NCBI GenBank assembly: GCA_012295275.1
Contig: CM022670.1
Location: 36,642,001 to 36,706,000 of the forward strand
Source of the DNA: Chrysomallon squamiferum
Lineage: Eukaryota > Animalia > Mollusca
Length of the DNA stretch: 64,000 bases
Reading direction: 5' to 3'
A program made the translations under genes and the position numbers. This document shows, piece by piece, positions 1 through 64,000 of the stretch (within the stretch, counting starts at the first letter, position 1; the number at the start of each line of letters is the position of its first letter). Below the pieces are notes generated by a model. The model ran no database searches, was not told the origin of the DNA, and saw nothing but the letters and a program-made list of their open reading frames with translations.

Positions 1-253
1 AGCAGTAATGGAATCAAAAGCCATACAGTAATGATAACAACACTATAGATTATTATTACCTTTTCATTTTGATATGTTGCTACATCGTTTCTCTGTATTT
101 GATATAATTTATATTTATTAATTTGTTTATTGGGTGCTATAAACTCTGTTGCTGTTTGTTCTATTTTTTTTTTTTTTCTTTCTTGGTACTTGTCGTTGTT
201 GTTTATTTATAATTTTTTCTTTGTTTTAATTAATTATTCACGTGCTTTTCCAG

Positions 254-535
254 ACGACAAAGATAAAGTCATGAAGTTTGGTTTAGCTCTAGGCTTAAAC
301 AGCTGTACAGTGCAGAAAATAGTTAATGAAGAAAATGGAAAAGTTTTCTGGGAGGTGCTATACGAATGGAACAAAACGTCAGTCCATCGCTGATTTGATT
401 TCCGCTTGTCAAAGATTATCTATCTGTCCATTCTATGGTAAGACTTGTTTATTATTTGTTGCTAGTTTGTCTAATTACTTTCTTTTTTCTTGTGTTATTT
501 AACATAAATCTGATTATTATTATTATAATTATTAC

Positions 536-589
<54 letters not shown>

Positions 590-1437
590 CTTTTTTTTTT
601 CTTTTTTTGCAAAGATGGTTTAATGCCTCCTGATCACAGCACAGCTATTGAAAAGGCATACAGCAGACTTGCAAAGGACATATTTGTAGAATATGTAGTG
701 ATATACCTGCGTGACAAAGCTGTGTTGTCACTTTGTGATGTTGATTACATTCTCAGTCCAGAGACAAGAATAGAAAAGTTTCGACGTCTCGTCGACACCC
801 TTCCTCTGTTTGGAGAGAAAGCTTTCGACTGCTTGGTGGAAGCTTTGACCAAATCAGGTCAAAATCATCTTGCTAACATACTGTCAGGTAAGATTATGCA
901 TATTTTTGTTATTATTATTACTTTTTTCTTTTTATTCTGAAAGGGAATCATGATCTGGTCCACGAGAAGAAAAAAAAAAAAAAAAAAAAAATGAAATTAT
1001 ACATAACTTTTGAGATGACAGAAGCTTCGTTACGACAAAATAACAACAACATAATATTGAGTGGCAAAAATGTAAGAGGAAATTGTCATATATGATTTAT
1101 TTAATTTATTTAATTTTATTATTATTATTTTGTTGAGTTTTTCTTCTTTCACTTACTAAGTTAAATTTTTATTTTTGTTTATTTTTTCTCTGTATGTGTG
1201 TTTGTGTGCGAAAACACTTTTTTCTTCTTTTTTTCTGTATTTTCTTAAGATGAACTAAACAAACTGACTCCTGTTTCGGACACACTAAGCAGGGAAGAAT
1301 ATGAGCAACAACTGGAAAGTGAAATACAAAGAACTAAGACCGATTTTGACCTAAGTTCCTTTATTCTTATGTTATTATTCCTCTTGTCACTATTTATTTT
1401 CTATAAAATCCGATATATTAATACTGAATTTGTTTAA
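254..1437 (+). pseudogene. DD-CARD-TM gene copy A, last three exons (5' part outside the window), frameshifted
   Basis: AG/GT-bounded exons: 254-437 (Death-like; 184 nt versus 186 in copy D, a 2-nt CA deletion giving ...TSVHR*), 615-887 (CARD, 273 nt, phase 1-1), 1250-1437 (DELNKLTP...SSFILMLLFLLSLFIFYKIRYINTEFV*). Confidence 0.8.
615..887 (+). CDS. CARD-encoding exon, copy A
   Basis: MPPDHSTAIEKAYSRLAKDIFVEYVVIYLRDKAVLSLCDVDYILSPETRIEKFRRLVDTLPLFGEKAFDCLVEALTKSGQNHLANIL follows the caspase-2/RAIDD-type CARD pattern (LL..LP.xG..AF..F..AL...Q.HLA..L). Acceptor aaag at 611-614, donor gtaag at 888. Confidence 0.88.
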
Positions 1438-4359
1438 AGGTTAATGGGCAGTGATCAATTATTCATGTTTAACAGTTTTCAAATTATGGCTGACTACTAA
1501 AAAAAAGATGTTTTTATAGTGTTTTACTAATATGGAATTTTTTATAGATTTGTTTTATTATTATTTATAAAGTATCTTGTATCGTTAAAGTTTTTGTCTA
1601 AAACAATGCTCCTTAATGAGATAATTGAAACTAGATACGTAATATTAAAATGATTAAAAATGAGTCATCGGTGAATTACATTTTGTGACAAAGATTCAAA
1701 ATCAGTGAAGAGAGGTTGAACTTAAAGAGAAAATTTGACTTATGATGGCTTACAAAGATGAATTTTATAATAAATGTATTTTAACTTGTTGTATAGGTGT
1801 TTCAGTTAATCAGAATGCAATGTATTTTTTATAATTATTATTTTTTTCTGAAATGAGAATAAAGAATCAAAAACATGAAATGCCATATAAAAAAGTTTAT
1901 TTCTGAAAACAGTGTATTATGTAAAAGATGCATTTAAAAATGTTAATACAACTATATAATAACATCTGAATATTATAAAAGATACAAAGACTAGCCAAAT
2001 TTTATTACTGTCTTTCTATAAAAAACAAATTAAGTTATTCATAGACCCTACGTTATCAAGTGTGCATGTGAAAAAAGAACAACTTTGACATAAAACCAGA
2101 GTCAGGTCATTTGATATAGAATGTTATTTTTCTTGTATGTATTTGTAACAATGCCAGTCTAATTACTTCAAACACACTGGATCCTGCAAACTGAATCAGC
2201 AATTAAGTCACGGTTCATGCATCAAAAAACAAAAATCATAGATTTCATTCTTGAAATAAGAGATTTTGTAAACATAACAAATCAAGCATTTCTGTTTTTG
2301 AAATCAGAAGTCAGCTATGAAAATTCAGCAAACCTTTGCAATTATGCAGGTTGTGGCAAAAAGAGTGACAAGCTTAAGACTTAAGAAATATGAATGTTTA
2401 CATAACTCATTATCTCCAAAATGTGAAATGAAAATAGCAGACTGAAGAAATTTGGCCACTTTTTTCGATGATTACCAATATTTAACATATCTCTGCAATC
2501 AAACAAGCTTTGGAAAATGGAGTGGTGTCAAAATGAAGCTGATGAAATCAGATTTCTTTATAATATTTATATAACTCAATATTCCAAAAATGTAAATTCA
2601 TCTTTCATTCATTGTGCAGTTACAAATATTTTTAAAACAAACTGCTAAAATAACAGATTTGAAAATGTAAATATTAGGCAACTATTAAACTAAAATTAAA
2701 AGGTTTATTTTTAATGAAATCTACAAATAGTAAATAATCGTGACATAAAAGATATTTTCGAAAATTTAAATATGTAAATATTTTAATCATTTCTTCCTTA
2801 GAAACTTTACGTTCTAACATTAAAACATTTAATACCAAATACATAAACCTAAATTTATAACAACTTGCAATTTAACCAAACTTTTGGAATATATTAAGAG
2901 AAATAATTATTAATATTCACTAATATTCTAATATAAAAACATGATTAGGTTTATCTTTTCAGTGTATATATCATAAAATTAAATAAAATATATTTAAAAA
3001 AATAAATGGCATTCAAAATTGTAATAAATTTCACTGTTGAATAATCATGTCAAGCATCCTAAATCCAAATAAATAAATAAAAAGTACTATTAATTTAAGA
3101 ATTTTGCAATATCATATAGAAAGTATTAACTATTATATTATTCTGAAAATCTAATATTTCTTTTAAAAATAATACATTTTATCATTTAATAATAGTTTTA
3201 ATTTGTTTTCCCATGATGAAATACAAGAATACAAATGTACATATAAAATGTTTTTAAATAAATAAATAAAAAGAATACGAAATTATTTCTTTTATTTTAA
3301 AAGAATACTTGGCCAAACATCAGGAGAACTGTGGAATATTAATAGTACCAATTGATGTTAAATCTATAGTGTTGTTTAAAATTAATATTATTTAGTAATA
3401 CATACATATGATATCTGGCCTGAATATTCTTTTAGTAACTGATCAACTATTCTGTCTTCTCAAGCAGTACATTATAATATGTGAAAAATATATGATCAAT
3501 AAAATCACTTCCACCAAAATATGAACATAATAAAGCAAGAAAGTATCAAAGTTGTATAAATTATTAAAATATAGTAAATTATGATAAATATAAATAAATG
3601 TTTAACAATCATTTTAATCACTATACATTATTGGTGTTTTGTTCTGTCACAACCATTTATGTTTTGTAAATGTGTATATATGTATTCATAAATAGCAAAT
3701 ACATTAAAATAAATAAATATATACTAAAAAATATGAACAAACAGTGCAATGTTTGGAATGTATTTGATAAAATATTTTGAAATATTAAGTTTCTATGTTA
3801 ATTTTTAAAAAGTTTTTTCTAATTTTTTTTTTTACAGTTTAAATCATCTATTAAAAAGATATGAGGCAAAGATAAAAATTAAATAATAATAAAAATAAGT
3901 GACCTGATAATTCAGTAATATTACAAAGTTGAAATAATGTTTCTTTCTCTTATTTCTTTTACGTACAAAAGAATAAAGAATGAAGGTTTAGAGGCATTTT
4001 ATCATCAAAATGTGTAGGCATTAGGAGTCACTTTTTGTGCGATTCCATTGGTTGGAAGCAGTCAAACATGTTTCCAGTCACTTTTTGTAAAAGAACTTAA
4101 AAAAATAAATACAAAAAACCCCAGCTAAACTATATGCCACTGTTCAATTAAAAAATGAAAGTAAAGAAGCACTGCTGAAAATTTTATAAATCAAAAGAGA
4201 TGTATAAATATGTTTTTTATTCATGTGTCTCCATTTAACGCCTGCTTTTAATAATAATGGTACTAGTAATCACTACAAAATTATAAATTTTACTTTTCAT
4301 AATTCATCTAAGAAATATAAAATCAACAGGGAGTGATGAATAAAGTTTGATTCTCATAA

Positions 4360-6190
4360 TTAAAATTACTAAAACTCTGTAACAAAACGTTCTGCCAGTT
4401 GTAACTACCTAACCCTTGGATGTGTGAGTAGATGATCACAGGATAATTTGAGTTCACTGTCTTATTAATGGCTACTTGTTCTCTAAGTAGAAGGGAATTA
4501 AAAAAAGTTTCATCTCAAAAGAAACTGTTTTCAAAATATTTTCACATAAATTTTGTATTTTTCTTGAACATTCCATCAACGGCCTAAATAAGGTGGAGGT
4601 CCCTTCTGACTTCTGTCGTGAATGCTGTTCAGTTCCAGTTCTTCCATTTCAACAGCATCTCGGTACTCAGTCAACTCCTTTGAAATCTTAATGCGTGTGT
4701 AGTCTGCTGCAAGACAAGTCATGAAGAGGGTCTAGAAAAAAATATATATTAATTTATATACAGAAATGCAACTATGAAAAACCAGTTATGGTTATCAGCT
4801 GAACAGGACCCAACAAATTTGTTTTCTTCTTTTTATTTAAATACCATGACATAAAATGCTGGGCCACAAATCAGACTATAGTTACTTAAGTTAATTTAAT
4901 AAGATAAATTAAACTGACAACATTAGATGAAACATTTCTGAATAATTTATTCATCACTAAAAATATGGCTTATCTTCAAACTATAGACAGAAAACTGACT
5001 TTTGAAGGTTTGTTTATTATTTTCATCTAGAGATTTTGATATGCCTTATTACTAAAATTTTAAAATTTACCTCTTACATATATCATGTTATATAGTTTAC
5101 TTTATTTCATTGTACTTTCTTATACCTGTCTAAAAGGTTAATACTTACAACACATGAAACAACACTGTTGTTTTAGAAAATACTTATTTAAAAAAAATAT
5201 AATTATAAATATTTTTATAATCTCACCATTCCAAGAACAATGAATATAGCTCCTATGGAAGCAACACAAAACAAGGGACCAGCCTCAATCACCTCAAAAA
5301 TTAATTAATTACTAAAACTCTGTAACAAAACGTTCTGCCACTTGTAACTACCTAACCCTTGGATGTGTGAGTAGAGGATCACAGGATATTTTGAGTTCAC
5401 TGTCTTATTAATGGCTACTTGTTCTCTAAGTAGAAGGGAATTAAGAAACTTTTCATATCAAAAGAAACTTTTAGAAACATCTTCACATCAATGTTATATA
5501 CGGTGGAGGTCCCATCTGACGTCTGTCGTGAATGCTGTTCAGTTCTAGTTCTTCCATTTCAACATCATCTCGGTATTCAATCAACTCCTTTGAAATCTTA
5601 ATGCGTGTATAGTTTGCTGTCAGAGAAAAAAAATTATATATTTAAATTCATTTATATACAGAAAGGCAACCATGGAAAAACCAGTTATGGTTATCAGTGA
5701 ACAGGACCATGAAAAAAAAAATGCTAGGCCACATGCGAGACTATAGTTACTTAACTTAATTTGATAAGATAAATTAAACTCACAATATAAGATGAAACAT
5801 TTCTGAATAATTTATTCATCACTAAAAATATGGCTTATCTTCAAAGTAATATACAGAAAACTGACTTTTGAAGGTTTTATTTGTTTGTTATTTTCATCTA
5901 GAGATTTGTATATTAACTTTATTTCAAGAAGAAGCCTTTTGAGAATTTTGAAAAGTTTACCTCTTACATGTATAATATTATATAATTTACTTTATTTCAG
6001 TGTACTTTCTTACACCCATCTAAAAAAATTAATACTTACATAACACACATGAAACAAAACTATTGTTTTTAAAAAATACTTATTTTTTAAAATGTAAAAT
6101 TAAATATTTTTAGACTCTCACCATTCCGAGAACAATGAATAAAGATCCTATGGAAGCAACACAAAACAAAGGACCAGCCTCAATCACCTA
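4360..6190. repeat. Tandem duplication (~0.9-kb unit) of the last two M6 exons plus 3' flank; mirrored at ~24740-26575
   Basis: aattactaaaactctgtaacaaaacgttctgcca occurs at ~4363 and ~5306. Exon VIEAGPLFCVASIG occurs at 6122-6187 and 5227-5292. The terminal exon occurs at ~5500-5620 (5'-truncated) and 4576-4731. Confidence 0.9.
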
Positions 6191-8489
6191 AAAATAAAAA
6201 TAAATAAAAATAATTTATAAAAGTTTGCTAGGAAATTAATTTCATAAAATAACAACATTGCCTATAAAAACTTTTAGTTAGCTCCCTTGAAAGGTTTGGA
6301 TATTCTCATTATGAACAGAATGTAATTATTAAACTTAAAACTGATATTATATAATTTTAAAATAATAACAATGACAGAAATATGTAACAATCTATACTGT
6401 TTAGTTATATATGCTGAAATATTAGTCAATTCAGATCAATATTTATAAATTTCATAGTAGTACATAATTTTATACAGGTTAATTCATTTTTAAATTATCT
6501 ATATATATTTTAAATAATTAAGAATGAAAATGATTTTTACAAATAATTACAGCAATCACATGAGAACGTAACAATCTGTGTTGTTTGTTTACATTAATAT
6601 TTAGTGCAGTAAATATGTTTACACATGTTAATTAACTTACTGTATCACACATTTGTTTAACTTCACCTTCACTTTAACTTTTCCAGGTGTTGAAAAACTG
6701 ACTGGATAAACAGAACCCCAATACACACCTAAATGTGAAAAAGAAAAAAAATCATTAAAAAAACAATGTATGCAAGTGGCCTTAAAAATGACTACTGTTA
6801 GTAAATTTAATTGAAATTATCTTTATAAATTTATAAACTGTACAAATTCATGTTCATCAGAAATAGGTTTCATGAAACAGTATGTTATAAAGTAGCATGT
6901 TTCTTCATCTTCTCTAATTTGTAAAACTTGAGAATAAATATAATTTTGTTCTGATTAGTTTTATTGTTTTTTTGTTTTTGTTTTTTTAAAGTAATATTAA
7001 AGTAGGTTTTATAGTATTTTTGGAACTTTACTTTCACTGCATTTTGAAGGAAACAAAATACATGTTTTTATATGTAAACATAAAGAAAACAATTTTATCA
7101 TTTATTTACAAAACAATTCAGTGTGTTTCAAAAATATATTTGACACAAAAAATAAATTGTAAATTATATGAATACAAGACAAACAGAGACAACTGTAAAA
7201 TGTCTTACCAAACTGAGTCAGGTTGAAGCAGTAAGTAAGTGTTTTGTGTTTCTGTTATCAGAATCCAGCCAAGATTGTGAATGTACGTGATAACAGTGAA
7301 CTGAAAAAATAAACAGAGATAATTATTAGTATTTCACATTTACATTTATTTTTAGTGGAATTCCTCCCCCAAAACAATCTTTACCAAACTTCCACAAACC
7401 AAATATAATAAAATTTAATTTGCATAATTAAAAAATTGAAAAGTAAAGTTAACTATTTAGGGAACATAGTACAAGAAATATAAAAATGTTCAGAATTAGT
7501 AATATATGTAAACTTTTAACAATAAAAGAATAAATTTTATAATTCTTATTCTATCATAAAATAACACTACATACATTAAACATATTCTGATACTTGTAAT
7601 TAAAAGTTAATACTAATTTTTCTTTCGGGGCAGTGTTACTATTTGCCTTTTTGAATACTGGATTGACAAAATTTCATAGATTTTATATAAACATAAATTT
7701 CATAGACTATATAAACATAAATTCAAAATATTGTAAAAATTTGGACTTTTGCATACAAATAAAAATACATTAGATAGTTAGATACTAACAAATGCTGCAG
7801 ACACTTTTCCTCCCATAATGCACTTTGCACCAGAATACACATTCTGTCGTGTTGCACCAGTTGCCAGAAATCCAAATATCAACAAGATAACAGCATACAC
7901 AGCCATTGCTACAGCAATGACAACAAAAACCACCTGGATAACCTCCAACCTAAATTTGTCATTAACAAACAAAGAAATTAAAAATTAAATTTAAACATAA
8001 TAATTTTAATATTTATTTAGAGTACAATTAGCCATTACTGTTGTTACAGAAATAACCCAGAAGGTATCTCCCTATAATCAATTATTTTGTTTTCCCATTT
8101 TGATAATTTTCATAAATTTTATTATTTATTATATTTTTTCCTAGTCTTTAAAAAAATATATACGCAACACGATTTCATACCCTATAAATATTGAACATAT
8201 TCTTTCTGAATTTATAAAAGTTTATTGGCAATTCTTAACTGATTTACTGGTTCAGTAAGTAGAGCTGTACAATCATACTAAGTTTAATATGAATATTTGT
8301 GTACAATACCAACCAGCTAACATTAAACAGAAACAGATCATTCAGAACATCTTTAATGATTAGACTGAGGGCTTTGTATGATGTTCCACAAAACACACCA
8401 ACTCCTAATCCTATGATACATATAACTGCTGCCAGTAAAGAAGCAAAGAGGCATACATTCACAAACGTTAATAATCCTTGGACACACAC
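4576..8489 (-). pseudogene. M6: Myelin proteolipid (M6/PLP/DM20 family) pseudogene, copy 1
   Basis: Exons 8314-8489 (FASLLAAVICIIG...GVFCG), 7790-7949 (LLIFGFLATGATRQNVYSGAKCIMGG), 7209-7300 (70-nt deletion; YCFNLTQFG), 6641-6728, 6122-6187 and 5227-5292, 4576-4731 (TLFMTCLAADYTRIK...GR*). Motifs match invertebrate M6. Exon lengths are frame-incompatible and no start exon was seen. Confidence 0.85.
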
Positions 8490-8648
8490 CTTAAAATATA
8501 CCATTAATATTGATTTATTTAAATTAATGATAACATCTGTAATTACAAAAGTTATTAGATTTGTCACGAACTTTAAGAAAAGCATAAATATGAACAATAA
8601 TCATATATTACATATTGGCAGATTGTTGATAAATATTATTCATGTATA

Positions 8649-8683
<35 letters not shown>

Positions 8684-8729
8684 CTCTGAATATAAATATG
8701 TGGCTTAGTAATTCTGCTTGTTCCATCAA

Positions 8730-9344
8730 TCATTTGTCTAATGGTTGAACTACTTGACAGGCAAAATTCAGGGACCCAGTTAGTGATTGCAATGTTTTTA
8801 AAGTAGCCTTTCTTTTCATGAGATTAATCTCTATGAGCTTCCTTAATTCAAACAATACCATATAATTTGTATCTATTTCAATACCGCGAAAAATTAGAAC
8901 TGTGCTGAATCCCACAGTTCTCTCTTCTGCAGTGGGAATTCCCAAATGGCAACACTGTCTGAAAACTTCCTATTACCTTGTGACATTCATTTGACCCTGC
9001 CCTGCTCCCCCAAAAAGAAAACTGTCTCACTGAATAAAAGTGGAGAACTTTTCAAATAAAGTACAACTGACTGATGCACCCATGGGTGAACACTTGTAGT
9101 TGCACAGATCATCCATTTTAAACCCTAATAAACTGAAATCCCCTGGAAATACTGAGTTTGTATCAGATTTTCCTAACAGGGCCATCTGGCTTACCATCTG
9201 AATGCTTTGCACTGCATCATCCATACTGACATAATGTACAGAACAAACATTTGGATCAATATGATTATTTACCAAATCAAGGTCTGGATATGAAAGATGG
9301 TGAATATCTCTGAAATCTCCATCATTTTTTGGTAACAATCCCAT
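8730..9344 (-). mobile_element. Degenerate DIRS/Ngaro-type (tyrosine-recombinase retrotransposon) reverse transcriptase fragment
   Basis: Split ORFs read GLLPKNDGDFRDIHHLSYP...VNNHI...SVHYVSMDDAV...LGKSD...LLGF...PMGASVSCTLFEKFS, then GIP..E.TVG...LIFRGIEIDT...LQSLTGSLNFAC. These match DIRS-class RT motifs. Frameshifts are present and the YxDD region is decayed. Confidence 0.75.
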
Positions 9345-10239
9345 ATTTTTTGCCGCAATTTTTGTGGTGTATTGACCCCTATTTTGTCAAACGTCACGAA
9401 AGGACGATATTTACCAAATCAATTTCAACATTGCTAATATTCAACTCACTTTTTCCCGCTTGTTCTGCCTTGCCGGGCACCCAGTGCGAAGCTGATAGTG
9501 ATAGAACTTTAGAAGGGATTGGCCGATCAGTCGTGTCGTTCCCTTCGTGAATAATTGTGGAATCGGCCATTGCCCTTTTGTCTTGGGCCACGCTGTTGGT
9601 GCAGCTCAGTCGTTAGAAAACGAGTTGGGCCTCCTTTTTGGTCTGCCTACGTCTGTCGCAGAAAAAGAGTTTTGGGGAAGAAAAGAGAAAGGGATTCTCG
9701 TTACGATTGCAAGACAACTACGGTTAATTGCCGTTCGCTATTACCTCCCCTGCACCATATACTACTAACCACCCAACTAGTTCTATTTTTTTTTCCTCGA
9801 TTTTAAATGGGCATATTAGGTATTACGAATAATCTGTATTAAATAACTGTTGAATCTTACTAATATGATGAATAATTGAAAAATTAAACTATAATGACAG
9901 TATGTAGTACTTTCGTTGATAAGACATGGTAGACAAAACATCTTAGGGGCAATTTCAGCATTTTTAGGGCACCTTTCTTTTTTCCATTAAAAGCAATAAA
10001 TAAATAAATATTTGAAATAAACATAAATGCAATTAATGTTTTTGCTTTAATAAATCAATGGCAAAATATAAACAGATATATTTATTAAATTAATAATACA
10101 TTTTTTAAAGTGTTTTTCAGTCTGCTGCTATCATGTAGTAGTTGCTGTAAAATAGGAAAAGAATGAATAAAAATCAATGTGTTCATTTGTAAATGCTTAG
10201 TACTTTTATACAAACTGTTGGTTTAGTTTTATTATTCAT

Positions 10240-11200
10240 TTTATGCCGCCTAATCATGCAGTTTGTTTCAACAACCTACGTGTAGGTATTATTTAAAAAA
10301 TCAAATAACGGCTTTTAACGTAACAATAAAATAAAGTAATAAAATTGAATGTGCATAGGATAATTATAAATTATCATTAAAAATTACGAATTCTTAAATA
10401 ATGATTTAAATAATTATCAGAACATCCGAAAAAGTAACAGAATTAATAAGGAGCACTGATAATTCCAGTTCAGATTAGAAATTCACCATCGCCTTATTAA
10501 AAGCCAAAGGTACGTAAAATAACCTTTGTTGTAATCAGGCGCAGTAACTCATGCTGGTCTGAAGCGGGTTTCCTCTATCTGTTATTGTCTACAGAGGAAA
10601 TTACAACACCTTTATAGAAGTCATATCTAATAATTATTAATAGAGAAATACAGTATCATTATAAATTATTTTATTATTATTATTTTTGTTCTTAATTAAT
10701 ATTATTGGTAATCTTAGCAACAGAAGTAGTTATATATAAAGTGACAATAATAAATTAAATTAATAAAAAGAAAAAAATTGTAAAATTGACAGACACGTAA
10801 GTAAACAAGCACTGAAAACAGAATACACAGTTGCTGTATCAGCGCTTCAGTTTCTGGTTAGTAACGGTTTATTGTAATATCATATGAAAAGCCCAGTAAG
10901 GAAATATTTCTAACAAAGTAAGTTGTAAGTTATTATCAAATTATTTAGAGATCAAATAATTAGCAAAATCATAACAGTCTTTTTTAAATGCCACACAAAG
11001 TAATATTTATTTACACGTATATTTTAATTTCAGCTTTTAATCTCGCTAAATGTATAAAGATATAATTCATCAGCTTTCTATATAAAATATCATTTGACCT
11101 AATTATTACTATATATTTTACTTTCATAACGAAAAAAAAGTCTTTACATTTTATAATAATTTTACCTTAGTTTTATATATATATATATATATAACGCATA
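10240..11200 (+). promoter_or_regulatory. Upstream module of copy B (putative promoter and non-coding 5' exons); repeated elsewhere in the cluster
   Basis: Conserved block aattccagttc...catcgccttattaaaa...tctgaagcgggttt recurs at ~17660, ~18690, ~41410-41520 (minus) and partly at ~43520 (minus). Donor-like sites aag|gtacgt at 10510 and aaa|gtaagt at 10918. Function is inferred from position only. Confidence 0.45.
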
Positions 11201-11718
11201 AATGAATTTTTCTCCATTTTTCCTTTATTTATTTATTTAGTTAGTTAGTTATTTTATTTTACTAATTTTAGTAGCTATCAACAAATATAGTACAACGTTA
11301 ATTATTTAGTCATTTATTTTTGTCGCTTTTAATTTTAGTAGTTCGTAACAGTAACATTTGTTTGTTTGTTTACTTAATTAGTTACTTAGTTTTTTTTTTT
11401 ATATTCATGATACCAATATTAATAGCTGCAACAACAAAACTGGTATACGAATAATATTAGTAATTTATTTATTAACAACAAAAATAATATTCCAATTTAT
11501 ATTCAATTATACAAAACATTACCCAGCACTTTTGGTGATGACATGACAGATTATATCAAATATATGTGTTAATAGATACTGGTTACTGCGACATGTTATA
11601 GGTGAGATGCAATTTGCAGAAAAGAAAAAGTTGAGATTTCTCCTAGGTGAGTATTGTTTTATTTATTTTAATTACACAGGCGATTTACTTTTTGTTAAGT
11701 TTCAATTAAGTTATTATA

Positions 11719-11772
<54 letters not shown>

Positions 11773-11805
11773 GTTGTTGTTATTGTTGTTATTATTATCA
11801 TTATT

Positions 11806-11842
<37 letters not shown>

Positions 11843-12890
11843 TCATTATAATTCATCTTCATCATCATTATTAATATGAATAATATTTGACTTCTTACTT
11901 TTACAGTTGGAACAGCTTGATAAACTTATTATAAACAAATTTTCAGTTTCTTTGACTGATAAATACCATTTCTACTAAAAACAGTGCTTTACCGTCTTTA
12001 CCCGAAGAAATGGATGAAACAGTGGAACAAACCCTTCTGAGAGTCGCCTCGCCGATCAATCTTTGTTTGAAGAAAAGCAGAAACAGTCGGAAACTTCGAA
12101 TTCTTCGCCTGAAATACAACGAGATGACCATGAGAACTCTAATCTTCAACTGGAAGAACAAAAAAAGGAAATATCATATCTTTCGGCCAGATTGAAGATA
12201 GCTGAAGACGAACTCAGAAAGAAGGATGCGTTTTTGTATGACTCCGTGAAAGATATATCCGAGATCACGAACAAGTCTTTAGAAATAACAGAGACACTGG
12301 ATCAGAAATTTGATATAGACCGGGTGAAGAACGACAGATTGAAAGAAATAAAGATGTTACAGCAAGAAAACAAAGAGCAGAATAATGTTTTGTACGACAC
12401 CTTGAAAGATATGTCCGAGGTCATGAGCAAGACTTTAGATATAACAGAGAGACTGGGCACAAAATTTGATATAGACCGGGTAAAGGATCGTAGAATGTAA
12501 GAAATAAAGAAGTTGAGGCAAAGTCCTTAGAGACAGAAGTGAAATCTCACAATCGCTTGTTGATGAGAGTAAGTAAACATTTAGTAGTAACTTTATTTGC
12601 ACGCAGTTAGACCTATCTTGTGCAAACTGGTCACTACTATGTATGATAATGTGACGAATTCAACAAAATAATGGTACCCAGATATTTTTTGTTTTGAGTG
12701 GTACAGTCGTTACACTTCATTGAATCTGGAAAGTAAAAATAATAAATAAATAAATAAATAAATAATAACAAAAACGAAACTTGCAAATATAAAAATATGC
12801 TTAGGCTATTATCTTCAATAATACGTATATGTGTGTGTGTGTGTATGTTCTTCTCTGTGGCTGTCGCGAAAGCTCAAAAAGTAACACAAA

Positions 12891-12975
12891 TACAGTAGGA
12901 TCTCGATTTAACGGACTGACAGAGATGAAATGTTGTCCACTCTTGCCGAAACACTTTAAGTCATAAACGTTTTTA
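12891..12975 (+). mobile_element. Possible old Tigger/MITE terminus in the intron of copy B (homologous at ~31740-31815 in copy C)
   Basis: TA-CAGTAGGATCTCGATTTAACGGAC resembles Tigger-type TIR starts (TA-CAGT....CTCG). No partner TIR was identified. Confidence 0.3.
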
Positions 12976-13756
12976 GAAAATAATGTTATAATGTTTTAAT
13001 GTTGTATTTCTATAAGTTTATTGTTTTTAATTTTACAGAATGATATATTTTATGTAACATCTATTTTTAATATAAAATATAACATTTTGTTTGTTTGTAG
13101 AAGCTCCGATGCCGCAGTCGATAGTGGCGGTCAAATATAAATTGGCAACTTCTGTATTACAAATTGTAACAAATGGAGAGAGAGAGAGTTATTTGTTTAC
13201 TGGTTCAATATTTTAAAAAAAAACACAATGAAAGCCTGTACGTGAAATACATTATGGATAACAGAAATAAAAAGTTTACTTTCGGTCTAATGGAAATAGT
13301 CTACTAAAAATTAAGTCAGTTGACATGTTGACGTTAAACAAAGAATTTACTACAGCAGTAAATAAAGAGAAAAATCTGGAATCAAAGATGAGTAATAAAT
13401 AATTTATTTTCTAACGAAGAAAGCTATTAAAAGTTTCCGTCTACGTGTATATTATGGAAAATATTAATTTCATTTGTTCATATTTAATTTCAGCTAAACA
13501 AAATTAATACATCTGCTTTGAAAAGTCAAGCAGAATATAAAGAAGCAATACGTAGTTTGATGGAATCAACTAAAAAAACCACCAGCAAGTTAACAGATCT
13601 GCTGACTTTGGCAGAGGAAAGCAAACGATCAAATGTGAATGGCAGCCATCTGCCTGCACACATTTTAGGATTTGCATTTCGAATTGAAAAAGAGTTTGGT
13701 ATGTTTAGAATCAGCTTCGAGACTAAAAAATTTAAACTTAAGAAAACAACAATAAA

Positions 13757-13799
<43 letters not shown>

Positions 13800-13937
13800 A
13801 CAACCAAATAATTAATAATAATCAGCAATACTCGAATCATAAGCCATGCAGTAATGATGATAACACTATATATTATTATTACCTTTTCATTTTGAAATTT
13901 TACTACAGCGTTTCTCAGTATTTGATTTAATTTATAT

Positions 13938-13972
<35 letters not shown>

Positions 13973-14505
13973 TTCATTTGGTTGTCGACATTGTTGCTGA
14001 ATGTTTGTTTTTTTCAGGGGGTTGTCGTTTTTGATTATTTATAATTGTTTCTTTGTTTTAATGAATTATTCACCTGCTTCTGCAGACGACAAAGATAAAG
14101 TCAAGCAGTTTGGTTCAACTCTTGGCTTAAATGCTGTACAGTTGAGAAATTAGTTAATGAAGAAACTAGAAACCTTTTCTGGGACGTGCTGTACGAATGG
14201 AACAAAACGTCACAGTCTATCGCTGTTCTGATTTTAGCTTGTCAAAAATTATCTATCTGTCCATTCTCCGGTAAGATTGAATTATTATCAATGAAATACA
14301 TTTGTTGCTCGTTTCTGTCTAATTAGTGTTTTTCATGTGTAATTAAAATAAATCGGACTATTTCAGATTTTCTTTTTCAATGAAAATAGAACATAGCTAG
14401 AATCGTAGACTGTTCACAGATTATTTTCGAAAACAGATTATTATTATTTTCTGAACTATTTATTATTACTTAATTATTTTTATTATTTTGTTTTTGTTTT
14501 CAAAG

Positions 14506-14778
14506 ATGGTTTAATGCCTCCTGATCACAGCACAGCTATTGAAAAAGCATACAGCAGACTCGCAGCAGACATATTTGTAGACCATGTAGTAATATACCTG
14601 CGTGACAACGCTGTGTTGGCGCCTATTGATGTTGATTACATTCTCAGTCCAAAGACAAGAATAGAAAAGTTTCAACGGCTCGTCGACATCCTTCCTCTGA
14701 TTGGAGAGAAAGGTTTCGACTGCTTTGTGGAAGCATTGACGAAATCAGGTCAAAATCATCTTGCTAACATACTGAAAG
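14506..14778 (+). CDS. CARD-encoding exon, copy B
   Basis: 273-nt phase 1-1 exon, MPPDHSTAIEKAYSRLAADIFVDHVV...LPLIGEKGFDCFVEALTKSGQNHLANILK; aag/gtaag boundaries. Confidence 0.85.
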
Positions 14779-16748
14779 GTAAGATTATAGATATTCTCTT
14801 ATTATTATAACTTTTTTCTTAATATTCTGACAGAGAATCATGATCTGGTCCACGATTACTACATAACTTTTAAAATGACACAATCTTCGTTATGACAAAA
14901 TAACAATAATAAAGTATAGACTGGAATAAACTGTAAGAGGAAACTGTCATATACGATTTATTTAATTAATTATATTATAATCTTTTAATATATTTAGTTA
15001 TATCTTATATTTATTCCGTATTTTTTCTTCTTTCACTTATTAAATTCACTTTGTGTTTTTCTTTTAGTGTGTGTGTGTGCACTTTTTTATTTTGTATTTT
15101 ATTTTTTTATAATTTTCTTCAGATGAATTAAAGAAACTGACTCCTGTTTCGGACACACTAAACAGGGAAGAATTGGAACAAACACTGTAAAGTGAAATAA
15201 CAACTGATGATGAATTCCACAGCTTGAATGAAAGCCATGAGGCCGATTTTGACCTAAGTTCCTTTATTCTTATATTATTACTGCAATTGTCACTATTTAT
15301 CCTCTACAAAATCTGGTAAAATAATACTGAATTTTTTAAAGGTTAATGGGCAATGATTGGTGATTAACTATTATCTGTTGCAGTTTCCAGTTTATTAAAC
15401 ATTATCAAAACATTTTTTACTTTTTTATCGAGTTTTACTAAGACAGAATTTTTATAATTTTGTTTTATTATTATTTACCAGGATGTATATTGTACATAGA
15501 GATTTTGTTTAAAAGAATGCTCCTTAATGAGTTGAATGAAACTAGATATAGAGTGGTAATAACATTATTAAACATTAGTCATAGGTTTATTAAAGTTTGT
15601 GATACAAATTTTATAAAGAGGTTGAATTTAAACTGAAAATTTGACTTTAAAAGATGAATTTTAGAGTAAATCTATTTTCACGTTGTTGTGTGTATTTTTT
15701 TTAGTTAATCAGAATGCAGTGTATTTTTTCTGAAATGACAAAAACAAAATGACAAATATGAAATGCCATATAAAAAATTTTTATTTCTGAAAACAGTGTA
15801 TTATGTAAAAGATACATTTCAAAATGTTAATAAAACATATATCAACATCTGAATATCATAAAAGATACAAAGACTAATAAAATCTACAAATAGTAAAAAA
15901 TCATGCCATAAACTGATAAAGATATTTTAAAACATTTAAATATCAATTTTCTTAAATCAACTCTTACTTGGAAACTTTATCTTCTAATGTTAAAACATGT
16001 TATCCAGTAAGTATAGCAAATATATCAACCTAAATTTATAACAACTTGCAATTTAACAAAACTTTTGGAATATATTGAGAGAAAGAATTATTAATATTCC
16101 CTAATATTTTAATTTAAAAATTTAGGTTTTTGACTGTATATACCATAAAATTAAATTTATATATATTTAAAAAAAGTAAATGGCATTCAAAATCTGTAAT
16201 AAAAGTATCTGTTGAATAATGATGTCAAGCAAATAAATAAATAAATAAATAAAAAGTATATTAGTTTAAGGCTTTTGCAATATTCTGTAGAAAGTGTTAT
16301 ATTATTCTGAAAATGTAATATTTTCTTTTAAAAATCATACATTTTATCATTTAATATGAGTTTTAAGTTTTTTTTAACATGATGAAATACTTTACAGTAT
16401 CAAAGTTGTATAAAGTATTAAAATGTAGTAAATTATGATGAATATAATAAAATGTTTAACAATCATTTTCATCATTATACATTATTGGTGTAATGTTCTG
16501 TCACAACCATTTATGTTTTGTAAATGTATGTATATGTATTCACAAAAAACAATAGCATAAAAAAATAATAAAACTAGATGTGTGAGTAGATGTTCATACT
16601 CATCTTGTTACAGGATACTTTGAGTTAACTGTCTAATTGATGGCTACTTGTCATGTAAGTAGAAGGGAATTACAAAATGTTTCATCTCAAAAGAAACTGT
16701 TTTCAAAATATTTTCACATCAATGTTATATTTTTTCTTGAACATTCCA

Positions 16749-17148
16749 TCAACGGCCTAAATAAGGTGAAGGTCCCTTCTGACTTGTGTCGTGAATGCTG
16801 TTCAGTTCTAGTTCTTCCATTTCAACAGCATCTCGGTACTCGGTCAACTCCTTTGAAATCTTAATGCGTGTATAGTTTGCTGCCAGACAATTGTATCATT
16901 TATTTTTAAAAAGTTCAATCCATGTTTGAAAATTCGGTAAATTATATGAATACAAGACAAACAGAGACAACAATAAAATGACTTACCAAACTGAGTCAGG
17001 TTGAAGCAGTAAGTAAGTGTTTTGCATTTCTGTTGTAAACCTCATTGTCACAGATTGAGAAAATAGAAGCATACAAATAACTGGGATGACAGAAATACAC
17101 ATTATCACAATCCAGCCAAGACTGAGAATGTACGTGATAATAGTTGAA
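16749..17148 (-). pseudogene. M6: Third, heavily deleted M6 proteolipid fragment downstream of copy B
   Basis: Exon 16987-17148 (162 nt, ...GWIVIMCISVIPV...YCFNLTQFG) and part of the terminal exon (16749-~16890); the intervening exons are deleted. Confidence 0.8.
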
Positions 17149-17349
17149 CTGAAAAAAAAAAAAAAATTAGTAATAGTATTTCATATTTACATATATTTTT
17201 ATTGGAATTTCGCCCGCCCCCCGAAACACTCGTTACCAAACTTCCATAAACTGAATATAATAAAATTTAATTTGCATAAAAAAAACCCCGAAAACCCCCG
17301 AAAACAAAACAATTTTGATTGGTCTATGAACTTATTAGGATGGGCCATA

Positions 17350-19500
17350 ACATGATGATTATAATAAGAACAACAATAATAATAATCATATCACTGTCGT
17401 TATAATAAATGTATGAAACGAATAAATACGTGTTTTCGTTTACATTTATACAAAACGTGATTATAATTGCACTTGTAAAATTTTAATCTAAAAATCAAAA
17501 TAATGTCTATTAATATAACAACATAAAGAAATAAAACTAAATGCGTATTGAATAATTGTAAATAATCTTTACAAATAAAAAATTCACAAATAATTAATCA
17601 GGTAATGAAACGCTGATTCAAGGATGTCTCAGGATCAGTTATATTCATCGTTTCCACTGGGCTAATTCCAGTTCCAACCAGAATTTCATCATCGCTTTAT
17701 TAAAGATCAAAGCTTCGCAAACCATTCACAGTAACTCGTGCTGATCTGAAGCGGGTTTTATACATTGTCTAAACAGAAGATTTTACGACTTCTTAAAATA
17801 GAAGTTACAACATCTAATAACGTTTAATAAAGAAACATTTTCTTCTGCACTTTTTAAATTTTTTATTATTATAATTAGTAATCTTGGCGATAGTAGTAGT
17901 TATTGTAAAGGGGTACTACTAAATCAAATAATAAAATTTGATTTAAAAATAAACACACGTAACTAAAGATGGTTAACATAAAAATTACTCAGAATAGAAT
18001 ATCACCTGTTGCTTTATAAGCCAATCAAATCAGTTTCTTACGTGACAGTCAAACGTTTATTTTTGTAAGATATGGGAAATCCATATTATAACGATTAAGA
18101 AGTGATTGCGACAGGTAAGGCTTATCGGATTATTATTAAAATATTTAATATAAACAACAAAACCACAACAACACTTCATATGCCTCACAATTTTTTTTTA
18201 TTTATTTAAACCTGCACTTTAATCCGAATTTTTTGGCTGGCTAAATACATTACGATATAATATACGATGGATTTGCTCATTCACATTTTCTGTACAAGAA
18301 AAACAATTAGATGCAAGTTCTTTAACAAATACTTTCACCTCGTCTACATCACAGTTTGATTTGGCTAATAACTTATTAGGTTGGGACATAACAATGATTA
18401 TAATAACAATAATAATAACAATAATCATACCACAGTCGTTACAATAAAGGTATTTAAAGAAAAGAATAAATACGTCTTTTCGTTTGCATTTATACAAAAC
18501 ATAATTATAACTGCTTTCAACACAACACAAAAATTAAAATAATGTCTATTAACATAAGAACATAAATAAGGTAAAAAAATGAATGTGTATTGAATAATTG
18601 TGAATTATCGTTAAAAAGTAATTAATCAGTTAGTAAAACGCTGGTCGAGGATGTATTAGGATCAATTATATTTATCGCTTCCACTGCGCTAATTCCAGTT
18701 CTAACCAGTATTTCATTATCGCCTTATTAAAAATCAAACCTTCGCAAACCAATCACAATAAATCGTGCTGATCTGAAGCGGGTTTCTTACATTGTCTAAA
18801 CAGAAGAAATTACAAAATCTTAATACAAACGTTACGACATCTAATAACGTTTAATAAAGAAATATGATATCATTAAACATTTTCTTCTGTTTTCATTTTC
18901 TTTTTTTTTTTTTTTTTCTTTTTTTTTTTTTTTCTTTTTTTCTTTTATTATGAGTAATCTTGGCGATAGAAGTAGTTATTGTAAACGGATAGTTGCAAAT
19001 TAAATAATAAAATTTGATTTAAAAAGACAGACACGTAACTAAAGTAGGATAACATAAAGAAGCACTCACAAGAGAATGTCACCTGTTGTTTTATGAGCCA
19101 ATCAAATCAGTTTCTTACGTGACAGTCAAAGGTTTATTTTTGTAAGATATGGGAAATCCATGAGATAACGATCAGGAAGTGATTGCGACAGGTAAGGCTT
19201 ATCGGATTATTATCAAAATATTTAATATAAACAACAAAAACACAACAACACTTCATATGCCTCACACAAAAATTATTTATTTACACCTGCATTTTAATTC
19301 GATTTTTAAAAAAAAAAAATTTTGCTGGCTAAATACATTACGATATAATATATAAAATTTCTATGTAAAATGGCATGTGACCTTATATAATCATCTATTT
19401 ATATATCAATATATTTACTGTATATTTTACTTACACAACGAACAGAACAGCCTTTACATTTTAAAGCAATTTTACCTTAAATTTACATATATTTTTAACG
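17350..19500 (+). repeat. Two tandem orphan copies of the upstream module (~17350-18260 and ~18370-19500)
   Basis: Direct repeat with ~1.05-kb period (tctgaagcgggttt at ~17746 and ~18773; gcgacag|gtaagg at ~18115 and ~19192), homologous to 10240-11200. No coding exons of the family follow. Confidence 0.75.
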
Positions 19501-19877
19501 TGGAAAAAACTGTATAACGGACATTTTTATTTATTGGGGTTCTTTAAAAATAATTTGATATCTTTGCATGGGTGGTTACTCCTCGTAGTCGGAACGTGTG
19601 TCATGTTTAACAACTGTAAGTAGTAACTCGTGTTCAGCGTTTTGCCAAGGGTCAAACAATCAGTCTTCTTAGGTGCGTTATATAGTTAGTTACCTTTATT
19701 GCTAAAATCTTAATAGTTGCATCGTTTATAAATAGTAACATTGTTCATTTATTTATTTATTTTGTTTATTAATTATTTATTTTATTGACAATTCTATTAA
19801 CTAACAAGAATAGAAGTAATTATTTATTTATTTATTCATTTTTATATTACTTTTAGTGGTGCCGTAATCACATTGCT

Positions 19878-19912
<35 letters not shown>

Positions 19913-20103
19913 CTGATTTATTTACCTACTTATTTACTTAGTTAATTATTTACAACCATTTTGCCAATAAATCTAGTGTAGTAATTTATTTATTTGCAAA
20001 AAAATTAAAAAATTAAAATATTGTGCTGAAATAAAGTGTGTGTGTTAAAATGAAATAATTCATAACTACAAAAAAAAAATAATAATAAAAAAAAAAAAAA
20101 AAA

Positions 20104-20161
<58 letters not shown>

Positions 20162-20362
20162 TTCATCATTGCATATATATTCAAATATTAAAACATTACC
20201 CGCACAATATTTATTTTCCTACCAACTTTTTGACATTTGCGTATGCGCACATGCTCCTTGCCACGTCATAAATATCACCTTTTGGCGTATCTACTTAGAT
20301 TACTTTGCAGAGCAACGCATATTCAGTGTCATCTCTAGCAACACCAGCAAGGTCCATGCAGA

Positions 20363-21700
20363 TTACTTTGCGGAGTGTGTCTTCCCTAATACTTCATTTC
20401 TTTAGTTGCAACAGTGAAGAAATACCATATTCTATGACAATTAGATATTAGTGTTACATGGTGCCCCTGAAATGATATAAAATGAGAATAACATTAAATT
20501 AGTCATTTTTATATTAATTTCGGTACTCCCATAATCACATTGCTTTATTTGTTTATTTATTTATTTACTGACTTATTTACTTACTTATTTACCTACTTAT
20601 TTACTTAGTTTATTATTTACAACCATTCTGCTAAGAAATCTAGTGTTATAATTTATTTATTTAAAAAAAAAAAAAAAAAAATTAAAATATTATGCTGAAA
20701 TAAAGTGTGTGTGTGTTAAAACACAAATTACAGGGTGGCCCAGAAAAAGTTTCCCTGAGTCCCATCATTGGGAAACCGAGCATTCTTTTCCTTCTGATTA
20801 CTTTTGTCACACTTTGAGGAGCAGTGTCTTCCCTGGATAAACTACTCATTTTTTGTATCTTTCCAAAACAAAGATAAAACTTCAAAGTGATTAATTTAGT
20901 TACGTTGTATAGATAAACTATGGTGCTCTTTTCATCCTTGGCATTTATTTTGCAATGCTTTCAGGGAAGGGTGTCTTCCCTAATGCTTCATATCTTTCCA
21001 CACGTCTAGATAAACTATGGTGCTCTTTTATCCATTTCAAACCTCCTTTCTCTCTGTGTGGCTTATCGCTCGCTACCTGAACACACTGGTCGATCTCTAC
21101 CAACGCCATTTCTGGCCTTAGCTAGTGTTGTTGGATGGACCCGATGGTGTTGCAACTTGCCAAACATTTATCTTTCTTTCTTTTACCTGTGATTGTGGCC
21201 ACCCCACTGTACTTACCAAAGCACTGTAGTGCGGATTCCAGTGCCGAATTTAAATTTCAAAGTATTTCCCTGCTCTATAAATGTTCTTAAAGGTTTACCA
21301 AAATTGTCCTTGTCGGCAAGATACGATTATCCAAAAGTATCAAATTCATTTCTGAGTTCACTGATCCAATCGTCTCCATTACTAAGAATACCATGATCAC
21401 TATTCTGGTGCTGAGCAATGAGACGATGATCATGATTACGACGGAGAAAGTCATTCTGTGGATTTCGATGCAAATGGAGGACATTTATTGCGATGGTTGA
21501 GGGAGCAACATCCATAGCAATAACTGAAGTAGAAATGTCTATGTCGGAACCCTGGCCACGGTCTCTTATATCCTCAACTTTCGTAATATCAAGTTGAGAG
21601 GCATTGGGATGGGTTGCTTCATTGGTGGTGTACCGCCAGTTGCAACAGTGAAGAAATGCCATACTTCTTCACAATTACATATTGGTGTTACATGGTGCGC
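20363..21700 (-). mobile_element. Decayed 3' end of a SWIM-finger (MULE/Mutator-like) transposase-type gene, present as a full and an internally deleted tandem copy
   Basis: After acceptor tttcag (exon start 21700), a frameshift-corrected reading gives GAPC(K)HQYVIVKKYGISS, the SWIM C-x-H end, then SALQCFGKYSG (~21210-21240) and HSLSRRVE..ALGKT (~20970-21025). The deleted copy (20363-20466) ends VLGKTHSAK*. Family assignment is from remembered motifs, not a search. Confidence 0.5.
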
Positions 21701-22344
21701 CTGAAATGATATAAAATGAGTATAACATTAAATTTGGTCATCAAAAATGTGCAATAAAATACAAAGCATGTCTATTATAATTCATTTAATTGCAGGTAAT
21801 GCAATGATTATTCTAAAACGGCTTTCATTTTTCATTCAAGCATTGTTTGTATCGATGCAGCTAGTGGCAGGCTTTCTCGTAAAAATAATCCCCAAGCGCT
21901 ATAAATCATACTTCCAATCATTAGCATAGGGAGCTTTTCACACCCCAAAATAAGCTACTAAAGAAACGTCTCGGTGTGCGTCCGTCTCTATCGTCGACGT
22001 TACCTGTTTTTCTAGTCCAACAAGTCCATGTCCCAAATAACACATCTTAGGTTCAAGTTGTGTTGTCGTCTTTTTCACTTGAACATTGTCTCACTGTCAC
22101 CGGAACGAACGATTAGCTCTTCGTCAGTCGTGGCACCAGCTTGGACATGCGGTAGGAACTTTGACTTTCGGGCTCCATTCTGACGGTTATTGCATATGTC
22201 TAATAATCGCCGCACATAACAAGCCTCTAGACGTCTAGTCATTAAATCAACAACCAGTGCTCTAGTCCAAATTAATTTACAAACAAAAGATCGCAGATAA
22301 TCACCAGTTTTTAAAATAAATCCATATTAATGGTATATCTTAAG

Positions 22345-25300
22345 GTGTGTGTCCAAGGATTATTAATGTTTGAGAATGTATGCCTCTTTGCTTCTTTACT
22401 GGCAACAGTTATATGTATCATAGGAGTTGGTGTGTTTTGTTGAACATCAAACAAAGCCCTTGGTCTAAATATTAAAGATGTTCTGAATGATCTGTTTCTG
22501 TTTAATGTTAGCTGGTTGGAATTTGTACACAAATATTCATATTAAACTTAGTATGATTTTACAGCTCTGCTTACTGAAACAGTAAATCAGTAAAGAATTG
22601 CCAATAAACTTTTATAAATTCAGAAAGAATTTGTTCAATATTTATAGAGTATCAAATCTTGTTGTGTATATATATTTTTTAAAGACTTGGAAAAAATATA
22701 ATAAATAATAAAATTTAAGAAAATTACCAAAATGGTAAAACAAAATAATTGATTATAGGAAGATACGTTCTGGGTTATTTCTGTAACAACAGTAATGGCT
22801 AATTGTACTCTAAATAAATATTAAAATGATTAGGTTTAAATTTAATTTTTAATTTCTCTGTTTCTTTATGACAAATTTAGGTTGGAGGTTATCCAGGTGG
22901 TTTTTGTTGTCATTGCTGTAGCAATGGCTGTGTATGCTGTTATCTTGTTGATATTTGGATTTCTGGCAACTGGTGCAACACGACAGAATGTGTATTCTGG
23001 TGCAAAGTGCATTATGGGAGGAAGAGTGTCTGCAGCATTTGTTAGTATCTAACATATTTATTTAAATCTATCTAATGTGTTTTTATTTGTATGCAAAAGT
23101 CCAAATTTTTACAATATTTTGAATTTATATTTATATAGTATTTTTTGGGGTTATAATAACAAAATTGAATCATGATTGATAAAATCTATGAAATTTTGTC
23201 AATCCAGTATTAAAAAAGGCAAAATGTAACACTGCCCTGAAAGAAAAATTAGTATTAACTTTTAATTACAAGTATCAGAATATGTTTAATGTATGTAGTG
23301 TTATTTTATGATAGAATAAGAATTATAAAATTTATTCTTTTATTGATAACAGTTTACATATATTACACACTAATTCTGAACATTTTTATATTTCTTGTAC
23401 TATGTTCCCTAAACAGTTAACTTTACTTTTCAATTTTTTAATTATGCAAATTAAATTTTATTATATTTGGTTTGTGGAAGTTTGGTAAAGATTGTTTGGG
23501 GGAAGGAATTGCACTAAAAATAAATGTAAATGTGAAATACTAATAATTATCTCTGTTTATTTTTTCAGTTCACTGTTATCATGTACATTCTCAATCTTGG
23601 CTAGATTGTGATAATGTGTATTTCTGTCATCCCAGTTATTCTGTATGCATCTATTTACTCTATCTGTGACAATGAGGTTTACAACAGAAATGCAAAACAC
23701 TTACTTACTGCTTCAACCTGACTAAGTTTGGTAAGACGTTTTAAAGTTCTCTGTTTGTCTTGTATTCATATAATTTACAATTTATTTTTGTGTCAAATAT
23801 ATTTTTGAAACAGATTGAATTTTTTTGTAAATAAATGATAAAATTGTTTTCGTTATGTTTACATATTAAAAAATGTATTTTGTTTCCTTCAAAATGCAGT
23901 GAAAGTAAAGTTCTGAATATACTATAAAACCTACCTTGATATTAGTTAAAAAAAACAACAACCAAAAACCCCAACTAATCAGAACAAAATTAAATTTATT
24001 CTCAAGATTTACAAATTAGAGAAGATGAAAAAACATGCTACTTTATTACAAACTGTTTCATGAAACCTGATTCTTATGAACATGAATTTGTACAGTTTAT
24101 AAACTTATGAAGATAATTTCAATTAAATTTATTAATAATAGTCATTTTTAAGGCCTGTTACATACATTGTTTTTTTAATGATTTTTTCTTTTTCACGTTT
24201 AGGTGTGTATTGGGGTTCTGTTTATCCAGTCAGTTTTTCAGCAACTGGAAAAGTTAAAGTGAAGGTGAAGTTAAACAAATGTGTGATACAGTAAGTTAAT
24301 TAACACGTGTAAACATATTTACTGCACTAAATATTAATGTAAACAAACAACACAGATTGTTACGTTCTCATGTGATTGCTGTAATTATTTGTAAAAATAA
24401 TTTTCTTTCTTAATTATTTAAAATATATATAGATAATTTAAAAATGAATTAACCTGTATAAAATTATGTACTACTCTGAAATTTATAAATATTGATCTGA
24501 ATTGACTAATATTTCAGCATATATAACTAAACAGTATAGATTGTTACATATTTCTGTCATGGTTATTATTTTAAAATTATATATCAGTTTTAAGTTTAAT
24601 AATTACATTCTGTTCATAATGAGAATATCCAAACCTCTCAAGGGAGCTAACTAAAAGTTTTTATAGGCAATGTTGTTATTTTATGAAATTAATTTCCTAG
24701 CAAACTTTTATAAATTATTTTTATTTATTTTTATTTTTAGGTGATTGAGGCTGGTCCCTTGTTTTGTGTTGCTTCCATAGGAGGTTTATTCATAGTTCTC
24801 GGAATGGTGAGATTCTAAAAATATTTAATTTTACATTTTAAAAAATAAGTATTTTTTAAAAACAATAGTTTTGTTTCATGTGTGTTATGTAAGTATTAAT
24901 TTTTTTAGATGGGTGTAAGAAAGTACACTGAAATAAGGTAAATTATATAATATTATATATGTAAGAGGTAAACGTTTCAAAATTCTCAAAGGCTTCTTCT
25001 TGAAATAAAGTTAATATACAAATCTCAAGATGAAAATAACAAGCAAATAAAACCTTCAAAAGTCAGTTTTCTGTCTATAGTTTGAAGATAAGCTATATTT
25101 TTAGTGATGAATAAATTATTCAGAAATGTTTCATCTTATATTGTGAGTTTAATTTATCTCATCAAATTAAGTTAAGTAACTATAGTCTGACTTGTGGACT
25201 AGCATTTGTTTTTTTCATGGTCCTGTTCAGCTGATAACCATAACTGGTTTTTCATAATTGCATTTCTGTATATAAATGAATTTAAATATATAATTTTTTT

Positions 25301-26359
25301 TTTTTTGTCTGGCAGCAAACTATACACGCATTAAGATTTCAAAGGAGTTGATTGAATACCGAGATGATCTTGAAATGGAAGAACTAGAACTGAACAGCAT
25401 TCACGACAGAAGTCAGAAGGGACCTCCACCGTATATAACAGTGATGTGAAGATGTTTCTAAAACAGTTTCTTTTGAGATGAAAAGTTTCTTAATTCGCTT
25501 CTACTTAGAGAACAAGTAGCCATTAATAAGACAGTGAACTCAAAATATTCTGTGATCATCTACTCACACATCCAAGGGTGAAGTAGTTACAAGTGGCAGA
25601 ACATTTTGTTACAGAGTTTTAGCAATTAATTAATTTTTGAGGTGATTGAGGCTGGTCCCTTGCTTTGTGTTGCTTCCATAGGAGCTATATTCATTGTTCT
25701 TGGAATGGTGAGATTATAAAAATATTTATAATTATATTTTTTTTAAATAAGTATTTTCTAAAAAAACAGTGTTGTTTCATGTGTTGTAAGTATTAACCTT
25801 TTAGACAGGTATAAGAAAGTACAATGAAATAAAGTAAACTATATAACATGATATATGTAAGAGGTAAATTTTAAAATTTTAGTAATAAGGCATATCAAAA
25901 TCTCTAGATGAAAATAATAAACAAACCTTCAAAAGTCAGTTTTCTGTCTATAGTTTGAAGATAAGCCATATTTTTAGTGATGAATAAATTATTCAGAAAT
26001 GTTTCATCTAATGTTGTCAGTTTAATTTATCTTATTAAATTAACTTAAGTAACTATAGTCTGATTTGTGGCCCAGCATTTTATGTCATGGTATTTAAATA
26101 AAAAGAAGAAAACAAATTTGTTGGGTCCTGTTCAGCTGATAACCATAACTGGTTTTTCATAGTTGCATTTCTGTATATAAATTAATATATATTTTTTTTC
26201 TAGACCCTCTTCATGACTTGTCTTGCAGCAGACTATACACGCATTAAGATTTCAAAGGAGTTGACTGAGTACAGAGATGCTGTTGAAATGGAAGAACTGG
26301 AACTGAACAGCATTCACGACAGAAGTCAGAAGGGACCTCCACCTTATTTAGGCCGTTGA
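22345..26359 (+). pseudogene. M6: Myelin proteolipid (M6/PLP family) pseudogene, copy 2
   Basis: Exons 22345-22514 (GGA>TGA at 22441-22443), 22881-23040, 23569-23730 (TGG>TAG), 24203-24290, 24741-24806 and 25642-25707, 26204-26359; AG/GT boundaries. Confidence 0.88.
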
Positions 26360-29300
26360 TGGAATGTTCAAGAAAAATACAAAATTTATGTGAAAATATT
26401 TTGAAAACAGTTTCTTTTGAGATGAAACTTTTTTTAATTCCCTTCTACTTAGAGAACAAGTAGCCATTAATAAGACAGTGAACTCAAATTATCCTGTGAT
26501 CCTCTACACACACATCCAAGGGTTAAGTAGTTACAACTGGCAGAACGTTTTGTTACAGAGTTTTAGTAATTTTAATTATGAGAATCAAACTTTATTCATC
26601 ACTCCCTGTTGATTTTATATTTCTTAGATGAATTATGAAAAGTAAAATTTATAATTTTGTAGTGATTACTAGTACCATTATTATTAAAAGCAGGCGTTAA
26701 ATGGAGACACATGAATAAAAAACATATTTATACATCTCTTTTGATTTATAAAATTTCCAGCAGTGCTTCTTTACTTTCATTTTTTAATTGAACAGTGGCA
26801 TATAGTTTAGCTGGGTTTTTTTGTATTTATTTTTTTAAGTTCTTTTACAAAAAGTGACTGGAAACATGTTTGACTGCTTCCAACCAATGGAATCGCACAA
26901 AAAGTGACTCCTAATGCCTACACATTTTGATGATAAAATGCCTCTAAACCTTCATTCTTTATTCTTTTGTACGTAAAAGAAATAAGAGAAAGAAACATTA
27001 TTTCAACTTTGTAATATTACTGAATTATCAGGTCACTTATTTTTATTATTATTTAATTTTTATCTTTGCCTCATATCTTTTTAATAGATGATTTAAACTG
27101 TAAAAAAAAAAATTAGAAAAAACTTTTTAAAAATTAACATAGAAACTTAATATTTCAAAATATTTTATCAAATACATTCCAAACATTGCACTGTTTGTTC
27201 ATATTTTTTAGTATATATTTATTTATTTTAATGTATTTGCTATTTATGAATACATATATACACATTTACAAAACATAAATTGTTGTGACAGAACAAAACA
27301 CCAATAACGTATAGTGATTAAAATGATTATTAAACATTTATTTATATTTATCATAATTTACTATATTTTAATAATTTATACAACTTTGATACTTTCTTGC
27401 TTTATTATGTTCATATTTTGGTGGAAGTGATTTTACTGATCATATATTTTTCACATATTATAATGTACTGCTTGAGAAGACAGAATAGTTGATCAGTTAC
27501 TAAAAGAATATTCAGGCCAGATATCATATGTATGTATTACTAAATAATATTAATTTTAAACAACACTATAGATTTAACATCAATTGGTACTATTAATATT
27601 CCACAGTTCTCCTGATGTTTGGCCAAGTATTCTTTTTAAAAAAAGAAATAATTTCATTTTCTTTTTATTTATTTATTTAAAAACATTTTATATGTACATT
27701 TGTATTCTTGTATTTCATCATGGAAAAACAAATCAAAACTATTATTAAATGATAAAATGTATTATTTTTAAAAAAAATAAATATTAGATTTTCAGAATAA
27801 TATAATAGTTAATACTTTCTATATGATATTGCAAAATTCTTAAATTAATAGTACTTTTTATTTATTTATTTGGATTTAGGATGCTTGACATGATTATTCA
27901 ACAGTGAAATTTATTACAATTTTGAATGCCATTTATTTTTTTAAATATATTTTATTTAATTTTATGATATATACACTGAAAAGATAAACCTAATCATGTT
28001 TTTATATTAGAATATTAGTGAATATTAATAATTATTTCTCTTAATATATTCCAAAAGTTTGGTTAAATTGCAAGTTGTTATAAATTTAGGTTTATGTATT
28101 TGGTATTAAATGTTTCAATGTTAGAACATAAAGTTTCTAAGGAAGAAATGATTAAAATATTTACATATTTAAATTTTCGAAAATATCTTTTATGTCACAA
28201 TTATTTACTATTTGTAGATTTCATTAAAAATAAACCTTTTAATTTTAGTTTAATAGTTGCCTAATATTTACATTTTCAAATCTGTTATTTTAGCAGTTTG
28301 TTTTAAAAATATTTGTAACTGCACAATGAATGAAAGATGAATTTACATTTTTGGAATATTGAGTTATATAAATATTATAAAGAAATCTGATTTCATCAGC
28401 TTCATTTTGACACCACTCCATTTTCAAAGTTTGTTTGATTGCAGAGATATGTTAAATATTGGTAATCATCGAAAAAAGTGGCCAAATTTCTTCAGTCTGC
28501 TATTTTCATTTCACATTTTGGAGATAATGAGTTATGTAAACATTCATATTTCTTAAGTCTTAAGCTTGTCACTCTTTTTGCCACAACCTGCATAATTGCA
28601 AAGGTTTGCTGAATTTTCATAGCTGACTTCTGATTTCAAAAACAGAAATGCTTGATTTGTTATGTTTACAAAATCTCTTATTTCAAGAATGAAATCTATG
28701 ATTTTTGTTTTTTGATGAATGAACCGTGACTTAATTGCTGATTCAGTTTGCAGGATCCAGTGTGTTTGAAGTAATTAGACTGGCACTGTTACAAATACAT
28801 ACAAGAAAAATAACATTCTATATCAAATGACCTGACTCTGGTTTTATGTCAAAGTTGTTCTTTTTTCACATGCACACTTGATAACGTAGGGTCTATGAAT
28901 AACTTAATTTGTTTTTTATAGAAAGACAGTAATAAAATTTGGCTAGTCTTTGTATATTTTATAATATTCAGATGTTATTATATAGTTGTATTAACATTTT
29001 TAAATGTATCTTTTACATAATACATAGTTTTCATAAATAAACTTTTATATGGCATTTCATGTTTTTGATTCTTCATTCTCATTTCAGAAAAAAATAATAA
29101 TTATAAAAAATACATTGCATTCTGATTAACTGAAACACCTATGCAACAAGTGAAAATACATTTATTATAAAATTCATCTTTTTAAGCCATCATAAGTCAA
29201 ATTTTCTCTTTAAGTTCAACCTCTCTTCACTGATTTTGAATCTTTGTCACAAAATGTAATTCGCCGATGACTCATTTTTAATCATTTTAATATTACGTAT

Positions 29301-29497
29301 CTAGTTTCATTCATCTCATTAAGGAGCATTGTTTTAGACAAAAACTTTAACGATACAAGATACTTTATAAATAATAATAAAACAAATCTATAAAAAATTC
29401 CATATTAGTAAAACACTATAAAAACATTTTTTTTTTAGTAGTCAGCCATAATTTGAAAACTGTTAAACATGAATAATTGATCACTGCCCATTAACCT

Positions 29498-30348
29498 TTA
29501 AACAAATTCAGTATTAATATATCGGATTTTATAGAAAATAAATAGTGACAAGAGGAATAATAACATAAGAATAAAGGAACTTAGCTCAAAATCGGTCTTA
29601 GTTCTTTGTATTTCACTTTCCAGTTGTTGCTCATATTCTTCCCTGCTTAGTGTGTCCGAAACAGGAGTCAGTTTGTTCAGTTCATCTTAAGAAAATACAG
29701 AAAAAAAGAAGAAAAAAGTGTTTTCGCACACACAAACACACATACAGAGAGAAAATAAACAAAAACAAAAATTTAACTTAGTAAGTGAAAGAAGAAAAAC
29801 TCAACAAAATAATAATAATAAAATTAAATAAATTAAATAAATCATATATGACAATTTCCTCTTACATTTTTGCCACTCAATATTATGTTGTTGTTATTTT
29901 GTCGTAACGAAGCTTCTGTCATCTCAAAAGTTATGTATAATTTCATGTTTTTTTTTTTTTTTTTTTTTTTCTTCTCGTGGAACAGATCATGATTCCCTTT
30001 CAGAATAAAAAGAAAAAAGTAATAATAATAACAAAAATATGCATAATCTTACCTGACAGTATGTTAGCAAGATGATTTTGACCTGATTTGGTCAAAGCTT
30101 CCACCAAGCAGTCGAAAGCTTTCTCTCCAAACAGAGGAAGGGTGTCGACGAGACGTCGAAACTTTTCTATTCTTGTCTCTGGACTGAGAATGTAATCAAC
30201 ATCACAAAGTGACAACACAGCTTTGTCACGCAGGTATATCACTACATATTCTACAAATATGTCCTTTGCAAGTCTGCTGTATGCCTTTTCAATAGCTGTG
30301 CTGTGATCAGGAGGCATTAAACCATCTTTGCAAAAAAAGAAAAAAAAA

Positions 30349-30406
<58 letters not shown>

Positions 30407-33400
30407 GTAATAATTATAATAATAATAATCAGATTTATGTTAAATAACACAAGAAAAAAGAAAGTAATTAGACAAACTAGCAACAAATGTATTTCACTGG
30501 TAATAAACAAGTCTTACCGTAGAATGGACAGATAGATAATCTTTGACAAGCGGAAATCAAATCAGCGATGGACTGACGTTTTGTTCCATTCGTACAGCAC
30601 CTCCCAGAAAACTTTTCCATTTTCTTCATTAACTATTTTCTGCACTGTACAGCTGTTTAAGCCTAGAGCTAAACCAAACTTCATGACTTTATCTTTGTCG
30701 TCTGGAAAAGCACGTGAATAATTAATTAAAACAAAGAAAAAATTATAAATAAACAACAACGACAAGTACCAAGAAAGAAAAAAAAAAAAAAATAGAACAA
30801 ACAGCAACAGAGTTTATAGCACCCAATAAACAAATTAATAAATATAAATTATATCAAATACAGAGAAACGATGTAGCAACATATCAAAATGAAAAGGTAA
30901 TAATAATCTATAGTGTTGTTATCATTACTGTGTGGCTTATGATTCCATTACTGCTGATTATTATTTGTTTAGTTGTAACACACATTTATTTATTTTTTAT
31001 TTATTTATTTTTTTGAAATGGAAACGTTTGGTTTCGTAACTGATTCTAAACATACCGATGTTTTTTTCAATTCAATATGCAAATCCTAAAATATGTGCAG
31101 GCAGATAGTTCCGATTCTCATTTGATCGTTTACTTTCCTCCTTTGCCAAAGTCAGCAGTTCTGTTAACTTGCTGCTAGTAGTTTCTGTTGATGCCAGCAA
31201 ACTACGTACTAATCTAGCACATTCGTCTTGTTTGTTCAAAACAGAAGATATATTAATTTCGTGTACCTGAAATTAAATTTGAACAAATGAAATTAATATT
31301 TTCCGTTGTATAAAGGAAACCTCCCACTAGCTTTCTTCGATTGAAAATAAATGCTTTATTACTGATATTTGATTCCAGATTTTTCTCTTTATTTACTGCT
31401 GTAGTAACATCATACAGTAAATTATTGGTTTAAAAGTCAACAAGTCAACTGACTTCATTTTTAGCATATACTAATTCCATTAGTTCTAAAGTAAACTTTT
31501 TGTTTGTGTCGTCCCTAATTTATTTCACGTACAGGCTTTCATCGTGTAATTGTTTAGTGATCCTAACTGTATATCATTTCTATAAAACATCACTATTGAT
31601 TATGGCAAAGGACCTTTTACAAAAAAAAACAAAAAGAAAAATAAAGTATTAAATTTTACATTAAAAATAGTGAGCATATAAAATTGAAAAGAATAAACTT
31701 ATAGAACTATAACATTAAAATATTATCCTTTTTAAACGTTTATGACTTAAAGTGTTTCGGCAACAGTGGACAACACTTCAAATATGTGAGTCTGTTAAAT
31801 CGAGATGCTACTGTATTTGTGTTACTTTATGAGCTTATTGAGACAGAATCAGAGAAGCACATACATACGCATATACATATTACCGAGGAAAAACATATTA
31901 ACAGATAAAAAATATAATATTTTTACTTCAGCAGATGACTAAATTGTTTCATTTCATTCTCCAACGATTTACATACTATTGATTAAGGTTTCCGTTTCTG
32001 AATATTTATTATTAATAACAAAACCGAGAATACAAGATTCATGACGTTATCATACATAGTGTTGACCGATCTGCACAAGATAAACATAAGTGCATGCAAA
32101 TGCACCGGAAGTACAATAAAAGTAACTAACTAAACAAACAAACAAATAAATAATGTTACTGTTGCGACTATTAAAATTAAAAGCGATAATAATAACTAAC
32201 TAAATAAGTACTGCTATTAACGTTGTATTTGATTTGTTGGTAGAAAATAAAAGTAGTTTAAAAAATTGACAATTATTATATTTTTACTTACTCTCATCCA
32301 AAGGTGACTGTGAGATTTCACTTCTCTTGCTAAGACTTGTTCCAGTGTTTTGCATTGTTGCTTCATCATTTCTATTTCTTTCATTGTGTCATTCCCTATC
32401 CTGTCTCTAGCAAAATGTACTTCTACTTTCTCAAGAACATCTAAAGACCTCTTCTTGAACTCATCCACGGTGCAAAACATCTAAATGAAATGAATAGTTT
32501 CCATTATATAAACGAAAACAAAATTTGTCAGCAACCTTTGTCAGTAGAAAATATATGACTTATTAATAATCTTTGATTCCAGATTTTTCTCTTTGTTTCT
32601 GTAGTAAAAATTATACAGTAAATTTTCGATTTGACGCTATTCTAATAATTGGCAGAGTATTATTTTGTTGTCACTCTTTGTTTCGAGCTACAACAGGTCG
32701 TCAAAAATAATAACTTTCAAGCATAAAGTATTTTTAGACCATTTATTCGTACCATCAAATGTACTCTTTAAGTTATTTTGATGCAGATACTTACAAATGC
32801 ATCAGACACGCGCATGACAATAAGAAAAAAAAACGATAATAATAAAACAAAATCATTACACTTTTACTTACTTCCATCAATAGATGACTGTACTGTTTCC
32901 TTTCATGGGACTCTTCTGCCCCTTTGAGTTGTTCTGTCAATATCTTCATTGCATAATCTAGTTTTTCTTTCAGACTCTCATCCCGTTTATTGTCTGCATC
33001 AATTTTTTTTCCCGAGTCTCTCTAATGTATCAAATAACATCTTCTCGAATCTGTTTTCCAGAGTTGAAACCAAACTGTGCCCGGCGTCGTACAGAATCTG
33101 ATCTGCAGCATCCTTCTTTCTGAGTTTGTCTTCAGTTTCTTTCAGTCTGGCAGACAGATCTCTTATTGTCGCTTGTTCTTCTTGCAAACGAAGATTGCAG
33201 TTCTCATGGACGTCTCGTTGTAATTCTGTTGTGACTTGGCTTTCAGTGAAAGAACACCGTGTTTCCTGCGTCGGTCCGGAAACAATTGTTGGTAGGTTTG
33301 TTTGATTGGGAGTAGCTGCATGTTTTAGGTATTCTAATTCCAATCTCAGTTTTCTGTTTTCACTCTGCATTGTGTGAACTAGTTGTGGTGCCTCAAGGTA

Positions 33401-33505
33401 ATTTTCAAGTTTATTTATTACTTTGTTAGTTGATTCACAAATGTTTTGCTTGTCTTCACAATTGTCCTTTTTTCTTTTCCTTTTGCGAAATGATCTTCCA
33501 AACAT
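29498..33505 (-). pseudogene. Coiled-coil-DD-CARD-TM gene copy C (divergent N-terminus, disrupted)
   Basis: Exons 32872-33505 (+1 A in the A8 run at 33003-33010), 32292-32480, 31056-31266 (TGA at 31072-31074 where B and D have CGA), 30518-30701 (184 nt, same 2-nt deletion as A), 30053-30325 (CARD), 29498-29685 (TM tail). Confidence 0.82.
30053..30325 (-). CDS. CARD-encoding exon, copy C
   Basis: 273-nt exon with the same translation as copy A. Confidence 0.85.
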
Positions 33506-34681
33506 TATAATATACTGTAGTAACGGTATTTATCAGTCAAAGAAACTGAAAATTTGTTTTTTTCAGTATATTTATCAAGCTTTTCCTATTATAAAAATAG
33601 CAAATCAAATATTATTTAAAACAATAATGGCAATGATTTTTTTCTGTGATGATCATCATAATAATTATAAAAATGATGATGACGATTATGATGAATCACC
33701 TGTATAAATAAACATGATCTAACAAGATAAATAAAAAAGTGTTATTCCCGGAGACACATTGATTTTTATCTTTACTGCAAACACCAATTCACTGATAACG
33801 TGTCATCTGTGACTATCTACTAACACATATATTTGCAGTAATCTGTTAAATCATGTACAGCAGTGTGGGTAATCTTTGTTTATTTGATTATATATGAAAT
33901 GATGAAAGTTTTGTTTGAATTGTCAGAAACTGAAAAACTATGAATTTTTTCTTGATAACTCAAAGATGATGTTGCGTCCTAATTGCTGATTCAGTTTGCA
34001 GCGTCCAGTGTGTTTCAAGTAATTAGACTGGCACTGTTACAAATACATTCAAGAAAAATAATATTCTATATCAAATGACCTGACTCTGGTTTTATATCAA
34101 AGTTATTCTTTTTTACATGCACACTTTATAATGGTGTGTCTATGCATAACTTAATTTATATAGTTGAATTAACATTTTTAAATGTATCTTTTGCATAATA
34201 TATTATTTTAATATACAAAAAATTATATGGCATTTCATGTTTGTCATTTCAGAAAAAACTAAATTTATAAAAATACATTGCATTCTGATTAACTAAAGAA
34301 AAAAATCCCACAACAACGTGAAAATACACCTATTATATGGTTCATCAGTATAAGACATCATAAGTCAAATTTTCACCTGAAATTCAACCTCTTTATCATT
34401 TTTGTATATTGATTTTGAATCTTTATCAGAAATGTTAATTCACCCACTCAATACCTAGTTTCATTCAGCTCATTAAGGAACATTCTTTTAAACAAAATTT
34501 CTATGTACAAGATACATCCTGGTAAATAAAAAATAAAACACTTCTATAAAAATTCTATAATTAGTAAAACATGATAAAAAATTAATACTTTTTTGGCAAT
34601 CGTTCATAAACTGGAAACTGCAACAGGTGGTAGTTAATCACTGATCATTGCCCATTAACCTTTAAAAAATTCAGTATTATT

Positions 34682-35510
34682 TTACCAAATTTTGTAAAGG
34701 ATAAATAGTAGCAATTGCAGTAATAATATAAGAATAAAGGAACTTAGGTCAAAATCGGCCTCATGGCTTTCATTCAAACTGTGAAATTCATCATCAGTTG
34801 TTATTTCACGTTGCAGTGTTTGTTCCAATTCTTCCCTGTTTAGTGTGTTCGAAACAGAAGTCAGTTTCTTTAATTCATCTGAAGAAAATTATTTTAAAAA
34901 AAAGGAAAAAAGTGCACACACACACTAAAAGGAAAACGCAAACTGAATTTAATAAGTGAAAGAAGAAGAAAAAAACCGGAATAAATATAAGATATAACTA
35001 AATATATTAAAAAATTATAATATAATTAATTAAATAAATCGTATATGACAGTTTCCTCTTACATTTTTTTCCAGTCTATAATTTATTATTGTTATTTTGT
35101 CATAACGAAGCTTGTGTCATTTTAAAAGTTATGTATAATTCCGTTTTATAGTGATCGTCGACCAGATTGTGTTTCCCTATCAGAATATTAAGAAAAAATT
35201 AATAATAATAAGAGAATATGCATAATCTTACCTTTCAGTATGTCAGCAAGATGATTTTGACCTGATTTCGTCAAAGCTTCCACAAAGCAGTCGAAAGCTT
35301 TCTCTCCAAACAGAGGAAGAATGTCGACGAGACGTCGAAACTGTGCTATTCTTGTCTTTGGACTGAGAATGTATTCAACATCAGTAGGTGTCAACACAGC
35401 GTTGACACGCAGGTATATTACTAAAGGGTCTACAATTACTTTTTCTGTAAGTCTGCTATATGCCTTTTCTATAGCTTTGCTGTGATCAGGAGGCATTAAA
35501 CCATCTTTGA

Positions 35511-35560
<50 letters not shown>

Positions 35561-37135
35561 TAATAATAATAATAATAAATAGTTTAGAAAATAATAATAA
35601 TTGTTTTAAAAAAGAAAACGGTAAGAATTTGTGAACATTCTACGATTCTTGCTATATTCTGTTTTACAATCTCTTTGAAAAAAACCTGAAATAGTCTCAA
35701 TGGAAAAAACAACAACAAGAAAAAATGTTTTCTAATAGTCAGATTTATGTTAAATAACACATGAAAAATAGTAATTAGAAGAAACGAGCAACAAATATAT
35801 TTCACTGATAATAAGCCAATCTTACCGGACAATGAACTGATAGATAATCTTTGACAAGCGTTAATCAGAACAGCGACAGACTGTGACGTTTTGTTCCATT
35901 TGTACAGCACCTCCCAGAAACCCATACCACTTGCTTCATTAACTATTTTCTCCACTGAACTGCTGTTTAAGCCAAGACGTTTACCGAACTGCTTGACTTT
36001 ATCTTTGTCGTCTGCAGAAGCTGGTGAATAATTCATTAACACAAACAAACAATTATAAATAATCAAAAACGACAACCCACTGAAAAAAAAAAAAACATTC
36101 AGCAACAATGTCGACAACCAAATGAATAAATGAATAAATAAATAAATATAAATTAAATCAAATACTGAGAAACGCTGTAATAAAATATCAAAATGAAAAG
36201 GTAATAATAATATATAGTGTTATCATCATTACTACATGGCTTGTGATTCGATTATTGCTGATTATTATTAATTATTTTGTTGTGACACACATACACACAC
36301 ACACACACACACTTTTTATTGTTGTTTTCTTAAGTTTAAATTTTTTAGTCTCGAAGCTGATTCTAAACATACCAAACTCTTTTTCAATTCGAAATGCAAG
36401 TCCTAAAATGTGTGCAGGCAGATGGCTGCCATTCACATTTGATCGTTTGCTTTCCTCTGCCAAAGTCAGCAGATCTGTTAACTTGCTGCTGGTATTTTCT
36501 GTTGATTCCCGTAAACTACGTATTGCTTCCTTATATTCTTCTTGACTTTTCAAAACAGATGTATTAATTTTGTTTAGCTGAAATTAAATATGAACAAATG
36601 TGATTAATATTTTCCATAATATACACGTAGACGGAAACTTTTAATAGCTTTCTTCGTTAGAAAATAAATGCTTTATTACTGATCTTCGATTCCAGATTTT
36701 TCTCTTTATTTACTGCTGCAGTAACATCATACAGTAAATTCTTCGTTTAACGTCAACATGTCAACTGACTTCATTTTTAGCAGACTATTTCCATTAGATC
36801 TAAAGTAAACTTTTTATTTCTTGTAAAGTGTATAGGGTTAGGGTTTCTCCATTATTTCATCGACAGAGGTCCGCATCTTAGAAATTGTTTTTACCCCTTT
36901 GGCTGGAGTTATAGCCTTTACTGGCTCCTTCTGCTTCAGAATGGTACATATCGTTAAAGTACTACGCTCGTACTGCCTAGCCAAGTCGACTATATGCACA
37001 CCTCTCTCATGTTTTTCGGATATTGTGTTGTTCGTTGCGCCAACTAACGGCGGCGTATCTGAAGCTAGCTCGTAACTCGGATATTGACTCGCAACTCCAA
37101 GCAAAAATGGACCGCTGTTTTATTATTTATTTATC

Positions 37136-37181
<46 letters not shown>

Positions 37182-37197
37182 TATTTATGTATTATTG

Positions 37198-37262
<65 letters not shown>

Positions 37263-39308
37263 AAGATCACATTAAAAAATCCGGCAACCTCCGGACGTGA
37301 AAAGTGACGGATTTTCAAAAATGCCGGATATTTTATGGTTATATATGCTGTGTATATATAACAGAAAATTAGTACCTGTTTAGTCCTTTAAAGAAAGAAA
37401 ATTAAACACTAAATGGAAAGCAAATGAAATTTTAATGTTCACCTACTAAATAAAATAGTTCTACAGAATTTTAATTCAACTAAATAAAATAGATCCTCAG
37501 AATCTGAATTTAGAAAAATCTCAGAATTTTAATTCAACTAAATAAAATAGTTTCTCTGAATTTTATTCATTACTGTACCCTCGAAAAGAAGCTAAATAGC
37601 AGGATCAGCATCTTCATCACTGACATTGACAATATTCTCAGCAATAGGAACATGTTGATGGTGGTTGCACATCTGGTTGACTTGAAGTTGATGGCAGTGG
37701 TTTATCAAGTGTGGACACTGCCCCTGCTTCTTCCTGCTTCTAGCTATTTTCGGACTTTTAACCGAATCTACAATTTCAGAATCAGTGTAATGATGAACTG
37801 TAGGCACATTGTCATCAACATCCATCCAATCTTTAAAAGATCTTCATTTATCCTTCATGAAAGCTTCTTGGCATCAGGATTAGTTACATCTTTAATATAA
37901 GCAATAACTTCCTGTAAAAGCTGCTTTTCTTTGGAAACCCTAAACCCTCCAAAATTATTTTCTGTTACTTCGTTAGAATGAGAAGTAAACATTAAACTTG
38001 GCCACAATTTATGCCATCCATTTTTCAATGTTGATATTTTCACAGACTTCCATGAATTGGCAACACAGTACACTGCATCCGTAATGTTGAATTCGTTTAT
38101 GAATTCTGAACTGAGGTGCCTGAATTAAGTGAACTCGCTAGGCGCCTCATTAACAGGGATCGATACCATTGTCCTGTGGTTGAATTAGTGATGTGCAGTC
38201 GGATGGGAGGTAGACAACAAAAACATTATCTTTTGGAAGTGCCGAACAATTATCTAAAATAAGAAATATCTTGCATTTAGGGTATACTCCAACTGTATTA
38301 CAGTGTGTCCTAGCCCCAGGAACAAAACATTTTTGAAACCAATCCAATGTAATATCAGTGGTAACCCACCCCTTCTTGTTGGCACGGTAATAGACAGGAA
38401 ACTGTGTCATTCCCTCGAAGGCCCATGGATGTAAACTTTTCCTGATAACAAGCGACTTACATCTATGGATACCCGCAGCATTAGAGCAGCTCATTACGGT
38501 GACGCGATTCTTCGATGGCGATTCTGCATTCTTAATTGTCACAGTTCTTTTTGGTGTACATCTCCAAAACAAGGCAGTCTCGTCAGCATTGTACACTTGT
38601 TTAGGACGTAAATGTTCATCACTTACTAATATTGCAAATCATCCACAAATGCACTAGCCGCATCTTTTTCAGCTGAACGTTTTTTTTTACCACACACACC
38701 GCACGAAGCTGTAAGCAATGTCGCGACTTGAAACGATGCAGCCAACCTTCTGAATATTCATACTTGTGTTGCAATCCCAGCTCTTCGTGAAACACTTTGC
38801 CTTGTTCCTTTAATAATTCACCAGAAATTTCCACACCTTCACTTACACGAAGATTAAACCAGATTATGAGAACTGGATCCAGTTCCTAACTTTTCCCTCC
38901 ATCATTGACTTCCTTATAAACATCTGCTTTTTTGATCCACTAACAGTTTTTCTTTCTGTTTTTTAACATCTTACACTGTTGAAGGAGGCAGTGTCGTATG
39001 TTTCACAAATGGTTTGCACAGACACGTCGATATTATTATTTTATTAGCATTTCCAGTTTCTCTGCGATCGACAACACACGATGTTTACGTTTTAGGCCAC
39101 CTCTTTTTTTTTCTTTTTTTTGCTGAATGCATAATGGTGTTGTACAGCAGCAAATAAATGATAAAATGAGAAGGAATGAGCAGGAATAACTGTTAGCAGG
39201 TGCAAGCAAGACCCAACAGCTGATTCTGGAGTACAGAACCATAAAAACTCAAACAGCGCCTCCAGAAAACAGTGGCGCGCCAACAAGGTAAATCCATGCC
39301 GGAAATCT

Positions 39309-39346
<38 letters not shown>

Positions 39347-39959
39347 TACTGTCCAATTTTAATGAAGTATAACAATACAACTGAAAAAATATATGGATGC
39401 CATTATTTTGCTGAATTCGTAACATTATCATACATAGTGTTGACCGATTTGCACAAGATACGTGTAAATGGGTGCACAGGCACCACAACGAAAACAAATT
39501 CAAAGTTACTACTAAATGTTTACTTACTTTCATCAACAGGCGATTGTGAGATTTCACTTCTGCCGCTAAGGACTTTTCCAGCGATTTGCATTGTTTCCTC
39601 AACATCTGTATTTCTTTCATTCTATCATCCTTTACCCGGTCTATATCAAATTTTGTGCCCAGTCTCTCTGTTATATCTAAAGACTTGTTCATGACCTCGG
39701 ACATATCTTTCACTGTGTCGTACAAAAACTCCTCCTTCTTTCTGAGATCGTCTTCAGCTTTTTTCAATCTGGCAGAAAGATTTGATATTTCATTTCTTTG
39801 TTCTTCCAGTTGAATATTACAGTTCTCATGGACATCTCGTTTTATTTCAGGGAAAGAAGTCGAAGTTTCCGACTGTTTTAGCATTTCTTCCGACGAGTGG
39901 GAAGATGTGACAAATTCCACCGATTCGTCCATTTCATCGGGTGAAGGTGTTAAATCCAT
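34682..39959 (-). CDS. Intact coiled-coil / Death-domain-like / CARD / tail-anchor protein, copy D (430 aa)
   Basis: Coding exons 39528-39959 (432 nt), 36373-36577 (205), 35826-36011 (186), 35232-35504 (273), 34682-34878 (197). All are GT-AG, phases are compatible (0,1,1,1), total 1293 nt, with no internal stop. The protein ends SSFILILLLQLLLFILYKIW*. Confidence 0.85.
35232..35504 (-). CDS. CARD-encoding exon, copy D
   Basis: MPPDHSKAIEKAYSRLTEKVIVDPLVIYLRVNAVLTPTDVEYILSPKTRIAQFRRLVDILPLFGEKAFDCFVEALTKSGQNHLADILK. Confidence 0.9.
35826..36011 (-). CDS. Death-domain-like exon, copy D
   Basis: DDKDKVKQFGKRLGLNSSSVEKIVNE...FWEVLYKWNKTSQSVAVLINACQRL fits the Death-domain pattern (..LGl....i..i; L..W; tv..Li.al..l). 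Helix 1 would come from the end of the previous exon (ILGLAFRIEKEF). Confidence 0.7.
36838..37104 (-). mobile_element. Fragment of a Tigger (TIGD1-like) transposase N-terminal HTH
   Basis: EKHERGVHIVDLARQYERSTLTICTILKQKE...PAKGVKTISKMRTS...MEK is a CENP-B/psq-type HTH. It is absent from the homologous introns of copies B and C. Confidence 0.7.
37260..39311 (-). mobile_element. Near full-length decayed Tigger/pogo (Jerky/TIGD-like) DNA transposon in coding intron 1 of copy D
   Basis: Colinear fragments KRKHRVLSIAEKLEML, ISGELLKEQGK...SEGWLHRFKSRH, YNADETALFWRC.P, RVTVMSCSNAAG, LILDNCSA, TSLIQPQD, AN.W..V...TL.NGW.KL. The ends carry ccggca/tgccgg motifs and abut TA inside (TTA)n tracts. Confidence 0.88.
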
Positions 39960-40126
39960 TGTATTTAGTAGAAATGGTATTTATCAGTCAAAGAAACTGA
40001 AAGCTTGTTTATTTCCGGAAGTTGATCAAGCTGTTCCTACTATAAAAGTAAGAAGTCAAATAATGATGATGAAGATGATTTATAATGAAGATAATAATAA
40101 TAATAATAATAATAATCATAATAATC

Positions 40127-40173
<47 letters not shown>

Positions 40174-40539
40174 TTAATTGAAACTTAACAAAAACTAAAT
40201 CGCCTGTGTAAATAAAAATAACCTAATAACCGATACTTAACATAAATAAAACAGTAGTCATCTAGGAGAAATCTCAACTTTATCTTTTCTGCAAATTGCA
40301 ACTCACCTATAACATGTCGCAGTACCAGAATCTATTAACTCATATATTTGTTATAATCTGTCATGTCATCACCAACAGTACAGGCAAATGTTTTGGATAT
40401 TTGAATATAAAAATGCATATTATTGCCAAAAAATAAATTACTAATATTATTCCTATAGTAAATTTGTTGCTGCAGCTATTAAGATTGGTAACAATGAAAA
40501 TAACTGAGTAACAAACTAAAAAAAAAAAAAAAAAAAATA

Positions 40540-41316
40540 GGTAAAAATTTAATTACATTATTTCCATTTCAATACATATATAATTTACCATTTAACTTAC
40601 CGTATAAATAATTTCAAAACTGAACTGAAAAATCACATAATAAGTACACAGTTTAAGTATTCTGAATAATATATTTTTTTCAGTAAATGGTTTGACCAAA
40701 ACAGTCAATAGCCTAAGAAGATTGATCGTATCATCTACGTTGAATCTCAAAATACGAATTTCCACTTGCATTTGTTAAATGAGACACATTTCAACTACAA
40801 AGAATAACTTCACATGCAAAAATATTAATTTTTTTAAAATAGCCCAAAGAAAAACCTCAGTTATGCGTTATAGCTATAAAAATAAGGTAAAATTTTTTTT
40901 AAATGTAAAGTATTTTTGTTTCGTTATGAAAGTAAAATATATTGTAATAATTAAATCAGGTCAAATAATATTTTACATAGAAACCTGATGTATTATATCT
41001 TAATGTATTTACGTAGATCAAAACCTGATATTAAAACATAGGTGTAAATAAATATTTTTTTGTATTGCATTTAAAAAAGATCGTTGAGATTTTCCTAATT
41101 ATTTTATCTCTAAATATTTTGATAATAATCCGACACAACTTACCTTGTTAGAAATATGTGCTTGTGTTAGCTGGACTTTACACATGTGACTGTAAAGAAG
41201 GTGATTTTGTTATCAGCAGCATGTGATATTCTATTTTTACTGTTTATTTACTTATGTGTCTGTCAGTTTTATAAATAACAACTACTGTTGCTAAGATTAG
41301 TACTAATTTTAATTTA

Positions 41317-41378
<62 letters not shown>

Positions 41379-42127
41379 TTATAAAGAAGTCGTAATTTCC
41401 TCTGAAGAGGAAACCCGCTTCAGACAAACATGAGTTACTCTGCCTGATTACAGCAAGGGTTATTTTACGAACCTTTGGTCTTTAATCAGGCGATGGTGAA
41501 TTTCTAATCTGAACTGCAATTATTACTGCTCCTGAAGCCGCATTTTAATAATTTATTAATTCCGTTATTTTTTGTTAGTTCTGGTAATTATTTAAATAAT
41601 TATTTATAGATAATTAATTTTAACTATAATTTACTGTTATTCAAAAAATAGATTTAGAGATCGATACAGTTTATTACTTTCTTTATATTCTTACGTTAAA
41701 AGTCGTTATTATATTTTTTAGTTTAAAATTTTACTAGTATTTTGATGAATGCACTTATAATTATATGTAAATAAAAATAATCTTAACGGTTTTCGTTAAA
41801 TGCTTGTTTTATAACGACTATGATGTGATTGTTGTTATTATTATTATTATCATCATCATTATGGTATGTCTCTGTCTAATAACATAGCCCAATTAAAATG
41901 TAACACAGAGAAGCAGAAAGTATTTTTTTAAGAACTTGCATCTAATTGATTTTCTTGTAATGAAAATTCGAATGAGGAAATCCATTGCAGTCATTTCTTG
42001 AAAATTCTTACGCATTTTTCTTCTTCTTCTTACTATTGTTGTTGTAGTTTGCTATGATGATGTTTCTCTTCTTAGTACCCATATTTTCATTATTATAATT
42101 ATTATCATTATCGATATTATTATCATT

Positions 42128-42165
<38 letters not shown>

Positions 42166-42761
42166 TATTATTATTATTATAAAACCTTTTCGTGTTTTTT
42201 ATTGCAGTACTTTTAAAAATGTATCTAAAATGAGTAAAAATAAGTTAATTAACTAAATCAAAAATAAATAAAGGGAAAATTGGAGAAAACATTTACAATA
42301 TTTCCAATGACAATGCTGCGATCTTCGATTTTAATACATATATAATTTATTATTTAATTTACCGTATAAATAACTTCTAAACTGAACTGAAAAAGCACAT
42401 AATGAGTACACAGTTATAAGTATATTGAATAATATATTTTTTTTTTTCAATAAAAGGTTTGACCAGAACAATTAATAGCCTAAGAAGATTGATGGTGTCA
42501 TCCATGTTGAATTTCAAAATACAAGTTTCCACTTGCATTTGTTAAATATGAGATACTTTTCAACTACAAAGAATAGCTTCACATAAAAAAATATTAAATT
42601 TATTTGTTTAAGAACTTGCATCTAATTGATTTTCTTGTAATGAAAATTCGAATGAGGAAATCCATTGCAGCCATTTATGAATATTCTTACGGATTCTTTT
42701 TCTGTTTCTTCTTATTGTTATTATTATTCTTATTACTGTTGATGATGTTTCTCTTATTGTC

Positions 42762-42815
<54 letters not shown>

Positions 42816-43353
42816 GTTGTTGTTGTTGTTGCTGTTGTTGCTGCTGTTTTGTTATTATTATAAGAATAAAACCTTTTCATGTTTTTTATTGCAATACTTC
42901 TCAAACGTATCTAAAATTAGTAAAAATAAGTTAATTAAATAAATAACTAAATAAATAAATAAATAAAGGAAAAGTTGGAATAAAAAAAAATTATATTAAT
43001 TCCACTGTCAACGCTGCCATCTTCGATTGTAATTTATTATATTTTATTACCTAACTTATCGTATAAATAACTTCTGAATCGAACTGAAAAAGCACATAAT
43101 GTGTGCATAGTTATAAGTATTTTGAATATATATTATTTTTTCTCTCTAAATGGTTTATTGGACTTTTCACAAAATAACAAAATAGAGAAACTGATTTGCT
43201 TATGCAGCAACAAGCGATATTCTATTTTTAGTGCTCATTTACTTATGTGTCTGTCAGTTTTATAATCATCTTTTTTTAAATTTAATTTATTGTTCTCTTT
43301 TTTATAAATATCTTCTACTGTTGTTAAGATTACCAATAATAATAATTAAAATG

Positions 43354-43418
<65 letters not shown>

Positions 43419-43530
43419 TAATTTATAATGATACTGTATTTATATTTTAGTAATTATTAGATATGATTTCTTGAAAGATGTCGTAATTTTCTCTGTATAG
43501 ACAATAACAGATAGAGGGAACGAGCTTCAG
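40540..43530. repeat. Patchwork of tandem duplications of the copy D upstream region
   Basis: The block ...cgtataaataa...gaactgaaaa.cacataat recurs at ~40600, ~42360 and ~43060. agaacttgcatctaattgattttcttg recurs at ~41931 and ~42611. cttatgtgtctgtcagttttata recurs at ~41251 and ~43242. Confidence 0.8.
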
Positions 43531-44644
43531 AATCCAAGTAAACCTCCTTACACTGTTAAAAAAATATCAAATCTACATCAACCGCCTAACGAATTTTAAC
43601 TAACTGAAATATCTCACTGATTCCTTTTGATCGGTTTCTACTTGTTTGAAGCCTTGCCTTAGATTCAGTGAAAATGAAACGTTACTGGTTTTTGTATCCG
43701 CTGCTATAGGCATTCCGAAAGCAACTTTAATATTACTGTTGTGAGAATATTGTATCATGAATAGATTTCAGAAAATTAAATTTGCGTTTGGTATATGAAA
43801 TGTTTTGAAAGACTGAGTGTTAACGTAATCTTCTCGTTATTATTTCGACTGTTACCACTATCACTTTTTACTAAAACTGAGGTGCTTGCATAATTAATAT
43901 TTCTCCTGTTTCTACAACGGTTTTAAAAAGCCATTATTAATGTGACTACAATCTGTTATTCTACAGAAGTTTTAAAAAGGGCAAAGAGTAAAATATCTTC
44001 GCCAGACACTTTCAAAAATCCAAATTTTTAATTTTGTTTTTTTGTTATAGTTCATTTCTCATAGTTCGTTACTGCAACTAGTAATAATACTAATACTAAT
44101 ACTAATACTAATAATAATAATACTACTACTAATAATATTTATAAATATAAAAACTAATTATGAATAAAAATGTTATAAAACTCATAATGTCACCACATTT
44201 GTCAGAAATACTGATTCTGTGCATCAATAGTGAGAATTATTTTTTGCTTTTTATTTTCTCGTTGAAAATAACATCAACAATTAAACAAATGAATACACAA
44301 ATAAAATAAAATAAAATAAAATAAAATAAAATACATAATATACGTGTACAATACTGTATTGTTGACTTGAAATTTGAGTATGGAAATGTTAAGAGTTGTG
44401 ACGTGACTGTCACTGGCAGTGTTGACAGAACTCTCGTACGCTGGGTGTTAATCAAACAACACTCGACGTCTAATTCGGTTAAAAACTGACCATGAAGGAG
44501 AGTCACTGACTCTTAATACGTTTAGTAAACTTTCACTTGTACTGCCTCATTTACATATCGACGTAGGTCACATGATTTCTTCCCGATAGATGGTTTCCGT
44601 ACTGCTTTCGTATCGGACTGTTCTTGTTTGTTTCTTTGTCTTTG

Positions 44645-44678
<34 letters not shown>

Positions 44679-44913
44679 CATTCTTTAAGCATCAGAGTAT
44701 TTTAACTTTTTTTTTCCTTCTGGTTTTTTTTTTTTTTTTTTTTTTTTCCTGTGTTTTGCTTCTAATTATTTTTTTCGAGTAGACGGCTGATTACAAATTC
44801 ATTATTTTTTTACCCATTTTATTTTTCTCTTTTCTTCGACTTTTTTATTTTCTTTAGAACGCTGACTGCATGTTTACTCATTTTAATTAAGTGTATTTAT
44901 CTTTTTATTATTA

Positions 44914-44944
<31 letters not shown>

Positions 44945-44970
44945 GCTTTCTTTCTTACTGGTTCAGGAGG

Positions 44971-45006
44971 ACTTACGATGAGCGCATGACAGGAAGTGTG
45001 ACGTCA
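44971..45006. promoter_or_regulatory. ETS-like site adjacent to a perfect CRE, beside a minus-strand splice donor
   Basis: CAGGAAGT at 44990-44997, TGACGTCA at 44999-45006, and ACTTAC (GTAAGT on minus) at 44971-44976, within a short GC-richer island. Confidence 0.3.
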
Positions 45007-45057
45007 TAGTCTCAGCCAAGTACAGACTTCAGCCTCCGACTGTTGTTGTTGTTGTTG

Positions 45058-45116
<59 letters not shown>

Positions 45117-45270
45117 TTCGTGTAATAAAATTTAATGAAATTACAAAAGGCTATTCTAATACTTTATGCCAGTACTCAGTTTATTTAGCTTCGTTAATAC
45201 AATATTTGTAGTGGTTTTCATTTGGCAGTGGAAATAAAGTTAACTGACGTTTATTTATGTATAAAATACT

Positions 45271-45840
45271 AAAATAACACAGACTGGAAACAGAGCTTTA
45301 CGTATAGAATAATTAAAAATAACAGAAACTGGAACTGGAGCTTTACGTATAGAATAATTAAAAATAACAGAAACTGGAAATGGAGCTTTACGTATAGAAT
45401 AATTTTAAATAACAGAAACTGGAAATGGAGCTTTACATATAGAATAATTTTAAATAACAGAAACTGGAAATGGAGCTTTACGTATAGAATAATTAAAAAT
45501 AACAGAAACTGGAAATGGAGCTTTACGTATAGAATAATTTAAAATAACAGAAACTGGAAATGGAGCTTTACATATAGAATAAAAATAACAGAAACTGTTT
45601 TGGAGCTTTACGTATAGAATAATTTTTTTTTTTTTTTTTTTTTTTTTTATAGAATAATTAAAAATAACAGAAACTGAAATGGAGCTTTACGTATAGAATA
45701 ATTAAAAATAACAGAAACTGGAAATGGAGCTTTACGTATAGAATAATTAAAAATAACAGACTGGAAATGGAGCTTTACGTATAGAATAATTAAAAATAAC
45801 AGACTGGAAATAGAGCTTTAGTTATACGATAACTGGAAAC
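45271..45840. repeat. 45-bp minisatellite, ~12 copies
   Basis: Unit aaaataacagaaactggaaatggagctttacgtatagaataatta, head-to-tail with no spacers; one unit is interrupted by poly-T (~45623-45648). Confidence 0.95.
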
Positions 45841-46509
45841 AGGGGTATATTTATAAGATAACATAAAATAATAGATTTAATATTTAATTATTTTTCTCAT
45901 ATATAATTTTTTTTTTTTTTTTTTTTAAATAAAACTGGATTTAATTTAACGACAATTTTTAATAAAGTCAATAACACTAGTATAAAGATTATTTTTGTTG
46001 TAGTAAAAGTACTAGGTAGTAGTAGTAATAATGTAATAATATTAATAGTATATATTTATTTATTATTTAATTATTTTCACAAATTAAATATTTAATTTAA
46101 GATTTTTTAATAAAGTCACTAACACTGTTACGATATTTTATAATATTAAAAACAAAATGAAACAGAAAACGTAAGAAAGAAAAAAGAAAACAATTTTTAA
46201 AAAATCAGTAAATTAAAACAATCAGTTAATTGTTGATGTAGGCATTTTCCCTCAAGAACACAAACCGTTATGAAATTGCCCTCCAAGTTTTAGTTCTTGC
46301 GATGTTTACGTATAAATGGGACATGTTTGTCGACGATAAACCTGTTTTGAGAAGCCTCGCGACATTAGCCTATCAAATGTAAATTAGACATTAACCCCTC
46401 TCGAAAAACAACGAAGGCAGCTGACAGTCTTTTTTCACTTGAAGCTTGCAGACCGCGAAACTGAACCAACGGGTATGTAAACCTTAATTTAAGCATTAAT
46501 AATTAATTA

Positions 46510-46530
46510 ATGTCGTATTATTATTATTAC

Positions 46531-46579
<49 letters not shown>

Positions 46580-47310
46580 GCGGTTGTTGGTGTTGTTACC
46601 ACCATCTTCTTAAAAAATCGTTAAGTTGTCTTTTGTTATCTTTTCTTCTCAGCCGTATCAAAGATTACACCACCACGTCTTATAAACTTCATATTATTTC
46701 AGCACCAATAACCATTTCAACACCTACAACAACGGCTGCTACTACTATTACAATGATTTTATTTATTGTTACTGCTTCTATTATTACTAATACTAATAAT
46801 TGAAAATGTAATATATTTACTACTGCTGCACCTGCTGAAATTAACTGCTGTAAGTTCCGCAGTAATAATTATTGCTAATATTACTATCACAACTTACTTC
46901 TTTATTATTATTATTATTATTATTATTAATAGTAGTAGTAGTGATAGTGATAGTAGTAGTAGTAGTGGTATCTGTAGTAGCAGAAGTAGCAGGTATACTA
47001 GTAATTACAGTAGCTGTATTAGAATTAGTAATAATAGTTGTAGCAGTTACTATACCAATGTTAGAATTAATATTAGTATCACTAGTAGTTGTAGCGGTTG
47101 TAGTAGTAGTAAAGTTAATACTACTGATAATCGTAGTAGTAGTAGATGTAGTAGTTATAGTGACTGTATCAGAATTACTAATAAAAGTCGTAGCAGTTAC
47201 GGTAGCAATATTGGAATTAGTATTACTACTACTACAACAACAAAACCTGAAATAATAATAACATTAATAACAGCAACAATTTCAACAGCAACAAAAGCAA
47301 TAGAAGTAAT
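46510..47310. repeat. Degenerate (TAT)n/(TAG)n low-complexity tract
   Basis: Trinucleotide periodicity; the overlapping ORFs are poly-Y/S/V/L artefacts. Confidence 0.85.
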
Positions 47311-49769
47311 AAAACAGACACACATGTATATTTTGATATTTTGATATTTATTTAACACGAAGCGTTAAACTTTAAATTATTAATGATAAACATAGCAAAA
47401 ATAGGTAATAATAATAGTAATAACTTAAGCAAAACCTATTTTATTTGATATTATTACTAACTATAAAATCCCCAATTTCAACTGTGCGAGACTGAAATAT
47501 AGTAAAACAAAAATACAATTATTTAATTTAGTATGTAAAAATTAAAATCAAATTTTTTAATTAATTTTTTTTTTTAGTTCTCTTTAGTCCCGCACAAAAC
47601 ATATTGTCTACTAGAAATACTTTTGTAACATGCACAGATTTCAGTCTTCCAAAAATGCATCTTTAAAACTTAAATACTGATAAATTTAATTTCAGGATAA
47701 ATGTTCCTTATTTTGATTTTTATACTTTTTAAATAAAAGACTTTTGTAGCTTGCACTAAAATAAATAAAATATAAAATAAAATAAAATAACAAATTTAAA
47801 AAAAAAAAAAAAAAATTAAAAAACATTTAAAAAAATAAATAAATAATTTAAATAAAAAAAAATAAAAAAATAAATAAAACGACAAACGTGAAATAAATAA
47901 ATAAATAATATTAAATTAAATAAATAATTTTCAAAAAATAGTAATAATTATAATAATAAAAATAAAATAAAATAAAATAAAATAAAACCAGAACTTATTT
48001 TCTCACTGGTACAGCGATATATATTTCAACCAATCAGAGGCCTAGTTATAATTATCCCGTAGCTATTTGAATATTAATTTGAACTTTGTCCTGAAAGTCA
48101 AGACATGAACGACCGCTGTGTAATGATAAGTATTGTAATTTATACTTTACGATCAATATTTCGAAAATTCTGATAAAGTATTCTTTAAGTAATTAGTTTG
48201 CAACAGAAGTTTTAACTATTAAAGAATGGCGAATGGATTATAGAGAGCACTGTTTCGAATACTTGGACAGTGGGGACTTAAGAATGACCGGAATCTGACC
48301 TTTGATATCCAAAGCTAAAAAAACAAAAACATTTTTGTTTTTATTAATTTGATAACAAACATGAGAAAAAAAAAAAAAAAAAAAAAGATAAAATAATTTA
48401 AAAAAAAAAAAAAATAAATAAAATAAGTAAATAAATAAATAAATATATAAAAATTAAAATTAACTAACTAAATAAATTAAATAGAAATGGTTTTAAAAAG
48501 GAGTAAGAAAAACAAACATATACAAATAACAACAACAACAACAACAACATCAACAACAAAAACAACAATAATAATAATAATAATAATAAAGAAAGAATAC
48601 GACAGAAGATTAAATTACAACAACAATAATAATTTACAAAAAAAAAAAAAAAAAAAAAAGATGCAATTTACAGTATAATTATCTGACAATTCATTTCTTT
48701 TTTTTTTTTAAATCTCAGCCCAGTTATGGGGTTAATAAACTGTCTGTTCGTGAGTATTATATACAAACACATTTACTACTGGTCGAGTTGCCAACCGCGT
48801 TTATTTGTGTGTTTGGAGACCATTGTATAATAAATCCAAGACCACTACTCGATCCGGGCTTCTCGAGTTACCGCAAACCTCCGTTGTCGAGATGCCTAAC
48901 ATTTATCATTATCTGTTACTTTATTGTCTGTTTCTCGACGTAGATAAAACAGTTTTGAGCGTTACAGGCGGCGGCTTTATTACGAAAATAACTACATTTT
49001 GTATGGATGCAGTAGAATTAATACGTGTAATATAACAGTTATGTATACAAAACGATAATCAGAACTGAGGAAATACAATGTTCGTAAGTAACATAAGAAG
49101 TGAGGGAAAAATAGACTGTTCATTGTAACAACGTCAGGACAGTATGAACTAACGTTCTATTGTTTTCTTGTTTTTGTTTGTGGGAGTTTGCTTTAAATAC
49201 GTAAACATGTCGTATTGAACTTGATCCTAGAGGGGAAAAACGGTAATTTATATAAAGCAAGTTAATATATGCACATGACATGACTGTAACGCGACCTTTG
49301 CCTCCCTCTCGCAAACAATGGTTTCGTCCGCATGGCAGAAAATCATCACGATAGTCTGTACATACATATATAAAAACAAGAAACCCCTTTACACGTACAT
49401 GTATCTGACATGTGTAATGTGCTTGTGCGAAACTCGTTCGATAACTGATCTTGTTTTACTTCCGATATATACTCATAAAGATTAGAAATGGATACGAAAA
49501 AGGTAGGAAATTTGGGCTTTCATTTTTCAGTAAAATTTTCATTACTGTTTTCTTTGTTTCATGTGTTTGATTTTCGTTATAGCTAATTTTCCTCTGAGCT
49601 AATTTTCATGGCCGGTCCAGCCTGCTCTGTGTGTGTTTGCTGATAAATGCAACTGACCGCATTTTACCGAGGTAGTGGAAATTTCCCCTGTTTGTTTCAC
49701 TCGCCAGAGACAGAATTCCATTTTCGTTAAACTGCTATTTGCAATAGTATATTCCAGTTTTCTGCATTT

Positions 49770-50795
49770 ACATGCACATTTATACACATATACACGTACA
49801 TAAATACACACGTACACACATGCAGCACACGTACATAATTATACACCTTACTTATATACATATATACGTACTCGCATTTTTACATGTACACATGCATACA
49901 TTAATATACATACATACATATATGCAGATATGCACACATACATTCATACATACATACAGACATAAATACATATATATATGCAGATATACATACATTCATA
50001 CATACATAAATACATACATAAACACATACACACGCACACGCACACACACTCACACACATTCATATATACTTTAATTCCAGTATATATATATATACACCGC
50101 TGATACGCTGATACATTAAAAACATGTACTCATACAAATAACATACATATACAAAAACACATATAAACATACATAAACATGCACACACACATAAACATAT
50201 ACCTACATAGAGACAAACAAATATGCATACACAGAGACAAACAAACATATATACATACATACATTCTTGCATACTTACAGAAGAAATTGTAAAGTGATAA
50301 TAATCAGTTTATTTTTTAAATTTAAAAAAAAGAAAATAATAATATACATACATACATTCTTTCATACTTACAGAAGACATTGTAAAGTGAAATAATCCGT
50401 TTTATTTTTTTAATTAAAAAAAAAAGAAAATAATAATAATAATAATAATAATAATAATTCATACAGATATCTGAACAAACTGTTCTCAACGCGGATCAAT
50501 TAAATCCAGTGAAATAACTTTTTACCATATTCACTGGAGTGATAAATTATGTTTGCCAATTTTTTTATTTCAGCAGCAGAAAACGCGATGATTTTTATTA
50601 ATATTATCTGTTCGAACATCTTGTTAATCATGTAAGATACGGTTAATCAGTCCAGTGCAAAAGAGTCAAGTATTGATATTTAATAATGCAGCAGAGAACG
50701 TATATGCATCAGTATGCTTGTCATGAAATCATCTTCAGAAATAATTATACGTTTTACGTGCACTCGTTTTGGTTATTATTATTATTATTATTATT

Positions 50796-50874
<79 letters not shown>

Positions 50875-51138
50875 TATACAATTTCTACGGTTTAAATTTC
50901 TGTAGTTTAAAATGTTATGTTATTAGTTACACTAGTAGAAGTAATTCTAGTAGTAGTAGATAAACAAATAAACAAAAAAGCAACCCACACAACAGCTCAA
51001 AACGTCATCCTATGATACTGATATATGTAGATGAATGCATGTATGTATGTATGAGTGTGAAAGTGTGTATATCTGCGTGTGTGTGAATGTATGTGTGTGT
51101 GTGTGTGTGTATGTATATATACATACACACATATATAT

Positions 51139-51192
<54 letters not shown>
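49770..51192. repeat. Compound microsatellites (CATA)n, (CA)n, (TTA)n, (TTG)n, (TG)n
   Basis: Directly visible. Confidence 0.9.
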
Positions 51193-51195
<3 letters not shown>

Positions 51196-52267
51196 AGAAG
51201 CATACAACGAAACAGAAATCCCATTGTTCTATGAGTGGTTTTTTGTGGGGTTTTTTTGGTTTTTTTTTTTTTGGTATTGTTTAAATCTGATCATAACAGG
51301 TGAGCAGGTTAACAGGGCTTAGTCGACTAAGCTACCAGGGTAAAGAGGATCGCGCGCTCTTTCAGGTCAGCGAGCCATTCATTTGGGTGACTGATATCTT
51401 AAACTGTAGTTCGTGCAACGGGTACTTTGTCTCAAATAACAACTGCCTTAATATCAATACAGACAGCTGAAAGGTAGTCGGATCTGCAAAACGATCAGAG
51501 TCATTTTAGTTAAAAGGAAAGAAATAATGTCCTTGATGAACAGTTCATTTTTTTTCTTAATATTTTTTTTTTTTTTTTTTTTTTTTTATTTTTTTTATGA
51601 TCAAAACACACGATATTAATATTCTTCAAGCATGGACCTTGGTTCTGTGCTCGCCAAAATAATAAAGAAAATAATAAAAAATAATAATAATATGTGATAA
51701 TTTCATTCTTTCTTTTCTTTTCTTATTTATTTAATATTCAATATTTGAGTAGTAACAAAACCAACAAAATAAAAAAATAAATAAATAAATTAAAAAAAAA
51801 AAATAATAATAATCAGTAAGAATAATAAAACCAAACAATAAAATTTGAATTTCTGGTTTATAAAAAGGTTTTTATTAAACAAAGATTAAAATTTGTTTTC
51901 CAATTCCAGCAAAAGTGTCCCTACTAGCATATCACTGTATGACGTTCCCATCTGTGAAATAGTAAGACGAGCATTTTAAATCACTTGCACGGCTTTCTTC
52001 TGATGAACTAACGTTAGATTATACAACAGACTGTAGTTCTGGACATGTTGATGAAGAAACCCTGATTGATGACACATGTATTAAAGTTTTGATTGTGTAA
52101 TTCCGAAACACGAAATGACATGCTTCATATTTCATTCACATGACACCGAACTGTTCGCTGAACTGTATATTTTAAAATGTCATTTCTGTTGCAAATGCGA
52201 CTAGTTTCTAAAAAAAAGTACCCTAATTGGCTGAGAGAATCTGTTTTAAGTCTTTGCAAAAGGTAAT

Positions 52268-52445
<178 letters not shown>

Positions 52446-53586
52446 GAGGGACTTTTTTCAGTTTATTCCTTCTTAACAAAGCTGCTACATATATGATTTA
52501 ACACACAAAGATTATGTATTCAGAAGAACGGGCTTATGTCTTTGAAATGTTATTACTTCAGTTTGATTCATGATATAACAATATATATCTTGTATTATTT
52601 TCATTGGGAATACACAGAGAAATCTTATACAAAAAATATATATGATTATGTTCTCTTCATACACTGACATGTTTGACACGAAAACGTGTAGTTTAGTTTT
52701 ATTCTTATTGTCAGAAAGGAGACTACTAAGAATGTCACAGTTTTCTTTAATATTTACATTAATTGATTTACTCAGTAGCAGCTGCGATATTTTCGTCATT
52801 GAAAGATGCTATGAATGAAAACTTACAATTTTTGTTTGTTTCGTTGTTAAATAGATGTAAAATAAAACGTATTGAGCATCGTGGTTTCACGTTAGGTTAC
52901 AATGCATACGGGTATGTATGTATGTATGTATGGATGGATGTATGTATTTATGTATGTATGTATGTATGTATGTATGGTGATGCCTTATTCTTTTTTTTCT
53001 CCCCGATATTCAGAATTTACTATAAAATTAATAATATATAATATATATATATATAAATAATCCGCATAACTATAAACACATAAAATAACTACAGTAATAT
53101 AATGTAAACTAGCTGACATGCTGGTTTTAAAAATTCAGTACACGATACTGTTGAATATTACAGACTGCCTGCCTCTAAAGTACTTAAAATTATATGTCAG
53201 ATATAATATATATATATATACGTTACAGTGCATAGTGTCGTTTATATTTCAGATCAGCGTTTCTCAAGTATGTTGACATAATGCAGTAATAAATGTTATA
53301 AAATGAGAAAGCCTTTCCTGAAACGAAACGTTAAAGATCAAGTTTCGGATAATGGGATGAATAGACGGATAAAACACATAAAAGTTGAAAGGCGCGCGGC
53401 GACACAGTCCCAGCAGACAGACATTCAGACGAATGTATGGATGGATATCTGCTTTCTGTATTTAAATAAAACATATGGTTATCACTCGCCATGAAAACGT
53501 GTGGGTGGACGGTTTCCATTTCTGACTGAATCGATTACTGGCGGTATTACAGTGTTGATGTGAAACGTATGTCTGTCTGAACTGAA

Positions 53587-53651
<65 letters not shown>

Positions 53652-55995
53652 GATACTTACATTTGTAGACACGTACATACTTGCTTACATAAATAGACAT
53701 ATACATTCGCACATACGCACATACGCACCTTCGCGCGAACAAACATACACGCATACATACCTGCTTACCTACCTACCGACCTGCATTCAAACACACAAAC
53801 AGGTAAACACACATGCGTGTAATCACACTCACAAACACATATCAGTTACGTATTTTTTTCTCTTTTTTTTTTTTTTTTTTTAAACAAACCTCTTGTTTAT
53901 CACGATTTACGACTGTGAGTCAAGTTGTTTGCTTTCGTTGCTCGGCTATTTACATTCCACTGACACTGCTATATTTTCATTCCTTCAAGACATCTTCCAG
54001 AAAGAAAACATAAGCATCATTGTTTGCGGCATGCGCATCTATGCCGCATAGCATAGTATTTTGTTTACTTACATAACTGGCAAACCACTGCAGAATGAAC
54101 CTGCGTGTGAATTATACCACTGTTGACAGCTACCGTGCTAGAAAAAAAAAGAAAAATAAAAAAATACTGAGAGGTCCCTCATAATATGTTTTTGTTAGCA
54201 CACGTGCCAAACAGATGCATAATTTTTCCGTCAAACCGCATTCAATCCGGTAAACAATAAAACGCAGATACTGGCTATACTGTTGTTGTGTTATTTAACA
54301 ATGAAAGAGTCGACTCCATATGTTTCGTGTTGCCTAGTTAGGCCGTATTTGGGTGGAGACAAAAATAACTTTAAAATACTACGAAATAAACCTAACTACG
54401 TAATATAACATATTTTGTGATGTTTTATTATTATTATTATTATTGATTTATTATATATTTTTTTATTTTTTTTAAAACTTGGTCAATGCTTCTTTACATG
54501 AAAATAAAACCAGCATGTGAACCAAGTGAATTAACCGACTTCTGATAATATGAGATTTAGTTACAAAAGGTGAGCAGAAGAATCTCTGTGCAATAATATT
54601 GCGTAACTTCAAAGGAATCGATTGTTCTGTGTTTGGCCCAAGACAAGCAGAACTTGTTTTTGATTATACGGTTATTCTGCGTCATAGATACGACCACACG
54701 GATGGGAAAGGAATTCTCTGAGACGGTATACTCTGTGACGGATCAATAGTTTTGGGCTTGAATTGCATGGGGGGACTCTTCGTATCTCCTTGGTCTGGGT
54801 AACCATTTCAGTTACTTCAAAGGGGTTGTTCCCTGACGGATCACCACTTAAAGTATATTTAATTGTTTGCTATAATCTTAGCATCAAGGAAACTAACGCC
54901 GAAATTAATACAAAACCCTAACCTCTCCAAATCAGCACGAAAAATAAGTTCTGATTAAATCTCGGATGTTTACCAATGAAATCCAGGTGCACCACAGTAG
55001 CTATTTAACCTATGATTTCTCTATTCTGTATGACAACGGACTGGCTTTTGCAGTAGAGCTAAAAAATGTGATCTCTTTTCTCTGGTTCCATCACGGATTA
55101 GGATCCTGAAGGTTAAGATTCATTAACTTCATGGTAAACCCGCACATGAAATTTAACTAAATAAAAACCTGCTTGATCTAAAATAGTTATGGTAATTTAC
55201 TATCCTGCTTCATAGTTATAGTTAAAACATTTAGGTTTTCTTCTCATAGTTTGAAATTAATAAAGAAATACAAATGAGTTTCTATTTGCCTTCATAACTC
55301 TTAACTGAATGCCTGTGAATAATAAACAAGGTTATATTTACATAAAAAGAAGCGACTCGGAACATGCACTGGCTTTTCAAACACTAAATCATACCACAAA
55401 ACTAAACGGTTAATCAGTCTATTTTACGATTAACAGTGATACGTGGATTATTTACAGCAAATCTAGATAAGACTTATTTTTGTATCCTGTTTACAAACTT
55501 CATCTCGTCAGGTTTATCGTGTCACCTCAGCCCGAAGCCCACAGCTTGCACGCTGCTGCTGTTGGGCAGACTTTGTCCCCGATCGATCACGTTGTAGACT
55601 GGAAACTTGAGCGCTTCTACGCGGTGCCATATTGATCAGTTGACACAACGCTTTTACCAGCAAAACGTCGCTACCAATAAACCTTCTTAAAGAAGGCTAT
55701 TTTCCGTTAATAAAATAACAGTTTTCTCCAAGCCATGGGCTATGCATACTACATATAAACTGCAAGCTGTTACGATCTAGTTTTCTTCTCACTGAAGCAG
55801 CAGTACAATCATGTCCTTTGTCCGAACATCCGTAGTTTTTCACGGCAGGAAATTTAGAAGTGAATGACTACATCATTTGACATCTTGACAATAAAGAGCT
55901 TTGGAAACTGTGACCCTGTAAGATTGTCACCCGGTTTTGCGTCTTTTTCACGATGAATTTTCCACTTCCGCCAGCGTTAATAATAATAATAATAA

Positions 55996-56059
<64 letters not shown>

Positions 56060-56139
56060 AAAAAAAACTAAATAAATCATTCTATCAATTTCATTTTATT
56101 TATGGTGATTGTAAAAAGATTAAAATACATTTGACAAAT

Positions 56140-56187
<48 letters not shown>

Positions 56188-56627
56188 AAAAAGAAAAAAA
56201 AAAAAAAAAAATATAGAATTTATTTTAAAAGTAGGCTCATATCAAGTATATTAATATATTCATGCTCCTATCACGCCAGTGTAATTATACATTCGCAAGT
56301 AGTGTGATAGCTATTAAAATCTATACACATACATTCATAATTCTGACAGCCTTTGAATATATTTACTGTATTATTTTCTACATTAGCGTAATCTTAGCTT
56401 TATTATTTAATCATTCAACATACACAGTTAATTAAATTGCCAAGCATGTTCAAATTCGCACACATGCCCAAACCCAGTACGCAAGAGTTTAGAAAACAGA
56501 CAGTACTCTTGAATTCATTGAAGGATGTGAAAATTAAAATGCATAGACTGGAAAGACACAATTATGCAAGGAAAAATTGCATTTGCTTTCGTTGAATTTT
56601 TTTACATTTCTCGCAATCTGCTGATGA

Positions 56628-56671
<44 letters not shown>

Positions 56672-56769
56672 TTAACTGTGGTGTTGATAGGTGGGCAGCA
56701 CATTTTTTTAAATGGCGCTTTTCAACAATTTTAAAAATCTTTTGTACCTATTTTTTTGTTATTTATTTA

Positions 56770-56806
<37 letters not shown>

Positions 56807-57601
56807 CACATATATATTGTTATATACCGCGAAAATCGGTAAGATTTTTTTTTTAATTTTTCGATTTTAACTGCGTTTTGTTTTAGCTTACAATCTTTCT
56901 TAGTTTTGTTTGTATATTTTATCACTGTCCACCTAGATTTTTCAAACACACGACAGGACACTTGACTTGGCAACAGATGTACAAATCTGGCTCTGACCTG
57001 CGTTTCTCCAATCTCTTCCATTGTCAGTTGAGATCCAGCCCATTGCTAATAAAGCGTTTTGAATTCTAACCACATCTGGATCATGCATTATTCGTCTGTT
57101 GTCTTTGCTATGCGTAATTATGTTGACTACAGTTACAGGTAGCTTTTGTTACTTGAAAATAATTTATCTTCAGTTTTCTGAATGTTTTTGAATATGGGTA
57201 GTGGGTTTGTATTTAGAAAAAAAAAATAATAATAATACTAACTAAATCAATTTTTTTTTTAGTTTAGACTTCAAAAGTTTAAAATAGCCAAAACAAGGGG
57301 GAAAAAAATACCGGTTAAACTGTATCCATGTTTAAAAATTTGTTTCTGAATACGTTGAATCCTAAACAGTTAATCGATGGAAAGTAGAATGGGTAATATT
57401 TGTCTGAAAATATATTTTTTTGAAGTTACTGTTGTCTTTTTGTGGAGTTTGACTTTTTTTTTTTTTTTATTTATTTATTTATTATTATTATTATTATTAT
57501 GTTTTTTGTTTATTATTATTATTATTTTTTTAGATTACGTGAAGATTTATTTATAAACGTATTTGCCGTTTCAGGTGAATAGTTCCGTGGATAAAATCAG
57601 C

Positions 57602-58702
57602 ATGACAAGCAGTACAAGCAGTAGCTCGAGCTCCAGCCAGAAAAACAAAGATCCTGAAGGAAGAGGTGGATGGTCAGGAAAACTCGATTTCATTCTCACC
57701 TGCATCGGTTATGCTGTTGGTCTGGGGAATATCTGGCGATTCCCTTATCTCTGTTACAGAAGTGGTGGAGGTGAGCGGTTTACTTTTTTCTCTCTATAAA
57801 CCTAGATGTACAGCTGTCATATAGGCCTATTGCCGCCTATGTTTTTAAATAGATAATTAAATAATTAATTTGTTTGTTTGTTTGTTTTATAGACTTTATT
57901 ATCTGTGTATTTAAAACGTTATTCAGATGCCTCGAGATTGAATGGATATCAAGCGATTAAATAACTGATTGGGAATTACTCATTTTTTTATTAATTTTAT
58001 TGAAAAATAATCGGACTCCCAACGTAATCCGCTGAAGATGAACTATTTTTCTTGAATCAGTTTTGTTTTACCAAGTTGAACAAGAAGAACAAATTACACT
58101 ATCTATCTCATCAACACGACTGAAAAAAAAGAAGATAAAATGATGGCACAAATGTTTAAACACGTCTCAATGTTTTTTGTACTTAAGATCTTTACGTTTT
58201 AAACAAAGTTACTCGTTTTGATTAGCAAGAAAATACATGCCATGTTTCGCCATGGAAAGCAAATTCTACGTTTTCACATGAGTCAGTTATGGAGTATTGT
58301 GCTGGTTGGATCCTGCTGCATTCAGTCGAAAACTGAGCTGGTGCAACTCTGGCTAAAAGATATTGAGCAAACATATTTATTCCCTAATACACTCTCCAGA
58401 CATCCCCGACTGCACCATTGTATTCCCATAACAATAATCCTTATATCAAAATACCCTCATTAGCAAGTTAAAATTACTTTCAAAACGAAAATGTCAAATA
58501 TACAAAGTTAACAAGCAGGCTTCCGGGGACTGGTTCATCGTATGCCCGCCATGTACGTAAATAATCGTACAAAATAGCGTAACGTAGAATACCGAGTTTG
58601 ATTAGGCGGAAAAATACGGAAACGATTAATGTGTAAGACAAGTTACATATTTTTAGATATTTGACCTCGCTCTTCTGTTTTACCAAACTGAAACGGCCGG
58701 AA

Positions 58703-58749
<47 letters not shown>

Positions 58750-59834
58750 CAGTATTTACTATAATTATTGTGAATCAGTTTATTGATTATTTTTTCTAAT
58801 TTTTTTATAAACTTGTGTACGCCTTTTTTAACTCATACCAAGACACATTTTCATTCACAAAAAAAAAAAAAAAAATGGAAGTAAATACATAAACAATAAC
58901 ATTACTTACTGGTACGAAGAAGTAGTTCTGTTGACGTCATCCAGGTCAAATAAAGAGACAGAAGCCGAGTTCGTGACCTGGTTGGGGTTTGACCTTTACC
59001 ATGTTAGTAATGTAATCATGATGAATGGAGCTATCTGGCTTGCCTCATAGGCAGATGCAAAACAAAACAATAGCGGTTCGTGACATGGAGCCAGATTGTG
59101 TTTACACTGAAGAAGAAATGCGTGAACACGTTCTTCGATTGTGAAATATTGCGTAGTGCAGAATATTCGGTTAGTTACCTCACAAGTCAGTGAACGACCG
59201 TGGCAGACATATTGATAGAAACAAAAAGTTTTATGAAGGCCTTAACAAAGAAGAACGACGACAACAGCTGCAACTACCACGACCATGACATTAATAATAA
59301 TAAAATAATAATAATAATAAACAATGTTGAAGAAGCGTAGTTTTGGCGGGTTATTTTTTAAATCATTTTTTATTAAAAAAAAAAAAAAAAAAAAAATGGC
59401 ATCTGTAACATGATGCCCGGGGTCAACTCCTTGATTTTATGTCCCAAAGACTCGAGTAGAAATCAACCAAATTTATTAAGTTCTTGTCTCTGATTGGATG
59501 CCTCCCCCACTCGCCCCATATATATGAATAAATATTCCAATACTGAAGGAATGGGAATGGAGATATCATGCAAGATTAATAAATGGGAAATAGTGGAGTT
59601 AGCATTATTTTATTTTTAATATTCTATTAAAAGTTTCTTGTACAAATATATAATTGGTAATGAAATATGCATTTGTATTAATTGTAAGCACGCTTTCTGA
59701 AATTTACTCTTTCGAAAGAAAAATTTTATTAATTACATGTCGCAGCCATTTTTGTTTCTATCTTTTTATATTAATTTGATATTATTTAATAATATCTCAA
59801 ATGTCAAAAACTTTCATGATGGAATATTTATGCG

Positions 59835-59886
<52 letters not shown>

Positions 59887-62214
59887 GCAAAAATAATAAA
59901 AATTAGTAAAAATATTAATTAATACCATATATGATAACGCTTCATATTACATTAATAGGAAACAAAAAGTATCATGAAGTTTAATAATTTAATCATAACT
60001 TTGTTTCTCTTTATTGTCATACTGCAAACGAATTTTTTGAAAAAGCAGGCCTAATATTAGTTTAAAAAGTAGAACCGTAAGAAGTCTGTTTCTACTGTCA
60101 TTCACCCGTGATACATCAATGGACTTGGCGTGTTATGAATATTCAGTGAGATCAAGAGTTTATCATCTTATCACTAAAGTATGAATGAATACAAACATGT
60201 TTGATAATGATTTAAGTCATTTCATGATAGTCGGTAAAGGATTTGTTTGACCTACGGTCAAGGTCATATCACTGATATCAGCGTTATCATTTGTTTTGTT
60301 TACTTAGCCAACTCAAATCAAACGTCTGGTGTTGAGTTTTTGTTCCCGTAAATAAATTTAAAAAAAAAAAAAAAAAAGAAACTGCTTTGATGTTAGTTGT
60401 TTTATATTATGGCTTATTATCTGTTAAATTATTTTTCCCAGCCTTATGGTGACCTTTCATATAACGTAGACATTTTCCAAGAAACATAATCCGAGGTCAA
60501 ATCATTTGTTTATTACGTTTTTACGAAGCTGTTATCGAGATAACAGAATCTTCTGAACTGATTTTTCTTTAATAGTGTTTTTATATATATTTATTTATTT
60601 ATAAAGTAAAGGTTTTGATTTTTAAAATTTGAAATTTATGTATCCACAACTCTGAAGGGTTTTTTTGTTATTATTATTATTATTAAAAGATTTTTTTTTG
60701 ATCTTGTTAATAAATATTTACAAAGTAAAGGTTCGGATTTTTAAAACTTGAAATGTAAATATCCGCGCTTTGTATACAATTTTTTTTTTATCATTATTAT
60801 TTTTATGTTTCTAGTTTATGCTTATGTAATCTAAAATATTTCAAAAATGTTAGAACTTATCCAGTATTTTTGTTAAATACATTCCAAATAAACAGGCCAA
60901 AAGATTTCTATTTTAATTAATAAAGACTTATGTTAACAAATGGTTATTCTCTTCTGAATGTTAAAAAGCAAAACAAGGGGAAATATTTATTTATAAATAC
61001 ATTTTGTTGAAATACGTTTACGTGTGTGTGTGTGTGTTTATATATTTATATCTTTTCGTGAATGTAAATTATGTGTATATGCATATATGTCTGAGTGTAT
61101 ATATATGTATGTGTGTGTGGGTGTGGGTTTGTGTATTTGTCTGAGTATGTGTATCTGAAATTAAATTTAATTTATTGCTCATAAATTAATATCATCTCCC
61201 TAAACCTATATTTATAATTAAATTAAGTTATAAAGTCTGATTTCGAATTTTGAACGTAATAATTTATCAGGTCATTCAGTTATTTTGTAGATCAAAATAA
61301 CCTGCCAGTTCTGAGAATAAACACGATGAGAATCTCTTTGCCGAGTTTCATTCAGTGAGGTTAGGTTACCAGTCGATTCAGAAAACGCAACCGTTCATCA
61401 AAAGATCAGTTTCGTGTTCGTAACCATATTGTTTGAGAGTTGTTTTAGGTGTATTATTAGACCGTGCAAATCCGTTATATAGCGTGTTGAGATTATATTC
61501 TTTAGAATTTACACAGAATCAACACGTAAAAATAAAACAATGTGCGTGGGTGGGTGTGCATGTATGTATGTATCTGTCTGTCCGTCTGTTTGTATGTATG
61601 AATAGTATAAATAAATTAATTAATTAAAAAAAAAGAAATTAATAAAATCTGGTTAATTACTATTCAAAATAAACGAGATTGTTTTTTTTATTATTATTAT
61701 TTATTTATTTATAATTGTTTTTATATAATTATGCAGAAAAAAATGGGATGATTCCGCTTACAAAAAGAAAATGACTTTCTTTATGAAAAAAGATTCATTT
61801 TAAGTTAATGAAAAAATAGAAACAGCCCTTCAGAAAGAACCAGATGGAGGGTTATATGGGTAGCACTCCCACCCTTGAATTCGTGTGTTTTCCCGTCTTT
61901 GCCACAATCTTGTGTGCTTATACTTAATCTCATAAAACTGCACCTTGGTTTCCACGATGTTTCTCAAGATTCTATATATATAATGAACTGAAAAGGATTA
62001 TTTTAAACCATGGTTTTGGAATATAACAAAATGCACTTCACTGTCAAAAGGTAACAAGCAAACTGCTTAAGAATGAGATTTATCATTGAACTTCTTAAAT
62101 GGACGGATTGATATATTTAATGATTGTTTTCTGCTTCAAATCCTAAATCTTTATTTATTTATTTAATTATTTATTTGTAAATGTAACAAAATCTGACAAG
62201 AATTAAACTTTTAT

Positions 62215-62252
<38 letters not shown>

Positions 62253-62634
62253 CATATACATATACACCCTTCATTCATCGCTTTAATTCCATGAATGAAA
62301 AAAACACCGTTGTTAACAAGGCAATTTTTTGTAATATTTTTAAAGGTCTGTTATGGTTTAATATAAATAGAAAATTTTGCAAAATTTTAAATAGTTTTAA
62401 AGGTCAGTTAGAAGGTTTAATATAAATATGAAGATTTATTTATTTATTTATTTATTTCAGGAGCTTTCTTCATTCCGTACATCTTATTCTTGCTGTTGTG
62501 TGGTGTACCACTTTTCTTCCTGGAAGTTTCATACGGACAGTTTTCAAATCTTAGCCCAATAGCAATCTGGAGAATATGTCCATTATTTAAAGGTACGTTT
62601 TGAATTATAGAAAATTCAATCATATTTAATTCTA

Positions 62635-62680
<46 letters not shown>

Positions 62681-62806
62681 TTTTTTATTTAATTATTCAC
62701 AATATCCAAAAACAAAAACATTAATTGATTTTGAAATAAGTCAGTATGTATTAATGCACAGTTAAGATGATAATTATTTCAATAATAATAATAATAATAA
62801 TAATAA

Positions 62807-62839
<33 letters not shown>

Positions 62840-62843
62840 CAAA

Positions 62844-62877
<34 letters not shown>

Positions 62878-63630
62878 TAATAATAATAAAACTGAGAACA
62901 GAAATTATATATATATACATTTTACAAATTCTGCTGATGATAATATTTGTGTAACTACAACAACATTTTCTGTTTAATTACAGGCGTGGGTATTGGCATG
63001 GTTATTGTATCATCTATTGTCTGTATCTACTACAACGTCATTGTGGCATGGGCACTGTATTATCTGGTCATGTCGTTCCGCGGGGTTCTTCCTTGGAGTA
63101 ACTGCGACAACGAATGGAATACTCCAAACTGTGTAGACGACGTCAGCCGTAATTACACCAACGCAACATCGTCCATGTTGCTAAATATCAACCAGTACTC
63201 TAATATGACATACGCTACCATCTCATCAGCAGCGTCCAATATGTCGGTGAAAATAGCAGAAAAACCATGAGTGCCAGTGAAGAATTTTGGGAGTAAGTTG
63301 CAGAAACTAAGTTAAATTAAATTTACATATATATATATACAGTTGCAAAAAACGCACATCTGAAATCCATTACATCGCTTATAACATTATTTTAAACCAT
63401 AAGTACTTTTAAAAAGTAGCTGTTACTGTTAGCAGATTAAATAACTCCTGTCATTTCTGTTAGCAGATTAAATAACTCCTGTCATTTCTGTTTGCAGACG
63501 ACATGTGTTGCAGTTGACTGATGGAATCGAAAACCCGGGAACGTTGCGCTGGCAACTGGTAATTGCGTTGTTTGCCGCCTGGGTTCTGGTCTTCCTGTGT
63601 CTTTTTAAAGGAGTTGCGGTCCTTGGCAAG
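57602..63630 (+). CDS. SLC6 Na+/Cl--dependent transporter (likely glycine/proline amino-acid subgroup), 5' part; continues beyond the window
   Basis: Exons 57575/57602-57770 ([37 protein letters not shown]), 62461-62592 (AFFIPY...[14 protein letters not shown]...WRICPLFKG), 62984-63292 ([12 protein letters not shown]...[15 protein letters not shown]...SASEEFWE, with an apparent -1 frameshift), 63498-63630 ([17 protein letters not shown]...KGVAVLGK). Confidence 0.93.
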
Positions 63631-63884
63631 GTATGGCGGTGGGTGCTATACAACATGCAGAATCCGATTTTTATATCCATTATTTATTTAGTTAATTTTT
63701 CACTGTTGCACAAAGAATCGGTGTCATGATGGTGGTAAATTTAACATTTCAAACAAAATTACTTTTATTAATAAAACAGAAATATTGGTAGATCAAAAAT
63801 AAATTGTAACAGCTTTAAATGTTTCTGATCTCTATTTTATTATGTTATATACTAATACTTTCCAGCACCATCAATTTTTGGTGA

Positions 63885-63921
<37 letters not shown>

Positions 63922-64000
63922 CGTTATAGTGAAACTCGTCTGAATTTTATCTTGTTTCTCGGACATTTTAGACTGAAAGTTCTGTCGGGAATGGTACATA

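What the first reader, a model, noticed from the sequence alone, without database searches (positions are those of the whole stretch)
34682..39959. Intact, apparently unnamed tail-anchored death-fold adaptor: coiled-coil / Death domain / CARD / TM
Seen: five GT-AG exons splice in frame to a 430-aa protein with a ~190-aa E/K-rich heptad-like region, a Death-domain-like segment, a CARD, an acidic linker and a terminal hydrophobic helix (FILILLLQLLLFILY) followed by KIW*. No signal peptide is evident. The ORF track misses this because it is split over exons. Established: a C-terminal TM with a short basic tail is typical of tail-anchored mitochondrial, peroxisomal or ER proteins. MAVS and CARD19 are CARD+TM with an N-terminal CARD; RAIDD/CRADD is a soluble CARD-DD adaptor. 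Inference: the order CC-DD-CARD-TM matches none of these, so this may be a lineage-specific membrane-tethered immune or cell-death signalling platform.
Basis: partly seen in the sequence, partly recalled or inferred. Interest (0 to 1): 0.85.

Follow-up and report, generated by a model that had tools for sequence, protein, structure and literature searches.

The report
Membrane-tailed snail death-domain/CARD adaptor
A five-exon gene, likely from a snail, encodes a predicted coiled coil, a death domain joined directly to a CARD and a hydrophobic C-terminal tail; it belongs to an apparently unnamed family shared by molluscs and brachiopods and likely gathers caspase-type partners on a membrane, in animals whose caspase activators are partly unaccounted for.

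Summary
Five GT-AG coding exons on the minus strand give an open 430-aa protein: long helical region, death domain (DD), CARD, acidic linker, 15-18-residue hydrophobic tail.

The interpretation needs three corrections. (1) The DD-CARD tandem is not lineage-specific: uncharacterised relatives occur in Gigantopelta, abalone, mussels, scallops, a chiton and Lingula, some fused to TIR, kinase or ZU5. (2) The tail is the narrow feature: only 1 of 41 fetched DD-CARD proteins has one, though all 4 copies in the window do (3 are broken). (3) Bivalve MAVS already combines CARD, DD and a membrane anchor, in the opposite order.

It is not MAVS or CRADD by architecture. Its CARD is closest to RAIDD by sequence, and the tail's properties point to ER rather than mitochondria. 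Most likely it is a membrane-tethered bridge from DD partners to a CARD caspase (inferred, about 0.45). This is testable, because a survey found Gigantopelta has caspase-2 but no detected CRADD or APAF-1. The scan had not noted this family before.

The parts
39528..39959 (-). Coding exon 1 (aa 1-144): acidic N-terminus, then heptad-rich helical region
36373..36577 (-). Exon 2 (aa 145-212): end of the helical region and first helix of the death domain
   Evidence: joined to exon 3 in RNA contig X1 record 5
35826..36011 (-). Exon 3 (aa 213-274): rest of the death domain; alternative acceptor at 36020 adds 3 aa
35232..35504 (-). Exon 4 (aa 275-365): CARD
   Evidence: PF00619 E 9.5e-13; best solved relative RAIDD CARD E 2.4e-5
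34682..34878 (-). Exon 5 (aa 366-430): acidic linker, hydrophobic tail (aa 413-427), three-residue end, stop
   Evidence: exon 4-5 joint in RNA runs X1 and X4
37855..39248 (-). Decayed Tigger/pogo-type DNA transposon inside intron 1 (approximate limits from ORF pieces)
   Evidence: DDE_1 E 2.8e-23 and HTH_Tnp_Tc5 E 1.6e-9; frames
29500..33505 (-). Paralogue C, broken: frameshift in exon 1, stop in exon 2, 184-nt exon 3; keeps CARD and hydrophobic tail; N-terminus resembles Gigantopelta P0001
11985..15319 (+). Paralogue B, broken: no ATG at the homologous place, stops in exons 1 and 5, 185-nt exon 3; keeps tail codons
1..1437 (+). Paralogue A (3' part only in window): 184-nt exon 3 (frameshift), CARD and tail kept; inverted 97.5% duplicate of C's 3' region

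Best explanation
This is an intact, intron-split gene, likely from a snail, for a protein with a predicted coiled coil, a death domain, a CARD and a hydrophobic tail, which likely works as a membrane-tethered adaptor bridging death-domain partners to a CARD-bearing caspase. Steps: (1) Shown: reading frame, domain order, spliced transcripts of this copy or close paralogues, family membership. (2) Predicted: the tail inserts as a tail anchor and leaves all domains in the cytosol; high hydrophobicity with a tail charge of +1 favours ER-type membranes over mitochondria or peroxisomes. (3) Predicted: DD and CARD pack as one unit, since the linker length is nearly constant across the family. (4) Inferred: the coiled coil and the membrane cluster the tandems, which seed a death-fold assembly that dimerises a caspase-2-type enzyme, as RAIDD does in the PIDDosome. 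The upstream signal is unknown. The anchor likely arose from, or decays back to, a terminal helix that other family members keep in amphipathic form.
For: CARD passes Pfam. Its best solved sequence relative is RAIDD (E 2.4e-5; family profile E 4.1e-7, then CED-3). The model of Gigantopelta P0003 (pLDDT 86, pTM 0.70) matches caspase-9 CARD at Z 16.2, rmsd 1.1 A, 93 residues. Matches starting in its DD part are death domains (FADD Z 10.5, RIPK1 Z 9.2). 32 of the 41 DD-CARD proteins have a 4-5 residue gap between domains (the profiles came from some of these same proteins, but the alignment shows it too). Family members are fused to TIR (P0081; weakly P0033), a tyrosine-kinase-like domain (P0006) and ZU5 (P0042), all signalling contexts. 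The tail is kept in 4 of 4 window copies, and 4 of 5 amino-acid changes between copies D and A are hydrophobic or become so. The three listed RNA differences inside tail codons are synonymous (only 40 of 96 difference rows were shown). One Gigantopelta paralogue, P0003, also ends in an insertable tail. Targeting rule: PMC5450235 passages. G. aegis has a CARD caspase and FADD but no detected CRADD or APAF-1 (PMC11463336 text and supplement).
Against: No partner, localisation or activity was tested. 40 of 41 DD-CARD proteins lack a hydrophobic tail, including P0001, the closest full-length relative (40% identity), so the anchor is not needed for the family's core function. Homology between this tail and P0003's is not shown (777 of 5000 pattern-preserving shuffles score as well), and P0003's tail rests on an unverified gene model. 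7.5% of random frames here end in such a tail. Three of four window copies are broken. dN/dS against them is 0.25-1.32, which is biased by pseudogene decay but shows no strong constraint. The CARD tree separates the family from CRADD-like and caspase CARDs only weakly (72/94 and 86/80). The folds are of Gigantopelta relatives, not of this protein. Other molluscs that carry this family may also have CRADD (not checked species by species).
Confidence: 0.45

Rival explanations
1. The tail is incidental. The protein works as a soluble or loosely membrane-bound DD-CARD adaptor like most of its family, and the terminal helix drifted to high hydrophobicity in T-rich DNA within a fast birth-and-death gene cluster.
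For: 40 of 41 relatives have no such tail. Exon 5 aligns end to end with P0001's C-terminus (45 of 2000 shuffles as good), putting the tail in register with a non-insertable helix (model residues 506-530). Tail codons are 53% T. The background rate of such tails is 7.5%. T-rich DNA is reported to yield membrane segments de novo (PMC7005711, title and start of abstract only).
Against: The tail is kept in all four window copies, with mostly hydrophobic substitutions, and in a spliced paralogue transcript that runs through the stop (X4 record 24). Its hydrophobicity is high enough that insertion is expected whatever its origin. Seven fetched relatives (five clusters; abalone, Lingula) end in basic-aromatic tails of net +8 to +11, which hints at repeated membrane targeting, although these could be nuclear signals.
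Confidence: 0.22
2. It is a membrane-bound decoy that soaks up CARD or DD partners and dampens death or immune signalling, as CARD-only inhibitors do (recalled knowledge).
For: It has no catalytic or sensor domain. The lineage-specific duplication and loss seen here is typical of tuning paralogues (inference). Overexpressed oyster MAVS attenuated reporters in human cells (PMC5557890 passages), so such architectures can inhibit.
Against: Two different death folds kept in fixed tandem across molluscs and a brachiopod, and fusions to TIR or kinase domains, fit a bridge better than a sink.
Confidence: 0.18
3. It is a convergent MAVS substitute: a mitochondrial or peroxisomal platform for RIG-I-like or other CARD sensors in gastropods.
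For: Same domain set as bivalve MAVS. MAVS was reported absent from abalone and Aplysia. The modelled tandem aligns over 135 residues with MDA5 tandem CARDs (Z 13.7, rmsd 3.5). One PxExxE TRAF6-type motif sits at aa 7-12 (pattern recalled).
Against: The order is reversed and the CARD is internal. The RIG-I/MAVS-type CARD model scores under its cut-off (22.4 against 28.2). No MAVS CARD is among the 25 solved-structure sequence hits. Tail properties favour ER. The motif is absent from P0001 and P0003. Abalone members have no hydrophobic tail.
Confidence: 0.12

Closest known systems
Bivalve MAVS (CgMAVS; PMC5557890, PMC11103948)
   Same: CARD + Death domain + C-terminal transmembrane anchor in one mollusc protein
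   Different: CgMAVS is CARD-Death-TM with an N-terminal CARD. Here the order is coiled coil-DD-CARD-TM, the CARD is closest to RAIDD by sequence, and the tail favours ER. No direct sequence comparison with CgMAVS was made.
RAIDD/CRADD
   Same: Bipartite DD + CARD adaptor; closest solved CARD by sequence; top ESM Atlas feature hit is a CRADD-family cluster (0.85-0.87, a lead only)
   Different: CRADD is about 200 aa, soluble, CARD first. CRADD-like hits fall outside the family in the CARD tree (weak support).
Uncharacterised lophotrochozoan DD-CARD proteins (Gigantopelta LOC121375424, LOC121376358, LOC121374409; Haliotis, Mytilus, Mizuhopecten, Ylistrum, Pinctada, Liolophura, Lingula)
   Same: Helical N-terminal region followed by directly joined DD-CARD; 36-40% identity to the Gigantopelta proteins; CARD groups with them at 99/95
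   Different: Only LOC121374409 has an insertable tail; others end in amphipathic or basic tails, or carry TIR, kinase or ZU5 domains
RIG-I/MDA5 tandem CARDs and tandem DEDs (rigid death-fold pairs; PMC11874512 passages)
   Same: Two death folds predicted to pack as one unit; the model aligns over both with MDA5 2CARD
   Different: Mixed DD + CARD pair, no helicase; packing is only predicted, from a relative
CARD19/BinCARD2 (recalled)
   Same: CARD protein with a C-terminal membrane anchor
   Different: Small, N-terminal CARD, no DD or coiled coil; not tested beyond a generic fold match (Z 10.5)

Membership tests
MAVS (bivalve type) | N-terminal CARD followed by Death domain | tested here: not met
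   DD at aa 196-272 precedes CARD at aa 277-364, behind about 190 residues
MAVS (bivalve type) | CARD of RIG-I/MAVS type (PF16739) | tested here: inconclusive
   22.4 bits against cut-off 28.2; relative P0003 just passes at 28.7; PF00619 scores much higher in both
MAVS (bivalve type) | C-terminal transmembrane anchor | tested here: met
   By hydropathy prediction only
MAVS (bivalve type) | Binds RIG-I CARDs and TRAF6; self-associates through the TM | not testable with these tools
   Needs co-immunoprecipitation
MAVS (bivalve type) | Sequence orthology with CgMAVS | not tested
   No protein named as MAVS was among those fetched
CRADD/RAIDD | Short soluble CARD-then-DD architecture | tested here: not met
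   430 aa, DD-then-CARD, coiled coil and tail
CRADD/RAIDD | CARD resembles RAIDD CARD | tested here: met
   Best solved-structure hit, E 2.4e-5
CRADD/RAIDD | CARD groups with CRADD CARDs in a tree | tested here: inconclusive
   Groups apart from four CRADD-like hits (labelled by domain order, not by name), support 72/94 only
CRADD/RAIDD | Activates caspase-2 | not testable with these tools
   Needs an assay
Tail-anchored proteins | Single hydrophobic segment at the C-terminus and no signal peptide | tested here: met
   Top hydropathy windows all start at aa 408-412; N-terminal 40 aa have net charge -8. No dedicated TM or signal-peptide predictor was available.
Tail-anchored proteins | Post-translational membrane insertion | not testable with these tools
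   Needs fractionation and protease protection
Death domain (PF00531) | Six-helix death fold of DD type | tested here: met
   Indirect: under Pfam cut-off itself; independent family profile 21.8 bits against 7.3; relatives P0024 and P0030 pass the cut-off; P0003 model matches FADD and RIPK1 DDs
Unnamed lophotrochozoan DD-CARD family | DD joined to CARD by a short near-constant linker, behind a helical region | tested here: met

The most novel reading that the evidence does not exclude
An undescribed mollusc-brachiopod family of rigid DD-CARD tandems supplies the missing caspase-2 activator in lineages without APAF-1 and without detectable CRADD, and vent-type snails have turned its terminal helix into a true membrane anchor: a membrane-bound caspase platform built independently of the apoptosome, the PIDDosome and MAVS.
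Probability: 0.2. Interest if true: 0.8.

Novelty: new variant of a known kind. Interest (0 to 1): 0.5.

Why it matters
Surveys report no APAF-1 in molluscs, no CRADD in Gigantopelta aegis despite a caspase-2, and no MAVS in abalone or Aplysia, so how these animals link sensors to CARD effectors is open. This family offers named candidate genes across molluscs and a direct test (pair with the species' own caspase-2, with and without the tail). It may also show a tail anchor arising from an amphipathic helix within one family.

Tried and rejected
No whole genome is held for this window, so copy number is unknown. Summed contig depths were not used as copy number or expression. Run X3 covered no exon, and intronic pieces in X1 (record 4) show DNA or pre-mRNA in that library, so unspliced contigs were not counted as expression. 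Word-indexed homologue searches returned only 1, 2 and 7 proteins; the family came from the profile search, of which only the best 150 of 411 hits were seen. A homodimer prediction of P0003 gave no answer (score 0.01, alignment not used). Foldseek gave no match at E 0.001 or better; VIA-align was used instead. The model was not folded as an isolated DD, and the window's own spliced protein could not be folded. Exon 3 alone finds no solved relative. dN/dS against broken copies is not informative. Homology of the tail to P0003's tail was not shown (insertion-scale values in that script were recalled and approximate). TRAF and caspase-site motif scans gave nothing conserved. Literature searches (the last with six gene or accession identifiers) found no description of the family; they cover only open-licence PMC and bioRxiv by exact phrase, and supplements were searched only for PMC11463336. 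Scan look-ups by sequence, place and words found nothing on this family.
Full report
OBSERVATION. The gene lies on the minus strand. Coding exons 39959-39528, 36577-36373, 36011-35826, 35504-35232 and 34878-34682 have GT donors, AG acceptors and matching phases, and give 430 aa without an internal stop; an alternative acceptor at 36020 would give 433 aa. In-frame stops lie just upstream of the ATG in the same exon. Exon 4 is a CARD (PF00619, E 9.5e-13). The death domain is split over exons 2 and 3. Exon 3 alone is under the Pfam cut-off (13.2 against 22.6 bits), but a profile from 9 non-gastropod relatives scores the protein 21.8 bits, against at most 7.3 in 500 shuffles, and two relatives pass the cut-off. 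A crude heptad score is positive for windows starting at residues 41-161, and the model of relative P0001 shows very long helices there. The one hydrophobic segment is residues 413-427 (mean 2.98), followed by three residues with one lysine. In this AT-rich window 129 of 1715 stop-to-stop frames end in a tail of 19-residue mean 2.3 or more, so the tail needs support beyond its presence.

EXPRESSION. Four runs were listed and laid on 34200-37100; exon 1 was not covered. In RNA run X1 one contig carries exons 2, 3 and 4 end to end: the 2-3 joint is listed as a joint, and the 3-4 join is read from the contig's pieces. It differs from this copy at 1/78 and 9/186 positions, whereas copies A-C differ from this copy at 12-13/78 and 29-32/186, so it is this copy's allele or a closer paralogue elsewhere. 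The exon 4-5 joint appears in X1 and X4, with 16/213 and 18/355 differences that include letters found in none of the four window copies, so further paralogues or divergent alleles are transcribed. The X4 contig runs through the tail and stop. Both RNA runs belong to one study, and X1 also holds unspliced pieces.

LOCUS. The window has three more copies: A (from base 1 to about 1440, +), B (about 11985-15320, +) and C (about 33505-29500, -). Each has frameshifts or stops: exon 3 is 184, 185 and 184 nt against 186; there are stops in B exons 1 and 5 and in C exon 2. A and C lie in a 7.3-kb inverted duplication of 97.5% identity. All four keep the tail codons. D against A shows 3 synonymous and 5 amino-acid changes in 20 codons, four of them to hydrophobic residues. 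Intron 1 holds a decayed Tigger-type transposon.

RELATIVES. The CARD exon finds Gigantopelta aegis LOC121375424 at 65% identity, so the source is likely a gastropod. A profile search of 1.84 billion representatives gave 411 hits, of which 150 were listed. Of 185 proteins fetched by then, 41 have a DD directly before a CARD; 32 have a 4-5 residue gap and 9, mostly amphioxus, have 17-22 (the counts include isoforms and near-copies). Named members come from Gigantopelta, Haliotis, Mytilus, Mizuhopecten, Ylistrum, Pinctada, Liolophura and Lingula, and nearly all are labelled uncharacterised, unnamed or hypothetical. Some add TIR (P0081; weakly P0033), a kinase (P0006) or ZU5 (P0042). In an 88-column CARD tree of 40 rows the window's gene groups with the three Gigantopelta proteins (99/95). 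The family stands apart from caspase, APAF-1 and CRADD-like CARDs only weakly. Only 1 of the 41, P0003 (LOC121374409), has a hydrophobic tail; seven end in basic-aromatic tails. Exon 5 aligns with P0001's C-terminus so that the tail is in register with a predicted helix that would not insert. Homology with P0003's tail is not shown.

STRUCTURE. The spliced protein itself could not be folded. P0003, folded with 26 sequences, gave pLDDT 86 and pTM 0.70, with a DD bundle, a CARD bundle and a terminal helix. The CARD part matches caspase-9 and Apaf-1 CARDs (Z up to 16.2, rmsd 1.1-1.6). Matches beginning in the DD part are FADD, RIPK1, ankyrin and p84 death domains, and MDA5 tandem CARDs align over 135 residues (Z 13.7, rmsd 3.5). 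By sequence the window's CARD is closest to RAIDD (E 2.4e-5), with no MAVS among 25 hits.

MECHANISM. Shown: gene, domains, family, splicing of this copy or close paralogues. Predicted: tail-anchor insertion with cytosolic domains, more likely at the ER, because in mammalian cells a very hydrophobic segment with low tail charge favours ER (PMC5450235, passages); and a rigid DD-CARD unit. Inferred: coiled-coil and membrane clustering seed a death-fold assembly that links DD partners to a caspase-2-type CARD caspase (0.45). Rivals: incidental tail on a soluble adaptor (0.22), membrane decoy (0.18), MAVS substitute (0.12). Results against my reading: the tail is absent from almost all relatives, including the closest; most window copies are broken; no partner evidence exists.

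COMPARISON WITH WHAT IS KNOWN. Oyster MAVS has an N-terminal CARD, a Death domain and a C-terminal TM (PMC5557890, passages), so the domain set is known; the order and the coiled coil differ, and the defining N-terminal CARD is not met. CRADD is short, soluble and CARD-first. MAVS was not found in abalone (PMC11103948, passages) or Aplysia (PMC9334734, passages). Molluscs lack APAF-1, and G. aegis has caspase-2 and FADD but no detected CRADD (PMC11463336, passages and supplement search). Passages of PMC8998645, PMC11874512 and PMC8662601 did not describe this family; the last mentions juxtaposed death and CARD domains in invertebrate NLRs. Eight searches found no description of it; subscription journals and most supplements were not searched. 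CARD19 and CARD-only decoys are recalled, not read.

VERDICT. Real gene, correct architecture, a tail-bearing variant in an apparently unnamed lophotrochozoan DD-CARD adaptor family. It works like RAIDD on a membrane by inference and is a member of neither CRADD nor MAVS by architecture.

Noticed in passing
window 1-8523 and 22311-30955: Large inverted duplication (97.5% over 7.3 kb, 92% over a further 1.3 kb) carrying copies A and C; 10294-15876 is an older inverted match to 34155-41720 (copies B and D). Some could be an assembly effect.
   Followed up: partly
window 37855-39248: Decayed Tigger/pogo DNA transposon (DDE_1 and HTH_Tnp_Tc5 hits) in intron 1 of the intact copy; copy B's intron 1 is only about 0.9 kb.
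   Followed up: partly
window 36819-37100: High-copy repeat in intron 1: summed contig depth about 100 times that of the exons in run X2.
   Followed up: no
window 9027-9386: Minus-strand frame that resembles a DIRS-type retrotransposon reverse transcriptase fragment (recalled resemblance; no Pfam hit).
   Followed up: partly
window 62944-63270: Exon of a sodium:neurotransmitter symporter gene (PF00209, E 4.3e-21).
   Followed up: no
P0006 (Haliotis asinina): The DD-CARD tandem is fused to a C-terminal tyrosine-kinase-like domain, an unusual architecture labelled uncharacterised.
   Followed up: no
P0004, P0005, P0006, P0008, P0076: Abalone and Lingula members end in basic-aromatic tails (net +8 to +11 in 20 residues); P0001 and copy C begin with a similar basic stretch. 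Could be membrane or nuclear targeting.
   Followed up: partly
P0081, P0033, P0042: Family members with N-terminal TIR (chiton; an unnamed Logan protein) or C-terminal ZU5 (Lingula), showing that the DD-CARD tandem is a mobile cassette.
   Followed up: partly
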